The notes beneath the pieces are model-generated. The model had not been told where the DNA came from, did no database searches, and worked only from the letters and a program-made list of their open reading frames with translations. Shown piece by piece: positions 1 through 64,000 of a stretch of 64,000 nucleotides of DNA (the stretch's first letter is position 1; each line of letters starts with the position of its first letter). Made by a program: the position numbers and the translations under genes. The DNA comes from Spirochaetia bacterium (GTDB lineage: Bacteria; Spirochaetota; Spirochaetia; SZUA-6; Bin103), in contig OZ241863.1 of the NCBI GenBank assembly GCA_965203055.1, positions 3,776,001 to 3,840,000 of the forward strand, in the 5' to 3' direction.

Positions 1-222
1 TACCACCACCCCCGGGCGGTCGTTCCAGAGCTGGTAGCCGTTCGCCATGGCGGCGGCGGCAACGTTGGTGAACGGCGTTACCGCTCCCGGGTCGCGCACC
101 GGGCCGGCGGACTGCTCCGCGCCGCAGCCGCCGATCAGCCCCGCGGCGCCGATGCCGATGAGGGCGCGAGCCAGCAGGTTGCCCGGCGCAGCCGGCGCGC
201 GCCGGCCAGCGTGCCGGGTCAC
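1..222 (-). CDS. N-terminal part (runs off window) of a lipoprotein, possibly CRTAC1/FG-GAP (ASPIC-UnbV) type
   Basis: Manual translation from GTG at 222: MTRHAGRRAP...ALIGIGAAGLIGGCGAEQ...PFTNVAAAAM...DRPGVVV. Lipobox-like LIGGC; GTGA overlap with the stop of the 219..1586 ORF. Confidence 0.55.
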   Translation of the reverse strand, partial: MTRHAGRRAPAAPGNLLARALIGIGAAGLIGGCGAEQSAGPVRDPGAVTPFTNVAAAAMANGYQLWNDRPGVVV

Positions 223-1586
223 GCCGCCTGGCGGTACCGGCGCGCGCGCCGGCCCAGGACGACCGCCATCAGCAGCAGCGGCAGCGCCGGCAGGGCCAGC
301 GAGATCGGCCCGGTCCGCGCCGGATCGACCACCCTGATCTGCCGCGCGCCGGTGGGCAGGGCCGCGTTCCGGGCGTCGCGCACCTGCACCTGCACCACGC
401 GGTCGCTCGGCGCCAGCGGCACGTGTACCGCGCGCAGCGACGGCTGCCGATTGGCGTGGTCGCCCGCCGGATCGAACGGCACGATCCGGTAGCCGCGCGC
501 CGCGCCCGCGGTTTGCGCGACGAAGAACGGCTCCTCCAGCCGGGTCTCCGGCGCCCGCGCCGCGCCGCTCCCGTCCCGGCGCGTCAGGTCGATCCGGGCG
601 CGCGGTATCTGCTGGGTACGGACCCAGCGCATCAGCGCACGGTTGCCCTTGGCGTCGTTGCGCAACATCCGCGCGTAGCGGTGGTCGTTGTACTCGATCT
701 GGAAGAACGGCCGCAGGTAGAGGTCGGCGGACCCATCGACGTATAGCACGGCCGACGGCGCGTTCGATTCCACCGGCCGGGTCCACTTGTCTCCGGGAAT
801 CACCTCCAATCCGACCGCGGCCGCGCGCCGGGGCGCGAACGCGATAACGGTGCGCTCGGAGCCTTCGACCGTCAGGCCATCCTCGGTCAGCAGGCGGATG
901 CGGTAGCGGCCGGGCGAAAGGTTGAGGATGATCGCCGGGCGCACCGCGGCCGGCGGGACCACGTAGGTGGCCGGACGCTGCGGCGGCTGCGGCTCTTCCA
1001 ACGCGCGCACCAGCGCCTCCAGTTCGCCGGTATCCGCACCCCGGTGGCGCAGCTCGCGGCCCTGCATCATCAGCTCGCTGAGCCGTTCCTGGTACGCCGC
1101 CTGGGCGCCTTGAAAGGCAAACGCAGCATCCCGATACGCGCGTTGCTCGGCCAAGTGTTCCCGGTAGATCCGGTGCGCGTCATCGCCGGTGGCTACGCGC
1201 CAGTTCAGCTCATACTCGCCGCGCACGTTGTAGTAGGTGTAGTCGATCATGCGCACGGTCAGCGGCTCGCGGCCGGGGCCGGTTACCTGCAGCGAACCGG
1301 GCACCGGGACGTTCAGGCCGCGCTGGTCGGTGAGCCACTGCCGGGTGATGGGCCAGAAGTAGACGAAGGTGTAACGCGCGGTCAGAAAGTTGTCGACATC
1401 CGCGATCAGGTAGATCGCGTCCGACTCCTCGCCGGCGAAGGTCGGCGTGTAATGCTTGCCGGTGAACGCGGTGGCAGTGTAGACGAACTGCTCCTCCCGC
1501 GGCGGCGCCTGGCCCCATGCCAGCCCGCCTGCCTCGGCCAGCATCAGCGCCGCCAGCGCCGCCTGCCGGATCCGCGCCGCCGTCAC
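219..1586 (-). CDS. Hypothetical exported protein with C-terminal membrane anchor
   Basis: Within ORF 219..1787. GTG at 1586 with GAGGAG RBS, signal-like N-terminus (AALAALMLAEAGGLAWG), hydrophobic C-terminus followed by basic residues. Confidence 0.65.
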   Translation of the reverse strand: MTAARIRQAALAALMLAEAGGLAWGQAPPREEQFVYTATAFTGKHYTPTFAGEESDAIYLIADVDNFLTARYTFVYFWPITRQWLTDQRGLNVPVPGSLQVTGPGREPLTVRMIDYTYYNVRGEYELNWRVATGDDAHRIYREHLAEQRAYRDAAFAFQGAQAAYQERLSELMMQGRELRHRGADTGELEALVRALEEPQPPQRPATYVVPPAAVRPAIILNLSPGRYRIRLLTEDGLTVEGSERTVIAFAPRRAAAVGLEVIPGDKWTRPVESNAPSAVLYVDGSADLYLRPFFQIEYNDHRYARMLRNDAKGNRALMRWVRTQQIPRARIDLTRRDGSGAARAPETRLEEPFFVAQTAGAARGYRIVPFDPAGDHANRQPSLRAVHVPLAPSDRVVQVQVRDARNAALPTGARQIRVVDPARTGPISLALPALPLLLMAVVLGRRARRYRQAA

Positions 1587-1656
1587 CCGCGTACTCCTCG
1601 TACCCCGAGCGTCAGGGAGAAGAACGCCGGGCCAAGGCTCAGGCGCATTCGGTCGC

Positions 1657-2508
1657 TCATGTGCTGATTCCGGGCACGTTCCAGGCGGTGAACGGGTAGG
1701 GGATGAGCCGTCCTGCGGCGCGGTAGGGAGCGAGGACCGCCTCCACCTCGGACGGCGCCAGCGACAGCACGGCGCGCAGCGCCTCATCCACTTCCGCGGC
1801 GGTGATACGGCGCGGATCGGGCACCACGACCAGATAGTCGACTACCCACCAGGGGTCGGCGTTAGGCCTGATCCGGGCGCCGGGAATGGTGGCTCGGTAG
1901 CGAAACGAGGTTTCCGGCGCAGCGTCCCACTCCACTTCGGCTAACCCCGCGAACAGTTCCTGGCCGCGCTCGGCGCCCTCCTCGGTCCGCTCCCGGGTGG
2001 GGTTTCCGCCGAAGGTCTGCACCGTGATCCGGGCCAACACGCGAATGTCCAGCCGCGGATGATCGAGCACCGCGGAGCCGGCGCGGCTCACCGGGCGCAA
2101 CTCGGACACGATGCCGCCGTCCACCTGCTGCTCGAACAATACCCAGCGGGCGAGGTCGGGAATCTCGTACCCGACCATCTCGATCGGCGCTGCGAGCACG
2201 TTGGCGCCGCGGCGCAGGGTAACGGCGACCGATTGCGGCAGGTAGTGGGGGGCGCTGACTTCGATCGTGGCCGGTCCGGGCTTGAGGCGGGTGAACCGCT
2301 GCGGCACCGCTCCGTGATCGGACTGAAAGTGGGCCAGCATGAACCGGTCCTGCAGGCGGATCGCGGCGCCGTACACCCAGCCGCCGCTCACCGCGTCCAC
2401 CACCCTGAACTCCAGCGTGGTATCGACCGGGTGGCTCACCGCCCACACCACCGCCGCCAGCGTAATCGGCACCACCGCGACTGCGGCCAGCGTCACCCTC
2501 CGCCTCAT
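1657..2508 (-). CDS. Hypothetical exported protein, carboxypeptidase-regulatory-like beta-sandwich domain
   Basis: ATG at 2508 overlaps the upstream stop (ATGA). N-terminal TM, then VVDAVSGGWVYGAAI...LKPGPATIEVSAPHY pattern. Confidence 0.6.
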   Translation of the reverse strand: MRRRVTLAAVAVVPITLAAVVWAVSHPVDTTLEFRVVDAVSGGWVYGAAIRLQDRFMLAHFQSDHGAVPQRFTRLKPGPATIEVSAPHYLPQSVAVTLRRGANVLAAPIEMVGYEIPDLARWVLFEQQVDGGIVSELRPVSRAGSAVLDHPRLDIRVLARITVQTFGGNPTRERTEEGAERGQELFAGLAEVEWDAAPETSFRYRATIPGARIRPNADPWWVVDYLVVVPDPRRITAAEVDEALRAVLSLAPSEVEAVLAPYRAAGRLIPYPFTAWNVPGIST

Positions 2509-4382
2509 GGCCGGCCGAAGTAGGTGAGCGCCCGCGCAAATGCCGCCTTGCCGATCCGGGCGCCGAGCCGGCGGCCCGGCAGGTCGTCCACGCGCGGATG
2601 GATGCCGCCGTACAGACGGGAGAGCGCGGCCTCGTCGGCGGCGTCGTAGTAGGTCGCCCACTGCAGCGCCAGCGTGGCGCTGGGGCCGGACTCGAAGGCG
2701 AGGAAATCGTGAGCGGGGGCAACGAATTCGCCCACGCCGCCGGGGAAGACCTCGCTGCCGGTAACGTTGGCCAGCACCTCCGCGGCCGCGCGGCTGAACG
2801 TGCTGTGGCCCGACACGTAGCCGGCGAACGGCGGGGTCACGAAGGTGTCGCGCTGGTAGGGGAGCCACTCGACTCCCCGCACCCAGCCGACGCCTCCGTA
2901 CGAATCGGGTTGCGCCGGCCTGCCGCGCCACCCCAACACCGCGATCTGGCCGACGAACTCCGCCAAGTGCGCATGCCGCTCGCCGGGCGCGGCGCTGGCG
3001 GCGGTGATCAATTCCGCCAGCCCCGGTTCCAGTGGCATACCGTATTGGTGGTATGCGGGCAGCCCCGGATCGGAGGACTGGCCGAGCTCCGCCAGCAGCC
3101 GGATGGCGGTGATCGGGCGCACGTAATCGTAGTGTCCCTTGATGCCCCAGGCAGCGATCGCGGCGTCGTGCAGGGCGCCGTTCAGTGCCAGATAGAGCTT
3201 GACGTCCCATTCGAGCGGGTCGAGCCGCGGCCCCGAGCCGCCGAGGCGCCGCTCCAGCAGCGGGTGATCGGTGACGTAGTTGGCCAGCGTGTTCCAGTGG
3301 CCCGGCGGCAACTCCGAGTCGGGGCCGTCGGCCCAGAACTCGGCGATGACGCGCGACCAGTCGCCGCGCCTGACCACGTTCGGGGCATACGGCTGACCGG
3401 TCACCGGGTTGCGCGGATGGCCGGTTCCGTCGTTGGCGCCGAGGCTGTTGTTGCCGCGCGCCCCGGGCGAGATGTCGATCAGTACGCCGTCGTCGGGGGT
3501 GAGGGTGGCGCCGTACCGGATCACCTCGAGGAACGTCTCCTGATACTCGGCGCTGCGCGCGCCGCCCAGGTAGGGCGGCGGCCCCGGGTCGTGATACACC
3601 CCGGGAGCGTCGAGGTCGGCGGCGGCCAGCGCGAACGGCGTGACCTGCCCCCAGTGCGAACCGAGGAATCGTTGCACCGGCCCCGGCTGCACGTTGCCCG
3701 CCTGGTCGAGGCGCCGGCGCAAGGAGAGCGGCTGCCAGCGGTTGGGGTCGACCACCAGGCTGGTGCCCGGCTCCAGGACCACCAGCGGTGGATTGACCGG
3801 CCGGTAGCCGCGCTCGAAGGCGTAGCCGCCGAATTCGTCCGCGCCGTCCCGGTACCCGTGGTCAAGGACCAGCTTGGCGATCCGGTTGCCCACCGCCGCC
3901 GGGTCGGTTCCGGCCAGCCGCACGTCGCCGCGGTCGTAGCCGAGCGCGGCGAACAGCTCGTCGAACCTTGGCAGCGTCGAAGCGGCGCCGGGTGAGGTCC
4001 GGTAGCGCGCGCGCAGCACCCGATACGCGGCGTGGCTGATCGCTGCGCGGCGCGCCGCGGCCACGTCGCCGGACGCGGCGCGCTCGCGCGCCAGCACCGG
4101 CCGGGCATGCTCGTCGAACACCGCCCACGCATCCCACATTGCCACCGACACGTGATGGAGATTGCGCGCGTGGACCGTAGGAAAGGCGTAGTCCTTGCGG
4201 ATCGCCTCCAGGAGCAGCTCGTTCCATTGCCGCGCGATCGAATGCGGTTGGGCCGCAAGAGGAGCCGCGGCGGCCAGCAACACCGCCGCGGCCGCGCGCG
4301 CCGCAGGGTGCGGCCGCGCACTTCGGCGCGCACCGGTCTCGCAGACCCTTACCGAGGAGGTCAGGATGGCGGCGTCGTTCAT
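2505..4382 (-). CDS. Vanadium-dependent haloperoxidase (PAP2 superfamily), secreted
   Basis: Motifs KGHYDYVRPITAIR, TPPFAGYVSGHSTFS and SRLYGGIH; signal-like AAAAVLLAAAAPLAAQ. Start codon uncertain. Confidence 0.85.
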   Translation of the reverse strand: MNDAAILTSSVRVCETGARRSARPHPAARAAAAVLLAAAAPLAAQPHSIARQWNELLLEAIRKDYAFPTVHARNLHHVSVAMWDAWAVFDEHARPVLARERAASGDVAAARRAAISHAAYRVLRARYRTSPGAASTLPRFDELFAALGYDRGDVRLAGTDPAAVGNRIAKLVLDHGYRDGADEFGGYAFERGYRPVNPPLVVLEPGTSLVVDPNRWQPLSLRRRLDQAGNVQPGPVQRFLGSHWGQVTPFALAAADLDAPGVYHDPGPPPYLGGARSAEYQETFLEVIRYGATLTPDDGVLIDISPGARGNNSLGANDGTGHPRNPVTGQPYAPNVVRRGDWSRVIAEFWADGPDSELPPGHWNTLANYVTDHPLLERRLGGSGPRLDPLEWDVKLYLALNGALHDAAIAAWGIKGHYDYVRPITAIRLLAELGQSSDPGLPAYHQYGMPLEPGLAELITAASAAPGERHAHLAEFVGQIAVLGWRGRPAQPDSYGGVGWVRGVEWLPYQRDTFVTPPFAGYVSGHSTFSRAAAEVLANVTGSEVFPGGVGEFVAPAHDFLAFESGPSATLALQWATYYDAADEAALSRLYGGIHPRVDDLPGRRLGARIGKAAFARALTYFGRP

Positions 4383-4526
4383 CCGGCGGCGAGGCGCCGG
4401 GCGAGTTCGGGGAGGCTCACGAACCGAATGGTACCGCCCGGGAAGTCGCGTACGTAGGAACGCTCGGTGTCGGAAGTAACGACATAATTCAGCCCGTCCG
4501 GATAGCGTACTCAATAGCTGCGGCGT

Positions 4527-4555
4527 ACCATATGCAAACCGGAATGACATATGGT
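4527..4555. promoter_or_regulatory. Inverted repeat in divergent intergenic region, possible operator
   Basis: ACCATATG-N13-CATATGGT in an AT-richer spacer between divergent genes. Confidence 0.35.
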
Positions 4556-4664
4556 GCCACCAAATGTCAAGTCCGGTGGCGTCTGGTACCGTTTGGTCGT
4601 GAGCGCGCAGCATGTTGGCGCGGCCGCCGATGCTGATAGAATGGCCTCGCCGAGGAGGTGTGCC

Positions 4665-5546
4665 ATGGGACAATCAACCACTCCGAATGGCGTTGCGGTG
4701 CGGCCCGAGCCGGGGCTGCCGGCGGCGCGGCTGGAGCAGTTGCAGCGGGACGGGTTCTGCGTGATTCCGCAGGTGGTCGACGGCGCGGTGCTGGAGCTCA
4801 CGCGGCGGTGCGCGCAACGCGCCGTGGCGGCGCAGGACGCCGAAAGCCTGGCCCGCGCCCGTTCGCCGGGCACCCTGATCGACTCCGGTCCCTACCCGGA
4901 GCTGGCCGATCTGGTCGGCAACCCGCAGGCGCTGCATGAGTTGGAGCGGATGGGCCTGACCGACGTCGTGTTCTGGAAGGCGGTGATCATCAGCAAGTTT
5001 CCCGGCGGGCCGCGGCTGTATTGGCACCAGGACTGCATGATGTGGCAGGACCCGCGCGCCTACAGCGCCATCGCGCCGATGATCTTTCTGATGTACTACC
5101 TGGAGGATACCAACCCGTTCAACGGCTGCCTGCGGGTGCTGCCCGGCAGCCACCGCCGGCGCCATCCGCTGCACGACGTCGGCGAGGCGCATACCAGGGA
5201 CGTCAACAGCATCGACGACCCCGACGACCCGCGCTTTCGCGACTACGCCGGCGCCGCCGACGTGCCGGTGACCGCCGGCGACCTGGTGGTCGGCGACGCG
5301 CGGCTGCTGCACGCCGCCCACGCCAACCGGTCCGACCGGCAGCGGACGGTGATCACCATCTGGTTCTATCCGCTGTTCAGCGATCTGCAGGAACCGACCC
5401 AGCGCTGGTTCCACGACGACATGCACCGCCGCCACGACGGCTGGCCGCCGGAGGCCCTCGCCAAGATCGCGCCGGTCATTCCCCGCTACGCCGGCAGCGC
5501 GGCGGCAATGGAGATAAACCGCCAGCCGGGACCGCTGCTGGCGTGA
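4665..5546 (+). CDS. Phytanoyl-CoA dioxygenase family (Fe/2OG) protein
   Basis: RDGFCVIP, WHQD iron motif, NGCLRVLPGSH, distal HAAHAN..R. GAGGAGG RBS before ATG 4665. Confidence 0.88.
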   Translation: MGQSTTPNGVAVRPEPGLPAARLEQLQRDGFCVIPQVVDGAVLELTRRCAQRAVAAQDAESLARARSPGTLIDSGPYPELADLVGNPQALHELERMGLTDVVFWKAVIISKFPGGPRLYWHQDCMMWQDPRAYSAIAPMIFLMYYLEDTNPFNGCLRVLPGSHRRRHPLHDVGEAHTRDVNSIDDPDDPRFRDYAGAADVPVTAGDLVVGDARLLHAAHANRSDRQRTVITIWFYPLFSDLQEPTQRWFHDDMHRRHDGWPPEALAKIAPVIPRYAGSAAAMEINRQPGPLLA

Positions 5547-5559
5547 TCTTGCAAGTGGT

Positions 5560-7968
5560 TCAGGCGGTGAACAACTCGAGCTGGCGCTCGTTGCGGCGCA
5601 CCTCCCCGAAGTCGCGGCGCAGGGCGGCCAGCACCGGCTCCGCCACCGGGCGGAGCTGGCGTTCGATGTAGTGCTCGTAGTCGAGCGGCTGGGTGCGGCG
5701 GTCGGCCGGTTCCGGCCCCTCGACGGTCATCACGTAGTCGATCACCTCCCGTTGCGAGCCGCCTGCGGCGGGGCCGGCGGACGTGTCGCCGGCGGCCGGC
5801 GGGTCCTCCGCGGCGCGGCGCTTGCGGGCGGCCACGACGTGGGGCGGCAGCGCCCGGTAGGCGCGCGCATCCTTGCGCAGCGTCTTGTGGTACACCAGAT
5901 CGGCATCGCGGCGGCCGGCGGCTACCGCGTCGATCACTGACCGCAGGTACGCTTCCACCGGCTCGCCGGCGAACAGCCGCCGGTACAGCTCGCGCTGCAC
6001 CTCGTGGGCCAGGGCGGTCCAGTCGCGCCGCACCACCTCCATGCCGGTGAAGTGCAGCTTGCCCTGCGCCAGACCGGCGTAGCGCTTGGTGGCGCCGCGC
6101 CCGCCGCCGCGCACCAGCGGCAGGAACAGGCGCTCGAACGCCATTTCGAACTCCATCTCCAGGTAGCTCGGCACCCGCCAGGCGGCGGCGACGTAGGCCG
6201 CCAGGTCGGCGTTCAACGCCGCGGCCAGCCGCGCGCCCTCGCGCGGCGCGGCGCCGGCCACGAACACGCTGTCGGTATCGCCGTACAGCACCTGCAGCCC
6301 GCGCCGTTCCATCCAGGTCCGGGCCCACAGCAGGAAGTGCTTGCCGAAGCCGGTGATGGCATTCGCCAGGCGCGGGTCGTGGAACCGGCAGGCCGAGGTC
6401 CCGAGCACGCCGTAGAAGGAGTTCATCAAGATCTTGATGGCATGGCTGGCGACCGCGTTGCCGGCTTGCCGGGCCTGCTCGCGGCTGGCGAACAGGTCGT
6501 CCAGCATGGCGCTGAGGATGCCGCGGCGGCGCCGGAAGCGCGCGCCGTTGGGGGCCTCGATCGCATCCTCGGGGCCTTCCGCGGAGCCGCTGCCGTCCCG
6601 AATCAGCCCGAGGGGGTCGATCTGGAAGGTGCGGATGATGCTCGGATAGAGGCTCTTGAAGTCGAACAGCAGCACCTGATCGTGCAGTCCGGGGCGCGGC
6701 CGCAGGACGTGGCCGCCCTGGGTGTGCTCCTGCGCGGCGGCCGCGTCCAGCTCCGCGCCCACCGTCGGCGCCACCACCCGGCGCTCCCGCAGGCGGGACA
6801 GGTAGAGGAAGTCGAACGCGGCGATGGAGGAGCCCACCCGGTCCGGCGGCATCCCGGTGAGCGCGCTGCGCTCCACGGTGAAGGGCACCAGCTCCAGCTT
6901 CTCCAGGATGTCGAGCGCCAGGCGCGCGTCGGTCAGATTGTACTCCACGAAGCGCGCCGGATCATGGGTGAAGGTACGCATGATCCGGTCCGCATGGCCC
7001 GGCCCGCCGCCGCCCAGGGTCTTGCCCTCGCCGAGAATCTCCTGCGCCGCGGCCTCCAGGCTGTAACGCTCCAGCCGCACCGACACCGCGCGCAGCAGGC
7101 GAATGCCATCCAGCACGACCCGCCCGGGAATGAAGATGGAATCGGAGAACCGGCGCCCGCCGCCGCGCTCGCGCTGGCGCAACGCGCCGGGCGCGCGGCC
7201 CCACTCCAGCGCCGCGCCGGCCGCCGCCGCGCGGCGGATCAACACCGGCACGTCGAAGTCGATGATGTTCCAGCCGGTCACCACGTCGGGATCCAGGGCG
7301 CGGATGCGCCGCCCCAGGGCGGCCAGCAACTCCGCTTCGCTGGCGCACGGCGTGGCCGCCGCGGGGCAGGCCGCGCGCGCCCGCTCGTCGGGGCACCACA
7401 GCAGCACTTCCCGCGCCCCGCAGCCCCACAACGCCACCGACAGCAGCCGCTCGTCGGGGCCGGTCTCGATGTCCAGCGACAGCGTGGTGAGCGCCGGCGT
7501 CCACTGCGCCGGGCGCAGCGCCGGCTCGTCGAACAGCACGGTGGCGGAGGGCGCGCCCTCCCACCCCGGCAGGGGGCGCGGCTCCCCTTCGATCAGCAGC
7601 GCGCTGCGGATGCCGCGGTCGATCAGGTAGCGGTAGGCGAAGCGCACGTCGGCCTCGAAGGTGCGCACCCCGGCGCGGTGCAGGCGCGCGCGCAGCGCCG
7701 CGGCCTCGGCCGGCCGCGGCAACCGCACCCGCAGCACCGGTTGGCCCTGCAGCGTGCGGCGCTCGACCGCTTCCAGCTCCGCGGCGCCCAGGCTCAGCGC
7801 CTGCTCGCGGGCGCTGCTCTCGACGTAGAAATAGGGTTGCGGGCGGCGGTCGCGGACCACGAAGGGGCGGCCGTCGCGCAGCTTCCCGTAGAGCCGCACG
7901 ACCGCGCGGCCGCTGCCGGGCTCGGCGGCGTGGGCAACGTTGAGGATGAACCCGAGCTGCCCGCTCAC
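5560..7968 (-). CDS. polB: DNA polymerase II (family B)
   Basis: Exonuclease motifs SLDIET and GWNIIDFD; polymerase motifs DFKSLYPSII, KILMNSFYGVLG and YGDTDS. Confidence 0.93.
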   Translation of the reverse strand: MSGQLGFILNVAHAAEPGSGRAVVRLYGKLRDGRPFVVRDRRPQPYFYVESSAREQALSLGAAELEAVERRTLQGQPVLRVRLPRPAEAAALRARLHRAGVRTFEADVRFAYRYLIDRGIRSALLIEGEPRPLPGWEGAPSATVLFDEPALRPAQWTPALTTLSLDIETGPDERLLSVALWGCGAREVLLWCPDERARAACPAAATPCASEAELLAALGRRIRALDPDVVTGWNIIDFDVPVLIRRAAAAGAALEWGRAPGALRQRERGGGRRFSDSIFIPGRVVLDGIRLLRAVSVRLERYSLEAAAQEILGEGKTLGGGGPGHADRIMRTFTHDPARFVEYNLTDARLALDILEKLELVPFTVERSALTGMPPDRVGSSIAAFDFLYLSRLRERRVVAPTVGAELDAAAAQEHTQGGHVLRPRPGLHDQVLLFDFKSLYPSIIRTFQIDPLGLIRDGSGSAEGPEDAIEAPNGARFRRRRGILSAMLDDLFASREQARQAGNAVASHAIKILMNSFYGVLGTSACRFHDPRLANAITGFGKHFLLWARTWMERRGLQVLYGDTDSVFVAGAAPREGARLAAALNADLAAYVAAAWRVPSYLEMEFEMAFERLFLPLVRGGGRGATKRYAGLAQGKLHFTGMEVVRRDWTALAHEVQRELYRRLFAGEPVEAYLRSVIDAVAAGRRDADLVYHKTLRKDARAYRALPPHVVAARKRRAAEDPPAAGDTSAGPAAGGSQREVIDYVMTVEGPEPADRRTQPLDYEHYIERQLRPVAEPVLAALRRDFGEVRRNERQLELFTA

Positions 7969-9125
7969 GGCGCGCCCGGCAACTCGGCGACCGGAACTTC
8001 GCGCCCGCCCTGGGCGGCGGAGCGGTAGGCGGCGTACAACACCGCGGTGGTGACGAAGCCCAGCTCCGCCCCGCATTGCGGCGCCGCGCCGCGCGCGAAG
8101 CAGTCATAGAAGTGGGCCAGTTCCTGCGGGTAGCCGTGCATCCAGCCCTCGTCCGGCGCCGGCTGCGACCAGCCCTGCTTGGTGCCGATCTTCTCCACCA
8201 CGTAGATGTCGTCGAACTGCTCCTCGCGCGGATTGTAGGTCTGCAGCGCATCGACCGGGTTGAGATTGCAGCGCGTGCGGTGGTTGTTGGCGAACACTTC
8301 CAGCCAGTTGGAAACGCCGCCGAGCACCACCTCGGAGGCAAACACGTCGGCGACGGTGCCGTCGCCGAAGGTCACGTGCAGCGCGCCGCAATCCTCGATC
8401 TCCTCGTAGTCGGCGCGCAGGAAACCGGCGTCGCGGTAGCCGGGCAGGCGCGTGAGGGAATGGACCCGGGCGCTCACCGTGGCCGGACGAATCGGCCGGC
8501 CGTCATGGGCGCGGCCCTCCTCCTCCTTGAGGAACAGCATGGCGGTCAACGGATGGCATGCCTTGCCCATCAGGGAGCCGCCGCCGGAGTGGCGCCACCG
8601 GCCGTACAGCGGCGAGTGCGAACCGGAGTGCGATTCCTCCCCCAGCATGCGCAGCAATTGCGCCTTGCTCTTGCGTACGATCTCCGCCTCCTTCTGCACC
8701 GCGGGCGCGAACACCCAGTTCTCGGCGTACCCCAGGGTGGCGCTGCCGGCCCGCTCGGCGGCGAGCATGCGCCGCGCGCTGGCCACCGCCGCGGCCTCCA
8801 TCTCGGCGCGCGGCGTGTCGGCGGCGGCGAAGCAACCGGTGAACGGCTTTTCCAGTATGACGTGGACGCCGGCGGCCAGCGCCGCGCAGGTAATTTCCTC
8901 GTGCGCGGCGGGCGGGGCGCACACGTGCACCACGTCCACCTGTTCCAGCAGTTCCGGCAAACTCGCGGCGTCAGCCAACCGATGGCGCGCGGCGAACGCG
9001 GCCCGGCGCGCCGCGTTCGGCGAAAAGACCGCCGCCGGCCGCACCTCCAGGTGGCGGCAGGCGCTCAGCCCGGCGACGTGGAACTCGGCGGCGAAGCCGC
9101 TGCCGGCAATGCCTGACCTGATCAT
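7965..9125 (-). CDS. Gfo/Idh/MocA family oxidoreductase
   Basis: GIAGSGFAAEFH Rossmann motif, HVILEKP, GGGSLM..ACH. Confidence 0.88.
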   Translation of the reverse strand: MIRSGIAGSGFAAEFHVAGLSACRHLEVRPAAVFSPNAARRAAFAARHRLADAASLPELLEQVDVVHVCAPPAAHEEITCAALAAGVHVILEKPFTGCFAAADTPRAEMEAAAVASARRMLAAERAGSATLGYAENWVFAPAVQKEAEIVRKSKAQLLRMLGEESHSGSHSPLYGRWRHSGGGSLMGKACHPLTAMLFLKEEEGRAHDGRPIRPATVSARVHSLTRLPGYRDAGFLRADYEEIEDCGALHVTFGDGTVADVFASEVVLGGVSNWLEVFANNHRTRCNLNPVDALQTYNPREEQFDDIYVVEKIGTKQGWSQPAPDEGWMHGYPQELAHFYDCFARGAAPQCGAELGFVTTAVLYAAYRSAAQGGREVPVAELPGAP

Positions 9126-9224
9126 GTGGCTCCCTCCCGTTGGCGGGTACCGCGCGCCTGCCCGTTGCCGGTGGCTGGACAGCAGGCAAGGCTTGGTCCC
9201 ACTCTGCTGGCGGAGATTCTAGAC

Positions 9225-12125
9225 GTGACGCTCATCCTTGGCTATGAACTCGACGGCACGGCGCAGCGCGACCTGCCGCCCGCCGGCGCCGAGGCGGGGG
9301 TGGTTGCCGCCGGCCCCCAACGGCTGGTGGAGATGCTGGAGCAGGGGTACGGCATTCCGGCTGCGAGCGCCACGCCGCTGCAACGCATGCTCGGCTATCA
9401 GCAGGCGCTGGAGCAAGGCAACGACGGCGCCCGCTTCTACTCGCGGTCGTGGCAGCGCGACCCCCTCGGGGTGGCGCGGGCCGTGCTGGCGGCGCGCGAC
9501 GAGTTGCTCATGGCGGCGCCGTCGAAGTTCTCCTGGTCCGCCCTGGCCGGGCGCGGCGGGCGGCTCGCCGAGCTGGCGCGGATCGAGGCGCTGGCCGCGG
9601 CCCACGGGGTGGCGCCGGGACTGCCGGACCGCCTGCGGGCGCTGATCGAAGAGCTGGCGCGCAGCCCGATCCGCCCGCCGATCGCCGAGTTGCAGCTCGT
9701 CGAAGAGCGCAGGTTCTGGCCGGCGCTGCTGCAGGAGTTGCAGTTCGTACTGGAGTTTCGCGGTACCAGGATCGGCTCCTACCTGCCGCCGCGCGCCCGG
9801 CGCCGCTCCGCGAAACGGGCGCTTTCGGACCTGGCGCGCGCTCAGGCCGCGCTCGACCCGGCGCCGGCGGCCCGCGGCCGGCGCCGCCGGCGAGTCGAAG
9901 CCGGAGCCGCCGGCAGCGCGGCGGCGAATGCGGCCGGCGGGGAGCCGCCGCGGGCGGATGGCAGCTTGGCGCTGGTGCGCGCCGACAGCCTGGTGGAGGG
10001 CGCCGACGCGGCGGCGGCGCTGATCGCCTCCTGGCTGGGCCCGCGCGCCGGCGCGGAGCAGGCCGGGCAGGGCATCTGCGTGGTGGCGGAGGAACACGGC
10101 GAGCTGCTCGACGCGGCGTTGCTGCGCGCCGGCATCCCGCCTGCCGGCCACCCGCAGCCGATACGCGGCGGCGATGCCGGCGGCCTGCTGCCCCTGCTGC
10201 TGCAACTGCTCTGGGATCCGGTCGATCCGCGCACCATGCAGCGCTACCTGCTGCTGCCCCGCCACCCGCTGCCCGGCCCGCTGCGCCGCGAGCTGCTGCG
10301 CGAGCTGGACCGGATGCCGGGCGTCTGGGGGCCGCGCTGGCAGGCGGTGATCGAGCGCTACCTGGCGACTGCGGACGGCGGGCGCCGCGCCACCGTACGG
10401 CGCCGCCTGGAACGCTGGCTGCCGGCGCCGGCCGGCGGCCAGCGGCTGCCGGCGGCGACGATCGCCGCGCACGCCCGGGAGGCGGCGGCGTGGGCGCGGC
10501 GGCATGCGGCGGCGGATGCGGCGGATGCGGCCGCACGAGAGCCGCACGCGGCGCTGGTGATGCGGGAGAGCGCCGCGCTGGCCGACGCGGTGGCCGCGGC
10601 GGTTGCCGCCCAGCCGCGCGAGCGGATGAGCCGGCCCGAGTTGGAGCGCCTGGTGAGCGAGGTGGAACACGCCGCGCCGCGCCGGCGCAACGGTCAGCCG
10701 TGCCGCGGCGGCCCGCGCGCGGCCACCGCCCCCGGCACGTTGCTGAGCCCGGTAGACCACGTGCTGTGGTGGCACGCCGCGGAGTCTACCGTCGGCGCGG
10801 CGCCGCCGGCGTTCTTCGCGCCGCGCGAGCGCGCGGCCCTGGAACGGCTCGGCGTGCGGCTGCAGGAGCCGCTGCTGGCGATCGAACGCAAGGAACAGCA
10901 GTGGCGGCGGCTGGCCGGGCTGGCGCGCCGCAGTCTGGTCCTGGTGTACGCCGCCAGTCACGGCGAGCAGGTCGACGCGCCGCATCCGCTGTGGTTCATC
11001 CTGCAGCAGCCGTTTGCCGGCGGCGCGGCCGAACCGGGCGCGGCGCTCACCTGGCCGGCGCGCGCCGCCGACGCCGCGGCGGCCGCGGGCCGGCGGCGCC
11101 GGGCGGATGGCGGGCGCCTGCTGCGGCCGCGGTTGCCGCTGGCGGCGCCGGCGTTCACGCCGCGCTGGCAGGTGCCGGAACTGGCCGGCCAGGCGCCGCA
11201 TCCCACCGAGTCAGCCACCTCGCTGGCTACCCTGCTCGGTTGTCCGCTGCGCTACGTGCTGGAGTACCGCGCCGGGCTGCGGCCGCGGCGGGAGCTGGGA
11301 CTGACCGCCGGCAACCGCCTGCTGGGGATCGTGGCGCACGACGTGCTGGCCGAGCACCTGGCGGCGTACCCGGCCGCGACCGCGGAGCGGGTCGTGGAGA
11401 CCGACCTGCGCGAGCGCTTCGCCCACACCTTCGCCAACGTGGCCACCCTGCTGCGGATGCCGGGCATGGACCGCGAGCGGGCCGAGGTGGAAGCGGTGAC
11501 CACGCGCGCCGCCAAGATCCTGCGCGCGGCGCTGCAGCAGGGCGGCTGCGAGGTGGTTGCGGTCGAACGCGACTTTGAGACCGCGCCGCCGGAGGAGGCG
11601 GAGGCAGAGGAGGCGGAACCGTCGTTGCGCGGCCGCGTCGATCTGGTGGTGCGCCGCGGCGGCGCCGGCGGCGGGCTGGTGATCATCGACCTGAAGTGGT
11701 CGGGGCGGCGCCACTACCGGCGCCTGCTGGAGCAGCGCCGCGCCGTGCAGCTCGCTCACTACGCCATCATCACCGGGGCGGCCGAGGCGCAGCCGGAACC
11801 GCCGCCTACCGCCTACTTCGTCATTACCACCGGCGAACTGTTCACCGTCCACCGCGGCCTGCTGCCCGGCGCCATCGTGGTGCCGGGGCCCGCGGAAGGC
11901 GAGCTGTGGGCGGAGCTGTGGCCGCACGGGCAGGCGCGGCGCGCGGCCGTGAGCGCCGGCGCGGTGGCCGTGGGCACGCCGGAAGAGGAGTGGCGCGCGG
12001 GCTTGACCGGGACGCCGTTGCCGGCCCCGTGCCGCTTCTGCGACTACGGCCTGTTCTGCCGGGTCGACGCCGCCGGCCACAGCGGCCGCTCACCCGCGCC
12101 CGTGGCCGCGGCCTCCGCCTCGTGA
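9225..12125 (+). CDS. AddB/RexB-like PD-(D/E)XK nuclease subunit
   Basis: C-terminal SATSLATLLGCPLRY, LRGRVDLV...IIDLKW and PCRFCDYGLFC (Fe-S staple cysteines). Coupled to the downstream UvrD-type gene. Confidence 0.8.
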   Translation: MTLILGYELDGTAQRDLPPAGAEAGVVAAGPQRLVEMLEQGYGIPAASATPLQRMLGYQQALEQGNDGARFYSRSWQRDPLGVARAVLAARDELLMAAPSKFSWSALAGRGGRLAELARIEALAAAHGVAPGLPDRLRALIEELARSPIRPPIAELQLVEERRFWPALLQELQFVLEFRGTRIGSYLPPRARRRSAKRALSDLARAQAALDPAPAARGRRRRRVEAGAAGSAAANAAGGEPPRADGSLALVRADSLVEGADAAAALIASWLGPRAGAEQAGQGICVVAEEHGELLDAALLRAGIPPAGHPQPIRGGDAGGLLPLLLQLLWDPVDPRTMQRYLLLPRHPLPGPLRRELLRELDRMPGVWGPRWQAVIERYLATADGGRRATVRRRLERWLPAPAGGQRLPAATIAAHAREAAAWARRHAAADAADAAAREPHAALVMRESAALADAVAAAVAAQPRERMSRPELERLVSEVEHAAPRRRNGQPCRGGPRAATAPGTLLSPVDHVLWWHAAESTVGAAPPAFFAPRERAALERLGVRLQEPLLAIERKEQQWRRLAGLARRSLVLVYAASHGEQVDAPHPLWFILQQPFAGGAAEPGAALTWPARAADAAAAAGRRRRADGGRLLRPRLPLAAPAFTPRWQVPELAGQAPHPTESATSLATLLGCPLRYVLEYRAGLRPRRELGLTAGNRLLGIVAHDVLAEHLAAYPAATAERVVETDLRERFAHTFANVATLLRMPGMDRERAEVEAVTTRAAKILRAALQQGGCEVVAVERDFETAPPEEAEAEEAEPSLRGRVDLVVRRGGAGGGLVIIDLKWSGRRHYRRLLEQRRAVQLAHYAIITGAAEAQPEPPPTAYFVITTGELFTVHRGLLPGAIVVPGPAEGELWAELWPHGQARRAAVSAGAVAVGTPEEEWRAGLTGTPLPAPCRFCDYGLFCRVDAAGHSGRSPAPVAAASAS

Positions 12126-15100
12126 CGCCCGCCGCCGCGGGGCGCCGGGATCACCTGCCCGTCACGGTGATCGAGGCCGGCGCCGGGACCGGCAAGACCT
12201 ATCGCCTGGCCGAGGAGATCAGCCGCGCCGTGGCGAGCGGCGAGGTGCGCCCGGAAGCGATCCTGCTCACCACTTTTACCCGCCGCGCGGCCGCGGAGCT
12301 GACCAGCCGGGTGACCAGCCGGTTGATCGGCGCCGGGCGCACCCGCGAGGCGCTGCGCGTCGGGCAGGCGCGCATCGGTACGGTGCACAGCGTGTGCGGC
12401 CGGCTGCTGGAGCAATATGCGCTGAGCGCGGGGCTGGCGGTGCGCCACAACGTGATCCCCGAGAGCGAGCAGCGCCGGCTCCTCAACGAGGCGCTCTCCA
12501 CGGTGCTCAAGCCGGAGGAGAACGAGGAGCTGCAGCTCATGGCGCAGTGCCTGTACCGCCTCGACTGGCGGGACGACGTGCGCGAGCTGATCGGTCAGGC
12601 GCGCAGCAACGCCCTGGCGCCGGAACAGTTTGCCGGCTACGCCGAGGCCAGCGTGCGGGAAATACTCGCCGCGCTGCCCGCGGAGAGCGGCAGCGCCGCG
12701 GAGTGTCTGCGGCTCGCGCGCGAGGTGGAGCCGCAGCTCGGAGCGCTGCTGGAAAGCGGCGCCGACACCCACAAGAACACCCGTGAGGCGCTGAGCACGG
12801 TGCGCTCCTACCTGGCCCTGGCCGAGCGCGAAGTGCCGGTCTACTGGCAGCGCTTCCAGCAGCTTGCGCGCGCCGCGGCGGCGAAGCGCACCGGAGCGCA
12901 CGCCCTCTACCAGCCGCTGGCCGAGTACGCCGCCGGGCACCACCAATGGCCCCAGTTCCGCCGCCAGCTCGGCGCCTACGTGCGCGCCATCTTCGCGCTG
13001 GCGGCCCGCGCCTGCGAGCGGTACGAGTGGATCAAGGCGCAGGCGGGCGTGATCGACTATGCCGACCAGGAGGCGCTGGCGGCGCGCCTGCTGGAGCAGG
13101 AGGAGGTGCGGGCCGCGTTGGCCGGCGAGCTGGATCTGGTGCTGGTGGACGAGTTTCAGGATACCAGCCCGCTGCAGCTCCACCTGTTCCTGCTGCTGGC
13201 GCGCTGCGCGCCGCGCTCGGTGTGGGTGGGGGATCCCAAGCAGGCGATCTTCGGGTTCCGCGGTACCGACCCGCAGTTGATGCTCGGGGTAGTGGAGCGG
13301 TTCACCGGTGGACTCGACGCGGGGCCGGAACGGCTCGACCGGTCGTGGCGTTCGCTGCCGCAGTTGGTGGATTGGGTCAACGCCGCGTTTCAGCCGGTGT
13401 TCGCCCGGCAGGGCCTGGATCCGCAGGCGGTTGCCCTGCGCGCGCAGCGGGAGGGGCGCCTTCCCGCCGGGAGCCTGGAGAGCTGGGTGTGCCGGGCGGA
13501 CAATCAGGAGCAGGATTACGCCGCCATCGCCGCGGCCGTGGAGCAGTGCCTGGCGCACCCCGAGTACTACCCCGTGCACGGCGCGGACGGCGGCCAGCGC
13601 CCGCTGCGCGCCGCGGACCTCGCCATCGCCGCGCGCACCAATGCCGAGTGCGCCGGTCTGGCGCAGGCGCTCGCCGCGGCGGGGGTACCGTACGAGATGA
13701 GCACGGCCGGGCTGCTGCGCCAGCCGGTGTGCGAGCTGCTGCTGGCGGCCCTGACGCTGCTGCTCGATCCCTACGACCGCCTGGCCGCGGCGCAGGTGAC
13801 TTGGTTCCACGACGTGTGGAGCGCGGTCACCGACGCCGCCCGGCAGCAACGGCAGGCGGGCGACTGGCTGGCGGCGCGGGTCCGCGAAGCGGAGACGCGG
13901 GACGGCGCCCGCCACCCGGTGGTGGCCGCGCTCGCCGCGGCGGCGGCCGGCTCCGCCCTGCTGGCGCCGGCGGAGCTGGCGCGGCGCGCGGCCGACGTGG
14001 CGGACGTCTGGCGGCTGGTGCAGGGCAGCGCCGCGCCGGCCCGCGCCGCGGCCGACGTGGATCAGTTCCTGGCCCTGGTCCGCGAGTATGAGGAGATCGC
14101 GGCGCAGCGCGGCCAGGGAGTGACCCACGGCGGGCTGCTCTCCTGGCTGCGCGCGCTCGCCCAGTCGGGCGACGACCAACGCCACGCCGCGGCCAGCGAC
14201 GCAGTGCGCATTACCACCTGGCACGGCGCCAAGGGGCTGGAATGGCCGATGGTGGTGCTCTACGGATTCGGCGACGAACCGCAGACGCGCTTCTTCGGCA
14301 TCTCCGCCTTCACCGAGGGGCAGGACCGCGGCGCCGGCGACGTCACCGACCCGCTGCGCGGCCGGGCGTTGCGCTTCGTACCCTTCCCGTACCATGAGGC
14401 GACGCGCAACTGCGGTTACCGGAAGGCATTCGTCGATACCGCGCGCTTCCGTGAGGCGGAGGCCGGCGACGCGCGGGAGCGCGCCCGCCTGCTCTACGTG
14501 ATCATGACCCGGGCGCGCGACCGGCTGGTGATCGCCGCCCGCGGCAAGGCGCGCGGCGGCCTGCGCGGGCTGGAAGTGGACGGCGCGCCGCTGTGCGAGG
14601 TGCCGCAGGAGCCGGCGCAGGCGCCGCCCGGCTGGCGGGTGCGGGAGGTGCGGCCGGCGCGCCCGGCACGCCCGGCGCCGGCCGCGAACGACTGGTTCGA
14701 ATACCGGGCGCGGCCGCCGCTGGTCCCGGCGCGGGCGCTGCCGTCGCACCTGCAACTGCCGGCCGGCGCCGATGGGGTCAGCGCCGGCGCCGTCACCCGC
14801 TTCGCGCCGCCGCTGGAGCTGGCCGCCGGCGGCGACCCCGCCGCGACCGGCGCCGCGCTGCACCGCCTGCTGGCGGTCGACGCGGCCGCGCTGTCGGCGG
14901 AACAACGCCTCCGCGTGGCGCAGCGAGTGTTGTCCCCGCTGCCCGCGGGCGCCGTCGCCCCGGAGCAGGCGGTGCGCTGCAAGGAAGCCCTGGAGGCCCA
15001 CGTAGCGCGCCACTGGCCGGGCGCCGCGCTCCGCCGCGAGTGGCCGGTGAGCCTGCAACTGGACGGCCTGCGCCTGGAGGGTCTCGCCGACCTGGTAGTG

Positions 15101-15355
15101 GAACAGGAAAAGAGCTTCGTCCTGATCGACTACAAGACCTTCACCGGCAACGCCGACGAGAGCGCCCTGCGCGCCCATGGGGTGCGCTACGCGCCGCAGC
15201 TCGCGGCCTATCGGCTCGCCCTGGAACGCGCTCTGGACAAGACGTGCGCCGCCACCCTGATCTGCTATCCGCTACGCGGCGAGCTGCTGGAAATCCACGT
15301 CGCCGAGCCGGAACGGCTGCTGCACGCCAGCAGCGCCGCCGCCGGCGGCCCCTAG
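12122..15355 (+). CDS. AddA/RecB-like UvrD helicase-nuclease
   Basis: AGAGTGKT, TFTRRAA, VDEFQDTS, VGDPKQAIFGFRG, TWHGAKGLEW and LLYVIMTRARD; C-terminal nuclease GLADLV...IDYKT. Confidence 0.88.
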   Translation: MTPAAAGRRDHLPVTVIEAGAGTGKTYRLAEEISRAVASGEVRPEAILLTTFTRRAAAELTSRVTSRLIGAGRTREALRVGQARIGTVHSVCGRLLEQYALSAGLAVRHNVIPESEQRRLLNEALSTVLKPEENEELQLMAQCLYRLDWRDDVRELIGQARSNALAPEQFAGYAEASVREILAALPAESGSAAECLRLAREVEPQLGALLESGADTHKNTREALSTVRSYLALAEREVPVYWQRFQQLARAAAAKRTGAHALYQPLAEYAAGHHQWPQFRRQLGAYVRAIFALAARACERYEWIKAQAGVIDYADQEALAARLLEQEEVRAALAGELDLVLVDEFQDTSPLQLHLFLLLARCAPRSVWVGDPKQAIFGFRGTDPQLMLGVVERFTGGLDAGPERLDRSWRSLPQLVDWVNAAFQPVFARQGLDPQAVALRAQREGRLPAGSLESWVCRADNQEQDYAAIAAAVEQCLAHPEYYPVHGADGGQRPLRAADLAIAARTNAECAGLAQALAAAGVPYEMSTAGLLRQPVCELLLAALTLLLDPYDRLAAAQVTWFHDVWSAVTDAARQQRQAGDWLAARVREAETRDGARHPVVAALAAAAAGSALLAPAELARRAADVADVWRLVQGSAAPARAAADVDQFLALVREYEEIAAQRGQGVTHGGLLSWLRALAQSGDDQRHAAASDAVRITTWHGAKGLEWPMVVLYGFGDEPQTRFFGISAFTEGQDRGAGDVTDPLRGRALRFVPFPYHEATRNCGYRKAFVDTARFREAEAGDARERARLLYVIMTRARDRLVIAARGKARGGLRGLEVDGAPLCEVPQEPAQAPPGWRVREVRPARPARPAPAANDWFEYRARPPLVPARALPSHLQLPAGADGVSAGAVTRFAPPLELAAGGDPAATGAALHRLLAVDAAALSAEQRLRVAQRVLSPLPAGAVAPEQAVRCKEALEAHVARHWPGAALRREWPVSLQLDGLRLEGLADLVVEQEKSFVLIDYKTFTGNADESALRAHGVRYAPQLAAYRLALERALDKTCAATLICYPLRGELLEIHVAEPERLLHASSAAAGGP

Positions 15356-15367
15356 CGGCAACACCGG

Positions 15368-16231
15368 ATGCCACCGCCCGTCGGGCACCGCCCGCGGCTC
15401 CTGTTCGTGCACGGCTTCCTCGGAGAAGCGGCGGACTGGAACGAGCTGCGCGCGCTGTTGACTCCGTACTTTTCCAGTGACTGCTTCGAGCTTCCCGGAC
15501 ACGGCGCGGCGCCGCCGGTGGCCGGCCCCGCCGGCGACTGGTTCCCGGCGGCGGCTGCCCGCCTGCGGGCGGCGTGCGCCGCCCTGCCGGTCCCGCCGGT
15601 GGTGGTGGGCTACTCCATGGGCGGGCGGCTGGCGCTGTACACCGCGCTGCGCTTTCCCGAGGCGGCCGGCGGGCTGGTGGTGCTCGGCGCCGACCCCGGC
15701 CTGCGCGACCCCGCGGCGCGCGCCGCCCGCGGCGCGCGCGACGAGGCGCTGGCGCAGGAGCTGGCCGGCGCCCGCGGCGAGCACGCCTTTGCCGCGTGGC
15801 TGCGGCGCTGGTACGACTTGCCGCTGTTCGGCAGCCTGAGCCGCCAACGGCGCTTCGGCGGCCTGCTGCGGCGCCGGCTGCGGCAGGACCCGGGCCTGCT
15901 CGCCGCGGCGCTGCGCGGGCTTTCGGTCGCCCGCCAGCCCGTGCTCTGGGATGCTCTGCCGGAGCTGCGGTGCCCGGCGCTGTTCATCGCCGGCGCCGGC
16001 GACGCCAAGTACCGCGGCCTGGCGGAGCGCGTCGCGGCGGCGGGCGCCCGGTGGCAGGCCGCGCTCTGTCCCGGGGCGGCGCATGCCGTCCACCTGGAAC
16101 AGCCGGAGGCGGTCGCCGGCATGATCCGTCGATTCGCGGCGGAACTGCCCGCGCCCGCCGCGTTTGCCGCCGGCGCTTCCGGGGCGGCACATTGCGCGCA
16201 CCAACCTCATCCCCGAAAGGAGCAGCCATGA
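15368..16231 (+). CDS. menH: 2-succinyl-6-hydroxy-2,4-cyclohexadiene-1-carboxylate synthase-like alpha/beta hydrolase
   Basis: [32 protein letters not shown]. Overlaps the menB start. Confidence 0.8.
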
Positions 16232-17052
16232 GCGACCTCATCAACTGGACCGCATGCGGCGAATATCAGGACATTCTGTATGCCAAGGCGGAGGGCATCG
16301 CCAAGATCACCATCAACCGCCCGGCGCGGCGCAACGCCTTCACGCCGCTCACCGTGGAGGAGATGATGGCAGCCCTGGAAGACGCCCGCCGCGACCCGGC
16401 GATCGGGGTCGTGATCCTCACCGGGCAGGGCGAGCTCGCGTTCTGCTCCGGGGGCGACCAGAAGATCCGCGGCGACGCCGGCTACCGCGACCAGGGCGGC
16501 GACGACCGCCTCAACGTCCTGGAGTTTCAGCGCCAGATTCGCACCTGTCCGAAGCCGATCGTGGCAATGGTGGCCGGCTACGCCGTGGGCGGCGGCCACG
16601 TGCTGCACGTCATGTGCGACCTGACCATCGCCGCCGACAACGCCATCTTCGGCCAGACCGGCCCCAAGGTGGGCTCGTTCGACGGCGGCTACGGCTCCAG
16701 CTACCTGGCGCGCATCGTGGGCCAGAAGAAGGCGCGCGAAATCTGGTTCCTGTGCCGCCAGTACGATGCCCGGCAGGCGCTGGAGATGGGTCTGGTGAAC
16801 GCCGTGGTGCCGCTCGCCAAGCTGGAACGCGAGACGGTGCGCTGGTGCCGCGAGATGCTGGCGCACTCCCCCACTGCCCTGCGCTGCCTCAAGGCCGCCA
16901 TGAATGCCGACTGCGACGGCCAGGCCGGCCTGCAGGAACTGGCCGGATCGGCCACCATGCTGTTCTACCAGACCCCGGAGGCCCAGGAGGGACGCGACTC
17001 CTTCGTCGAAAAGCGCCCCCCCGACTTCACCAGGTTCCCCCGCCACTCCTGA
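16228..17052 (+). CDS. menB: 1,4-dihydroxy-2-naphthoyl-CoA synthase
   Basis: [50 protein letters not shown]. Confidence 0.97.
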
Positions 17053-18156
17053 CCGCTCCCGAGGCCGAATTGCCGACCGCCTCGTTCGTGGAGTTCGGGA
17101 CCAACAAGACGGTTCCGACGGCTACCAAAGTGCGAGGTGGGTACTACACGCCTGCTGCCCTCGCCGATTATCTGTGCCGATGGGCGATACGAAATCGCTC
17201 GGACCGGGTGCTGGAGCCGAGCTGCGGCGACGGCAGCTTCGTGTCCGCGGCCGCGCCGCTGCTCGGCGACGACGGCTCGATTACCGCCGTGGAAATCGTG
17301 CCCGTGCAATACGCCGCCGAGCTGCGCGACCGGCTGCCCCGGCTGTTCGACGCCGTATTCGTCATCGCCTTCGACCGGCTGGTGTTCCCGGACATCCAGC
17401 AGGAGGTGCTGCTGCTGCTCGGCGAGGGCCGCAACCGGAATCCTCAGACGTACGGCAGACTGTACACTCGGCAAGTCGCCAACGGCAAAGCGCTGTTGTC
17501 GATGGCGCGAACGGCCGACCTCGTTTCGCACGTGCCGGAGCGGCACACGCATGCCGACATGAAGTGGACGTCGCTCTTCCTCGAAGACGACGAGTTCCGC
17601 GCCCTCAGCGACGCCGCAGAAAGCGGGGCGCTTGACCGCATGGGCGATTTGGCGGGCGTGGACGTCGGCATCGTGACCGGGCGCAACAGCTTCTTCGTCG
17701 TTACCGAAGGCACGGCGCAGCGGCTGGGGCTGGATGGCCGCGCGGTCGACGTGGTCGGCCGGACCGCCGCCCTCAAGTCGATTCGGTTTACCGCGGACGA
17801 CCTGCAGCGTTACGATCCACCGCGTGCGGGTCGCCGCGGGGGTAGACGTAGATATGCTCTGCGCGTCGATGGTGAACTCGCTTACCTTCGCCTGGGCCGA
17901 AGTGTGCGGGCGGAGTTACGGCGGCGGCGTGCTGGAACTGGAGCCGCGGGAAGCGGAACGACTGTTGATCCCGTATCGGTTCTCGGCAGGCATCGACGTC
18001 GAGTACGTCGACCAGCGCCTACGGGCCGGCGACCTCGAAGGCGTGCTGGATCACGGCGACCGCGCGCTCCTCAAGGACGGATGCGGATTCTCCGACCGGG
18101 ACGTGACGCGCGCCGCATGGAACAGACTACGATCAAGGCGCCATCGACGAAGATAG
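17053..18156 (+). pseudogene. Internally deleted N6-adenine DNA methyltransferase (Eco57I/TaqI-like) remnant
   Basis: RGGYYTP and VLEPSCGDGSF are present, but the frame jumps to VQYAAELR with no NPPY/F motif. VGIVTGRNSFF follows, then a frame change near 17811 to TIHRVRV...EVCGRSYGGGVLELEPREAE. No clear start codon. Confidence 0.8.
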
Positions 18157-18513
18157 AAAGAAGATGCGTCGGAAGGACCTGTCCCTTCAGTTTAACTAAC
18201 CCAAGACACGTCCTCAGCCCGGCACAAGTTGAACGCCGCTCAGCTACAGTGTATGTTTACGAAGTGTCCGATACACGGATCGCGAATGGCTGAGCAATGG
18301 CGGAGGTTGGTATGTTGAACATACGGTCCAGGAGGTAGTACCTTTTCTGGTACCTGCTGCGTCGGGAGCGCTCTCTCCTGAGGAGAATGCTCTGGCAACG
18401 ACGGCAGACTATAGGCGCCGTTTACGGTGCCGTACTAAATGGATCGAACGTGCCTATTAAGGGTTTGTGCGTTCGATTGATTGTTTGCTGTTGCTAACTT
18501 CGAGGAGGATTGA

Positions 18514-18923
18514 ATGGCAACAAAGAGGAATGCTACTCCGCGTAGCAGGACGACTACTCCGGGGCCGGCGCAAGCGGTGGCCAAGGAAACTTCTACGACG
18601 GCGGCGGAAGCTGCCAAGGAAGCTTCTTCGGGGCCGGGGAAAGTGTCCTTTCGGACACGATCGATGCATCGAAGCTGTCGGTCGCTCAGCTCCAGGATAT
18701 CCTGGCTGAGCGGCAGCAGGACGAAGAGCAAGAGTCTGCCGAAACAAAGGCAGACAAGCTGCTCACCGCTGTGCGCGCCTACAAGGCACAGCGGATCCGT
18801 CCTGGGGTCGTCGGGACCTTCAGCCCGGACGGCTCCACCGGTGGCGTGCAGCTTATGTTGCTGTACCGGGCCGGATCGATGCTGGTCTTCGACGCCTATT
18901 CGGATGTTGTGACCGAGGAGTAG
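18514..18923 (+). pseudogene. Probable disrupted N-terminal part of the downstream gene (or a small frameshifted ORF)
   Basis: ATG 18514 (MATKRNATPR...) then an apparent frameshift near 18640 into VLSDTIDASKLSVAQLQDILAERQQ...DVVTEE. Its TAG (18921-18923) is in frame with ATG 18930. Confidence 0.4.
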
Positions 18924-18929
18924 GCGGCG

Positions 18930-20405
18930 ATGTTCAACGAGGATAATGTCCCCGCTGGAGCGTTCGTCCGCATCAACGTCACGAAGAAGGCCAAGGCTGT
19001 GGTTGCGGTCCTTTCCCCGTATTCGAAGGTGGTCTATGTCACGCCGAATCCGAAGGATCAGACCAACAGGGCGCCCCATGAGGTTCCCTACAGCAAGGTT
19101 GCGCGGGTTTACAAGACCATCGACGCAGCCCGTGGGGATAAGATCAACCGGCGCGCGGATACTACGGTGTTCGAGCCGTCTGCGCGGTTGGCGTCTTTGG
19201 ACGAGGAAAAGTGGACCTCCCTGTATGGGGACGCCCTTTCGATCGCTGCGTACAATTTCGACACTGTACCTATCGGTGCCGTTGCCAGGATCCGTCTGTC
19301 ATCGACGCTTAACGTCGTCGTGCTTACCATCGTAGGCAAGGATGACGAGAAGGTATTCGTACATCCTCATCCAAAGAAGGATAAGGGTTCCTTAGCACTC
19401 TACGGAGCCAAGTACTCCAAGGTGCTCAAGCTGTACCGGACCTTGAAAGAAGCTTTGGCGGACCCCATCAACCAAGTTCCGTCCACAAAGATACTAGCTC
19501 CCCGTATGTCAGTTGCGGCTTTAGACGAAGCCGAATGGGAGGCAATTTACGGGGATACTTCCGAGGCGGAAGACATCATCGATCTCAGCCAGCTCTCCGA
19601 ACCCGCCCTTGACTTCGCCATTGATCTCCTGAGAGAACCCATCGACTCTCTTGATCTATCAATTCTAAACCAGCATCTTGTGCGCAGATGTTCTTTCAAA
19701 TCAAGATCAGACCGCGACTATTGGACGGTTTACAGACGAAAGATACAAAAGACTCTAAGTTGCGGAGCAATCTGTGGCTTCGACCTCCCACGATTCGTCG
19801 CCGACCGCTTGCTTAAATTACATCAAGTTTCGCTAATTGATCTATCCCATTACCTCGTCTTCAATGAAAGAAATGACCGCCTATCGACGATCATCAGAAG
19901 ATCCGACTATAGGAAAGTCTATACCGCATACATCAAATTTCTCAAAACACTTCGCAGATCGAGCCGCTACGGACGCCCATCTTCAAACAGGATCAAGTGG
20001 ATAGTGCCGACACCTCAAATGCAGCGGCAGCGTATCTACAGTTCTGATGATGACGTATGGTGTCATTGGATGCCGCTCGCTGTCGTTCAGCTTCTTCGCA
20101 GGTGGCAGCCACGTAGGATCAACTCACTACGCTTAGCCTTGTCCAGGCTTGCACAAGATATAGGAGGACAAAAGGTCTACTATCCTTGGTTTCCTACGTT
20201 CAATCTTGAAACGCGGTTCGTTCCGATACATGCGTTGTATCAATACGAACCATCAAGCCTCACACTCGGCGGCATAAAGGCACTACATAATTGCGGCCTG
20301 ACGTCGATAAACGACCTTCGGTGCCTCCATCCCCACGCTGTAGCCGCCGCGAAGGACCCAACCCAACCGCTTCTGCAGCTATATCGTGAGAATCATCCAA
20401 TCTGA
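18930..20405 (+). CDS. Hypothetical protein with two ~100-aa tandem repeats and alpha-CTD/HhH-like segments
   Basis: 491-aa ORF with GAGGAG RBS. Repeats share VP.GA..RI, YSKV...Y.T...A..D.IN and LDE..W...YGD. Also LLREPIDSLDLS and GIKALHNCGLTSINDL. Confidence 0.7.
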   Translation: MFNEDNVPAGAFVRINVTKKAKAVVAVLSPYSKVVYVTPNPKDQTNRAPHEVPYSKVARVYKTIDAARGDKINRRADTTVFEPSARLASLDEEKWTSLYGDALSIAAYNFDTVPIGAVARIRLSSTLNVVVLTIVGKDDEKVFVHPHPKKDKGSLALYGAKYSKVLKLYRTLKEALADPINQVPSTKILAPRMSVAALDEAEWEAIYGDTSEAEDIIDLSQLSEPALDFAIDLLREPIDSLDLSILNQHLVRRCSFKSRSDRDYWTVYRRKIQKTLSCGAICGFDLPRFVADRLLKLHQVSLIDLSHYLVFNERNDRLSTIIRRSDYRKVYTAYIKFLKTLRRSSRYGRPSSNRIKWIVPTPQMQRQRIYSSDDDVWCHWMPLAVVQLLRRWQPRRINSLRLALSRLAQDIGGQKVYYPWFPTFNLETRFVPIHALYQYEPSSLTLGGIKALHNCGLTSINDLRCLHPHAVAAAKDPTQPLLQLYRENHPI

Positions 20406-21763
20406 CGAGAAATTACCCTCCACCTTTCTTCCACTTCCTCGGGTCCGGGCAGCGGTATCAACATTGCCTGCCACTCGACTTTCAACTCCTCAAGGTTCGC
20501 GTAGTCATCTATCCCTACCTGGAACAAAAGGATCCTCTGGGCTACTTCCAATGCGCGTTTCCGATCCTCGCTACGCATTCTCCGCCTGCGCCCCCTAGCT
20601 AGTTCAGAATCTTCGACCAACAGGAGTCCTATCCAAGGAGGCATCCGCAGGTCCCATTCCACCTCCGCAAGCACCCTGATACAGGCGCGTACGTCTTGCT
20701 CAGTTGGTGAACTTGGATCAGGAAGACGCCGGTTCATCATGATTCTCGCTACGGAGGCAAATAATTCCTGCCCTATCGGCCAAAACAGAAGATGATCCGT
20801 ATGGCCATCCGGATGATCTAATTCTGCGTCGTGCTCACGCATCTTCGCAGGCTCGGAATTTAGCACATCAATCTCCGACAAGATAGCGCTCCAGTAAACC
20901 ATCAGCTCACTGAACATCCCGTCGAGCTCCTCTTCAGCCGGTCTGAATTGTCGGTAATCCCCCCTGCGCCTCCAAAGACGACCACGCTCCGGGGTATGTA
21001 ACAGCGTCTCATTCATGGCGTACAGTGTCTGAAGCGTGGTGAAATAGCTGTCACCAGAACGCAGGTTCTTACCCTTCGTCTTCAATTTAGGTGAAGTAGT
21101 CGGCGTACCCCTCCAAACAAAGAAGTCGTGCTCGATAATCAGACGTCGAGTTAGAATAGCGACAGCGTCGTCTTCATCCATAATAATGTTCGTATCTGCA
21201 TCCGTCGGCTTTGCGTATCGGTTGAGACTAGAGAAAATACGACGGTAGCTCTTCATAAACTCCGCTTCGTCAGTCTCTTCTCGGACGATCATTATCACCG
21301 ACACCTCTTCGTCTATAAAGCCCTCCGGAATTTCCGGCACATCCGCTTCGCCCTGCTCGATCAGCGTCTTAATGGCCTTCAGTCGATGCTGCCCGTCTAG
21401 TGCGAAATATCGTTGTCCCCCAATAAACGTAAGGACGCCAAACGAGTTGACCAAGTTTGCAGGTCTGAATAACTCAAATCGCGGATCATGGGCTATATCT
21501 ACAGGAATAAATTCCGGATTACCGCCGAGCGCAGCGACAACGATCGACGAAAAGAACCGATCATCCCGTCTTCCCAAATATTGGACGATCTCGTTCTTTA
21601 CGCGACTTTCATTCAGGGACCGTTGGATAGCGTCGTCCAACGTCTTGTTGCTATAGATCTCCGACGCGAAGCCTACTTCATTTACGATCTCCCTCATCGT
21701 CATCTTGACAACGTAGTATGTCCAGCTTCCCATACTTGCCTTCAGAGCCGGGTACAAATTCAT
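20393..21763 (-). CDS. DGQHR-domain protein, DndB family
   Basis: MGSWTYY, IQRSLNESR, FFSSIVVA, ALDGQHRLKAI and IFSSLNRYAKP. GGAGG RBS. Confidence 0.9.
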   Translation of the reverse strand: MNLYPALKASMGSWTYYVVKMTMREIVNEVGFASEIYSNKTLDDAIQRSLNESRVKNEIVQYLGRRDDRFFSSIVVAALGGNPEFIPVDIAHDPRFELFRPANLVNSFGVLTFIGGQRYFALDGQHRLKAIKTLIEQGEADVPEIPEGFIDEEVSVIMIVREETDEAEFMKSYRRIFSSLNRYAKPTDADTNIIMDEDDAVAILTRRLIIEHDFFVWRGTPTTSPKLKTKGKNLRSGDSYFTTLQTLYAMNETLLHTPERGRLWRRRGDYRQFRPAEEELDGMFSELMVYWSAILSEIDVLNSEPAKMREHDAELDHPDGHTDHLLFWPIGQELFASVARIMMNRRLPDPSSPTEQDVRACIRVLAEVEWDLRMPPWIGLLLVEDSELARGRRRRMRSEDRKRALEVAQRILLFQVGIDDYANLEELKVEWQAMLIPLPGPEEVEERWRVISRQIG

Positions 21764-21789
21764 CTGATCCTCCTATATCTATTTATTGC

Positions 21790-22380
21790 CTAACGGTCGT
21801 GTACGCCTATGGCCACCGGATCACCTATCGCGCCAGAGATCGATCCAGGCTGGTCGTTGGCGATCGGCCCGAAGCAGCGAATCAAGATTGCCTCATCGGC
21901 ACCAAGCCGTTCGGCCCCGCGACGGTGATACCAGAACTGCATAGATGCACCAAAACAACGCCGAGCTGCCTCTAATTTCACTGATGGGCTCCTGCAATGC
22001 TCCAGAAAACGCCGCCTCAGATTGCCGGTTTTACCGATATAGATCGGCGTCAACAGAATCGAAAACAGATCATTGTCGCGGTATTCTGACAGCCTCCTGC
22101 GACCTACCGGCGATGTGCAAACGAAGTATAGCCCGGACTGTCTGGCGGGCACAAGCACAGCTTCGTTCTCCACAAATCCGACCGAATTCCAAGCGTTACT
22201 GTCGCGCAGATCAGCCGGAACCTGCGCCCATAGCTCAGCGTCATACTGCCAGCCGTAGCTTAGCACGGCGACACCGTGAGCAACGACCACGAACCCCCAG
22301 CCGACCGGACGCTCAGCCAGTGTGCCGTCTGCCTCATACACCTCATCGTATCTCCCATCCACCAACCCAATATATCTCAT
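21790..22380 (-). CDS. GIY-YIG family nuclease
   Basis: SGLYFV...PIYIGKTGNLRRRFLEH...EAILI...N. Start codon uncertain. Confidence 0.8.
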   Translation of the reverse strand: MRYIGLVDGRYDEVYEADGTLAERPVGWGFVVVAHGVAVLSYGWQYDAELWAQVPADLRDSNAWNSVGFVENEAVLVPARQSGLYFVCTSPVGRRRLSEYRDNDLFSILLTPIYIGKTGNLRRRFLEHCRSPSVKLEAARRCFGASMQFWYHRRGAERLGADEAILIRCFGPIANDQPGSISGAIGDPVAIGVHDR

Positions 22381-22405
22381 TCAACAATCGTCAGGAAATC
22401 ACGCG

Positions 22406-24142
22406 TCACAGGCTGTCGAGAACCCGTGCTCCATCGGTAAGCGACGCAACGATCTTACGAAATAGCTCCGACTTTGACGCAAGGAGGTCATCGATCTTTG
22501 ACTCGACTGTTCCTTGAGACCTCAAGCGATAGACATAGACCGCCCGCTTCTGACCAATACGGTTAACTCGATCTCGAGCTTGGGCGTTGACAGCAGGGTT
22601 CCACCATTCGTTCAAGAATACAACATGGTTTGCTGCAGTGAGCGTAAGCCCCTCGGCGGTTGCTCGGATAGAACACAGCAGTACAAACGGATCTGACGAT
22701 GATTGGAACGCCTTCACGATACTCGATCTTGCCGCGGAATCAGTCTGGCCAGTAATCATGGCAACCGAGCTATTCCCATACCGATTGGTGACTTTCCGAC
22801 GGACTATACGCAGAGGCTCTAGTCTCCACGAGAATACTACAACTTTCTCTCCGAGTTCTCGTATTGCTTCAGTGATTACTACTGCTCGGTCTACTTTTGA
22901 GCTTTTCTTGGTCACCGGATCGAAGTCGCATATGCTGCGTAGCTTGTTGAATAAACTGATCCATAAATCGACGGTCGTGATCGATCCACTATTTGCGCGT
23001 ACTCTATCATATTCACGCCTCTGTTCGACCGATAATGGAATCATCTCTGTTCGTTCTAGGACAGTCGGAAGTTCCTCCGAAATCACCGTCCGCGGCCGCC
23101 GCAAAACATAGCCTGCCGCAAGTGTCCTAAGCGATGCCGGAGACAGATAACGGTCGCGTAGTGACACTCTTTTTCGATCGAGTAAGTGAAGGATAGCGGT
23201 CAAGTCGCCTGCATGGTTCTCCAAAGGCGTGCCAGACAGACCCCATGCAAATCGAGGATACAACTGAAGTGATGAAGAATAGTTTAGCGAATATGGATTC
23301 TTGAGCTTGTGTATTTCATCGAAAATTACAAGATCGAAAGACCGAGGATCAATTCGGTTTCCGCGAATAGCCTCGTAATTCGTAATTGCTACGTGGCACT
23401 GCGCCTTTATCAGACTCCACGCTTTAGGCTCCACGCTAGAGTATAACACCACCGCACACAACTGTGGTGCCCATAATTTGATCTCCGCTTCCCAGACACC
23501 AAGCAGTGACTTTGGGCAAAGGACGAGAGCGCTGTTGATCTTTCCAGACCTCTTCATTTCTTCCAATGCGGCAATCGCCTGCAATGTTTTTCCTAGCCCC
23601 ATGTCATCAGCGAGTATAGCCGCTGACCGGCCGCTAAGCCACTTAACGCCATATCCTTGGTGTCTTTTGAACGGAATATTGTCGGGACGCTTCATGAATC
23701 GCCAACGCCATAGCTCACCGAGGTTGAAGTATCGACGGCGCTCTGCCCGCCGGGTGACTCGGATAACGGGTGGATCTGTTTGTGGAGATAGCAATGTCAC
23801 TGATTCTCCGGTGTCAATGCGTTGTACGAGATCTGGTCGGCTGCCCTCAATATACTCGATAAGGTCCAGTATATCAGATACAAGACACTCGAACGTATCA
23901 TCCGAAAAGGCTATTGATTCAGCGGGCGCAGACGTGGTAGATGTGGCGGACGATAACCGAATTGTTAGGCCAAGTGAGGTTCGCTCAAGCAGGTAGCGGA
24001 TGGTTGGGCGCTCAGATGCTTGGCGTATACCGCTATCTTGTTGGACGTGAACCATCGGTGTCGCATGTAAACTATTGGTTCTGTGGACGCTGGATATTAA
24101 AGGTGTGGGACCCTTTCGACCTCTGTCTGTTAAAGATGACAT
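22406..24142 (-). CDS. SNF2-family (SF2) helicase/translocase
   Basis: HQGYGVKWL, ILADDMGLGKTLQAI, DEIHKLKN, LSGTPLEN, EGLTLTAANHVVF and WWNPAVNAQARDRVNRIGQ. Start codon uncertain. Confidence 0.92.
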   Translation of the reverse strand: MSSLTDRGRKGPTPLISSVHRTNSLHATPMVHVQQDSGIRQASERPTIRYLLERTSLGLTIRLSSATSTTSAPAESIAFSDDTFECLVSDILDLIEYIEGSRPDLVQRIDTGESVTLLSPQTDPPVIRVTRRAERRRYFNLGELWRWRFMKRPDNIPFKRHQGYGVKWLSGRSAAILADDMGLGKTLQAIAALEEMKRSGKINSALVLCPKSLLGVWEAEIKLWAPQLCAVVLYSSVEPKAWSLIKAQCHVAITNYEAIRGNRIDPRSFDLVIFDEIHKLKNPYSLNYSSSLQLYPRFAWGLSGTPLENHAGDLTAILHLLDRKRVSLRDRYLSPASLRTLAAGYVLRRPRTVISEELPTVLERTEMIPLSVEQRREYDRVRANSGSITTVDLWISLFNKLRSICDFDPVTKKSSKVDRAVVITEAIRELGEKVVVFSWRLEPLRIVRRKVTNRYGNSSVAMITGQTDSAARSSIVKAFQSSSDPFVLLCSIRATAEGLTLTAANHVVFLNEWWNPAVNAQARDRVNRIGQKRAVYVYRLRSQGTVESKIDDLLASKSELFRKIVASLTDGARVLDSL

Positions 24143-24942
24143 ATGGCGCAACCCTCTGCCGCTTCGATAGACTGGAGAGGGAATTCTTCCAGCAGGGTCT
24201 CGACGTCGTCCAATGAGCGTCCTTGCACCCATGTATAACGCTTGGTCCCGTTGGGGCGCTCATACGACTTCGCACTCGTGAATAGAGTTGGGTGCTCGTG
24301 GCGCAGGCGCTGCCACTCGCCGATCTGCTGGTAGAAGCAGAAGTAGCAACCGGAGCGGGAACGCCAGCGGTAGTAGTCGGGCAGGCCGATGCCGGACGTT
24401 TCCAGGATTTCCTTGACTGTCCCAAGGTCGATGCCATCGTCCTTGAATGGGTACACAGGAACAATGTTGGGACGGTCGGAGAACACTGGTGGCTTCTTAG
24501 GGGTGTAACCCTGCCGGTCTTCGTCGGCCCGGATGCCGATGTAGCTGAAGGCGGTGTCGGAACCGACGTAGCGCTCGAATGGTTCGATCTTCAACTTGCG
24601 CGTGCACCAGCGAGCCTGCGGGCTCGGCAGGAAGCCAGAGTACATCTCGTTAAGCACGAAGTCAAACGCCTTTCGCGTCGGCTTGCGAGTGACGTTCATG
24701 TAGTCGAGCGCGTTGATCCGATGAATCGGCTTGCCGAGCAGCGCTTCCAGCCTGTCCAGGTAGTCGTAGGTCTCGGGCAGCTCCGCGTCAGTGTCGCAGA
24801 ATACGTATTCGCTCGGTAGCTGCGGGTAGGTCTGCGTCAGGTAGATCGCCAACGCGGCCGAGTCCTTGCCGCCGGACACCGGGACGACGTGGCGGATAGA
24901 TGGATCAGCAAGCGCTTCAAGCGCTTCGTGCAGGTTAGCCAT
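24130..24942 (-). CDS. sspD: PAPS-reductase-family protein, SspD-like (DNA phosphorothioation)
   Basis: PP-loop VSGGKDS, RWCTRKLKI, GIRADE, SRSGCYFCFYQ and C-terminal GCAICHL. Follows the DUF4007 and ATPase genes. Confidence 0.85.
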   Translation of the reverse strand: MANLHEALEALADPSIRHVVPVSGGKDSAALAIYLTQTYPQLPSEYVFCDTDAELPETYDYLDRLEALLGKPIHRINALDYMNVTRKPTRKAFDFVLNEMYSGFLPSPQARWCTRKLKIEPFERYVGSDTAFSYIGIRADEDRQGYTPKKPPVFSDRPNIVPVYPFKDDGIDLGTVKEILETSGIGLPDYYRWRSRSGCYFCFYQQIGEWQRLRHEHPTLFTSAKSYERPNGTKRYTWVQGRSLDDVETLLEEFPLQSIEAAEGCAICHL

Positions 24943-27900
24943 CGGAGCTGACCTCCTCGGTGATGTGCTCTAGTGCATCCTCGACAATGGTGCGCGTCCG
25001 GTCCGGGCCGGCAACGGTGGCGATTGCGCGCAACGACGCCTGCAGCCTGGAGGTGGCGATGTCCACGACGGCCTGGCTGCGAACGCCGTCGGCAGTCGTC
25101 GAAAGGCTGAGCACGGCATCCTCCACTCGGCGTATCACGGCGCCGAGCTCTCGCTCAAACACCACGATGGAACTATCCTCCCACCGATCGATGCGCTTAC
25201 CGACGAGCAACGCGGCCAGGGCGTCGGCCATTGCCCGATCGGTATCGTAGCTCATGCCCGTCCGCGTTATCAAGGCGCGTGCAATGCCATCCTTGACCTC
25301 CTTCGCCACGCTGCCCGGAAAGAACTCGGCCCATGCGCCCACGACCTGACGAAGCGTTGCGGCCTGCCTGTTCTGCGCTAGAAATGCCGAGCGGATGGCG
25401 CGTTCGGCTGCTTCGTAGTTCCAGTGCACGACGCCCTCCATCTCTGTCTTGCAGTCGCTCAGCGCGTGCAGCAGATCATCAATGCTCGACCCGTTCGGAT
25501 CAAGTGCGTCGGGCAAAGCATTGAACAGCAACCGATACGGATCGATAGCCGTGGCGGACATGAGTCGGCCGAACGCCCGCCCTCGGGGCGAAAGATACCG
25601 CGACGTAAGCGCGCTGTGCGGGAGGGTGCTGCGCCACCGCATCAGTGCATCATGGCAGCGTCGCACCGGGTCAGCCTCCACCGCGCCATCTTCCGTGAAA
25701 CCGAACAGCGCGGCAACCCGGTCAAGGAATGCCTTCTGATCAAAGGTCAGTTCAGGGACCAGCACCTGGTACTCGGCCGGGTGGGCGGCCATCGCTTCGA
25801 TAGTCGAGGGAAGCAGGTCATTGACGTATTCCCCATTGATCCGGGTGATGCTGATCGGACCGGGAAACGCCCGCAACGCCGCCGCAAGCAGAATCGGGAC
25901 AATCCCTTCCCGTACACCGTACGGAGCTGCGCTGAGCAGAGAAGTCAGATCCCCCAATGGCTTGGGGCGTCCCCCAGGGACGGTCAGGAAGTCCCGCAGG
26001 TGCTTCCAGACATCACGCAACCCAGGATCCGCCAACTCCTCGGGCGCGGCATAACGCCATACCGAGCCGCCGTCTTCCCGTCCACCGTCGGTTCGATACA
26101 GACCGGTCATGAGCAGCACCGTCCGGAACATCGACATGTCGGGCCGATACCCTTCCAACCCCAGGTTCTCAGTACCCGAACTCTCGAGAATACCCAGAAC
26201 CAGCTTCTTGCGCGCGTTGACGACAACCGGGCGAGGCCGACGCCGCACGATCATCTCATTCTTGATGCGCGGCGTACGCGGGTATAGTGTCCGCATGATC
26301 GTCGAGAGTAGCTGCCGCAACTCCTTGGCCGACGCGATCTCATGGAACCGATTACCCCATAGATACTCCGGTCCTTCGGCGGAAGGCTGAGACATCCGGG
26401 CGACTTGTTGGCTGAGATACCCCTGCGAGTCGTCGATCATCTGCGCAAGCTCCGACTCGACGAGCGGGTCCTCGGCTAGCAGGCCGGTGTCCTGCCGCAA
26501 CAGTTGCAGCGCGCGCACTTCAAGCGCGTTCTCGGCGATCGGAGCGACATACCGTGGCAGCGCGACGATTACGCCGGTCTCCGGCGTCTCCGCAACGAGG
26601 CGCTTTCGAACTTCCTCCGTCTCGTCGTACGAATCGGGAATGACCACGTACAGCGTGCCGTCTGGCGCTGACGGCGGGAGCGCTTCCGCCACGCTAGCCG
26701 CAGTAATGACGGCCCCGGCGGCGACATAGCAAGTATCGAAGGATCGTTCGATACCGTACTTGACGTTGTAGTCAATCGGCTTCCACGGTGCCAGAGGCGC
26801 TTCTGAGGTCAGAAACGAGACGTGATCGAATCGTGGCCGCAACCGATCCTTCTCCTGATCGAGCCGCCCGCGAAGATCAAGATCGGTACCGTGCCAGACG
26901 GATACGCTGTCTGCGTTGCGTCGATAGAGCAGCAGCTTGGCGTCGATCAAGCGTATCACGCTGTTGCTCGCCGTCCCGTCCTTCCGGTACCCGGACACTG
27001 CGTACTCAAGCAGCCGCCGGCTGACGCGCGAACGCTCCCCGATCAAGCCAAGTCCGAGCAGGCAGGCGCACTTGAGTGCCTTCTCGTCGATGCCGCCTAC
27101 ATTGTGCAGTGCCGCCTCGGTCTCCAGCCACGTGTGATAGCTGCCGCCCGGCAGGGTGTCCGCGCGCATCGCGTCGGAGAAGTAGTCGTACAGGCTGTCC
27201 GGCGAAACGGGAGCGGCCGCATCAAGCGAGTTGAGGTAGGTGAACAGGGTCCGTTCGTTCTGGGCCACTCGGGCGGAGACTCGCGGCAGCAGATACAGGG
27301 TCAGTGGCTCCAGCGGATAGGAGTCGGCCAACGTCCGCTCCATCTCTTGTTTCGAGAAATCGCTGAAAAGGCCCACTTCACGGCATCTCCGTACGCTGCG
27401 GTCCACCAAGTCCGACGAGGGAGCGTTCGAGGACCTGATTTGGCGCACGATTCGGCTGACCAACTGGTACAGCTCCTTGCTGTCGTCGACGAACTGGACC
27501 GTCTCGAACCGTCCCTCGATCTTCTTCCACTCCCGCTGTACCGTCACCGAGGTGTTGGCGGCGTAGCGTACCAGTCCCTGATGGAGCAGTAGCGCAAAGG
27601 TCGTCGCCGCCCGCTTGGTGCGCGCGCAGAATTCCGCGAGCGTCTGTACGTCGGACAAGTCCGCCGCCGTTCCGCGGAGGATTAGCTCCTCGAGATGGCG
27701 GCCGAATTCATCCCAGACGATCGCCAAGCGGTCAATCGGCTCCGGGCAGTAGCGATCGCGTACCGCACTGAGCAACGCGATGACGTCGTCCATCGAATCA
27801 GCGCGCCGGCGAGACACCAGTGCCGCCGCGTTCCTGTTGCCCGTCCGCCGAAGCGACGTGATGAGAGACTCCTTGATGGCGGTCGGGAGATGTCGCTGGA

Positions 27901-28339
27901 AGCCGGATAGGGCGACGGTGGCACCATGTCTACCGAACAGGGGCATCTGCTCGCTGCCGATACGCGACCTCAGTTCGTTTGCAAGTTCGCCGTCGACTCC
28001 GGCGAACCGTTCGGTGACCCGCTCCAACACCACGTCCGCCGGGCGCAGATTCTCGACGACCTGAATGAAGAACGCCGCGGTGAGAGACTTGCCGGTTCCG
28101 TACGGCGCTACTACGAAGTAGCTTGAAGACCCATCAGGCTGCAGCAGCCACGACCGCAACAGCCGGGCGCTCTTCGCCGTGGGATGAAAGTGAGCGATAC
28201 GCTGCGGTGCGGCGCCGTCGAGCGTAATGTTGATGGAGCGCAGGCGCATCGCCGTTTCCAGCATGGATTCATCCGCGGCGGGAACAGCGGTGCCGTTCTT
28301 CCGTATCTTGGTCAAACTCCTGGTGCTCATCTCAGGCAT
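24935..28339 (-). CDS. sspC: Large P-loop ATPase, SspC-like
   Basis: Walker A APYGTGKS, Walker B IVWDEFGRHLE, EWKKIEGRF, YPLEP and AQNERTLFTYL. Overlaps both neighbours. Confidence 0.8.
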   Translation of the reverse strand: MPEMSTRSLTKIRKNGTAVPAADESMLETAMRLRSINITLDGAAPQRIAHFHPTAKSARLLRSWLLQPDGSSSYFVVAPYGTGKSLTAAFFIQVVENLRPADVVLERVTERFAGVDGELANELRSRIGSEQMPLFGRHGATVALSGFQRHLPTAIKESLITSLRRTGNRNAAALVSRRRADSMDDVIALLSAVRDRYCPEPIDRLAIVWDEFGRHLEELILRGTAADLSDVQTLAEFCARTKRAATTFALLLHQGLVRYAANTSVTVQREWKKIEGRFETVQFVDDSKELYQLVSRIVRQIRSSNAPSSDLVDRSVRRCREVGLFSDFSKQEMERTLADSYPLEPLTLYLLPRVSARVAQNERTLFTYLNSLDAAAPVSPDSLYDYFSDAMRADTLPGGSYHTWLETEAALHNVGGIDEKALKCACLLGLGLIGERSRVSRRLLEYAVSGYRKDGTASNSVIRLIDAKLLLYRRNADSVSVWHGTDLDLRGRLDQEKDRLRPRFDHVSFLTSEAPLAPWKPIDYNVKYGIERSFDTCYVAAGAVITAASVAEALPPSAPDGTLYVVIPDSYDETEEVRKRLVAETPETGVIVALPRYVAPIAENALEVRALQLLRQDTGLLAEDPLVESELAQMIDDSQGYLSQQVARMSQPSAEGPEYLWGNRFHEIASAKELRQLLSTIMRTLYPRTPRIKNEMIVRRRPRPVVVNARKKLVLGILESSGTENLGLEGYRPDMSMFRTVLLMTGLYRTDGGREDGGSVWRYAAPEELADPGLRDVWKHLRDFLTVPGGRPKPLGDLTSLLSAAPYGVREGIVPILLAAALRAFPGPISITRINGEYVNDLLPSTIEAMAAHPAEYQVLVPELTFDQKAFLDRVAALFGFTEDGAVEADPVRRCHDALMRWRSTLPHSALTSRYLSPRGRAFGRLMSATAIDPYRLLFNALPDALDPNGSSIDDLLHALSDCKTEMEGVVHWNYEAAERAIRSAFLAQNRQAATLRQVVGAWAEFFPGSVAKEVKDGIARALITRTGMSYDTDRAMADALAALLVGKRIDRWEDSSIVVFERELGAVIRRVEDAVLSLSTTADGVRSQAVVDIATSRLQASLRAIATVAGPDRTRTIVEDALEHITEEVSSDG

Positions 28340-29255
28340 GCACCAACTCCCTGGCAACGACGTCGAAGTGCCGCGCCAGCAGCCTCGGGGCCGGCGTACG
28401 GTCGAAGCGAAGCTGTCGGTCGCCGGCAAGGCCGCTCATGGCAAGTGGCGCGTCGGCGCCGTTCGCTTCCAAGTCCACCAGATGTTCAAAGAGCGCGTCG
28501 GACGACAGCGCCAGTACCTGTGCCGGGCCACTCTCCATCCGCTGCAGGTCGTGCAGCGTCACGTCGACGGTGCCGGCGCTCTCACCCATCATCAGGTCCG
28601 GAGTCTGCAAGGCGTACAACAATACCTGCGAAGGTATGGACTTGCGACGACGGTTCAGTTCGTAGTAGCCGGATGCGCGGAAGTGACGGATGATCCTCAG
28701 CTCCTGAAACGGACAGTCGATTTCCTCCTCCGGGTCCTTACGCCGGTAGGGCACTTCGACCGCATAGCTTCCCAGGAAGCAGCTCACGTCGCGCTCCAAC
28801 GTCTTACGCGTGGCCGAGCGCCGCGAGCTCACGCGATCATGCTGTTCGAGCTGGGCCACTACCGTGGCTCGTTCGAATCGGCTTGATGCATAGTGGTTGA
28901 AGAACCAGTGCCACGTTGCCGCGTGAGCCGGGGTGCGCACCAATTTGATATGCAGGAACCACCACGTGCCGGGATCGAGAAACCATGGATCGTGGCGCGC
29001 GACCACCTCGCCAAGCTCAGAGACCGCCAAACGGGGTTGCCCGTCGCGACGGCCGCGGCCTCGGCGCTCGATCTTTTCTGCCAAGCCGGTGGCCAGCAGC
29101 CAGTGCTCGATGGACTTCGCCATGTTTCGGCCCACTCCGAGAATGTCCGCGACGTAGGGGTTGTCGAACTTGCTCGGATCCTCCCGGAGCAGCGCGAGCC
29201 CCTTTGCCAGCCAGCCCTCGCGGATGAAGAAGGTCTGATGTCCGCCAAACCGCAT
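28332..29255 (-). CDS. sspB: DUF4007 family protein, SspB-like
   Basis: MRFGGHQTFFIREGWLAKG, LGVGRNMAKSIEHWL, DPWFLDPGTWWFLH and CPFQELRII. Confidence 0.88.
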   Translation of the reverse strand: MRFGGHQTFFIREGWLAKGLALLREDPSKFDNPYVADILGVGRNMAKSIEHWLLATGLAEKIERRGRGRRDGQPRLAVSELGEVVARHDPWFLDPGTWWFLHIKLVRTPAHAATWHWFFNHYASSRFERATVVAQLEQHDRVSSRRSATRKTLERDVSCFLGSYAVEVPYRRKDPEEEIDCPFQELRIIRHFRASGYYELNRRRKSIPSQVLLYALQTPDLMMGESAGTVDVTLHDLQRMESGPAQVLALSSDALFEHLVDLEANGADAPLAMSGLAGDRQLRFDRTPAPRLLARHFDVVARELVHA

Positions 29256-29256
29256 G

Positions 29257-30411
29257 CTACGCCGCTCCAATACGGTGCAGACGAGACACCAAGTCCCGGT
29301 AGGCGTCGATGACGCAACGCGCTCCGCGTTCGGCTTCTTCCGGCGTGTTGAGAACACCGAACGAGAATCGGAGCGAAGCGTATGCCTCCGTCTCCGAGAG
29401 GCCCATCGCGGTAAGCACGTGCGACGGCGTGGGCCGCGCGGTCGTACACGCGGAGCTCTGCGAGCAGTAGAGCTCGCGGTCGTCCAGGGCGGCGATGAGC
29501 ATCGTGCCGTCGATGTCGGGAAAGCGCAGATTCGAGGTATTCCCCACTCGGTGATGACGGTCACCGTTGACCGTCACCCCCGGTTCGGCGGCAAGGACCG
29601 CCTGCTCGAAGGTGTCGCGGCATGCCGTCAGCAAGGCGGTGACGCCGGTCAGGTCCCGCACTCGGTCCGCCGCGGCGGTGCCGAATCCGACGGCGCCGAT
29701 CAGATTTTCGGTGCCGCCGCGCAGACCCTGTTCCTGATCCCCCCCGCCGACGAGCGGCTGCAGCACCGACGGGTCGCGGGCGTACAGGGCGCCGCAGCCG
29801 GTCGGGCCGTGTATCTTGTGCGCGGTCACGCTCAACAGATCCGGGCCATGCTGCCGGCCGACGTCGACCGGGAGCTTGCCGAGCGCCTGCGCGGCGTCGC
29901 AGTGGTACAGGGCGCCGGCTTGATGACTGATCTCCGCTACCGCCTCCACCGGTTGGACGACGCCGGTTTCGTTGTTCACGGACTGCACGGACACGAGCGC
30001 GGTGTGCGCGTTGACCATATCGGCCAATCGATCAAGGTCGATGCGGCCGGATTTCGCTACCGGCGCTTCATGCACCACGTAGCCGCGCCGGCTGAGCAGC
30101 GCGGCGTTTGCCGTCACGGATGAGTGTTCGACCGCGCTGACGATGATCTCGTCGCGCTCCCCGCGGGTCTGCGCCGCGGCGACGGCCATGGCGTTCGCCT
30201 CCGACCCGCTCGCCACGAACAAGACGCATTCGGATCGCGCCCCGAGTGCCGCGGCCACCTGATCGCGCGCCTTCTCAAGCAGGGCGCGCGCCTCATGACC
30301 GAGGCGGTGCGGGCTTGACGGGTTGCCAACCGGACCGGCGATCAGCGATTCGACGCGGGCTCGCACGGCGGGGCTCAAGAACGTGGTAGCGTTGTTGTCG
30401 AGGTAGATCAT
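29257..30411 (-). CDS. sspA: Cysteine desulfurase (IscS/DndA/SspA-like)
   Basis: MIYLDNNATT, GNPSS.H, NNETGV, HCDAAQ, PLP lysine in HKIHGP, RGGTEN and catalytic Cys in SQSSAC. Confidence 0.9.
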   Translation of the reverse strand: MIYLDNNATTFLSPAVRARVESLIAGPVGNPSSPHRLGHEARALLEKARDQVAAALGARSECVLFVASGSEANAMAVAAAQTRGERDEIIVSAVEHSSVTANAALLSRRGYVVHEAPVAKSGRIDLDRLADMVNAHTALVSVQSVNNETGVVQPVEAVAEISHQAGALYHCDAAQALGKLPVDVGRQHGPDLLSVTAHKIHGPTGCGALYARDPSVLQPLVGGGDQEQGLRGGTENLIGAVGFGTAAADRVRDLTGVTALLTACRDTFEQAVLAAEPGVTVNGDRHHRVGNTSNLRFPDIDGTMLIAALDDRELYCSQSSACTTARPTPSHVLTAMGLSETEAYASLRFSFGVLNTPEEAERGARCVIDAYRDLVSRLHRIGAA

Positions 30412-30472
30412 CGTTTCATCGCCCGGCCAACCAAGACGGTATAGACCGTACCACATCGGTTTCTGGAAGTCA

Positions 30473-31927
30473 CTACGCCGGCCTTCCAGTAGACGCCGCC
30501 CACGCTCGCGGCCGCAGGTTGCGCTCGCGCACGATCAGGCCAAACGGTTCGTTATGCATCAGGACCCTCCTGCCCAATACAACGGCCCGTTCGTCCGTGC
30601 TGCCTTCATCGAAGCCGAGAATCTGCTTCCCGATGAGCAGTTCCGGCTCCGCGTTCGTCGAGTGGTCGAAGAATCGCACCTGCTGACTCTGCAGGTCGAT
30701 CTTCACCCGCGACCTCAGGCGCGGCCGCGCCTCCCGCACGTCGCTGAGCGAGAACAGGGAGAGGCGCGGCGATGTCTTGTGGATCTTGATCACGTCCGCG
30801 CGGTCGAGGTCGCCTGAGAACAACTCGCCAAGGCGCGCGTAGATCTGCAACGTGGGGTCAAGGGACGTCAGATCGCGCCGGGCGACGAAGTAGCCGTCGG
30901 CCGTATTCACCCCGACCGGAGCGTCCTCGCATAGCCGCGCCACCCGCTCCGCATCGCCCGCCGCGAACAGGTGCTCGTCGCTCAATTGCTTGAGGTGGCT
31001 GTAACTGCGGAAGTAGTAGCGAATGTCGTAGCGGGACGTGGCCGGCAGGTCGCGCAGCCGCGGCACCCCGCGGAACCGGCAGATCGCCATGAACGTCAGG
31101 AACTGATTGGTATGGCGGCGCCGTTGCTCCGCGAGCTGATCCTGCGCCAGCGCGCCGGAAGCTGCCTCCCACAGATCGGCAGGTGCAAGACCATACTCTG
31201 CGGCGACCGGCAGCGCGGCGGTTTCGCCGGCCGCGGGTGGACGAGCTCGGGCCGCCGCGAAGTCGACGTACGCCGACCACTCCTCCGCGTGCTCCGTCTG
31301 AAAGGCCGACATGAGTGCGGTTCGCAGCACGCGCTTGCGCTCCCGAGGGATGCCGCGGACGAGCGGCACGGAACGCTGAATGCGATTGAGCAGGAAGGCA
31401 TGGGCATCGGCGCTCTGTCTGAAGATCAGAAAGACGCCCGCTTCAAGCGGGATCGGCGCGACGCCGAGGACCTCTTCAAGGTACCGTCCCGCCTCTTCCT
31501 GGTGGTAGTACTTCTGAAAGGTCTGACGCGACGTAAGTAATCCGTCCCCATAGGGTTGCGCTTCCCCGGAATAGGTCGCGGAGCCGACCAGGACGGCGAC
31601 GCACAGGCATCCACCGGCGAGATCGAACGCCCGCCGCAGGGCGTCGGCCCGTTCGGCCGGCCGCTCGATGACGTTGAGCACGTACCCCAGGTTGACCACT
31701 GCCGCGCCGCGCCGCGCTTCGTCCGGCCGGTGCGCCGGGTCCCAGCCGTGCGCGTCGTAGCCGAGCGACCGCAGGAAGCGCACGTCGTCGCCGAGGCCGC
31801 AGCCGTAGTCGAAGAAGGTGTGTTCCGGCGTGAGGACGCCGTTGCCGATGAGCAGTTGCACGGGCCGGGACAGGTCCGATCGCGCTATCGCGGTCCGGTC
31901 ACGCCGTACTTCCACCGAGCTACCCAC
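30473..31927 (-). CDS. DNA phosphorothioation-associated putative methyltransferase (TIGR04096-like), catalytic part
   Basis: RTAIARSDLSRPV, SAM motif FDYGCGLGDD, GWDP, VVNLGYVLNVIE and DGLLTSRQTFQKYY. Confidence 0.85.
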   Translation of the reverse strand: MGSSVEVRRDRTAIARSDLSRPVQLLIGNGVLTPEHTFFDYGCGLGDDVRFLRSLGYDAHGWDPAHRPDEARRGAAVVNLGYVLNVIERPAERADALRRAFDLAGGCLCVAVLVGSATYSGEAQPYGDGLLTSRQTFQKYYHQEEAGRYLEEVLGVAPIPLEAGVFLIFRQSADAHAFLLNRIQRSVPLVRGIPRERKRVLRTALMSAFQTEHAEEWSAYVDFAAARARPPAAGETAALPVAAEYGLAPADLWEAASGALAQDQLAEQRRRHTNQFLTFMAICRFRGVPRLRDLPATSRYDIRYYFRSYSHLKQLSDEHLFAAGDAERVARLCEDAPVGVNTADGYFVARRDLTSLDPTLQIYARLGELFSGDLDRADVIKIHKTSPRLSLFSLSDVREARPRLRSRVKIDLQSQQVRFFDHSTNAEPELLIGKQILGFDEGSTDERAVVLGRRVLMHNEPFGLIVRERNLRPRAWAASTGRPA

Positions 31928-32447
31928 CCGTGCGCAACAACTTGTGGTCCCGGATCGTCAAGCCGCGCCGTTCGAGCTGCCTCGACCACCCACGTTCGTG
32001 CCCGATGGTGTTCGGTTCCGAGAACAGCCCGGCCCGCTCCTCCTGACCGGTGAGCGCCGCGAAGCGCCGGTGGTCCGGGTCCGATGCATCTATCAGCAGC
32101 TCCTTGCGATGCAGGATCGGGCGGTTGCCGTTCGGTGGGTACCGTCGTATGCGTGCCGTACCCTCCTCGAGGTCGATACTTGCCGCGACCGCCAGCGCCG
32201 GATGCTCGTCGTCGAGGAACTTCGGGTAGTGGAGCAGAGAGACCTGCTTCCGGTGCGGCGAAAGTTTGCAGACGTTCCACGGGAACGCAGCCCCGGCCGC
32301 GACCGCCCACGAGCGCACCGCGGCCAACAAGTCCGCATCGTGCCGCTCAAGGGCATCGCGATGAAGATACACGGCTCCGCCGACGCGCTTCCCCACCGGC
32401 AGCCGCCGCACACGCTCCGCAAGAACCTCCGGAGTGATGCTCCCCAC
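31920..32447 (-). CDS. N-terminal domain of the PT-associated methyltransferase (separate ORF or frameshifted part)
   Basis: GKRVGGAVYLH, VSLLHYPKF...HPAL and NRPILHRKELLI. 8-nt overlap with the MTase ORF. Confidence 0.75.
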   Translation of the reverse strand: MGSITPEVLAERVRRLPVGKRVGGAVYLHRDALERHDADLLAAVRSWAVAAGAAFPWNVCKLSPHRKQVSLLHYPKFLDDEHPALAVAASIDLEEGTARIRRYPPNGNRPILHRKELLIDASDPDHRRFAALTGQEERAGLFSEPNTIGHERGWSRQLERRGLTIRDHKLLRTGG

Positions 32448-32511
32448 GCCCCCCGGAGTCTACTACGCCGCCCGCGCCCGCTTCGAGTGGATTCTTAGAT
32501 GAGGCACCACG

Positions 32512-32970
32512 TCAGCCGCCTCCGTCCAGCCGATGCGCGGACGATGGCGGACCGTCAAGTGCCAGGACGGTCAGCAATTCGTCTGCCGTCACGATAGACA
32601 CCGGCGCTGCCCGAAAGCCGTCATGGTCGCGCGTGACGAGGTAATCGGCGCCGCATCGACGTGCGCAGCAGAGTTGAACGGCGTCCTCGAAGTCGGCGCC
32701 GTTCGCGGCCAACGCCTCATCAAGGAGCCGAGTATCCACCTCGACGGGGCGAAATACCGATCGGATCATCTGCAGTGATCGATAGGCCGGATCGGCGCCA
32801 CCGTGCCTGCGTGCAATGTAGAACACGTTGTTGAAGCTGATGGCAGACACGAAACCGTGGTGAGCGCCGGTCTCCACCAGTGTCCATACCCGAGCCGACG
32901 ATCGGTAGAACGGCTCCCGCTGCAACAGCACGTCGAGCAGAACATTCGTATCCAGGAAGAGCCGGAGAAT
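32512..32970 (-). CDS. PIN-domain (VapC-like) toxin
   Basis: The frame extends upstream of the tracked ORF as ILRLFLDTNVLLDVL; also DFEDAVQ and LVTRD. No ATG/GTG found before the DTN motif (ATT at 32970). Confidence 0.85.
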   Translation of the reverse strand: MLRLFLDTNVLLDVLLQREPFYRSSARVWTLVETGAHHGFVSAISFNNVFYIARRHGGADPAYRSLQMIRSVFRPVEVDTRLLDEALAANGADFEDAVQLCCARRCGADYLVTRDHDGFRAAPVSIVTADELLTVLALDGPPSSAHRLDGGG

Positions 32971-32972
32971 GG

Positions 32973-33245
32973 CTACGCTCCGTGAGCGGGGCGGTGCAGG
33001 TACTTCTCCTCCAGCGCCTCTTCGATCAGCTCCCGGTCGGATCGATGCGAGTGCTGCGGCACCAGCCCGCTCGCCTGCTTGGTTATCGGTCCAAGATCGG
33101 TTGGATCGGCCGTCCGTACCCGATCGAGCGCGCGTATCACCTGCGCAAACAGCGCCGAGACCGTCATCCGGCGGGACTTCGCCAGCCGCTTCGCCAAAGC
33201 GACCAGCTCTTCCTCAGCACTCAAAGTCAGTTTCACTCGACTCAT
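32973..33245 (-). CDS. Antitoxin (DUF6364/RHH-like)
   Basis: MSRVKLTLSAEEELVALAKRLAKSRRMTVSALF...GPITKQASGLV...EEALEEKY. Directly upstream of the PIN gene. Confidence 0.8.
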   Translation of the reverse strand: MSRVKLTLSAEEELVALAKRLAKSRRMTVSALFAQVIRALDRVRTADPTDLGPITKQASGLVPQHSHRSDRELIEEALEEKYLHRPAHGA

Positions 33246-33327
33246 ATACGTATCATGGCGACATGGAGATACGTATGCAACCGCGCGCAGTGCCGAACAC
33301 AGATCGACAACGCGCAGTTTGGCTGAT

Positions 33328-36522
<3,195 letters not shown>

Positions 36523-36592
36523 GGTGAGGCGAACCTATCGCCCGCTCGGTTGCCGGGTCAAGGCGCGCCCGGCGCGCCCGGCGTGCGGACAG

Positions 36593-37611
36593 TCAGCGGA
36601 AGCTGCTCAGCTCCACCATGGCGCGGGTCTGGCGATGCCGCAGCGGCTCGCCGGCGAACAGGCGCGCGGCGTCGTCGAGCACCCAGCGCAACTGATAGCG
36701 CACCGAACCGCTGACCGCCCCCGCCACGTGCGGCGACAGGGTCAGGTGCGGGCAGCCGATCAGCGGCGAGTCGGGCGGCGGCGGTTCCGGGTCGGTCACG
36801 TCGAGAAACGCCCAGATGCGGCGCCGATGCAGCTCGGCGACCAGCGCCTCCTGATCGACCAGCGGTCCGCGCGAGGTGTTGATGAAGATCGCGCCGTCGC
36901 GCAGCAGCGCCAGCCGCGCGGCGTTCACCAGGTGGCGGGTCTGGTCGTTGTTGGGGGCGTGCACGCTCACCACGTCCGATTCGGCGAACAGCTCGTCCAG
37001 CTCCCGCTTCTCGGCGCCCAGCGCGGCGGCGCGCGCGGCGTCCACGAACGGATCCGCCAGCAGCAGGCGCACCTGATAATGGCGCAGCAAGGCCAGCACC
37101 CGGCGGCCTACCTCGCCGGCGCCGATGACGCCGACGGTGATGCCGCGCACATCGGACGCGGGGCGGTGCAGCTCGATCTGCCGCCACCTCCCGCGCGCGG
37201 TCTGCGGGGCCGTCTCCATCAGCGAGCGGCGCCCGATCACGATCAGCGCGGCGGTGTACTGCGCCACCTCTTCGGCTATGGCGCCGGCGGCGTTGACCAC
37301 CGGGATGGCGCGCTCCCAGACCGCGGCCGAGAGATAGGGGCGCACCGTCCCGGCGGCGTGGGCGATGATGCGCAGGCCGGGCGCCGCGTCCAGCAGCTCG
37401 GCGGTCAGCGGCGGCGAGCCCCAGCAGGTGACGCACCCGTCCGCCCCGGCCAACAGCTCCCGCGCGGCCGCGGCGTCCACGCCGTTCCCGGCTCCGGGCG
37501 CGGCGCCGGCCGGCGGAACCGCAGCCGATCCTCGTAGCGCGCGAACTCATCCGCCAGCAGCACCCGCGGGTTGTCGTTGAGTACCGCGATCAGCGGCTTG
37601 CCGGCAGCCAT
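36593..37611 (-). CDS. D-isomer-specific 2-hydroxyacid dehydrogenase (apparent frameshift near 37490-37520)
   Basis: TCWGSP, VGVIGAGEVG, FINTSRG, LDVTDPEP and SPHVAG. ATG 37611 with AAGGAG RBS is in a different frame from the body. Confidence 0.82.
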
Positions 37612-37628
37612 GGCGCCTGCAGGCTCCT

Positions 37629-38849
37629 TCAGAATCCCCAGTCGAAGTGCGGTTCGGGCAGCGCCAGGGCGGCGTCCAGCTCCGCCAGCAGGTCCGCGGG
37701 GCCGCTGAGGTCGTCGGTAATCGCCACCGAGACCGCCGGCCGCGCGCCGAGCCACACCCGCGAAAAGGCCCCCACGCCGGCCCGCAGGGTCGGCAGGTCG
37801 GGGTCGCTGCCCGGCTCCGCGCGGGACACGGCCCCCAGCCGTACGCGATACGCGCCGGCGATGCCGCGCCAGCCGTCCTGCGGCAGGAACCGGGCTATCG
37901 GATCGCGCAACTCCAGGTTGAACGCCAGCTCGGAGCGCGCCTGCAACGCCGCGATGCAGGCCGGCAGGTCCAGAATCCGTACCTGATAGCTGGCATCGCT
38001 CCACATGCGGTGCTCGTGCGCCGCGCGGTGGGTGTGGTGGCGGTTGCGGAACGGCCACTGCAGCAGGTCCTGGAACTGGATCTGCGGCGGTTCCTGCAGC
38101 CACACGTGCTGCACCTGGTCGGCCAGGTTGTGCAGCAGGCTCAACAGTTCCAGCAACTGGCCGCTGCTCTCGTAAGCCAGCCACCATACCGAGTAGGGGC
38201 CGCTCTCCCCCTTGGCCTCGGCCCAGAAGTAATGGGTAATGCGTTCGCCGTCGCGGTAGCCGAGCCCGAAGCCGTTGTCCGCTTCGCTCATCGCGCCCCG
38301 GGTGACGGCGGGATGGTGCAGATTGACGCCGCCGTGCGGGCGCAGGCGCCGCAGGCGGCAGGCATGCGCCTCTTCCGCGTCTTCCGCGGTGATGCGCTCC
38401 GGCGGGCGCGCCCGCTGCGGGACGCGCAGGGTGGCCGGGTCGAAGGTCACCGAATGGTCATAGCCCATGGTCCCGAAGCCGAGCAGGTTGTAGAACCCCT
38501 GGTCGAACATGCTCAGGCCGGCCACCGCGGCGCCGCGCAGCGCGGCGTCGGCTACCGCGGTGGCGGTAGTGCGCCCGGCCAGCCCCTGGCGCCGCGCTAC
38601 GCGGCTGGTGGTGACTGCGGCTACCCCGGCAAACGGCAACTCCCGCTCCTGGTAGCGCAGGTCGCCGTCGCTGATCAGGACCCCGCACTCGGCGGCGCCG
38701 GCGAGCTCGGCCACGAAGCCGCGGCTGCCGCTGACGAAGGTGTCGAAGCTCTGCTCCTTCTCCTCCTCCTTGCCGAGCCAGCCCACTTCGCGATGGACGC
38801 GAATCAGGGCGGCGCGGTCGCGCTGGTGATCGTAGCGGCGAATGATCAT
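37629..38849 (-). CDS. Eis-like GNAT acetyltransferase
   Basis: VAAVTTSRVARRQGLA acetyl-CoA motif, FYNLLGFG, SCP2-like C-terminus; 406 aa. Confidence 0.82.
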   Translation of the reverse strand: MIIRRYDHQRDRAALIRVHREVGWLGKEEEKEQSFDTFVSGSRGFVAELAGAAECGVLISDGDLRYQERELPFAGVAAVTTSRVARRQGLAGRTTATAVADAALRGAAVAGLSMFDQGFYNLLGFGTMGYDHSVTFDPATLRVPQRARPPERITAEDAEEAHACRLRRLRPHGGVNLHHPAVTRGAMSEADNGFGLGYRDGERITHYFWAEAKGESGPYSVWWLAYESSGQLLELLSLLHNLADQVQHVWLQEPPQIQFQDLLQWPFRNRHHTHRAAHEHRMWSDASYQVRILDLPACIAALQARSELAFNLELRDPIARFLPQDGWRGIAGAYRVRLGAVSRAEPGSDPDLPTLRAGVGAFSRVWLGARPAVSVAITDDLSGPADLLAELDAALALPEPHFDWGF

Positions 38850-40306
38850 GCGACGCTGACCTCAGGTTTGCCGGCGCCGTCGTGGCCGGCAGGACCGACC
38901 GGGGCGGCGGCAGGTTCCGGCGGCTTGCCGGGTCCTCGTCCGCCCGCCGGGGCCGGCGGAGCCGCGGCCAAGCCGGCAAAGGTGCGCTGCAACAGCAGGA
39001 AGCCGATCCCGAAGGCGACCAGGTTGGCGGCCACGACCGCCCACCACACGCCGGCCGCGGAGTCGGCTCCGCCGCCGCGGGTAACCAGCAGCGCGCCGCC
39101 CACCAGAATGGCTACCCGGATGGCGGAGACGGCAAAGCCGCGCCACGACTTGCCCAGCGCCTGGAACGAGCTGACCACCACGAACAGCGCCGCCACCACG
39201 CCGTAGGTGAGCGGTACCGTCGCCAGGTAGGAGCGGGCGTAGCCGGCAACCGCGAAATCGGCCGCGAACGCCTCCACGATCACGCCGCGCAACGCCAACG
39301 CGCCGGCGCCCACCAGCGAGCCGATGACGAAGCCGAACAGCATTCCGGTCCGGTACGCCGCGCGGGCGCGGTCCGGGCGGCGGCCGCCAAGATTCTGGCC
39401 GATCAGCGCGAGCGCGGCGACCGCGAAGCCGATCGCCGGCAGGAACGAGAAGAACTCGATGCGCAGGCCGATCGACAGCCCCACCACTCCCGCTTCCAGG
39501 AACGCCGCCGCCACCAGGGCGTTGAGCACCGCCAGCGCGGCCGGGTTGAGCAGGTTGGTCAGCGCCGCCGGGAAGCCGATGGCCAGCACCCGGCGCACCG
39601 AGCGGAGGCGAAACACGAGGTTCCGAAAGCGGAACTTCACCAGCATGTCGCGCTGGTGGAGCAGCGTGATGCCGGCGGTTACCAGCAGGAGCTGCGAGAT
39701 GAGGGTCGCGAAGGCGGCGCCGCGCACGCCGAACGCCGGAATGCCGAGGCCGCCGAAGATCAACAGGGGATCGAGGGCCGCGTTGATGGTGGTGGAGATG
39801 GCGAACAGCCAAGTCACCGTGGTGTTGTCGCCCTGCGAGTTGAAGCCGAAGATCACGGCGAAGAACACGAACATGAGCACCGAACCGCCGGCGACGATGG
39901 TGAAGTAGTCCACCGCCAGGGGCAGGATGTCGCCGGTGGCGCCGGTAAGGGTCAGCAGTTGCCGGCGCAGGAGGAGGCACAGCGTGGTGAAGACCGCGGC
40001 GGCGATAAGATTCAGCACGAACGACTGGCCGAGCACCCGTTCGGCCTCGTGGAGGTCGCGGCGGCCGATGCTCATGGCCATTACCACGCCGGAGCCAACG
40101 GTGATGCCGATGGTCAGGGAGACCATCACGAACAGGGTGATCTGCGATACCGTCACCGCGGCGATGGCGCTGGCGGAAACCCGGCTCACCCAGAACGCGT
40201 CCACGAGCTGATAGAGGGTCTGGAAGAAGATGGAGAGCATCACCGGCCAGGCCAGCGACCAGCTCAGGGCGGGGATCGATCCGGTGGTGAGGTTGCGTCC
40301 GCGCAC
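38846..40306 (-). CDS. MATE family efflux transporter
   Basis: NLTTGSI..LAWPVM..QTLYQLVDAFWV, NAALDPLLIFG...GVRGAAFAT, GQNLGG; about 12 hydrophobic segments. Confidence 0.92.
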   Translation of the reverse strand: MRGRNLTTGSIPALSWSLAWPVMLSIFFQTLYQLVDAFWVSRVSASAIAAVTVSQITLFVMVSLTIGITVGSGVVMAMSIGRRDLHEAERVLGQSFVLNLIAAAVFTTLCLLLRRQLLTLTGATGDILPLAVDYFTIVAGGSVLMFVFFAVIFGFNSQGDNTTVTWLFAISTTINAALDPLLIFGGLGIPAFGVRGAAFATLISQLLLVTAGITLLHQRDMLVKFRFRNLVFRLRSVRRVLAIGFPAALTNLLNPAALAVLNALVAAAFLEAGVVGLSIGLRIEFFSFLPAIGFAVAALALIGQNLGGRRPDRARAAYRTGMLFGFVIGSLVGAGALALRGVIVEAFAADFAVAGYARSYLATVPLTYGVVAALFVVVSSFQALGKSWRGFAVSAIRVAILVGGALLVTRGGGADSAAGVWWAVVAANLVAFGIGFLLLQRTFAGLAAAPPAPAGGRGPGKPPEPAAAPVGPAGHDGAGKPEVSVA

Positions 40307-40418
40307 GGCCGCCGTAACCTACCACCGATCGGCGCCGGCGAGCAAACGAACCCCGGAGGGGACCGGCGCGGCGACCGATTGACAGCCCCCGCCATCGAAT
40401 CCACCGTTGGGGCCCATC

Positions 40419-41033
40419 ATGGAACGGGTCTTCATCTACTGGGACAACTCGAACATCTTCATCAGCGCGCAACAGGTAGCGATCGATCGCGAAGGCGAGT
40501 CGGCCCGCTACCGGATGCGCATCCATTTTCAGAATCTGTTGAAGTTGGCATGCGCGGACCGTCCGATCGAGCATGCCATCGCCGTCGGCTCCATTCCCCC
40601 CGAGTTGAGACACGTCTGGAATCGAATGGAAAACGAAGGGGTGACCGTGCAACTCCTCGAACGCGGCGAGATGCACCACCGGGAACAAGGAGTCGATCAG
40701 GCGCTGCAGACGGCGATGTTGCGCGACGCCTTCGACTACAACGGCAATCCCGGCATAGCGGTGATGCTCACCGGTGACGGCAGCGGGTTCGATGACGGCG
40801 TGGGCTTTCACGCCGACCTCGAACGCATGCGCCGGCGCGGGTGGCGCGTCGAGGTTCTGTCGTGGCGGCATAGTTGCAACCGCGGCATGCGCCGCTGGGC
40901 GGAGCAGAACGGCATCTTCGTCGCGCTGGACGACTACTACCAGAGCGTGACGTTCCTGGAGCCGCCGGCGCCCGGCCGGCCGCTGGCGGAGCCGCGCGCG
41001 GCGCGGCCGGTCGACCTCAGCCGGCGTTCTTGA
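40419..41033 (+). CDS. NYN (LabA/DUF88) domain protein
   Basis: FIYWDNSNI, EQGVDQAL, LTGDG and GWRVEVLSW. Confidence 0.85.
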   Translation: MERVFIYWDNSNIFISAQQVAIDREGESARYRMRIHFQNLLKLACADRPIEHAIAVGSIPPELRHVWNRMENEGVTVQLLERGEMHHREQGVDQALQTAMLRDAFDYNGNPGIAVMLTGDGSGFDDGVGFHADLERMRRRGWRVEVLSWRHSCNRGMRRWAEQNGIFVALDDYYQSVTFLEPPAPGRPLAEPRAARPVDLSRRS

Positions 41034-41619
41034 AGGACAAGGCGCCGAGTCTATCGGCGGCGGCGCTCAGGTTCAGCGCCGCGCGGCGCGCGGCGGGAGA
41101 CATCTTGCGCCATGTCCTGGTGAGGATGGAGGTCACCTTCTCCGCCGGGTGCTTGGCGGCGAACTCGCTCAGGTAGCTGTCCAGGAACACCAGGCAGGCG
41201 ACATCCTCCAGTGCCTGCACGTCGCTGTCCGCGCCGGCCGCGGCCAACCCTTCCTTGCGCAGCAGGGCTGCCACGACCGCCGCCGCCGCGGGATCGTAGC
41301 CCGCTTCCCGCATCAGTTGCGCGGCCCGCCGGGCGTGGTGGCCGGCGGCCGCGGTGCGCCAGCGCAGGTACCCGCGGCGCCCGGCCGGGAACCGGTCGCG
41401 CGGCATCGTCCAGCGTTCCAGGTGCTGCGCGCGAACCGCGATGCGCAGGGTCTCCGAGGCGTCCGGTCGCAGCCGCTCCAGCCAGGCGCTCATGCGCTGC
41501 GCGTAGAGTAGCTCCCTGGGGTGTTCGACGCCCGCGGCCGTCTCGGTGTTGGGGTCCGCGCGGTTGGCCGAGTCGATCCGCCTGAGAACATCTTCCAGCC
41601 GCCGGCTCGGGTCGCCCAT
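41017..41619 (-). CDS. DUF4202 domain protein
   Basis: IDSANRADPN, ELLYAQRM, RAQHLERW..PR, GYLRWR, QALEDVACLVFL and TWRKMS. Confidence 0.85.
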   Translation of the reverse strand: MGDPSRRLEDVLRRIDSANRADPNTETAAGVEHPRELLYAQRMSAWLERLRPDASETLRIAVRAQHLERWTMPRDRFPAGRRGYLRWRTAAAGHHARRAAQLMREAGYDPAAAAVVAALLRKEGLAAAGADSDVQALEDVACLVFLDSYLSEFAAKHPAEKVTSILTRTWRKMSPAARRAALNLSAAADRLGALSFKNAG

Positions 41620-41738
41620 GACGCAGCATGATAGCAGGCCGCCGGGGGCGGCGGCGCGGCAACTGCGGCAAGTAGCTTTCTCCGCTACCGGTCGAGTCGG
41701 GTAACAGAAACGTGGCTGGCCCACCTGGATTGCCTCAT

Positions 41739-41933
41739 CTAGCCAGTAGGTGGCTGCTCCCCTACACCCTGTTCGAGGGTGATCTGTCCACGCCGCACGG
41801 TCAGCTCGTCCTGCATGAACGAGTTGTCCTCGACGTACTTACCGATCAGGGACGCCTCCGTTTCCGCCTCATCCTCTACGACGACCGCCGCGATAAGCAG
41901 CAGCCCCATTGACGATGATCTTCTTTCACCATC
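41739..41933 (-). pseudogene. Degenerate small secreted-protein gene (array member)
   Basis: Strong RBS GGAGGAGGAG. Removing two single-A insertions gives MKKIIVMGLLLIAAVV..., a signal-peptide-like start. Confidence 0.4.
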
Positions 41934-41960
41934 TCCTCCTCCGGGAAGTGGTCCCGGTAT

Positions 41961-42003
41961 GCCTCTCGCGGGGAATCGAACCCGCCGTGCTCCAAGAGGA
42001 GGC
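41961..42003 (-). ncRNA. Degenerate tRNA-like mini element (copy C)
   Basis: Minus strand GCCTC CTC-TTG-GAG CACG GCGGG TTCGATT CCCCGC GA GAGGC, followed by the leader ATACCGGGACCACTTCCCGG shared with copy B. Confidence 0.5.
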
Positions 42004-42081
42004 TGAAATCACCCTTGATCCCATTCCCATATCAAAGTGGCCTTGTGCTCTACTCCGGTGTGCAGGAATCGAACCCCGCTT

Positions 42082-42597
42082 TCAGCCCCAGCATCCCGTG
42101 ACCGCCTTAGCGGCCGTCGCCGTCGTTAGCCAACTCGACTCGCTCCAATCTTCATTCCAACGTTCTGGGGTGTTCTCCCAGTCTCGCTTGTCAGCTAGTA
42201 TTGCCTTCGGTTCATACGAACCTCTCGTATCAGACGTTGGTCCAACGTTGATGGTGTCCGGTTTGGTAGCAGAGAAGAAGCTATGATTCCTTGAGAAGTC
42301 AAATTCCTCCTCATCTACGCTCTCTCCGGCGTCAAACTGAAGCATGAAATCCACCACTGTACCATTCACCAAAACGAGACCTCTGGACTTGCCGTCTGGT
42401 CTGTCCCAAGATATGATCCAAACGACATCAGAGTTGTACGCATCGTCACCGGATCTTGCAGCTATCTCCTTACCGTTCACTCTTTCGATCTTCGGGTTAA
42501 ATACCCCTGCGTCCTTCAACGCCAGCTCGATTGGTCCCTGACCTGGGGTCCGTGGACTTCCCGCTTCGATGTGTCTCCTCAGCACCTTTACGTTCAC
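42082..42597 (-). CDS. Hypothetical protein (array member downstream of tRNA-Pro)
   Basis: GTG at 42597 with AGGAGGAG RBS; open for 171 codons; no recognised family. Confidence 0.65.
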   Translation of the reverse strand: MNVKVLRRHIEAGSPRTPGQGPIELALKDAGVFNPKIERVNGKEIAARSGDDAYNSDVVWIISWDRPDGKSRGLVLVNGTVVDFMLQFDAGESVDEEEFDFSRNHSFFSATKPDTINVGPTSDTRGSYEPKAILADKRDWENTPERWNEDWSESSWLTTATAAKAVTGCWG

Positions 42598-42649
42598 TTC
42601 AGGTCTCCTCCTGTGGCCATTATTAATCACCTGATGGCCAATCTGGTAG

Positions 42650-42720
42650 TCAGGATAGGGGGAGTCGAACCCCGATCTCCAGCTCCCAAAGCTGGCGCCA
42701 TACCGCTGGGCTATACCCCG
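42650..42720 (-). tRNA. tRNA-Pro (UGG), atypical
   Basis: CGGGGTA TA GCCCAGCGGTATGGC G CCAGC TT-TGG-GA GCTGG AGATC GGGG TTCGACT CCCCC TATCCTG A. T stem is one G short, there are two G-U acceptor pairs, and the 3' end reads ACTACCA. Confidence 0.8.
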
Positions 42721-42725
42721 ATTGA

Positions 42726-42743
42726 CCGCCCCCGAAGGGGCGG
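42726..42743 (-). other. GC hairpin with cUUCGg tetraloop just upstream of tRNA-Pro
   Basis: CCGCCCC-TTCG-GGGGCGG; no U-tract, so not a classical intrinsic terminator. Confidence 0.55.
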
Positions 42744-42766
42744 GGTCGGTCGATCACTTCCCTTGG

Positions 42767-43273
42767 TTACCTTCCGTTACGATCCATCCATCCATCGAGA
42801 TCGTATGTGACTTTCGAGAACCGGCGAGATGTCTTGTTTATCTCGAAGCTCTCATATACTTCCAACGTCAATTCCGCCCACCTCACGAATGAAAGAGTGC
42901 ATCTATGATGCCCGCAGTTGTTTGGCTCATGGTAAATTTCGCCATTCTCGTCGACATCTGCGGCCCATGTGATCCGGAAGGTGTCGTCTTCTTGGAAGGT
43001 TACCACCCTCTCGTCGTAGCGGCCTTGGCATTCATCTCCATGACCTATCACGAAGAGGTCCCCCTCCCTACTCCAGGCAACCAGACCGTCTTCTGACACC
43101 TCAAGCAGAATATGCTCGCCAAGGAGAGACCATGTCTCCCATGTCCCATAGGTGAATCCAGGGAACTTGATGTCTTCGTGACACTCATACCCTCGGACGA
43201 TCTCTTCCTGCGACCACACCATACCTGCAGCGATCATTGCCACTGCCACAACCAATACGATCAGACGCTTCAC
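42767..43273 (-). CDS. Hypothetical secreted protein (array member)
   Basis: GTG at 43273 with AAGGAGG RBS. Signal peptide MKRLIVLVVAVAMIAAGMVWS, four cysteines, C-terminal VTYDLDGW. Confidence 0.75.
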   Translation of the reverse strand: MKRLIVLVVAVAMIAAGMVWSQEEIVRGYECHEDIKFPGFTYGTWETWSLLGEHILLEVSEDGLVAWSREGDLFVIGHGDECQGRYDERVVTFQEDDTFRITWAADVDENGEIYHEPNNCGHHRCTLSFVRWAELTLEVYESFEINKTSRRFSKVTYDLDGWMDRNGR

Positions 43274-43304
43274 ACGCCCTCCTTTCCAGGAAGTGACCCG
43301 GTAT

Positions 43305-43350
43305 CGAAGCCCGGGGGATCGAACCCCGGCGCGGCAAACCATGCGCTTCA
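43305..43350 (-). ncRNA. 46-nt anticodon-less tRNA-like element (copy B)
   Basis: TGAAGC GCA-TGGTT-TGC CGCG CCGGGG TTCGATC CCCCGG GCTTCG: 6-bp outer stem, 3-bp GG-loop hairpin and 6-bp T arm. Confidence 0.65.
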
Positions 43351-43382
43351 GAGTCCCGTCCGAAGGCGGCGAAGGGGGAGGC

Positions 43383-44742
43383 CATAAGCGCTAACTTATT
43401 GTAGGTCACTCGAAGTTACTCCCAAAGCTGAGGCAGACGCCGCCGAGGCGGCTCGGCCAACGCCCGCGAGATGGCGGGCCAGTCGTCGACCAAGTGGGCC
43501 AGCGGCAACGCAGGTTCGATGGTGCGGGTGAGCTGGTTAAGCACGAACTTGAATTCACGCCACGCGCTGCGTGGTCGCTTTTGGCGCCAACTCGTATCCC
43601 CAGGGGGAAATAGCGCTGGCATGGCGGATCAGCTTATCGACCAGGAGCGCGACCAGCAGTTTGCCATACAGCCATGCCTTCGCGCTGTCATCGTCGTATT
43701 TCGGCAGATGGCCCAACTGGGCTAGCGATTTGAACCGCTTGAACACCAACTCCACCTGCCAGCGAATGCGATACCACTCCAGAATCTGGGCGGCACTGAA
43801 CGTGGCGGCGGGAAAGGTAGTGAACACGATTACGTACTCGGCGAAGGTCAGGGTGTCCGGCTGCGCCTGCTTGCTCTTGCGGGCTGCATCCTGGAGCACC
43901 TTGCGGTGCGCCAGCTTGATTGCGGCGGCGGATTTGCGGAGCGCGCAGACCCGTCCCCCCACGCGCTCCGCAGCGCCGACCATGACTTGGGTGGTCCATG
44001 ACTTGGCCGCGCCGGCACGCTGCACCGAGGTGACTGCGGCCAGCAAATCAAACGGCTCGCCCTGGCCGGTTTGCAGCCGCAGGGCTCCGGTATTGATGCG
44101 CACGATGAGTTGACCGCCGGCATCCGCCACATAGCCGATGCCGCGCGCCGTCGAATAGCCGCGATCGGCCAGGACATGGTCCCCGGCGCGGACCGGGAAC
44201 TGGGCCAACGATTCGCCAGTGCCCGGCCCCTCGGTGGGCGTGAGCTTGAAAAAGTCGCACGCCAGCGACGGCAGGCACACACTATAGTGGATGCGCCACA
44301 GCGTGCCGGTCTTGCCGGGTTCCTTGACGGTAGTCGCATCAAAGGCCCTGACTTGAAAGCCGCCGCCGGTGGCCACCGCGATGCCGTGTTCCTGAAACAG
44401 TCTGACACACAACGCGTACAACCACTCCTTTGACTTCCTCAGGCGCTTGAGCAGCGCCACATCGGATAGATCGGCGAGTTCGGCCTGCCGCGCTCGCACC
44501 ACGGTTTCCCGCAAGGAGTGCCCGCAGCCAAGATGGATCAACAGGGTACGCAGCAGATTGTCAACCGATTTGTCCTTGCGCAGCCCCTTCAGCGCCCCGG
44601 TGTCGTCCGCCAACTCCCGCCAATCACTCGGCAGGAACGACACCAGCAGTTCCCAGTCCTCCTTCACCCGCTTGCCCTCCTCCCAGTCGCGTAGCGCACG
44701 ATACGCTATTCAGGAAGTAGAGTCAACAAGTTAGCGCTTATG
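43383..44742 (-). mobile_element. IS4-family insertion sequence, IS186-like
   Basis: Terminal inverted repeats CATAAGCGCTAACTT(A/G)TTG at both ends; 1360 bp; G-rich flanks; single DDE transposase. Confidence 0.92.
43555..44667 (-). CDS. IS4-family DDE transposase
   Basis: LSDVALLKRL, FDATTV, LADRGYS and the YREK signature WYRIRWQVELVFKRFKS. Confidence 0.95.
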   Translation of the reverse strand: MKEDWELLVSFLPSDWRELADDTGALKGLRKDKSVDNLLRTLLIHLGCGHSLRETVVRARQAELADLSDVALLKRLRKSKEWLYALCVRLFQEHGIAVATGGGFQVRAFDATTVKEPGKTGTLWRIHYSVCLPSLACDFFKLTPTEGPGTGESLAQFPVRAGDHVLADRGYSTARGIGYVADAGGQLIVRINTGALRLQTGQGEPFDLLAAVTSVQRAGAAKSWTTQVMVGAAERVGGRVCALRKSAAAIKLAHRKVLQDAARKSKQAQPDTLTFAEYVIVFTTFPAATFSAAQILEWYRIRWQVELVFKRFKSLAQLGHLPKYDDDSAKAWLYGKLLVALLVDKLIRHASAISPWGYELAPKATTQRVA

Positions 44743-44755
44743 GGGGGGGGGGGGC

Positions 44756-45393
44756 TCAGACGGCGGCTATTCCCCCAGACTGGCGAGAGGGTGTACGCAT
44801 CTCCCGGTTCGTCATCCTGCGGAACCGTCCACTCCTCTCCTTCTCCAGGCGATTCGACACTTCGACCATGATGCCATGAACCGTGTCGGGCCACTCCACG
44901 GCGAACGCTTCGGGCTTGGCGGAGGCGGTATCCCTGCGGAAGTAGATCGCTCCAACCCCTCCATCCATCTGCCGGTGCTGAAGACTCACGATCTTGTTGA
45001 AGCGTACCCGGAATGTGCTTCCGCTCCTGACATCATTCGAGGCGAAGTAAACATGCTTGGTGATAACAGCCAACACGCCCGGTCGCTGAACCGGACAGGA
45101 GTATCTACTGTCCTTCCCTTGAGACTCCTACCGGTACGACACTCCCTTCATCACGCGAAGGCTGACTCCCGCGAACTGGCGCGGTACTCGCGTTCGGTCT
45201 TTCCGTACATGGCTTCGCACGCCCACACCAGACTGTCGGACTTCAGAATCTGAACGGAAGGGCTGGGCAACGGACAGTTGGCAAACTCCATCTGAGACGT
45301 GTTCGAGTATGTCCTCCACAATCCTTCGGTTCGAGTGCTTCTGTTCTTCCGCTTCTTGTCGCCGGCGACGGACCTCTTGCCGTTTCTAGTCAA
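44756..45393 (-). pseudogene. Fragmented hypothetical gene
   Basis: Overlapping pieces in different frames (GVSLRVMKGVSYR*, then GVLAVITKHVYFAS...FRVRFNKIVSL...RRDTASAKPEAF) read as one disrupted protein. Confidence 0.55.
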
Positions 45394-45540
45394 CCTCTCG
45401 CTGCCTTTGGGTCACCGCTCTCCGCTTCTCTAGTCTAGTGCCGATACCGGTCATACGCGCGGGCCGGGTGAAATCCATGCGGAGAGATGAGAGGTGTTCA
45501 GAAGCTACAGGCGGAATCGGGCCACCTCGAAGGCACCGGG

Positions 45541-45840
45541 CTATGCCGTAAAATCCCGCCCGAAGGCGAGGAGTCGATCAGTTGGTTCCTTGACGAGTCT
45601 CAAGGACCCTATTCCTGCCATCCTACGAGCAGTCACGTCAGCAATACCTTCAGGGTAAAGCTCAACAGCAGCCGGACTCCACACCTTCAATTCCCCATCC
45701 TCAACAAAATGAGCCGCGCCGGCTTCTTCAGACACTACTATGCTCATAGCAGGATGATTGATACATGGAATAATAGTACACCTCCGTACGCATTTTCCAA
45801 ACTCGTTGAGTCCCTTGTACGAAACTACCTTCTCTCCCAC
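45541..45840 (-). CDS. Small hypothetical protein (array member)
   Basis: GTG with GAAGGAG RBS directly after tRNA-like copy A; 99 aa. Confidence 0.6.
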   Translation of the reverse strand: MGEKVVSYKGLNEFGKCVRRCTIIPCINHPAMSIVVSEEAGAAHFVEDGELKVWSPAAVELYPEGIADVTARRMAGIGSLRLVKEPTDRLLAFGRDFTA

Positions 45841-45873
45841 TTACTGGTCTCCTTCACCGCCAGTTGCGGCTTG

Positions 45874-45919
45874 ACCAGCGGGCGGAATCGAACCGCCCGT
45901 CACGCCACCAGGCGCTGGC
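45874..45919 (-). ncRNA. 46-nt anticodon-less tRNA-like element (copy A)
   Basis: GCCAGC GCC-TGGT-GGC GTGAC GGGCGG TTCGATT CCGCCC GCTGGT: same geometry as copy B with different stem sequences. Confidence 0.65.
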
Positions 45920-45958
45920 TCGAAGGGAGGGGGACGAGCCCCTCCCGGTCGTCGTCGA

Positions 45959-46033
45959 TCAGCACTTCTGGTATGCTTCCCGGAAGCCGTCCAGGTCGAA
46001 CACCAGCTTCTTCGGCGTCTGGTGGTCCTCCAT
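45959..46033 (-). pseudogene. 3' remnant of a truncated gene at the island edge
   Basis: MEDHQTPKKLVFDLDGFREAYQKC*; C-terminus resembles KVTYDLDGW of 42767..43273. Confidence 0.4.
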
Positions 46034-46049
46034 GTCGCCAGCTAACCGG

Positions 46050-47034
46050 CTACGGCCGGCTCTCGGTGATGGTGACCTGCGCGGCGAGCTGCCGAACGAG
46101 GTCGCGAGTCACCAGGCCCGGCACCACCGACCGGCAGTTGGCGCTGCCGCAGGCCGCGGCGAAGCGCGCGGCAAACGCCACGTCGGTGTGCTCCAGGCGC
46201 AGCGGCGCCGCGACCGCGCCGCCCGCGGCGGTGACCATCGCGGCCAGCACCCCGGCTGCCGCGGCATCGCCGCTGCCGGTGGAATTGACCACCGGCACGG
46301 CCGGCGCCGCGGCGCGCACCAACCGCGCGCCGTCGTATGCCCCCAGGCCCTCGGCCCCGGCGGTGACGATCACCCACTGCACCCCATGGCGGTCGCGCAG
46401 CCGGCGGCAGGCGGCGGCGCGCGCCGCCGCGGTGGGCAGCGGCGTTCCCGCCAGCTCGGCCAGCTCCGCGCGGTTGACCTTGAGTATCGCCGGCGCGGCT
46501 GCCAGGGCGGCGCGGCCGTGGCCGCGGTAGGCGTCCAGCAGCGTCACCAGCCCGCGCCGCCGCGCCCGCCGCACCATCTCGGCGTACACCTCGCGCCGCG
46601 CGCCGCCGATCGCGGTGCCGGAAATCACTACGGCCGCAGCGCTCTCCAGCAACTCGTCGTACGCTTCCGCGAAGCGCTCCTGCGCGGCGCCGTCCGCCGC
46701 CGCGGCCGGTTCCACCAGTTCGGTCACCTGCCGCGCCGCCCCGGCGGGCCCCTCCAGCAGGGTGACGCAGGTGCGGGTGTCGGCCGCCGTCTCCACCACC
46801 CGCGCGGCGATTCCCTCATCCCGCAGGGCGGCGCGCATGCGGCGGCCGTTGGCGCCGCCGAGATACGCCAGCAGCGTCGCCGGCAGTCCCAGGGCGGTGA
46901 GCGCGCGCCACGTTGATCCCCTTGCCGGCGGCCGCCCGCCGCACCTCCCGCACCCGATTCACCGCTCCCGCGGTGACGCGCTCGAACCGGTAGATGAGCT
47001 GCCACGCGCAATTCTGGCCGCATACCAGGATCAT
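46050..47034 (-). CDS. PfkB-family carbohydrate kinase (1-phosphofructokinase-like; apparent frameshift near 46900)
   Basis: AAGKGINVARA in one frame; TRTCVT, LKVNRAEL, VTAGAEG and NSTGSGDA in another. The break lies in a GCGCGC run. Confidence 0.85.
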
Positions 47035-47103
47035 GCCCTGCCTCCCTTGCGCCGCAGCCGGCCGCGCCCTACCCTGCCGCCAGACCTTCAGGTCGCCTCG
47101 CAC

Positions 47104-47988
47104 ATGAAATATCTCGGCGCTCACTTATCCACCGCCGGAGGCGTGCGCACCGCGCCGCAACGGGCGCAGGCCCTCGGCGCCACGGCGTTCGCCATCTTCA
47201 CCCGCAACCAGCGGCGCTGGGAGGCCAAGCCCCTCACCGAGGAGGAGGCCCGCGCCTTCCGCGAACAATGCGCGGCGGTCGGCATCCCGCTGCAGCGGGT
47301 ACTGCCGCACGCCGGGTATCTGATCAACCTGGGCGCGCCCGACGCGGCGGTGGTCCGCAAGTCGCAGGCGGCCTTCCTGGACGAGTTCGAACGCTGCCGC
47401 CGGCTCGGACTACGCTGCCTGAACTTTCACCCCGGCAGTCACCTCGGCAAGATGGACGACGCGGCGTGCATGGACCAGATCACCGCGTTTCTCAATCGGG
47501 CCATCGCCGAGATTCCCGAGGTGACCCCGGTCTACGAATGCACCGCCGGCCAGGGCAGCCACCTGGGCCGCACCTTCGCGCAGCTCGCCGGCCTGATCGA
47601 CCGCATCGAAGACAAGTCGCGCATCGGCGTGTGCCTGGACACCTGCCACCTGCACGCCGCCGGCTACGATCTCACCACCGCCGCGGCGTACGAGCGTACC
47701 ATGCGGGAGTTCGAGCAGGTGGTGGGCCTGCGCTACCTGGCCGGCGCGCATCTCAACGACTCCAAGACCGGGCTCGGCAGCCGGGTGGACCGCCACGCCA
47801 GCCTCGGCCGCGGCACCATGGGTTGGGAGCCGTTCCGCCTGCTGATGAACGATCCCCGCTTCGACGACCTGCCGCTGATCACCGAGACCGTGGACCCCGA
47901 TCTGTGGGCCGAGGAACTGACCCGGCTGCGCGCACTCGTCGGCCGCACCGAGGCCTGCGCGCCGCCGCAAGGCCGGTCCGAGCCGTAA
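47104..47988 (+). CDS. nfo: Endonuclease IV
   Basis: MKYLGAHLS, FTRNQRRW, PHAGYLINLG, NFHPGSH, GVCLDTCH, HLNDSK and RVDRHASLG. Confidence 0.95.
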   Translation: MKYLGAHLSTAGGVRTAPQRAQALGATAFAIFTRNQRRWEAKPLTEEEARAFREQCAAVGIPLQRVLPHAGYLINLGAPDAAVVRKSQAAFLDEFERCRRLGLRCLNFHPGSHLGKMDDAACMDQITAFLNRAIAEIPEVTPVYECTAGQGSHLGRTFAQLAGLIDRIEDKSRIGVCLDTCHLHAAGYDLTTAAAYERTMREFEQVVGLRYLAGAHLNDSKTGLGSRVDRHASLGRGTMGWEPFRLLMNDPRFDDLPLITETVDPDLWAEELTRLRALVGRTEACAPPQGRSEP

Positions 47989-48009
47989 CGTAACGGCCGC
48001 GGCCGGCCG

Positions 48010-48402
48010 TCAATCCGGCAGCAGGGGCGCCGCCCGAAGCACGATCTGGAACGCCACGCCCCACGGATCGCGCAGGAACAGCAGGACGTCGCCCGCCGGG
48101 TTGTGGACCGGATCACCGTCCACCGCGGCGCCGGCCGCCACCAGCCGGTCGCGGTCCGCCTCCAGGTCGTCGGTGAGGAACGCCAAGTGCACCTGATAGC
48201 GGTCGCGCGCGCTCCACTGCGGCGGCGCCGGGTCCTCCCAGGTATACAGTTCCAGCATGCTGCGCCCGGCCGAGTCGGCGACGAAGGTAGCGTACGGCGG
48301 AGAGTCGCCGGCGCTCGTGACCTGCATCCCCAGATGCTCTACGTACCACGCGGCCATGGCGCGGACATCAGGAACGTTGAGGGCAACGTGTTCCAGTCTC
48401 AT
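48010..48402 (-). CDS. VOC/glyoxalase family protein
   Basis: LEHVALNV...WYVEHLG, HLAF and FLRDPWG. Confidence 0.88.
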   Translation of the reverse strand: MRLEHVALNVPDVRAMAAWYVEHLGMQVTSAGDSPPYATFVADSAGRSMLELYTWEDPAPPQWSARDRYQVHLAFLTDDLEADRDRLVAAGAAVDGDPVHNPAGDVLLFLRDPWGVAFQIVLRAAPLLPD

Positions 48403-48441
48403 GGCCCTACGCTACCCCGCCGCCCGCCCGCCCTGCCAGTC

Positions 48442-49368
48442 CTACTCCTCCGGTGGGCCGGCGGTGGTGAATGCCTCCAGGAAGTCGTTTACCATCCACA
48501 CGAACAGCAGGAACGGGTAGTCGGAGCCGGAGGAGGTGGCCGGGTAGCTGTTGCCGTCACGGGCGAACACCCGCAGCGTATGGGCGGCGCCGGCCTCGGT
48601 GTTCAAGGTCAGCTCCAGCGCCTCGCTGCCCGGCTGCGGCGCGGCCTCGGCGAAGCGGAAGGTGCTGAGGTTGGCGAGGCGCTGCAGTGACTCTTCGACC
48701 TTGGCCGTGTCCCACGCCGCGCCGTCGGCGGTCACCCACTCGGCGGCCGCGTCCTCCTCCAGGGAGGGGCGCTTGCGCAGCATCAGCTCCTCGCCGGGGC
48801 TGCGCGCCACGATCTCGCCCACCGTCGCCGCGTCCACGGTCAACACCAGCTTGTCGCGCAGCACGTCGCTCGTCACCGGGAAGTAGTTGCCCAGGTCGCC
48901 GGCCGCCTGATACACGCGGCGGTCGCCTTCCAGCTTGACGTAGGTGTGCTGGTAGGTACGCGCCTCCTTGCCGATTTCGACCGTGCGCAGCACCTCGCCG
49001 CCGCCGTAGGCGGTGACCCGCAACGCGGAGTCGGGATCCAGCTCGAAGCGGCTGTAGGCGGCGTACTCCGACACCAGGTCGGTTACCCGGATGTCAGCCA
49101 GCATCCGCAGCATGGTGTCCACCTGCGGCGCGGCCGCGGGGAAATCCTCCGGTTCCAGCACCCAGGCATCGCCCTCGCGCCGTACCGCCATGGTGCGCTC
49201 ACCCTTGGTCACCTCGACGCGGTCCACCTCCGCCACCGCCAGCTCAGGCAGCTGCGGCAGGTCGTAGAGCAGCCGGTCGCGGTTGCGCAGTCCCAGGTAG
49301 AGCACCATTCCCACGATGATGAGCGCCGGCAGGGCGTAGCGCGTCAGCACGCGTTCCAGCGTCATCAC
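48442..49368 (-). CDS. DUF4340 domain protein
   Basis: N-terminal TM, two repeated lobes, LRDKLVL. Usual last gene of Gld-type ABC clusters. Confidence 0.78.
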   Translation of the reverse strand: MMTLERVLTRYALPALIIVGMVLYLGLRNRDRLLYDLPQLPELAVAEVDRVEVTKGERTMAVRREGDAWVLEPEDFPAAAPQVDTMLRMLADIRVTDLVSEYAAYSRFELDPDSALRVTAYGGGEVLRTVEIGKEARTYQHTYVKLEGDRRVYQAAGDLGNYFPVTSDVLRDKLVLTVDAATVGEIVARSPGEELMLRKRPSLEEDAAAEWVTADGAAWDTAKVEESLQRLANLSTFRFAEAAPQPGSEALELTLNTEAGAAHTLRVFARDGNSYPATSSGSDYPFLLFVWMVNDFLEAFTTAGPPEE

Positions 49369-51635
49369 GACGCCTCCCCGCCGCCCGCGCCGCCGCTCTT
49401 GCCGCCGCCGCTCTTGCCGGCTCCGCCCTTGGCAGGTCCGCGCCGGGCGGCGCCCCCGACCCCCGGCGCCCCGCCGCCGGCGTCAGCCTGCACACCCGCG
49501 CCCGCGCCGGCGGCGTACAGCATGCGAATGCGGCGGCGGCGCACTTCGCCCAGCGCCCATACCAGGACGCCGGCCACCACCACCAGCGCCGGCAGGCCGG
49601 CCACGGCGAAAGTCTTGATGGCGGTGCGCGCCGGCGGCTCCAGGACCCGCAGCGGGCGCAGGCGCCGTCCCTTGGTACGCATCAACGCGCGGTCTTCACG
49701 GCCGTTCATGGCGTCGATCAGGTTGAGCACGAACAGGGCGTTGGAGTTGCGCCCCTGGACGTCGATGAAGCCGCTGCCCAGGATGGCGGAAGTTCCCACC
49801 ACGAACAGCGTCCCCTCCCCCTCCGGGGTAAAGCTCTGCTCGGCCTGCAGTTCGTCCGCCGAGATCACCGGTGCCGTATCTTCCTCGTCCGGCTCGGCGC
49901 GCGGCTTCTGCGGAATCTCGCGGTCCGCGAAGTAGCTGGTAAAGGTGCCTTCGGCCAGGACCGCCAGCGGAAACGCGGCGCGCTCATCCGCGCCCGGCGG
50001 CGTCGCCCCCATCAGGTCGATCCGCTCCGCCATCTCCCAGGCGGTGGGCGAGGTGCGCAGCGCCTCGGTGTAGGCAACTCCTTCCTGCCGGCCGCTCACC
50101 ACCTCCAGCGGCGAGACGTTGAGCATGACCAACTCCTCCAGATTGGTGAGGAACGGCACTTCCTGATCGATCTGCGCTTCCTTCAACAACGGCGCGAAGT
50201 AGATCTCGCTCTCCACCCAGCCGCCGCGCGGCGACGGCTGGCGCTGCACGAAGGATTGCTCGTCGAGCACGTAGGACTGCTTGAGACCGATTCCGTAGTG
50301 CTCCAGCATCGCCTCCAGACCGGTCTCGCGCGGCAGGTAGAACGCGCCCCCGCCGCCGAACGCGCCGCCCTGGTTCACGAAGATGTCGTGCGAGTCCAGG
50401 AACAGCATCAGCGACCCGCCGCGCAGCAGGAACTGGTCGATCTGAAACAGCGCCCATTCGTTGAGCGGCTCCTGCGGCCCCACCACCAGCATGCTGCGCA
50501 GACCCTCCGGCACCTCCCGCTCCTCCAGCAGCAGGCCGCGGTAGGTGTACTCCGGCGATACCAGTTGGAACAGGTTGGCGAGCTCCGCCTCCACCACCTC
50601 GGTCGGGGTGTTGGGGTTGGCGCGCCCGCGGTAGGGCGGCGTCTCGAAGTCGGCCAGGTAGCCCATCTCCTCCTGGGTGCCGAGCAGGTTCTTGAGGGTG
50701 TCGTCCAGGGAGCGGCGAATGGTCTCCGAATCGGCGATCTGGTAGCCCACGATGCTGCCCTGCAGCAGGTTCATGGTGATGGTGGTGCCGGCGGAGGTGA
50801 CCGACAAGCCGGCGTAGGCCAGCTCGTCGCTGCCGTCGGGCGCCTGGAGCTGCAGCGGCGCCAAGCGCAGCCGGGTCGCCTCCTCCAGCGGCACCGACTC
50901 GGCGTCGGCATCGACGTGCTCGAACTGCAGGCGGTCGAAGTAGCCGGCGTTGAGCTCCTTGACCAACCCTTCGATCTCCGCCGGGACCTGATCCACCCCC
51001 GGCGCCAGCATGGCCAGCGCCGACGAGAAGTAGAGCCGCACCTCGATGTCCTCCTCCAGGGCCAGCAGGCGGCTGATGCGCTCGGTGAGCTTGGTGATCG
51101 CCTCGGTGATGGTGAGCTCCAACTGATCGGTAGCGGTAATCGACGGGATGGTCTCGATCAGGTCGCCGTGAATCAGCGCCATGCCGGTGTAGGCCGTGCT
51201 CAGCGTCACCTCGTCGCGGTCGAGCTGCTCGATCTGGATCGGATAGATCAGGTATTGGCGCGCCAGTTCCTCGTTGGCGATCGCCTCCTCCTGCCCCACC
51301 TCCTCGGCCCCCATCGGGATGAACTGATAGTTGAACAACTCACCGCCGTACACCGCGTACTCGTCCAACAGGTCGCGCACCGCCTGCTCCACCGTGTTGT
51401 AGGGCGCCGGCAGGTTGGGGGTGAAGAAGGCGCGGATCGTAAGCGGTTCGCGCAGCGCGGAAACCGCGTCGATGCTCGGCGGCGACAGGGCGTGAAGGCC
51501 GCCCTCGGTCAGGTCGAAGCGCCGGAACAGGCCCGACGCGGAGGAGACGTTGATCATCACCACGGCGCCGAGAAACAGCGCGATCTCCAGCACCCGCAGG
51601 CCGGTGCGCAACGGGCGGTTCGGGAGGCCCCTCAT
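49365..51635 (-). CDS. GldG-like ABC transporter auxiliary component
   Basis: RFDLTEGGLHALS, IRAFFTPNLPAPY, IDQFLLRGG and NALFVLNLIDAM; N- and C-terminal TMs. Confidence 0.85.
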   Translation of the reverse strand: MRGLPNRPLRTGLRVLEIALFLGAVVMINVSSASGLFRRFDLTEGGLHALSPPSIDAVSALREPLTIRAFFTPNLPAPYNTVEQAVRDLLDEYAVYGGELFNYQFIPMGAEEVGQEEAIANEELARQYLIYPIQIEQLDRDEVTLSTAYTGMALIHGDLIETIPSITATDQLELTITEAITKLTERISRLLALEEDIEVRLYFSSALAMLAPGVDQVPAEIEGLVKELNAGYFDRLQFEHVDADAESVPLEEATRLRLAPLQLQAPDGSDELAYAGLSVTSAGTTITMNLLQGSIVGYQIADSETIRRSLDDTLKNLLGTQEEMGYLADFETPPYRGRANPNTPTEVVEAELANLFQLVSPEYTYRGLLLEEREVPEGLRSMLVVGPQEPLNEWALFQIDQFLLRGGSLMLFLDSHDIFVNQGGAFGGGGAFYLPRETGLEAMLEHYGIGLKQSYVLDEQSFVQRQPSPRGGWVESEIYFAPLLKEAQIDQEVPFLTNLEELVMLNVSPLEVVSGRQEGVAYTEALRTSPTAWEMAERIDLMGATPPGADERAAFPLAVLAEGTFTSYFADREIPQKPRAEPDEEDTAPVISADELQAEQSFTPEGEGTLFVVGTSAILGSGFIDVQGRNSNALFVLNLIDAMNGREDRALMRTKGRRLRPLRVLEPPARTAIKTFAVAGLPALVVVAGVLVWALGEVRRRRIRMLYAAGAGAGVQADAGGGAPGVGGAARRGPAKGGAGKSGGGKSGGAGGGEAS

Positions 51636-52339
51636 ATGCGGCGCTCCACCACCAGGTTGGTGGCGTACAGACTGACGCCGGCGGCACTCAGGAAGTACAC
51701 CACGTCGCGCGAGTCGAGCACTCCCTTGGCGATGTTGCGGAAATGGTAGTCGGCGCCCAGGTACTGCAGCACGCCGGTGAGGGCGGCGGGCATGAAGAAC
51801 AGCACCTTGTCGATCAGCACCAGAAAGGCGCACAGCGTCAGGCCGATGATGAACGCCACGATCTGGTTCTTGGTCAACGCCGAGGCGAACAGGCCGACCG
51901 CGCAGTACAGGGCCGCCAGCAACACCGCGCCCAGGTAGCCGCCCGCCACCGGGCCGGCGTCCAGGTCGCCCAGGGCGGCGACGATGAGCGGATACGCCAG
52001 CGTAGGCACCAGCATCAGCAGGATGAACAGCAGGCTGCCGGCGAACTTGCCCAACAGCACGTCGAACCGGGTCATCGGCAGGGTGGTGAGCACCTCGTAG
52101 GAGCCGCTGCTGAACTCCTCGGCGAACACGCGCATGGTCACTGCCGGCACCACCAGCGCCAAGGTCATCGGCAGCAGGAGAAAGAACTCGCGCAGGTCGG
52201 CGCGGCCGTTGAGGAAGAAGGGGGTGAAGAAGAACCAGCCGGTCACGGTGAGAAAGATGACGATGACGATGTACGCCACCGGCGAGCCGAACGCGGCCCG
52301 CAGCTCGCGCGTCACCACCCGAAAGAAGGCCGCGCTCAT
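51632..52339 (-). CDS. ABC-2 permease (GldF-like)
   Basis: RELRAAFGSPVAY, PAVTMRVFAEE, SALTKNQIVAF and KGVLDSRDVVYF. Confidence 0.88.
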   Translation of the reverse strand: MSAAFFRVVTRELRAAFGSPVAYIVIVIFLTVTGWFFFTPFFLNGRADLREFFLLLPMTLALVVPAVTMRVFAEEFSSGSYEVLTTLPMTRFDVLLGKFAGSLLFILLMLVPTLAYPLIVAALGDLDAGPVAGGYLGAVLLAALYCAVGLFASALTKNQIVAFIIGLTLCAFLVLIDKVLFFMPAALTGVLQYLGADYHFRNIAKGVLDSRDVVYFLSAAGVSLYATNLVVERRI

Positions 52340-53340
52340 GAGGCGGCCTCCCCGGCGCCCGGTTCGTGCCCGGCGGGGTCGCGGCCGCCGGGGTCGCGGC
52401 CGGCGGCGCCGGTGAGCTCGCGGAAGGTGTCTTCCAGGGAGTGGCCCTCCGAGTTCATGCCCGCCACCACCCAGTCGCGGCGCTTGATGGCGGCGTACAG
52501 CTCGCGCAGGTTCGGGCGGATGCAGGTGACGTCCACCACCAGGGCGCCGGCCGCGGGCAGCGGCGCGTTCAGCACCCGCTGGACCCGTTCGACGCCCGGC
52601 ACCTCCCGCAGGCGGCGCTGCACCTCATCCAGCGGCGCGTCCAGCAGCGCCAGCCGCACCACCATGCCGGAGACGGCGCGCGCCTTCACCAGGTCGGCGG
52701 TGCCGTCGGCCACCACCCGGCCGCGGTTGATGATCACGATGCGGTCGCAGGTGCTCTCCGCCTCGCTCAGGATGTGGGTGGAAAAGATCACCGTCTTGGC
52801 GCGCCCGGCCTCCTTGATGATGGAGCGGATCTCGACGATCTGGTTGGGGTCGAGGCCGGAGGTTGGCTCGTCCAGGATCAGGACCTCGGGATCGCTGAGC
52901 ATGGCGTGCGCCAACCCGACGCGCTGCTTGTAGCCGCGCGACAACTCGCGAAACGGGCGGTGAATCACGTCTTCGAGGCCGCACAGCTCGGTCATGGCGC
53001 GGATGCGCGCGCTGCGCCGGCGCGGGTCGAGTCGGCGCACCGCGCCGACGTACTGCAGGTAGTCGTGGACCACCATGTCGGCGTAGAGCGGGGCGAACTC
53101 CGGCAGGTAGCCGATCATGCGCTTCACCGCCAGCGGGTTCTCCGCCACGTCCATGTCCTGCACCCGCACCGAGCCGGCGGTGGGCATCAGGTAACCGGTG
53201 ACGATCCGCATGGTGGTGGTCTTGCCGGCCCCGTTGGGCCCCAGCAGGCCGAGGATCTCGCCGCGGTCGACCGCGAAGCTCACCCCGTCCAGGGCGCGGG
53301 TAACACCGTAGTCCTTGGTGAGATTGTTGATCTGGATCAT
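52336..53340 (-). CDS. ABC transporter ATP-binding protein (GldA-like)
   Basis: GPNGAGKTT, LSRGYKQRVGLA, ILDEPTSGLDPNQI and STHIL. Confidence 0.93.
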   Translation of the reverse strand: MIQINNLTKDYGVTRALDGVSFAVDRGEILGLLGPNGAGKTTTMRIVTGYLMPTAGSVRVQDMDVAENPLAVKRMIGYLPEFAPLYADMVVHDYLQYVGAVRRLDPRRRSARIRAMTELCGLEDVIHRPFRELSRGYKQRVGLAHAMLSDPEVLILDEPTSGLDPNQIVEIRSIIKEAGRAKTVIFSTHILSEAESTCDRIVIINRGRVVADGTADLVKARAVSGMVVRLALLDAPLDEVQRRLREVPGVERVQRVLNAPLPAAGALVVDVTCIRPNLRELYAAIKRRDWVVAGMNSEGHSLEDTFRELTGAAGRDPGGRDPAGHEPGAGEAAS

Positions 53341-53513
53341 TGAGTATTAATCTGCGCTGCCGCGGCAGCGGCCGCGCTACGCCTATGATGTACCACAATC
53401 GCGGGCCTGAGTGAATACACCGGCGCCGAAACCCGGCCGCGCGGTCCGCCGCGGCGGACCGCGCCGCGCTGGCCGGCGCCGGGCAACGGTAGCGCGGCGC
53501 GGCGGGCGGCGCT

Positions 53514-54017
53514 ATGCTGTCCGCCGTGGACACCGCGGACACGGAAATCATCGACGCCAGTTGGTACCGGCGCCCGCCGGGCACGCCGCAACGGCTCACC
53601 GCCGGCGGCCTGGTGTGCTGTCTGCAGGACGAGCGCCTGCTGGTCGCGCTGGCGCGCGAGGGCAATTGGCCGAGCTGCATCATCCCCAAGGGCGGAGTGG
53701 AGCCCGGCGAGGAGCTGGAGGCCGCCGCGCGGCGCGAGATCGCCGAGGAGACCGGGTTCACCCGCCTCACGCTGCTGGGCAAGCTGGGGGTGTTGGAGCG
53801 GCTGACCTTCGACCGCGCCCACTGGACGGTCACCCACCTCTTCGCCTACCTCACCACCGAGCGCACGGCCACGCCGCAGGATCGGGCGGCCCACCCGCGC
53901 CCGGCGCAGTGGTACCGCCCCGGCGCGCTGCCGGCCATGCTGTGGCCCGACCAGCGGCGCCTCATCGAACAGAACCACGCGCTCCTGCGCCGCTGGGCCC
54001 GCCGCGCCACCGACTGA
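53514..54017 (+). CDS. NUDIX hydrolase
   Basis: Nudix box PKGGVEPGEELEAAARREIAEETG. Confidence 0.88.
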   Translation: MLSAVDTADTEIIDASWYRRPPGTPQRLTAGGLVCCLQDERLLVALAREGNWPSCIIPKGGVEPGEELEAAARREIAEETGFTRLTLLGKLGVLERLTFDRAHWTVTHLFAYLTTERTATPQDRAAHPRPAQWYRPGALPAMLWPDQRRLIEQNHALLRRWARRATD

Positions 54018-54633
54018 GGAAGGCGGCGGTCTGGGCGGCCGCCTCGGCGGTGTTCTGCTCCAGGGTGCGGCCGGACATCTTCCGCGGCTTGAAGCCGTGG
54101 TCGCCGTCGGCGATCCAGTGCAGCGTCAGCGAGGGTGAGAGGCGGTAGCCGGCCACTTCGGCGCGGCTGCCGAAGGGGTCGCGCTCGCCCTGCAGGATCA
54201 GGGTGGGGGTACGCAACTCGGCCAAGTGGGCGGTGCGCAGCTTGTCGGGGCGGCCCGCCGGATGAAATGGGTAAGCGAAGCACACCAGGGCGCCCACCCC
54301 GCATTCGTCCGCTACCAGGCTGGCGATGCGCCCGCCCATCGAGCGCCCGCCGATCGCCAGGCTGCCCGCGCCGCCGGCCATGCCGGCCGCCACTTGGGTG
54401 ATCACCGCGCGCCAGGTTTCCTCCAGCACCGGCTGGCGGTCGGGGCCCCCGCCGCGCCCGCTTGCCCGGCGGCGCTCCATGTACGGGAACTCGAAGCGCA
54501 CCACGCGCAGGCCCGCCTGCGCCAGCCCGGCGGCCAGCAGATCCATGGCCGGCGCGTCCATCGGCTGCCCCGCGCCGTGCGCCAGAGCCAGGGTGTGACG
54601 CGCGTCCTCCGGTCCTGTAATCAACAGCTCCAT
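53962..54633 (-). CDS. Alpha/beta hydrolase family protein
   Basis: LAHGAG, GGRSMGGR, YPFHPAG, QGERDPFG and DGDHGF. Confidence 0.88.
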   Translation of the reverse strand: MELLITGPEDARHTLALAHGAGQPMDAPAMDLLAAGLAQAGLRVVRFEFPYMERRRASGRGGGPDRQPVLEETWRAVITQVAAGMAGGAGSLAIGGRSMGGRIASLVADECGVGALVCFAYPFHPAGRPDKLRTAHLAELRTPTLILQGERDPFGSRAEVAGYRLSPSLTLHWIADGDHGFKPRKMSGRTLEQNTAEAAAQTAAFLSRWRGGPSGAGARGSVR

Positions 54634-54649
54634 CTGCTCCTCCGTCGGT

Positions 54650-56461
54650 TTACAGCCCGGCGGCGTGCGCGCTGTGGAAGGTGTCGGCGCCGCCGCGCAG
54701 GACGGCGCCAGCGCGCGTAACGGCCACCGGACTGGCGAACGGACTCAGGCCCTCGGTGGCATAGCGCGGATCGATCGCCGCCACGTAGTGCCGGCGCGCG
54801 CGCAGCTCGTCGATCACTTCCTCCGCAATGCGCCCATCCAGCGCGGTCAGCGGCGTGCTGCAGTCCAGCCGCGGCGCGTCGATCGCCTGCTGCGGGCCGA
54901 GCCCGAAGTCGATCATCTTAACCACCAGGCTGGTGACGCAGTTGGTGATGCGGCGCCCGCCGGAGGCCCCCACCGCCAGGCGCGCGCCGCGCTCGTCGAG
55001 CACCAGCAACGGCGACATGTTGTTCAGCGGCAGCTTGCGCGGCGCGATCGAGTTGACGTGCCCCGGCACCGGATCGAACCACATCATGCCGTTGTTGAGG
55101 ATCACGCCGGTGCCGGGCGCGAGCACGCCGGAGCCGAACCCCGCCATCAGCGTGTTGGTCAGCGAGACGGCGTTGCCGGCGGCGTCCAGCACGCACAGGT
55201 GGGTGGTGCCGTCCTGGTAGGCGGGCGCGCTTCCCGGAGGGCGGCGCGGCGCGCGCCGGCCCTCCTCGCGCCACGGATCGCCCGGCTTGAAGCGGCGCGG
55301 GGCCTTGCCGCCCACGGTGTCCCAGCGGCGCGCGGCGTAGGCCGGGGAGGTCAGGCCGCGCCACGGCGCCGCGGCGCTCTCCGGGTCGGCCAGGAAGGCG
55401 AACCGGTCGGCCCAGGCCAGCCGCGCCGCGCAGACGTAGCGGTGCAGAGCCTCCGCGCTGTCGTGGCCGCAGGCCGCCAGGTCGGTGCGGTCCAGCAGTT
55501 GCAGCGTCATGGCGCTGGTGATGCCGCCGCTGGCGAACGGCGCCGCGCGCACCCGCAGGTTGCGGTAGCGCGCCTCCAGCGGCGCGCCGTCCGCGGAGCC
55601 GGCGTGCCAGTGGAACGGCCGGTAGCCCTCCAGGTCGGCGTGGCTCAGCAAGCCGTCGGCGCCCCGCACCGCCTCCACCAGCCGCTTGGCGACCGCGCCG
55701 CGGTAGAAGCCGTCCGCGCCCGCGGCGCCGATCGCCTCCAGGGTGTCGGCCAGGTCGGGCTGGCGGAGCTTGGCCGGCTCGGCCCGCACCGACTCCCCGC
55801 GGCGGTAGCCGGGACCGGGAATCAGTACCCCCGCCGGCAGCTCCCCGGCGGGCAGGAACACGCGCCGCAGCTCCGGGTAGCGGGTCAGCTTGCCGAGCTG
55901 GCCGGCGAACGCCATCAGGTCGTAGAACTCGGGCGCGAACCCGCCGCGCGCCAGTTCCACCGCCGGGGCGACCACCTCCTCCAGGGGCAGCCGTCCCAGG
56001 GCGCGGTGGGCCGCGGTGAGACCCGCTGCCGCGCCCGGCACGGCGATGGAGCGGGCGCCTTCCAGGTTGGCGTCATCCTCCACTCCCGGCCAGCCGAACG
56101 CGCCCACCGCCGGCGCGCCGGTCAGCCGGTACAGGTCCGGGGTAGCCGCCAGCGGCGCGCGCATCGGGAAGCCGAACACGCCGCCCCGCTCCCCCAACTG
56201 GTAAACCAGATAGCCGCCGCCGCCGAGGCCGCTCGCGGCCGGCTCCACCACCCCGACGGCGAACGCCGCGGCCACCGCGGCGTCGATCACGTTGCCGCCG
56301 GCGCGCAGCAGTTCCAGCGCCGCGGCGCTGGCCAGCCGGTGCTTGGTGGCCACCATGGCGCGCTCGCCGCGCGCCTCCCGCTTGCGGCTGGAAAAGACGC
56401 TGCCGCTCACTCCGCCGCCCTCGCGCCGCGCCCCGGCCTCGCTCCGCGGCCCCGCGCTCAC
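54650..56461 (-). CDS. ggt: Gamma-glutamyltransferase family protein
   Basis: GGNVIDAAVAAAFAVGVVEP..SGLGGGG, nucleophile TTHLCV, GFGSG..LNNGM and GASGG. Start may be GTG near 56410. Confidence 0.9.
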   Translation of the reverse strand: MSAGPRSEAGARREGGGVSGSVFSSRKREARGERAMVATKHRLASAAALELLRAGGNVIDAAVAAAFAVGVVEPAASGLGGGGYLVYQLGERGGVFGFPMRAPLAATPDLYRLTGAPAVGAFGWPGVEDDANLEGARSIAVPGAAAGLTAAHRALGRLPLEEVVAPAVELARGGFAPEFYDLMAFAGQLGKLTRYPELRRVFLPAGELPAGVLIPGPGYRRGESVRAEPAKLRQPDLADTLEAIGAAGADGFYRGAVAKRLVEAVRGADGLLSHADLEGYRPFHWHAGSADGAPLEARYRNLRVRAAPFASGGITSAMTLQLLDRTDLAACGHDSAEALHRYVCAARLAWADRFAFLADPESAAAPWRGLTSPAYAARRWDTVGGKAPRRFKPGDPWREEGRRAPRRPPGSAPAYQDGTTHLCVLDAAGNAVSLTNTLMAGFGSGVLAPGTGVILNNGMMWFDPVPGHVNSIAPRKLPLNNMSPLLVLDERGARLAVGASGGRRITNCVTSLVVKMIDFGLGPQQAIDAPRLDCSTPLTALDGRIAEEVIDELRARRHYVAAIDPRYATEGLSPFASPVAVTRAGAVLRGGADTFHSAHAAGL

Positions 56462-56499
56462 TCCGCCGCCCTCACTCCGCCGCCGCCGTCACTCCGCCG
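56405..56499. repeat. Short imperfect direct repeats of TCACTCCGCCG
   Basis: One copy near 56407 and three near-tandem copies at 56458-56499. On the minus strand each reads GGCGGAGTGA (stop/start overlap). Confidence 0.55.
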
Positions 56500-56887
56500 G
56501 GGCGAGGGCGGTCTCGAACTGCCCGGTGGCGAGCAGCACCAGGGTGCAGGCTTCGAGCCAGGGAATGCCGTGCCGGTCCAGGGCGCGCTCCAGCTCCGCC
56601 GACTCGGTGCCGGGGTTGAGAATCACGCGCCGCGGGCGGGAGGCGACGATGGCGTCGATGAGCGGCCCGACGTGGCGCGGTCCGACGTAGAGGGTGAGCG
56701 TGTCCACCCGGCCTCCCACCTCGGCCAGGTTCGCCGCCGCCGGCAGCCCCTCCACCTCGGCGTGCGCCGGGGTGACCGGCACCACCTCGTAGCCGCGCTG
56801 CCGGAGGGCGCGCAACGCGCGGTTGGCGTAACGCTGCGGCTTGCGGCTGGCGCCGAGCACGGCGACCCGATGACCGGTTGCTGCCAT
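56489..56887 (-). CDS. CoA-binding protein (YccU-like)
   Basis: VAVLGASRKPQRYAN, VDTLTLYV, RVILNPGTE and EACTLVLL. Confidence 0.88.
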   Translation of the reverse strand: MAATGHRVAVLGASRKPQRYANRALRALRQRGYEVVPVTPAHAEVEGLPAAANLAEVGGRVDTLTLYVGPRHVGPLIDAIVASRPRRVILNPGTESAELERALDRHGIPWLEACTLVLLATGQFETALAPAE

Positions 56888-56997
56888 GGCGTCCAGTCTA
56901 CGCCGCGGCGCGCCCGCCGGCAAAGCGCGCAAGCGCCCGCGCCCCGCGCGCGCCCCGCGCGCGGGGCGCGGGTTATACTGCCGGACGGAGGATCAGC

Positions 56998-57474
56998 ATG
57001 GGGACCATAATGACGACTCGATTTGCGCGCCCCGCGCTCATGGCGGCGGTGACGCTCGCGCTCCTGTTGGCCGGCTGCAGGGTAACCGTCCTGCAGGTGG
57101 ACTATGCTCCAACCCAACTGCGAGAACGAACGCTGATCCTCACCAACGACGTGAAGTCGAGAGGCGCGTTGAGCATTCCGGACCTCCTCAAGTATCACTT
57201 CAACAGCCGCGGCCAAGTGCTCGACCGCAACCTCAACCCGGCGACGCGGTGGGACTACGACCGGGAGTCCTACCAGACCGCTACCCTCACCATGACGATC
57301 CCCCGCGCCGGGAACGAACTGGAGCGCACCACCTGCCGGTTGACCTTCCGCAGCCGCGACCGCGGAACCCACCGCTGCACCTTCGAGCTGTCGGACACCG
57401 TTGCGTTTCTCACGATCTCCGCCTCCGGGCGCGCCGAAGGCACGTTCCGCATCGTTCCGCTCGAACCGAACTGA
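56998..57474 (+). CDS. Hypothetical lipoprotein
   Basis: GGAGG RBS; lipobox LLAGC after a hydrophobic stretch. Confidence 0.7.
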   Translation: MGTIMTTRFARPALMAAVTLALLLAGCRVTVLQVDYAPTQLRERTLILTNDVKSRGALSIPDLLKYHFNSRGQVLDRNLNPATRWDYDRESYQTATLTMTIPRAGNELERTTCRLTFRSRDRGTHRCTFELSDTVAFLTISASGRAEGTFRIVPLEPN

Positions 57475-57584
57475 ACGTTGGGACGCCCGCCCGCGGCGGG
57501 TGGCCGCCGGGGCCGCGCGGGCCGCAGACAGACAGACAGAGCGGCCGGCTTGCCGCCCCGGCGCCGGCCGCGTAGGGTGCGCGG

Positions 57585-59432
57585 GTGATCTCGGAGTTCA
57601 CCGCCGCCGGCGCGGCGCCCGCCGGCCGCCCGTACGATACCCGCTCCCCGTGGCGATGGCTGGCGTCTCATCTCCGGCGCCATCCCCTGCTGCTGGGCGG
57701 CGCGGCGCTGTTCTCGATCGTCGGCTGGGCGCTGTTCGGGCTGGGGCCGGTAATGGTGGGACGGGTGGCGCAGGTGGTGCTCGACGGGCAGGGCGCCGCC
57801 GCCCTGCTCACCGCGGCGCTGCTGGTGCTGGCGGTGCTGATGGGCGATTCGCTCTTCGCGCTGGCCAACAGCCTGTGCGCGGTTACCCTGGGGCACCGGC
57901 TGGAACGCGACGCCCGCGACGAGCTGTACCGCAATCTGCTGGGCAAGAGCCAGACCTTCCACAACCGCCAGCGGGTCGGCGACCTGGTGGCGCGGGCCAC
58001 CGACGACACCCGCCATCTCAATCAGATGATCCACCCCGGCCTGCTGTTCACCTCCGACATGGTGCTGGGGTTCGCGGCGCCGCTGGTGTACATCAGCCTG
58101 CTCGATCCCCGGCTGCTGCTGGTGCCGGCGCTGTACGCGGCGTCGTTCGCGGTGACGGTGCGCGCCTACGTACGCCGCCTCGGGCCGGTGCTGATGGATC
58201 AGCGCATCCAGTACGGCCGCGTGACGGCCACCGCCGAAGAGGCGGTTTCCGGCATCGAGGTGGTCAAGGCCGCGGTGCGCGAGACCTGGGAACGCAAGCG
58301 GTTCCACGCCGCGGCCGGCATCTTCCGCGATCTGTTCGTGCGCCAGGGCAGGATCGAGGCGCTGTACCTGCCGATGCTGCTGTACGGAGCGGCGATTGCC
58401 CTGGCGCTGCTGCACGGCATCGCGCTGCTGCGCGCCGGCCGCCTGGAGCTGAGCCAACTGATCGCGCTGGTCGGGCTGATGAACCTGCTGCGCATTCCGA
58501 CCTTCATGTCGGCGTTCACCTTCTCCATGGTGCAGAACGGAATCGCCGGGGCGCGCCGGATTCTGCACGTCCTCGCCGCCGCCACCGAGCTGGACCAGAA
58601 CGCCGGCGGGCACCGGGCCGCGGTGCGCGGCGCCATTGCCTTCGAAGGGGTCAGCTTCGGCTATCGCCCCAACCAGCGGGTGCTGGCCGACCTGGAGGTG
58701 CGCATCGCCGCCGGCGAGACGGTCGCCATCGTCGGCCAGACCGGCTCCGGCAAGACCACGCTCACCCAGTTGGTGAACCGCACCTACGATCCCGGCGCCG
58801 GGCGCATTACCATCGACGGCGTCGACCTGCGGGAGTGGAACCTGACCAGCCTGCGCTCGCAAGTGGCGAACATCGAACAGGACGTGTTCCTGTTCTCCCG
58901 CACCGTGGCCGAGAACATCGCCTTCGCCCGGCCCGGCGCCAGCCGCGCGGAGATCGAGGCCGCGGCCCGCGCCGCCGCCGCCCACGACTTCATCGACGCG
59001 TTCCGGGACGGCTACGACACCGCCATCGGCGAACGCGGCGTAACCCTCTCCGGCGGCCAGCGCCAGCGGCTGGCCCTGGCGCGCGCCTTCCTCAAGGACC
59101 CGCGCATCCTGATCCTCGACGACTCCACCAGCGCCATCGACAGCGCCACCGAGGATGAGATCCAGCGCGCCCTGCGCACCGTGCAGCAGGGCCGCACCAC
59201 GCTGATCATTACCCACCGCCTGTCGCAGATCCGCTGGGCCGACCGCATCCTGGTACTGGCCGGCGGGCGGCTGGCGGCGGCCGGCAGCCACGACGAGCTG
59301 CTGGCCTCATCGACGGTCTACCGGCGCATCTTCAGCCACTACGACCTCGCCCTGCCGCCGCTGCGCGCTCCGCTCCGAGCCGCGGCCAGCAACGGCGCCG
59401 CGGCCGCCGCGCCCGCCGGGGAGCAGCGCTAG
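57585..59432 (+). CDS. ABC exporter, fused permease/ATPase (subunit 1)
   Basis: TM domain, GQTGSGKTT, LSGGQRQR and degenerate Walker B ILDDSTSAID. Confidence 0.93.
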   Translation: MISEFTAAGAAPAGRPYDTRSPWRWLASHLRRHPLLLGGAALFSIVGWALFGLGPVMVGRVAQVVLDGQGAAALLTAALLVLAVLMGDSLFALANSLCAVTLGHRLERDARDELYRNLLGKSQTFHNRQRVGDLVARATDDTRHLNQMIHPGLLFTSDMVLGFAAPLVYISLLDPRLLLVPALYAASFAVTVRAYVRRLGPVLMDQRIQYGRVTATAEEAVSGIEVVKAAVRETWERKRFHAAAGIFRDLFVRQGRIEALYLPMLLYGAAIALALLHGIALLRAGRLELSQLIALVGLMNLLRIPTFMSAFTFSMVQNGIAGARRILHVLAAATELDQNAGGHRAAVRGAIAFEGVSFGYRPNQRVLADLEVRIAAGETVAIVGQTGSGKTTLTQLVNRTYDPGAGRITIDGVDLREWNLTSLRSQVANIEQDVFLFSRTVAENIAFARPGASRAEIEAAARAAAAHDFIDAFRDGYDTAIGERGVTLSGGQRQRLALARAFLKDPRILILDDSTSAIDSATEDEIQRALRTVQQGRTTLIITHRLSQIRWADRILVLAGGRLAAAGSHDELLASSTVYRRIFSHYDLALPPLRAPLRAAASNGAAAAAPAGEQR

Positions 59433-61255
59433 TGGGCTTCATCATGGACGGCATCGGCGCCGAGGATTACGACCGCACCTACGGCGACCGCGAGCTGGTG
59501 CGGCGCATCCTCTCCTACTTCCGGGCCGAGGGCCGGCGCATGCTGATCGTGTCGCTGGCGGTAGCCGCCGCCGCGGTGCTCACCACGGCGCTGCCGGTGG
59601 TGATGTCGCGCGCCATCGATCTGGTAGCGGGCCCCGGCGCCGCCCCCGGCACCATCGCCGCCATCGTGGTCGCCGTCGCGCTGTTGAACGCGGGAAGCTG
59701 GGGGCTGAACGCGGTGCGCCGCCTGCTCGGCGCCCGCGCCATCGGCAACGTCGTGCTGCGCATGCGCGCCGCCGCCTTCGACGCGCTGATGCGCCACGAT
59801 CTGTCGTTCTACGACCGGTATCCCACCGGCAGCATCGTGAGCCGGGTGGCCGCCGACACCCAGGCGTTCTCCGAGGTGGTGGCGCTCACCATGGAAGTGG
59901 CGAGCCAGGTCACCATGGTGCTGCTGGTCTTCGGCTACCTGTTCACCGTCGATCCGGTGCTGACGCTGATCACGCTGGCGCTGGTACCGGTGGTGATCGG
60001 CGCGGCGCTCGGCTTCCGGCGCCTGGCGCGCGACGTGGTCACCCAGGCGCGGCGCGCGGTGGCCGAGGTCAGCGCCCACGTGCACGAGACGGTGAGCGGC
60101 ATCAACATCGCCAAGTCGTTCCGCAAGGAACAGGTCCTGTACGAGCAGTTCACCACCGTCAACCGGCGCTCGTTCCGCCTGAGCTGGCGTTCCGGCGTGG
60201 TGTTCTCGAGCATCTTCCCGGTGCTGTTCACGCTGGCCGGGCTGGGCACCGCGATCCTGGCCTACAGCGGCGGCCTGCGCGCGGCGAGCGGCGGGCTGAC
60301 CATCGGCGGCTGGTACCTGTTCCTGCAGGGGGTCGGGCTGCTGTGGTTCCCACTCACCTCCATCGCCTCGTTCTGGAGCCAGTTTCAACTCGGCCTGGCG
60401 GCCGGGGAACGGGTGTTCGCGCTGATCGACGCCGAGCCGCAGGTGACGCAGACCGCGGCGCAGCCGGTGGCGGCGCTGACCGGCGCCATCGAGCTGCGCA
60501 ACGTCACCTTCCACTACAAGGAAGGGGAGCGGGTGTTCGACGACTTCTCGCTCACCGTCCACCCCGGTGAGACCCTGGCGCTGGTGGGCCACACCGGCTC
60601 CGGCAAGTCGAGCATCACCAAGCTGGTGGCGCGGTTCTACGAGTATCAGGGCGGTCGCATCCTGATCGATGGGCGCGACGTGCGCACCCTCGACCTGGCC
60701 GGTTTCCGCTCCCGCCTCGGCTTCGTCACCCAGACGCCGTTCCTGTTCAACGGCACCGTCATGGACAACATCCGCTACGGGCGCAGCGACGCCGGCGACG
60801 CCGAGGTGGCGGCGGCCGCGCGGCGGGTCGGCGCCGGCGACTGGATCGCAACCCTGCCGGACGGCCTGACCACCGAGGTGGCCGAGCGCGGCCGCAACCT
60901 GTCGCTGGGCCAGCGCCAGCTCATCGCGCTGGCGCGGGTGCTGTTGCAGGACCCCGCGGTGATCATGCTCGACGAGGCCACCGCGAGCGTCGATCCGCTC
61001 ACCGAAGCGCTGATTCAGGAGGGCCTGGACGAGCTGCTGCGCGCCCGTACCGCGATCGTCATCGCGCACCGGCTGTCCACCGTCCGGCAGGCCGACCGCA
61101 TCGTGGTGCTGCGCGCCGGGCGCATCATCGAACAGGGCTCCCATGACGGCCTGCTGCAGGCGGGCGGCCACTACGCGGAGCTGTACAACACCTACTTCCG
61201 CCACCAGAGCCTGGAATACGTGCAGGCCGCCGGAGAGCTGCCGCCTCACCGGTGA
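59432..61255 (+). CDS. ABC exporter, fused permease/ATPase (subunit 2)
   Basis: GHTGSGKSS, LSLGQRQL, MLDEATASVD and IAHRLST; heterodimeric pair with the upstream gene. Confidence 0.93.
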   Translation: MGFIMDGIGAEDYDRTYGDRELVRRILSYFRAEGRRMLIVSLAVAAAAVLTTALPVVMSRAIDLVAGPGAAPGTIAAIVVAVALLNAGSWGLNAVRRLLGARAIGNVVLRMRAAAFDALMRHDLSFYDRYPTGSIVSRVAADTQAFSEVVALTMEVASQVTMVLLVFGYLFTVDPVLTLITLALVPVVIGAALGFRRLARDVVTQARRAVAEVSAHVHETVSGINIAKSFRKEQVLYEQFTTVNRRSFRLSWRSGVVFSSIFPVLFTLAGLGTAILAYSGGLRAASGGLTIGGWYLFLQGVGLLWFPLTSIASFWSQFQLGLAAGERVFALIDAEPQVTQTAAQPVAALTGAIELRNVTFHYKEGERVFDDFSLTVHPGETLALVGHTGSGKSSITKLVARFYEYQGGRILIDGRDVRTLDLAGFRSRLGFVTQTPFLFNGTVMDNIRYGRSDAGDAEVAAAARRVGAGDWIATLPDGLTTEVAERGRNLSLGQRQLIALARVLLQDPAVIMLDEATASVDPLTEALIQEGLDELLRARTAIVIAHRLSTVRQADRIVVLRAGRIIEQGSHDGLLQAGGHYAELYNTYFRHQSLEYVQAAGELPPHR

Positions 61256-61264
61256 TGCGCGCGC

Positions 61265-61324
61265 GGCCAAAATAGCCCTGTATTTCAGCCACTCATTGGC
61301 TAAAATAGCCCTTGATTTCAGCCA
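61265..61324. promoter_or_regulatory. Tandem 27-bp imperfect palindromic direct repeat (operator-like)
   Basis: GGCCAAAATAGCCCTGTATTTCAGCCA (61265-61291) and GGCTAAAATAGCCCTTGATTTCAGCCA (61298-61324); period 33 bp. Confidence 0.6.
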
Positions 61325-61369
61325 TCAGGCCCGGTATGGTGAAGGGCATCGCGACCTGGGAGGCTACTT

Positions 61370-62758
61370 GTGCGGCGACTGGCGGACGGCGTTCTGGACA
61401 CCTGGGCGCAGGAGGATGGCCGCCGTCCCCTGCTGATTCGCGGCGCCCGGCAGGTCGGCAAGACGTACGCGGTTACGACGCTTGCCGAACGGAGATTCTC
61501 CGACTTCGCGGAACTCAATCTGGAGCAGGAGCCGCGCTACCGGCGTTGCTTCGACACGCTGCAGCCGCGGGCGATCCTGGACCAGGTGGGCGTGCTGCGG
61601 GGAAAGCCGGTCGAGCCGGGCCGCACCCTGCTCTTCCTCGACGAAATTCAGGAGTGCCCGGCCGCCATCATGGCGCTGCGCTACTTCTACGAGCAGCTGC
61701 CCGATCTGCACGTGATCGGAGCCGGATCGTTGCTGGAGTTCGCCCTGGAGGCGGAGCGGCTGCGGATGCCGGTCGGGCGGGTCCAGCCGCTGTTCATGCA
61801 CCCGCTGTCGTTCGCGGAGTTCCTGACGGCGTCCGAAGAGGAACCCGCGCTGCATGCTTCGAGGAGGATGGCCGGCGCGAGCGCCGCGGTGCACGACCAC
61901 CTGCTGGCCGTGCTGCGAACCTACCTGCTGCTTGGCGGCATGCCGGCCGTGGTGGCCGAGTACCGCAGGACCGGCAGCGTGATGCGGGCGGCGCGGGTTC
62001 AGACCGCCATCACCCAGACGTTTCGCGACGACTTCGGCAAGTATGCGCGAGTCTCCCGCCATCCGCACCTGGATCGGGTGTTCCTGCACGCCGCGCGGCT
62101 GGTCGGGAGCAAGTTCGTGTACTCCAAGGTCGACCCGGACAGCCGGGCGCGCGAGTTGCGCGCGGCGGTGGAACTGTTGGAGCGGGCCGGACTGGTGCAC
62201 CGGGTGCGCTCCGCCTCGGGCGCCGGCCTGCCGTTGGGAGCGGAGGCGGACGACCGCCACTACAAGCTGGTCATGCTCGACGTCGGTCTGATGCAGAATC
62301 TGAGCGGCGCCACCGAGCAGCTCCTGGACGGCGACCCGATGCGGATCGACGGCGGAGCGGTTGCCGAGCAGTTCGCCGGCCAGGAGCTGCTGGCCCACCG
62401 CAGTCCGTACGAGCGGCCGGAGCTGTTCTACTGGCACCGGAGGCAGCGGAACAGCAGCGCCGAGGTCGACTATCTGGTGGCGGCGCGCGGCCGGGTGGTG
62501 CCGGTGGAGGTCAAGGCGGGCAAGACCGGGCGGCTGCGGAGCCTGGCCGTGTTCGCGGAGCAGTATCGGCCGCCGCTGGCGGTGCGCGTCTATGGGGACC
62601 GCTTCCGCCGCGACGGCGACGTCGTGTCGGTGCCACTCTACGGTCTGGAGCGCCTGCGCCCGTTCCTGGCTCAGGCAATCGCCGCGGAGGGGGCGGGCCA
62701 CCCGCGGCGCGCCGGGCCGAATCGCCTGCCGCCGGATGCCGTAGTTTCGGGACCTTGA
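61370..62758 (+). CDS. AAA_14 ATPase with DUF4143 domain
   Basis: RGARQVGKT, LFLDEIQ, GAGSLL, GGMPAVV, KLVMLDVGL and EVDYL...PVEVKAG. Confidence 0.9.
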   Translation: MRRLADGVLDTWAQEDGRRPLLIRGARQVGKTYAVTTLAERRFSDFAELNLEQEPRYRRCFDTLQPRAILDQVGVLRGKPVEPGRTLLFLDEIQECPAAIMALRYFYEQLPDLHVIGAGSLLEFALEAERLRMPVGRVQPLFMHPLSFAEFLTASEEEPALHASRRMAGASAAVHDHLLAVLRTYLLLGGMPAVVAEYRRTGSVMRAARVQTAITQTFRDDFGKYARVSRHPHLDRVFLHAARLVGSKFVYSKVDPDSRARELRAAVELLERAGLVHRVRSASGAGLPLGAEADDRHYKLVMLDVGLMQNLSGATEQLLDGDPMRIDGGAVAEQFAGQELLAHRSPYERPELFYWHRRQRNSSAEVDYLVAARGRVVPVEVKAGKTGRLRSLAVFAEQYRPPLAVRVYGDRFRRDGDVVSVPLYGLERLRPFLAQAIAAEGAGHPRRAGPNRLPPDAVVSGP

Positions 62759-62796
62759 TCCGGGTTAGCCTTGCAAATCAGGAGTTAGCTCCCGTT

Positions 62797-63957
62797 ATGC
62801 CGGCTACCGACCGAGTGCTCGACATCGACCTGCCGCCGCGCCAGTCGGCATTCCTGTGGGGCGCCCGCAAGACCGGCAAGTCGACCTACCTGCGCCGGCG
62901 GTTCCCTGACAGCCTGAGCTTCGATCTGCTCGACTCCGATCTGCTCATCGATCTGCTCCGGCGACCGGCGCTGCTGCGCGAGCGGCTGCTGGCCCGGCCC
63001 GCGCATCTGCTGGCCAAGCCGGTGATCATCGACGAGGTGCAGAAGGCGCCGCAGCTCCTGGATGAGGTCCACCGGCTCATCGAGGAGCGCGGGCTGCGGT
63101 TCATCCTGTGCGGTTCGAGCGCGCGCAAGCTGAAGCGCGGCCGGGCCAACCTGCTCGGCGGCCGCGCCTGGCGCTACGAGATGTTCCCGTTCGTCACCGC
63201 GGAGCTGGATGGCGTGGACCTGCTGCGGGTGTTGAACCGCGGCATGATCCCCTCCCACTACCTGGCCGGCGGCTACCGCAAGTCGCTCGCCGCGTACCTG
63301 CGCGACTACCTGGCGGAGGAGGTCTTCGCCGAAGGCTTGACGCGCAACGTGGGCGCCTTCGCGCGCTTCTTCGAGGCGGTCGGCTACTCGCACGGCCAGC
63401 TCACCAACTACGCGAACATCGCGCGCGACTGCGGGGTCGACGCCAAGACGGTCCGCGAGTACTACCAGATCCTCTGCGACACGCTCCTGGGGAGGATGGT
63501 GCTGCCGTACCGCAAGCGCCAGGACCGGCGCGTGCTGTCGCGCACCCCGAAGTTCTATCTGTTCGACGTCGGCGTCGCCGGCGCCCTGGTCAAGCGCCGC
63601 ATCGCCGAGCCGCGCGGCGAGCAGTTCGGACACGCACTGGAGCACTTCATCCTGATGGAGCTGGCGGCGCACGCCGCGTACCGCGAGCTGCACTACGACA
63701 TCCACTATTGGCGCACCGGTTCCGGGCTGGAGGTGGACTTCATCCTGGGCGCCGGCGAGGTGGCGGTCGAGGTGAAGGGTTCGGCGCACGTCCGCGACCG
63801 GGAGCTGCGTCCGTTGCGCGCCTTCGTGGAGGAGCATCGGCCGCGGGCCGCGCTGGTGGTGAGCACCGAACCTGCCGAGCGCGCCGTCGGCGGCATCGGC
63901 ATCGTGCCGTGGAAGAGCTTCCTGAGCCGCCTCTGGGGCGGCGAGATCATCGCCTGA
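62797..63957 (+). CDS. AAA_14 ATPase with DUF4143 domain (second, divergent paralog)
   Basis: WGARKTGKST, IIDEVQK, CGSSARKLK...NLLGGRA, PKFYLFDVGV and YWRT..GLEVDFI...VEVK. Confidence 0.9.
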   Translation: MPATDRVLDIDLPPRQSAFLWGARKTGKSTYLRRRFPDSLSFDLLDSDLLIDLLRRPALLRERLLARPAHLLAKPVIIDEVQKAPQLLDEVHRLIEERGLRFILCGSSARKLKRGRANLLGGRAWRYEMFPFVTAELDGVDLLRVLNRGMIPSHYLAGGYRKSLAAYLRDYLAEEVFAEGLTRNVGAFARFFEAVGYSHGQLTNYANIARDCGVDAKTVREYYQILCDTLLGRMVLPYRKRQDRRVLSRTPKFYLFDVGVAGALVKRRIAEPRGEQFGHALEHFILMELAAHAAYRELHYDIHYWRTGSGLEVDFILGAGEVAVEVKGSAHVRDRELRPLRAFVEEHRPRAALVVSTEPAERAVGGIGIVPWKSFLSRLWGGEIIA

Positions 63958-63962
63958 CCCGT

Positions 63963-63992
63963 ATTGACCAGTGTGTCAATCCGGTGTAAATG
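63963..63992 (+). promoter_or_regulatory. Possible sigma70-type promoter overlapped by a palindrome
   Basis: TTGACC-17 nt-TAAATG; ATTGAC-N6-GTCAAT inverted repeat over the -35 box; ATG at the window edge. Confidence 0.4.
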
Positions 63993-64000
63993 CCATGCTT

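Follow-up and report, generated by a model that had tools for sequence, protein, structure and literature searches.

Most Ssp phosphorothioation operons are without a known restriction partner to read their sulfur marks. Excerpts of PMC8092258 count a known partner (SspE, SspFGH or both) at only 196 + 199 + 36 = 431 of 2,678 sspBCD loci; the other 2,247, roughly 84%, are without one. We asked what occupies the partner position at a locus in a 64,000-nucleotide stretch of spirochaete DNA (the window), in which an sspABCD module is followed by genes for an SNF2-family motor, a GIY-YIG nuclease and a DGQHR protein. This three-gene cassette is a widespread, multi-phylum candidate for such a reader, and we found no description of it as an Ssp partner in the literature searched. 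On balance, we favor reading the locus as an Ssp phosphorothioate (PT) defense island in which the cassette serves as the effector arm, composed of a GIY-YIG nickase, a DGQHR switch and an SNF2 motor.

On the minus strand, the operon runs from a TIGR04096 methyltransferase pair through sspA-B-C-D to the SNF2, GIY-YIG and DGQHR genes (Table 1). An earlier note, made from the letters of the window, had described nine co-directional and partly overlapping open reading frames (ORFs). Their shared direction and coordinates held, but the overlaps were a product of longest-ORF starts, and the likely starts of the operon genes leave only small gaps or short overlaps. Its desulfurase, DUF4007, ATPase, PAPS-reductase-like, SNF2, GIY-YIG and DGQHR identities are borne out by PADLOC, Pfam or NCBIfam matches (for the GIY-YIG protein, through its family and an AF2 model), while a tenth, convergent gene was absent from its list. 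Such an arrangement is far removed from chance, given that these genes recur together in different phyla.

Table 1. Genes of the cluster, listed in operon order, with their positions in the window
Product	Position	Strand	Evidence
Methyltransferase-family C-terminal-domain homolog, 175 aa, first operon gene	31920..32447	-	TIGR04096
DNA phosphorothioation-associated putative methyltransferase	30473..31927	-	TIGR04096 369.4 bits (cut-off 150)
SspA, SspA/DndA-type cysteine desulfurase	29257..30456	-	PADLOC SspA 359.9 bits; Aminotran_5 219.9 bits
SspB (DUF4007)	28332..29255	-	PF13182 201 bits; PADLOC SspB 317.2 bits
SspC ATPase	24935..28429 (longest ORF)	-	PADLOC SspC 506 bits
SspD, PAPS-reductase-like sulfurtransferase	24130..24942	-	PADLOC SspD 307.1 bits; PF01507 (PAPS_reduct) 39 bits
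SNF2-family helicase/translocase	22406..24142	-	PF00176 120.8 bits; PF00271 (Helicase_C) 57.4 bits
GIY-YIG nuclease, core ~156 aa	21790..22260	-	PF01541; predicted structure
DGQHR protein, DndB family	20393..21763	-	PF14072 95.8 bits; TIGR03187 104.1 bits
Convergent 491-aa protein	18930..20405	+	Homologs beside DGQHR in other loci

The SspABCD module is confirmed by PADLOC, which places SspA to SspD in one cluster with scores of 307-506 bits. The start of SspB was set at the Met that opens the family match; in the long ORF, the PADLOC match runs from residue 104. For SspC, the match spans residues 63-1104 (BrxC-PglY 202.9 bits), and its true start probably lies ~100-165 nt inside the longest ORF. 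The first operon gene had been called a methyltransferase N-domain. That label does not stand: its product scores 96.2 bits against TIGR04096 positions 312-477 of 478, the C-terminal part of the model. Aligned by BLASTP with the neighboring methyltransferase, it falls on residues 326-482 at an E value of 0.69, which is not significant. It is nonetheless a gene in its own right, as a 72% identical homolog occupies the same place in a related genome, G017.

Neither known partner is encoded in the cluster. None of its 10 proteins matched a PADLOC SspE, SspF, SspG or SspH model, and none was a DUF262 (PF03235) or DUF1524 protein by Pfam or PADLOC. Across the 4.56-Mb genome there are nine PF03235 matches, none closer than 130 kb to the cluster. 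Eight were scanned and rejected as SspE, their best models being HEC-05, HEC-06/Orf5, NsnA or PDC-M55C; the ninth, outside the model scan, is a 371-aa protein, and the SspE models, at 749-793 positions, are twice as long. Excerpts of PMC8092258 describe SspF as a Walker A motif protein and SspH as having an FtsK-like C-terminus. Two PADLOC models for SspF matched only two 1350-1394-aa AAA_16/STAND-like ORFs, at ~70 bits, and one for SspH, whose control matches in 8/14 genomes, matched only over positions 1406-1762, in an 864-aa ORF at its FtsK-like end; these matches do not make up an SspFGH set. The one SspG model had no match in the genome, a weak result since its control also matched nowhere. 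With the SspE, SspF, SspG and SspH models tried, we thus found no canonical partner elsewhere in the 4.56-Mb genome, and these data support the earlier note's interpretation that the trio is a module different from both SspE and SspFGH.

The cassette recurs with ssp genes well beyond this genome. Nine genome loci, anchored on the GIY-YIG gene and drawn from Acidobacteriota, Pseudomonadota and Dehalococcoidia, all carry an adjacent DGQHR gene and SspB/C/D, and seven carry SNF2. A further 80 metagenome loci were anchored on DGQHR; among the 15 of these flanked on either side by 3 kb or more, SspD and SspC are present in all 15 and SNF2 in 14. Across genome and metagenome loci of this flank length, which span several phyla and four gene orders, SspD is found in 24/24 and SNF2 in 21/24; anchoring on cassette genes means that such counts show the cassette to imply ssp, and the share of ssp loci with the cassette is not given by them. 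The idea that the trio never occurs with sspBCD elsewhere is thereby countered. In 66 of the 68 metagenome loci where this could be tested, the gene immediately upstream of DGQHR encodes GIY-YIG; a GIY-YIG homolog is present in 87/90 sources, and the two proteins co-evolve (Spearman 0.76 over 22 loci). The pairing of GIY-YIG and DGQHR is near-obligate, and linkage to sspBCD is constant. The motor is not obligatory, since SNF2 is absent from 2/9 genome loci and 1/15 well-flanked metagenome loci. A TIGR04096 methyltransferase homolog is found in 3/15 well-flanked metagenome loci and 1/9 genome loci, as well as in G017.

Comparison with G017 indicates how the cassette moves. The methyltransferase-SspABCD block of G017 is 71-84% identical in amino acids to that of the window, while its trio, in another orientation, is 40-45% identical to the window trio. 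Nucleotide homology between the two ends at ~24290, where the GC content drops from ~62% to ~50%, giving a sharp junction of cassette replacement within the 3' portion of sspD. The exchange left sspD with a cassette of like kind at its 3' end once more. The DGQHR and SNF2 trees have supported clades in common (the window groups with loci L015/L016 at 97/97 and 96); the SspD tree disagrees with both, placing the window as sister to G017 at 100/97. Because the SspD tree disagrees and the G017 ssp module carries a different variant of the trio, we regard the trio as an exchangeable cassette: DGQHR and SNF2 are co-inherited, and the cassette is exchanged between ssp modules as one evolutionary unit.

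Such mobility could also be expected of a free-standing, PT-independent defense system that is merely a neighbor of ssp genes in defense islands. The cassette does move as a separate unit that has a GC content of its own, and ssp genes are absent from four metagenome loci that are 6 kb or longer. Each of those four has one short flank, however, and SspD is never missing where both sides extend to at least 3 kb. The return of a same-kind cassette to the 3' side of sspD after exchange also counts against this reading, and constancy of this order is rare for plain co-location in islands. We consider independence from PT improbable.

The small nuclease belongs to the GIY-YIG superfamily on the strength of invariant motif residues, PF01541 matches and a predicted fold. 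Its longest ORF reaches 22380 (21790-22380), with a likely GTG start at 22260. Taken alone, the window protein scores 16.1 bits against PF01541, below the 22.6 cut-off, but 22/22 family members match at E<=0.1 (best, 4.7e-6). Seven residues are invariant in 22 sequences (Y85, Y114, G116, R124, H128, E163 and N175), of which Y85, Y114, R124, E163 and N175 supply the Tyr, Arg, Glu and Asn that have catalytic roles in the GIY-YIG family. They give clear catalytic residues to mutate. In the AF2 model, the core has a pLDDT of 86-97, and VIA-align matches it to T4 EndoII (Z 8.7), the UvrC N-domain (Z 8.5), R.Eco29kI (Z 6.9), PD-T4-3 (Z 6.4) and Hpy188I (Z 4.6); the same list holds a plant Grx N-terminal domain (2lwf) at Z 7.5, with the next unrelated chain at Z 3.7. 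A sequence-profile comparison with the PDB likewise ranked EndoII first (E 0.0037). For T4 endonuclease II and the GIY-YIG restriction enzymes R.Eco29kI, PD-T4-3 and Hpy188I, its best structural matches, identity reaches just 12-23% across 84-107 aligned residues. Unlike enzymes of the EndoII/R.Eco29kI kind, this family has a ~28-residue insert between the GIY and YIG elements and an obligate DGQHR neighbor. Among proteins of 458-2000 aa, we found no fusion of the GIY-YIG domain to a partner.

Many GIY-YIG enzymes are homing endonucleases, and the gene might be a selfish nuclease of that type, responsible for the spread of the cassette among ssp loci, with defense being incidental. The sharp replacement junction in sspD would suit such a history, as would the contigs that end or branch at 24327-24330 in 2/4 runs. 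Long-term co-evolution and fixed pairing with DGQHR speak against it, as do structural neighbors that are EndoII, UvrC and restriction enzymes, and gene order around the junction varies. We therefore give homing very little credence.

The DGQHR protein is a family member by both of its matches in Table 1 (cut-offs, 29.1 bits for PF14072 and 58.85 for TIGR03187). Its DGQHR motif (D123-R127) is invariant across 22 sequences, and its architecture appears to combine a ParB/Srx-like N-terminal domain with a helical C-terminal half. The best six of 48,161 chains for the N-terminal domain are all ParB/Srx proteins: sulfiredoxin (Z 5.8), SspE (6jiv_A, Z 5.6, 126 residues aligned), BrxU (5.4), PadC (5.4), KorB (5.3) and ParB-N (5.0), although Z values of 5.0-5.8, being below 8, are not decisive and may reflect a common arrangement only; the structural tie to SspE is a weak one. 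DndI (9jfl_A) matches more weakly (Z 3.9, 119 residues). A Foldseek search with the protein returned nothing at E<=0.001, and hhalign comparisons with the DUF262 proteins of this genome covered nothing beyond the DGQ[HQ]R motif (probability 9.6%). Where SspE and DndI have a PT-sensing Tyr before the QR motif, the equivalent here, read from an alignment, appears to be Ile (I46).

Membership in the DndB family raises the alternative that the cassette works on the modification side, with the DGQHR protein limiting or driving modification as DndB or DpdB does, the GIY-YIG enzyme nicking for sulfur insertion and the SNF2 motor spreading the machinery. In the excerpts available of these papers, DndB is a transcriptional regulator, an ATP-dependent repressor of dnd genes (PMC10853773, PMC12704722), ATP and GTP are both ligands of a DndB-like protein (PMC12704722), and DpdB is a ParB-like ATPase for base insertion (PMC12839542); the constant position of the cassette beside sspBCD would fit as well. 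The window protein is nevertheless not DndB proper, scoring only 51.2 bits against the TIGR03233 equivalog cut-off of 328 and neighboring ssp genes rather than dndCDE; PMC10853773, as excerpted, terms sspE the equivalent of DndB. IscS and SspBCD sufficed for PT-dependent protective effects in E. coli (PMC8092258, excerpts), and the cassette swaps independently of the ssp module, as restriction partners do. The strictly paired nuclease and the helicase, moreover, resemble effector arms: the best PADLOC models for the SNF2 protein are the ZorD, DpdE and DrmD helicases (DpdE up to 171.8 bits). A modification-side role is unlikely in our judgment, if slightly less so than independence from PT.

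The SNF2 protein is itself a clear family member, matching both PF00176 and Helicase_C, with GLGKT and DEIH motifs readable in its translation. Candidate starts are ATG 24142, which gives a 13-nt overlap with the sspD stop, and ATG 24055, the longest ORF extending to 24232. It is not one of the named defense helicases by NCBIfam, where scores against ZorD (117.1 vs 1500 bits), DrmD (79.5 vs 610) and DpdE (69.4 vs 500) stay far below the cut-offs and the helicase core alone matches.

The convergent gene is part of the cassette in a subclade and would encode an optional helper. A C-terminal module of ~220 aa recurs beside DGQHR/SNF2; the N-terminal 260 aa are unique and show an internal duplication in the translation. 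Homologs were found by tblastn in 6/9 genome loci; a profile found them in 17/90 sources, there every time convergent on DGQHR, and the protein has only 50 representative clusters among 1.84 billion proteins. It matched no Pfam or PADLOC family.

Returning to the effector-arm reading, we propose that SspA-D, with the accessory TIGR04096 methyltransferase pair, would mark host DNA, while the putative ParB/Srx-type NTPase domain of the DGQHR protein would sit on DNA as a switch and read out PT status, in the way that the related N-domains of SspE and DndI do. This switch may license or restrain the co-evolving GIY-YIG nickase, and the SNF2 motor could carry this assembly over duplex DNA, allowing it to find and damage unmarked (phage) DNA. 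The earlier note had likewise suggested a translocase plus nuclease gated by PT status. PT sensing, nuclease control and formation of a physical complex are parts that we infer, and the target could be either unmodified DNA, as for SspFGH and DndI, or DNA whose PT activates attack, as for SspE. The conserved, swappable cassette is probably a third phage-restricting arm of Ssp systems. Two related genomes with nearly the same ssp module and different cassette variants form a natural experiment that suggests an interchangeable reader, which bears on how PT, a mark at only part of the sites, is told from non-self.

A bolder version, which we put forward tentatively and hold to be rather doubtful, makes the cassette a general PT reader for any ssp module: a ParB-fold NTPase clamp would sense sulfur itself rather than a sequence motif and, driven by SNF2, would hold the GIY-YIG nickase in check on marked DNA. 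If true, a considerable part of the ~84% of sspBCD loci without a partner would gain the restriction arm they lack, and this would be the first PT-based restriction with a chromatin-remodeler-type motor.

Several known systems resemble this arrangement in part. The Dpd 7-deazaguanine system also combines a DGQHR-type ParB-like protein, DpdB, and an SNF2 protein, DpdE, in a modification-based defense island, but its modification chemistry is different and DpdB acts on the modification side (PMC12839542). SspABCD-SspFGH (PMC8092258) likewise has a three-gene partner adjoining sspBCD with an ATP-using, DNA translocase-like component; its Walker A SspF and FtsK-like SspH are, however, unlike any of the trio, and the models of SspF, SspG and SspH found no match in the cluster. 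SspE and DndI join a DUF262 domain (ParB-like, DndB superfamily) to an HNH nickase and have PT-stimulated NTPase activity (PMC11662687). IscS-DndBCDE-DndI shares with the proposed working the control of a nickase by a PT-stimulated, ParB-like ATPase, but belongs to a Dnd (double-strand PT) module; DndI is one chain that carries an HNH nuclease and lacks a helicase (PMC11662687). SspABCD-SspE (PMC8092258, PMC11662687) has the same SspA-D module and an effector built from a ParB-superfamily NTPase (DGQ-x-R motif) and a DNA nickase; SspE is one DUF262 plus DUF1524 HNH chain, whereas here there are two proteins, of the DndB and GIY-YIG families, together with SNF2 and an optional helper. DGQHR and GIY-YIG would then do as two polypeptides what SspE, DndI and GmrSD, the "ParB-like NTPase + nuclease" enzymes, do in one chain, with the same logic split over two proteins and a different nuclease fold, a split that would make switch and blade separable in vitro.

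The genome that holds the window is a single 4.56-Mb contig of 68.8% GC, in which a lower-GC island lies between an enoyl-CoA hydratase gene (ending at 17052) and an isoleucyl-tRNA synthetase gene (33328-36522). Within this island, an SspABCD phosphorothioation (PT) module stands beside a cassette of three genes, encoding an SNF2 helicase, a small GIY-YIG nuclease and a DndB-family DGQHR protein. The earlier note, made from the sequence alone, had listed these genes, and domain models and PADLOC upheld the list for all of them except the 175-aa ORF. That ORF had been called the N-domain of a methyltransferase; its match is instead to the C-terminal domain, positions 312-477 of the 478-position model. 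Because a 72% identical copy lies at the equivalent place in G017, a related genome of the same family and another genus, we regard it as a gene in its own right.

Genes of the SspABCD module and the adjoining cassette
Feature	Coordinates	Strand	Evidence and remarks
175-aa protein	31920-32447	-	first in transcription order; TIGR04096 positions 312-477 of 478
TIGR04096 'DNA phosphorothioation-associated putative methyltransferase'	30473-31927	-	369.4 bits, cut-off 150
SspA	29257-30456	-	PADLOC 359.9 bits
SspB/DUF4007	28332-29255	-	PADLOC 317.2 bits
SspC	24935-28429	-	PADLOC 506 bits
SspD	24130-24942	-	PADLOC 307.1 bits
SNF2 helicase	22406-24142	-	PF00176 120.8 bits, Helicase_C 57.4 bits
Small GIY-YIG protein	21790-22260 or -22380	-	GIY-YIG family relatives and fold
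DGQHR protein, 456 aa	20393-21763	-	Pfam DndB family 95.8 bits, TIGR03187 104.1 bits
Convergent 491-aa ORF	18930-20405	+	overlaps DGQHR gene by 13 nt

The overlaps in the ORF table arise because alternative starts lie further upstream. The SspB start was placed at the start of the family match, residue 104 of the long ORF. For the SNF2 gene, the candidates are ATG 24142, 13 nt over the sspD stop, and ATG 24055, and close homologs align to the long ORF from about residue 75-82 onward. Members of the GIY-YIG family are typically about 157 aa long with the N-terminus M-L-N-Y-G-W-Q, and an in-frame GTG at 22260 in the window gives V-L-S-Y-G-W-Q. A scan of 17000-33600 found promoter-like sites at no more than shuffle level and 18 terminator-like sites against 10.9 expected, none of which marks the operon ends. 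The sspC gene has no slippery G-run, all homopolymers between 18000 and 33500 being shorter than 8 nt.

Other genes lie at the edges of the island. Just upstream of the ssp operon and on the same strand, 32512-33407 (-) encodes two proteins, one with a PIN domain (PF13470, 50.5 bits) and one of DUF6364 (32.9 bits), which look like a VapBC-type toxin-antitoxin pair; a search of G017 over about 12 kb either side of its ssp locus found no homologs of them. At the other edge, a 140-aa ORF (17734-18156, +) whose match is confined to the C-terminal domain of M.Eco57I-type methyltransferases (PF22837, 31.2 bits) is probably the remnant of an older restriction-modification gene. The backbone flank (5560-8076, -, and 9126-15355, +) holds a family B DNA polymerase gene (PF00136, 135.8 bits) and a PD-(D/E)XK / UvrD-type helicase-nuclease gene pair, which we take to resemble AdnAB. 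A second low-GC stretch (42000-46000, 52-60%) contains tRNA-Pro (42649-42720), a DDE transposase gene (43555-44667; PF01609, 58.9 bits) and a G13 homopolymer (44742-44754), and looks like another insertion adjoining a tRNA gene.

We searched for the two known restriction partners of SspABCD, SspE and SspFGH. The PADLOC models for SspE, F, G and H matched no protein of the cluster. Genome-wide, PF03235 (DUF262) gave nine matches, the nearest about 130 kb from the cluster. Eight of these nine were scanned and rejected as SspE, their best matches being HEC-05, HEC-06/Orf5, NsnA or PDC-M55C; the ninth (371 aa) fell outside the scan. For a 4.56-Mb genome, nine DUF262 (GmrSD_N) proteins make up an uncommonly large complement of ParB-like nuclease genes, and for several of them the best match is a PADLOC candidate-system family. 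Two SspF models matched only two 1350-1394-aa AAA_16/STAND-like ORFs in the genome, and the match of one SspH model was limited to the FtsK-like end of an 864-aa ORF. One SspG model found nothing in the genome, a weak null as the control was also silent in every genome.

The SNF2 protein carries GLGKT and DEIH motifs in its translation; compared with ZorD, DpdE and DrmD, it matches in the helicase core alone and misses every equivalog cut-off by far. On its own, the window's GIY-YIG protein scores below the PF01541 threshold (16.1 bits against 22.6), while all 22 of its aligned relatives match PF01541 at E<=0.1. Residues Y85, Y114, G116, R124, H128, E163 and N175 are invariant in the alignment, as expected of the fold, and a profile search of the PDB reached T4 endonuclease II (E 0.0037). 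An AF2 model (core pLDDT 86-97) superposed on T4 EndoII with Z 8.7 and rmsd 2.8 over 101 residues, followed by the UvrC N-domain (Z 8.5), R.Eco29kI (6.9), PD-T4-3 (6.4) and Hpy188I (4.6), with the next chain at 3.7; the N-terminal domain of a plant Grx (2lwf) also ranks among the top matches (Z 7.5). The family is small, with 33 clusters at E<=0.001, and no fused forms were found in the 458-2000 aa range, a weak null.

The DGQHR protein falls far below the DndB equivalog cut-off (51.2 bits against 328), and its relatives are named in public sources only as 'DGQHR domain-containing protein' or 'DndB'. Its family is larger than that of the nuclease: of 8000 proteins scored, 1585 reached E<=0.001. 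Conservation within the family is high; alignment columns average 64% identity, the DGQHR motif is invariant and the best 120 members all have PF14072. Foldseek with the model (pLDDT 77.8) returned no match at E<=0.001, the profile reached only chance-level matches among PDB sequences (E 0.25 or worse), and hhalign against this genome's DUF262 proteins aligned the motif alone. In a structural search of 48,161 chains, the top six matches were all ParB/Srx proteins: sulfiredoxin (Z 5.8), SspE (5.6), BrxU (5.4), PadC (5.4), KorB (5.3) and ParB-N (5.0), with DndI at 3.9. These modest values agree with the Pfam assignment, rather than being independent proof of it. The helical C-terminal half (about 190-456) gave no clear structural match. 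Judging from the alignment, Ile seems to occupy the position preceding the QR motif in this family, where SspE and DndI have a PT-sensing Tyr; PT, if sensed at all, may be sensed differently.

The 491-aa protein is counted as an optional helper. Its last ~220 residues define a small family, with 50 representative clusters among 1.84 billion proteins and typical members of about 255-270 aa, which is convergent on the DGQHR gene in 17 of 90 sources. No Pfam family was found in any of 21 relatives, and PADLOC gave no match. Protein atlas leads to an RNA-polymerase alpha-CTD-like identity were sub-threshold (scores 0.81-0.82) and were not relied on. The first 260 residues of the window's copy show an internal duplication on reading the translation; apart from one weak match, they are without relatives.

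We surveyed the cassette in other genomes by searching the GIY-YIG alignment against one genome per species, which yielded nine loci, from Vicinamibacterales, Luteitalea, Azotimanducaceae, Pseudohongiella, other Gammaproteobacteria and a Dehalococcoidia MAG. At all nine, the DGQHR gene came next on the same strand and SspB, SspC and SspD lay within 10 kb; SNF2 was present at seven and a homolog of the 491-aa C-terminal part at six. The two loci with sspBCD, GIY-YIG and DGQHR and no detectable SNF2 belong to the Dehalococcoidia MAG (L022, which also lacks the helper) and an Azotimanducaceae MAG (L018); the GIY-YIG and DGQHR pair may be the minimal unit.

A metagenome survey anchored on DGQHR confirmed 275 relatives, the best 80 of which were retained. 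Fifteen of the 80 loci had at least 3 kb on both flanks (two of them, L052 and L053, seem to be duplicate entries for a single locus), and these contained SspD (15), SspC (15), SspB (12), SspA (9), SNF2 (14), the methyltransferase (3) and a 491-like gene (2). Among loci of at least 6 kb, 25 of 29 had an ssp gene, and the other four each had one short flank. GIY-YIG lay directly upstream of DGQHR at 58 of 68 testable loci by tblastn, to which the profile added eight; the exceptions were L030 (none) and L061 (domain in a longer ORF 3.3 kb upstream). Overall, a GIY-YIG homolog was present in 87 of 90 sources. Gene order varied: SNF2 was downstream of DGQHR on the same strand at 31 of the 80 metagenome loci, downstream and convergent at 11, and upstream as in the window at 2. 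At L061 (5416-9943), a 431-aa ORF whose C-terminal domain is GIY-YIG-like is followed by a 414-aa DndB-family protein (PF14072, 98.5 bits) and a 655-aa protein of no assigned family; this second pair precedes the DGQHR ortholog, which there has no adjacent nuclease gene of its own. Because the loci were anchored on the cassette, these surveys show it to be accompanied by ssp and give no frequency of the cassette among ssp loci. The constant linkage to sspBCD weighs against a PT-independent system merely co-located with ssp, which we consider quite improbable.

The cassette differs in composition from the module beside it. GC rises from 48-55% over 18000-24000 to 61-69% in the ssp genes and 70-78% across the backbone, and GC3 follows the same order (0.48-0.61, 0.76-0.82 and 0.85-0.95, respectively). 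A search at E<=1e-60 found no DGQHR ortholog in any of 400 further genomes taken as a sample of the phylum; the best match in 40 nearer relatives was that of G017, at 46% identity. G017 encodes the 175-aa gene, the methyltransferase and SspA-D in equal order at 71-89% amino-acid identity, followed by a convergent GIY-YIG, DGQHR (45%) and SNF2 (40%) operon. Nucleotide homology between the two genomes (76-81%) runs from 31522 to about 24290, ending ~160 nt before the sspD stop and coinciding exactly with the fall in GC. In the public sequencing runs, X1 has a 6400-nt contig that stops at 24330; X8 has one contig crossing 24290-24330 with no difference and a second record whose sequence before 24327 is unlike. 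This hints weakly that natural populations carry alternative cassettes side by side. Contig depth over the cassette was below that over ssp in two runs, such depths being unable to rank genes.

Maximum-likelihood trees of DGQHR and SspD from 23 loci gave discordant placements. In the DGQHR tree, the window groups with two Vicinamibacterales loci (97/97) and G017 with another locus, L091 (100/100), whereas the SspD tree makes the window sister to G017 (100/97), both nested in a clade together with L035, L046 and L063 (100/100). A FastTree SNF2 tree shows the DGQHR clades again. The cassette is thus a unit exchanged between ssp modules. As a similar cassette again stands at the sspD end after replacement, we read this as selection for the pairing. 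Independent exchange argues against a place for the cassette on the modification side, through DndB-like regulation or a DpdB-like drive, a role we consider unlikely. Spearman correlation of pairwise identities was highest between DGQHR and GIY-YIG (0.76), against 0.45 and 0.52 with SspD, values that are descriptive because the loci are kin. The long co-evolution of nuclease and DGQHR protein speaks against a selfish homing cassette, a reading to which we give very little credence.

Together, we class the locus as modification-restriction that is based on PT and has a new effector cassette. The full-text literature searched, with supplements (such as Table S2 of PMC8092258) and subscription papers outside that search, describes no Ssp partner that combines GIY-YIG, DndB-family and SNF2 proteins, nor is the cassette described in the available portions of PMC8092258, PMC10853773, PMC12839542, PMC12914056, PMC11662687, PMC12704722 and bioRxiv 10.1101/2024.10.26.620412. 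The window itself is notable for placing SNF2 first in the gene order, for a helper of the long form and for the exchange junction mapped against G017.

The cassette holds a DndB-family protein that is strictly paired and co-evolving with a separate nuclease of another fold. In the simplest reading, SspE/DndI logic would be split over two polypeptides, with DGQHR as a putative NTPase switch and GIY-YIG as a candidate nickase, and the SNF2 translocase would supply movement along DNA, the part that helicases play in DISARM, Dpd or Zorya. Such an effector might attack unmarked DNA or be activated by PT. According to the accessible part of PMC11662687, SspE and DndI are single chains with an N-terminal DUF262 domain and a C-terminal HNH nickase; DUF262 falls within the ParB-like superfamily that also holds DndB, and in SspE and DndI this domain hydrolyzes NTP faster on PT-DNA, thereby controlling the nickase. 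In the portions available of two further sources, sspE is termed the equivalent of DndB (PMC10853773) and a DndB-like protein binds ATP and GTP (PMC12704722). The other known partner, SspFGH, comprises a Walker A protein (SspF), SspG and SspH, one end of which is FtsK-like, and as set out in the available text of PMC8092258, this composition does not fit the SNF2, GIY-YIG and DGQHR trio.

Follow-up and report, generated by a model that had tools for sequence, protein, structure and literature searches.

In mitochondria, according to the tRNA punctuation model, the neighbours in a polycistronic RNA are set apart by cleavage at the tRNAs that lie between them. RNase P and RNase Z release mascRNA from a longer transcript. 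Co-transcripts of tRNA and mRNA occur in bacteria as well, secG-leuU being an example (PMC2241853). The t-elements of plant mitochondria, as described by Forner et al. (2007, PMC1920247), combine a conserved T arm (GGTTCRANYCC) with an acceptor-like stem in a non-canonical cloverleaf that plays no part in decoding; they adjoin coding regions, directly before or after; and they are proposed or shown to be cut by RNase P on the 5' side and by RNase Z on the 3' side, generating mRNA ends.

The locus described here, a low-GC island of 4.3 kb (41739..46049, on the minus strand, as are all features below), lies in a high-GC, spirochaete-like chromosome between the pfkB stop codon (46050) and the region upstream of DUF4202. 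Its boundaries, drawn from GC content and locus comparison, are approximate, the right side being uncertain by ~40 nt. GC content is 0.50-0.62 within it and 0.69-0.80 in the flanks, bearing out the drop noticed in a sequence-only reading of this DNA. That reading also called for comparison of the DUF4202-pfkB locus among strains for variable cassettes; what the comparison revealed is absence of the island from relatives, with zero matches to seven island proteins in 80 DUF4202 loci. Since pfkB and DUF4202 are adjacent in two related genomes (L002 and L007), separated by only ~90-130 nt, and since nine related loci have neither a tRNA nor the T-arm motif at this place, the island is horizontally acquired DNA inserted between the two genes. 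The pfkB/DUF4202 junction is variable among relatives.

The tRNA T-arm motif GGTTCGAHYCC occurs five times in the 64-kb window, that is, the whole stretch of DNA analysed, where 0.29 occurrences are expected and none of 100 shuffles reaches five. All five are within 41972-45894 on the minus strand, which is the gene strand, and so inside the island. The island comprises six co-oriented intergenic modules, A, D, B, tRNA-Pro, C1 and C2, containing one full tRNA-Pro and five shortened tRNA look-alikes, or mimics, with no anticodon arm. Four such units had been recognized at the outset, all of them present where they were placed; module D is new, and the copy put before ~41930 exists but is in fact two elements, C1 (42091-42055) and C2 (41999-41962). 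In the best modules the tRNA or mimic begins 5 nt after a GC hairpin and is followed, at a distance of 3-4 nt, by a small hairpin and then by the Shine-Dalgarno sequence and start codon; tRNA-Pro fills the same slot as the mimics. The coordinates give 5 nt from GC hairpin to acceptor in A, B and tRNA-Pro; from the acceptor end it is 3 nt to the downstream hairpin in A and B and 4 in C2, and 33, 31 and 29 nt to the start codon in A, B and C2, respectively. The GC hairpin, earlier credited with a cUUCGg loop in two units, has a UUCG loop in three (D, B and Pro), with CUCG in A and UAAG in C1, and is preceded at 3-7 nt by TGATCGAC in A, D and Pro. Module hairpins carry no U tail, and no promoter-like site was found at the modules. 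The mimics are 38-46 nt long and in general layout retain a 12-bp acceptor/T-stem stack and a canonical T loop. That these elements derive from tRNA, lack the anticodon arm, are oriented with the ORFs and occupy a fixed position between the upstream GC hairpin and the downstream hairpin and ribosome-binding site thus holds as first proposed.

Module A opens (45925..45961) with TGATCGAC at 45961-45954 and its GC hairpin at 45946-45925. Mimic A (45874..45919) consists of a 6-bp acceptor-like stem, a 15-nt linker bearing a small UGGU-loop hairpin, and a 6-bp T stem closed by a TTCGATT loop; the downstream part (45838..45870) supplies a hairpin (45870-45857), the Shine-Dalgarno sequence GAAGGAG and a GTG at 45840. 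In module B, a GC hairpin (43356..43369) with one mismatch and a cUUCGg loop stands 5 nt before mimic B (43305..43350), which has a 6-bp acceptor, a 15-nt linker, a 6-bp T stem and a TTCGATC loop, and is followed (43271..43301) by a hairpin (43301-43286), AAGGAGG and a GTG at 43273. The two mimics align without gaps over 46 nt, both with a 7-nt T loop and a GG-loop linker hairpin; about half of the linker positions differ, yet each mimic keeps 12/12 stacked pairs, three T-stem and two to three acceptor pairs having changed on both sides. The acceptor stem opens with a G-U pair in A and with a U-G pair in B. CCA is not encoded in the mimics.

In the tRNA-Pro module, TGATCGAC (42756-42749) and a cUUCGg GC hairpin (42743-42726), which together span 42726..42756 and of which the hairpin is matched by the Rfam PhotoRC-I hairpin, end 5 nt before tRNA-Pro(TGG) (42649..42720). 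This, the only full tRNA of the array, is called by ARAGORN and scores 53.1 bits as Rfam tRNA; its D stem and its T stem each contain one non-standard pair. Downstream (42595..42640) are a 7-bp hairpin (42640-42614), a AGGAGGAG Shine-Dalgarno sequence and a GTG at 42597. Module D (45502..45580) is degenerate: after TGATCGAC (45580-45573) and a cUUCGg hairpin (45569-45556) comes a core (45547-45502) without acceptor pairing, with an A-like linker and a T arm (45527-45509) of 6-bp stem and mutated loop, CCCGATT; it overlaps the end of ORF99 and no convincing gene follows it. Degenerate too is C1 (42055..42115), where a GC hairpin (42115-42100) precedes a short-linker mimic (42091-42055) with 3/6 T-stem and 5/6 acceptor pairs and no gene downstream. 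The short-linker mimic of C2 (41999-41962, in module 41927..41999) has 6-7 acceptor pairs and a T stem of 4/6, followed by a hairpin (41957-41941), a GGAGGAGGAG Shine-Dalgarno sequence and ATG 41932 or GTG 41929. C1 and C2 are spaced 93 nt apart, and the 93-nt unit between them is "empty". Their T-stem halves are cross-complementary at 6/6 and 5/6 positions, against the 3/6 and 4/6 within elements, whereas their acceptor strands pair within their own element and not across. Paralogy of the modules extends outside the T arm (z of 10.7 for B against C2, 4.3 for B against D) and is mosaic, B resembling C2 in the 3' half and D in the hairpin, and D resembling A in linker and T arm; the identity common to modules is short, an 11-nt core.

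Pairing was assessed on an alignment of the five copies, which are all paralogues since only one locus exists and which also supplied the structure itself: paired cells make up 83%, compared with 67% in shuffles (2/500 reach 83%), and changes on both sides affect 6/12 pairs (14/500 shuffles reach six). Slid-alignment controls gave at most 62% paired cells. A and B keep their stems through compensatory changes. Folded in isolation, both cores give, in the MFE and the centroid alike, the same three-helix junction of acceptor stem, small hairpin and T arm, though with weak z-scores (-2.0 for A and -0.95 for B). Folding of the full modules is less obliging: the MFE of B differs from the proposed fold (z -0.04), and the 3' acceptor strand of A pairs instead with GACCAG beside the Shine-Dalgarno sequence. 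The mimics are called neither by ARAGORN nor by Rfam at gathering score. At relaxed thresholds the best matches, tRNA-Sec for A (19.4 bits, E 2.9) and mascRNA (RF01684) for B (18.6 bits, E 3.6), are non-significant; membership of B in the mascRNA family, for which the gathering score is 42.5, was rejected.

The genes are small and, as had been noted, mostly unrelated, and family searches leave them orphans. ORF99 (99 codons, 45541..45840, cassette A), of doubtful coding status, has no homologue that we could find; ORF106 (106 codons, 44756..45076) is possibly decayed and has no Shine-Dalgarno sequence; ORF168 (168 codons, 42767..43273), with a hydrophobic, signal-like N-terminus, retrieves only itself from the database and is modelled by AlphaFold at pLDDT 37. 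Neither these three nor the last gene matched any family in Pfam, PHROG, NCBIfam or PADLOC. ORF171 (171 codons, 42082..42597), which overlaps module C1 by its last 18 codons, stands alone among the cassette genes in having a relative (51% identity); it matches PHROG 19191, a family of unknown function, at E 1.3e-4, and its nearest Atlas clusters are viral, with scores of 0.85-0.86, which hints weakly at a phage origin of the island. The last gene (41739..41932) is probably broken, to judge from its reading frames: an 18-codon ORF from the RBS-proximal ATG (41932-41876) overlaps a 56-codon ORF (41909-41739) in a different frame. At the left edge of the island a 24-codon mini-ORF (45959..46033), read from the sequence, ends in a TGA with which the TGATCGAC word of module A starts. 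An IS4-family insertion sequence (43382..44743), with 20-nt inverted repeats and a transposase (43555-44667) recognized by Pfam DDE_Tnp_1 and NCBIfam transpos_IS4_1 (140 bits, cutoff 115), has inserted 12 nt upstream of the module B GC hairpin, in an 11-C tract. The array is decaying in its present host: besides this insertion there are imperfections in three of the five mimics (D, C1 and C2) and at least one broken gene. No recombinase or integrase was found among the ~50 window ORFs scanned with Pfam, nor any link of the cassette proteins to tRNA biology with Pfam, PHROGs, NCBIfam and PADLOC.

Phage and plasmid collections, the 80 DUF4202 loci and the rest of the window contained no second locus with such modules. 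The island gave no tblastn matches to phages; apart from tRNA-Pro, neither similarity to phage DNA nor a phage hallmark gene was found in it. The tRNA cluster of Brevundimonas phage Gurke (ON529850.1) offers a partial parallel in layout: small hypothetical CDS run in the same direction as the tRNAs, and outside its 24 tRNAs are six T-arm motifs in elements uncalled by ARAGORN. These are odd tRNAs or tmRNA-like RNAs of full length (80-98 nt), with sub-threshold scores of 28-32 bits.

Our preferred reading, held tentatively and at somewhat less than an even chance, is that the island is a piece of a tRNA/ORFan region of phage type, whose duplicated tRNA modules shrank to t-element-like substrates of RNase P and RNase Z. 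The donor of such a region, transcribed as one RNA, would probably have been a virus or some other mobile element; the tRNA module would have been duplicated to other gene boundaries and the copies reduced to what the two enzymes require. By analogy with t-elements, the mimics may then be cut by RNase P on their 5' side, leaving the upstream mRNA to end in a protective hairpin, and by RNase Z or an equivalent on their 3' side, so that the downstream mRNA would begin with a protective hairpin and RBS. The main rival, which we consider doubtful though serious, is that the mimics are functionless relics: tRNA pseudogenes with the middle deleted, in a decayed phage or mobile tRNA cluster, their geometry inherited from the duplicated tRNA modules. 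Such a decayed region was already the alternative of the sequence-only reading, and it is probably the origin of the island either way. The imperfection of three of five mimics, with the mutated T loop of D, the IS insertion and at least one broken or doubtful ORF, all suit simple decay, as do the absence of the island from relatives and of conserved copies from every search; real phage clusters do contain sub-threshold tRNA-like elements, and prokaryote genomes commonly contain fragments of tRNA genes (PMC9897764). Random decay, however, would be expected to break stems, not to remove one arm cleanly twice, and A and B lost the same arm, kept the same length and preserved every stacked pair while their linkers diverged.

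That the modules serve to shuffle ORFan cassettes, by homologous, PeSL-like exchange or site-specifically in the T loop, with RNA shape secondary, is unlikely, in spite of the mosaic similarity, the empty C1-C2 unit, the cross-complementary T-stem halves of C1 and C2 with their poor internal pairing, and the PeSL precedent in T4-type phages (PMC2839356). A simple T-loop crossover is contradicted by the C1 and C2 acceptors, which pair within and not across elements; the 11-nt common core is poor material for homologous exchange; and the scanned ORFs include no recombinase, nor the modules a promoter-like site. More improbable is a role as stand-alone decoys or substrates for proteins that read the acceptor/T arm (CCA-adding enzyme, acceptor-end toxins, defence nucleases, a synthetase): the tRNA half read by such enzymes is retained and the orphan genes have a weak viral flavour, but the cassette proteins are unlinked to tRNA biology, PHROGs yielding one family of unknown function and Pfam, NCBIfam and PADLOC none, and fixed placement before each RBS better suits a role in cis. 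Least credible, and already largely refuted, is a series of integration scars, tRNA 3' ends duplicated (attL/attR) by successive elements targeting a tRNA gene. Integrating islands usually leave such 3' fragments as their signature (PMC9897764), and this foreign island sits at a junction that varies among relatives; yet the nine related loci have no tRNA there and the scanned ORFs no integrase. T stem and acceptor, moreover, set the fragments apart from tRNA-Pro and from one another, and every fragment has a complementary 5' acceptor strand of its own, whereas duplication of a 3' end would carry no such strand along.

Set beside known systems, integration-left fragments (PMC9897764) likewise resemble parts of tRNAs, lie in foreign DNA and are missed or miscalled by tRNA finders, but they copy the 3' end of an intact neighbouring tRNA at island ends beside an integrase, none of which applies here. 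PeSL cassettes (PMC2839356) also have repeated intergenic stem-loop modules, in mosaic, flanking ORFan genes in plastic regions; a PeSL, however, is promoter plus terminator, whereas the island modules, with neither promoter-like site nor U tail, have a tRNA-derived core. Gurke shares co-orientation of tRNAs with small CDS and extra uncalled T-arm RNAs, matched here by a tRNA-Pro on foreign DNA, but its extras are full-length rather than 46-nt and armless, and the island yielded no phage hallmark gene. Bacterial tRNA-mRNA co-transcripts (PMC2241853) and mitochondrial tRNA punctuation use, as the island would, a tRNA-shaped structure as the cleavage signal in a polycistronic RNA; there the tRNAs are complete and functional, whereas five of the six island units cannot decode. 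The mascRNA and MEN-beta tRNA-like RNAs, the best Rfam match of B, have a similarly small three-helix fold without a working anticodon, in a eukaryotic nuclear lncRNA context. The view that no bacterial system of this layout is known calls for qualification: the principle is documented in t-elements (PMC1920247), which have the T-arm motif, acceptor-like stem and position at genes in common with the mimics, and in phage tRNA clusters co-oriented small ORFs alternate with tRNAs and uncalled tRNA-like RNAs. T-elements are organellar, scattered singly and, as described there, not part of a repeated hairpin-mimic-hairpin-RBS module; the array belongs to a bacterium or its mobile element. Partly decayed and without a second example, the island is comparable in layout to these mitochondrial processing signals.

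The low-GC island between pfkB and the DUF4202 gene (about 41739..46049, minus strand) contains the one tRNA that ARAGORN finds in the 64-kb window, a tRNA-Pro(TGG) at 42649-42720 on the minus strand, which is also the sole Rfam match in the window at gathering score (53.1 bits); neither ARAGORN nor Rfam, relaxed thresholds included, found a tmRNA in the window. Scanning the window for the T-arm motif GGTTCGAHYCC gave five matches, all on the minus strand, at 41972, 42065, 42661, 43315 and 45884 (0.29 expected; none of 100 shuffles reached five). Four of the five fall outside tRNA-Pro, and in module D the loop is mutated. The sequence-only reading had described four copies of a unit made of hairpin, tRNA or tRNA-like element and gene start, in a region of lower GC than its flanks: on the minus strand each of the four is present at its position, and GC is indeed 0.50-0.62 in the island vs 0.69-0.80 in the flanks. 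The count rises to six modules, in the minus-strand order A, D, B, Pro (the tRNA-Pro module), C1 and C2. GC hairpins do lie upstream of the element, with a UUCG loop in three modules (D, B, Pro), not two; the loop is CUCG in A and UAAG in C1.

In the well-kept modules the layout is GC hairpin, tRNA or mimic (a mini-tRNA without anticodon arm), a small downstream hairpin of 4-6 bp, a strong Shine-Dalgarno sequence and the start codon. The GC hairpin is separated from the tRNA or mimic by exactly 5 nt in A, B and Pro, and by 8 nt in D and C1; the acceptor end lies 3, 3 and 4 nt from the downstream hairpin in A, B and C2 respectively, and 33, 31 and 29 nt from the start codon, which is GTG, or at C2 an ATG with GTG adjoining. 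That tRNA-Pro sits in the same slot, at the same 5-nt spacing, is the strongest internal argument for the mimics replacing tRNA.

Mimics A (45919-45874, minus strand) and B (43350-43305, minus strand) align with each other without gaps. Each comprises a 6-bp acceptor-like stem, a 15-nt linker, a 6-bp T stem, a 7-nt T loop and the 3' strands, so that 12 pairs stack, the number found in a tRNA (7+5). They differ on both sides of the pair at three of six T-stem and two to three of six acceptor positions, with no pair broken. C1 and C2 follow the same plan with a 6-7-nt linker and are more degraded: the acceptor of C2 has 6-7 bp and its T stem 4/6 paired, while C1 retains 5/6 acceptor and 3/6 T-stem pairs. 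D has a linker like that of A and a 6-bp T stem, with the T loop mutated to CCCGATT and the acceptor unpaired. Pairing statistics, to be read as those of five paralogues at one locus with a structure derived from those same sequences, favour the common fold: 83% of cells in the five-copy alignment are paired, as against 67% in shuffles (2/500 reach the observed value), 6/12 pairs are changed on both sides (14/500 shuffles reach that), and the covariation score is 0.317, as against 0.126 in shuffles (2/500). Sliding the partner strand by 1-3 columns leaves at most 62% of cells paired.

For the isolated cores of A and B the minimum free energy (MFE) and centroid structures are the same three-helix junction, formed by the acceptor, a small hairpin with loop UGGU or UGGUU, and the T arm; folding-energy z-scores of the cores are modest, at -2.0 (A) and -0.95 (B). 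In full module context the MFE structure of B is a different fold, in which the mini-tRNA is not reproduced (z -0.04), and in A (45879-45842) the partner of the acceptor 3' strand CUGGUC is not the acceptor 5' strand but GACCAG, immediately behind the Shine-Dalgarno sequence. In the modelled fold this alternative pairing in A could couple processing with translation, or could simply argue against the mini-tRNA fold.

The modules share more than a T arm. Likeness between B and C2 begins at the T arm, takes in the downstream hairpin and reaches the ribosome-binding site (z 10.7). The upstream hairpin is common to B and D (repeat D20, 93% over 15 nt; z 4.3), and the linker and T arm of D are like those of A (repeat D17); taken together, the similarities form a mosaic. 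In A, D and Pro the sequence TGATCGAC stands 3-7 nt ahead of the GC hairpin; the genome uses this word often (23 times in the window), and its position is informative while its count is not. Because the likeness reaches beyond the T arm, the modules are, judged by sequence, paralogues and not independent fragments. A candidate seventh element, a hairpin with loop UUCAGCGA at about 45090, before ORF106 (the ORF upstream of the IS4 element), has no significant match to any module and is missed by R1, the covariance model built from the five mimics. The T-stem halves of C1 and C2 (42091-41962) are cross-complementary, C1 5' with C2 3' at 6/6 and C2 5' with C1 3' at 5/6, and yet the acceptor strands of each pair within their own element; the idea that C1 and C2 are products of a T-loop crossover was discarded, since the T-stem halves fit it and the acceptor strands do not.

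The genes that the modules precede are almost without kin. Six island ORFs tested have no Pfam, NCBIfam or PADLOC family, the IS4 transposase being the only island ORF for which Pfam or NCBIfam gives one. ORF99, the gene of cassette A, has no database match at all, and ORF168, after module B, matches only itself in 5.8 billion proteins. ORF171, after the tRNA-Pro module, has two relatives among 1.84 billion representatives, a near-identical fragment and a 181-residue protein of 51% identity; its alignment with the latter ends at residue 153, and ORF171 runs on for 18 codons into module C1. It matches PHROG family 19191 (unknown function) weakly, at E 1.3e-4, and its nearest Atlas clusters are viral, at 0.85-0.86, which the tool grades as leads only; by tblastn neither ORF171 nor its 51% relative has a match in 50,697 phage records. 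AlphaFold pLDDT is 37 for ORF168 and 41 for ORF171. The last island gene, as read from the sequence, seems to be broken: the ORF that follows the ribosome-binding site has 18 codons and overlaps one of 56 codons in a different frame. Immediately upstream of B, an IS4-family element (43382-44743) interrupts an 11-C tract; its 20-nt inverted repeats are 95% complementary. Its flanks, CCCCCCCC and CCTCCCCC, resemble an 8-nt target duplication, and a promoter-like site at 43425-43398 faces out of it toward module B.

The supposed novelty of the elements stands as far as Rfam goes, no known family being found at gathering or relaxed thresholds. None of A, B, D, C1 and C2 is called as a canonical tRNA by ARAGORN or by Rfam RF00005 at gathering score. 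The best relaxed-threshold match of mimic A is to tRNA-Sec (19.4 bits, E 2.9), and that of mimic B to mascRNA-menRNA RF01684 (18.6 bits, E 3.6), whose gathering score is 42.5; both matches are non-significant. Kinship of mimic A with tRNA-Sec, suggested by this weak match and by the tRNA-SeC near DUF4202 in Chloroflexota, was rejected on alignment, which shows no relation. In eight Chloroflexota loci (L032, L033, L035, L036, L039, L040, L045, L050) among the 58 loci scanned, a tRNA-SeC gene shares its strand with DUF4202 and precedes it by about 1.3-3.4 kb. R1 finds nothing in the window beyond its training copies (next best 14.7 bits) and nothing in 1.22 Mb of 80 DUF4202 loci (best 18.7 bits, E 0.24); its best match in the locus of Brevundimonas phage Gurke (ON529850.1), at 24.9 bits, falls on a genuine tRNA-Pro, in its 3' portion. 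Over the window, the 80 loci and this one phage locus the scan yields no further copy of the element. By blastn in distant mode the island matches phages at tRNA-Pro alone, among the best 20 of 22 phage records, and plasmids likewise, in two of two records; modules A and B alone give only noise against phages (E at least 1, in a search up to E 10).

The window is otherwise a stretch of high-GC bacterial chromosome, with AddAB-like helicase-nucleases, IleRS, ABC transporters and so on. A profile search of genome contigs with a DUF4202 alignment produced the 80 loci, the eight closest of which (67-82% identity) are from Spirochaetia MAGs; a DUF4202 relative of 96% identity (P0004) is also on record. 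Gene order is conserved—DUF4340, glyoxalase, AP endonuclease, pfkB, DUF4202, MatE—and pfkB is detected ahead of DUF4202 in 6/9 related loci (L001-L008 and L020), the nine having no tRNA and no T-arm motif. The distance between the two genes is about 90 nt in L002, 130 nt in L007, 0.9 kb in L004 and L005, and 1.9 kb in L006 and L001. Read from sequence, the longer gaps of L004 and L006 hold a conserved opposite-strand gene and L006 a low-GC insert with a lipoprotein-like ORF (8290-9150); in L001 (2400-10000) pfkB is in pieces with low-GC patches between. Because these gaps differ in size and content, the junction is plastic; the tRNA-like array is in this genome alone. Seven island proteins have no match in the 80 loci.

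Two neighbourhoods of the window deserve mention in their own right. Between MatE and DUF4202 lies a gene for an NYN-domain (PIN-like nuclease) protein (40407-41033, plus strand) that shares 17 nt with the 3' end of DUF4202; none of the nine related loci has a counterpart, and sequence comparison gives no relative of solved structure. The nuclease fold of protein-only RNase P is likewise NYN. A second low-GC island (18400-30500, both strands, GC 0.50-0.64) carries a complete SspABCD-type phosphorothioation defence set: SspA at 29257-30456, SspB at 28332-29564, SspC at 24935-28429 and SspD at 24130-24942, together with a ZorD/DpdE-like SNF2 helicase (22406-24232) and a DndB-like protein (20393-21763). 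It contains no T-arm motif. Adjoining it is a PIN_3-domain ORF (32512-32931, minus strand; E 4e-13), which may be the toxin of a toxin-antitoxin pair.

The observation of a tRNA-punctuated array is confirmed, and its earlier interpretation, that tRNA mimics cut a polycistronic transcript or serve as recombination sites, is in part supported. We tentatively regard the island as a foreign tRNA/ORFan fragment in which the mimics act as processing modules; cleavage, co-transcription and a donor are what we infer in saying so. A tRNA-bearing processing module would have been duplicated to other gene boundaries, its copies reduced to the tRNA half that RNase P and RNase Z would read, and the flanking hairpins would stand where they can shield the mRNA ends, 3' and 5', that cleavage creates. 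Neutral decay of a phage tRNA cluster, which we consider rather unlikely, would explain why copies are imperfect and genes broken and why an IS is present, and explains poorly that A and B have lost the same arm, have the same length, and keep every stacked pair through compensated changes. That the units are recombination modules is improbable: such a role would fit the mosaic of similarities, the fact that the C1-C2 unit is empty, and the cross-complementarity of the C1/C2 T-stem halves, but there is no recombinase among the scanned ORFs and the acceptor strands speak against a T-loop crossover.

A trans-acting role, with the mimics as decoys, we hold to be very improbable. Still less probable are scars of integration, largely excluded because relatives lack a tRNA at the locus, tRNA-Pro is not repeated in the fragments (A, B, C1 and C2 diverge from it in T stem and acceptor, so that no att duplication is seen), every fragment has its own 5' acceptor strand, and no integrase was found, either in the island with Pfam and NCBIfam or among the window ORFs scanned. 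Processing modules in a foreign fragment, the reading we prefer, would in a wider and rather doubtful form be a bacterial or phage counterpart of organellar punctuation: tRNA-Pro-derived mini-tRNAs serving as portable RNase P/Z cassettes (hairpin, mimic, hairpin, ribosome-binding site) that turn a promoterless string of ORFans into individually stabilised mRNAs, with repeats that let genes shuffle between boundaries.

If RNase P and RNase Z do cut the mimics, the island would be the first natural example, in a bacterium or a phage, of an mRNA array punctuated by anticodon-less tRNA-like elements; such punctuation is on record so far from organelles and eukaryotic lncRNAs, with engineered use in archaea, and literature searches, judged from their listings, brought up no array of the mini-tRNA type in bacteria or phages. 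Such processing would point to a way in which phage tRNA regions get their many tiny orphan genes expressed and stabilised, give annotators a reason to seek the T-arm motifs that tRNA finders discard, and offer a compact natural part, of about 110 nt, for processed operons. Should the elements be relics instead, they make a clear example of tRNA-module decay after transfer into a high-GC genome. What we have is one partly decayed example of what may be tRNA-like punctuation in a new bacterial or phage form, a prediction and not yet evidence of a working system.

Set beside an integron cassette array, the island shows no integrase among the window ORFs scanned, and its repeated element is tRNA-derived, the core not fitting GTTRRRY by eye. 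A PeSL-type signature is not seen, 0/4 promoter-like and 0/6 terminator-like sites falling at module hairpins. The layout is that of phage tRNA/ORFan regions, one tRNA and five tRNA-like elements being co-oriented with small ORFs, all on the minus strand, and leads from phage similarity are weak (tRNA-Pro DNA alone, PHROG 19191 at E 1.3e-4, viral Atlas clusters at 0.85-0.86). The tRNA cluster of Gurke, a jumbo phage, has the same general layout, with 24 tRNAs and small hypothetical CDS, all co-oriented, and six T-arm motifs in unannotated elements that ARAGORN does not call (8440-8538, 9420-9637, 9739-9825, 10687-10758, 14425-14505 and 14515-14612 of that locus). Some of these score in Rfam as tmRNA-like (31.7 bits), tRNA (31.1) or tRNA-Sec-like (29.7 and 28.1), and several end in CCA: they are full-length odd tRNAs, whereas the island mimics are armless minis. 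In Haloferax, tRNA-like elements flanking an RNA are cut in vivo by RNase P and tRNase Z, according to the excerpted text of PMC4946936. The closest mechanism is that of the plant mitochondrial t-elements. As excerpts of PMC1920247 describe them, these are tRNA-like structures from a GGTTCRANYCC screen whose ends coincide with mapped mRNA ends, sometimes with an added C or CCA, and are ascribed to RNase P together with RNase Z, exonucleases trimming back as far as the mature 3' terminus. The island elements share with them the T-arm motif outside a canonical tRNA (four of five matches) and, in A, B and C2, a closing acceptor-like stem stacked on the T stem.
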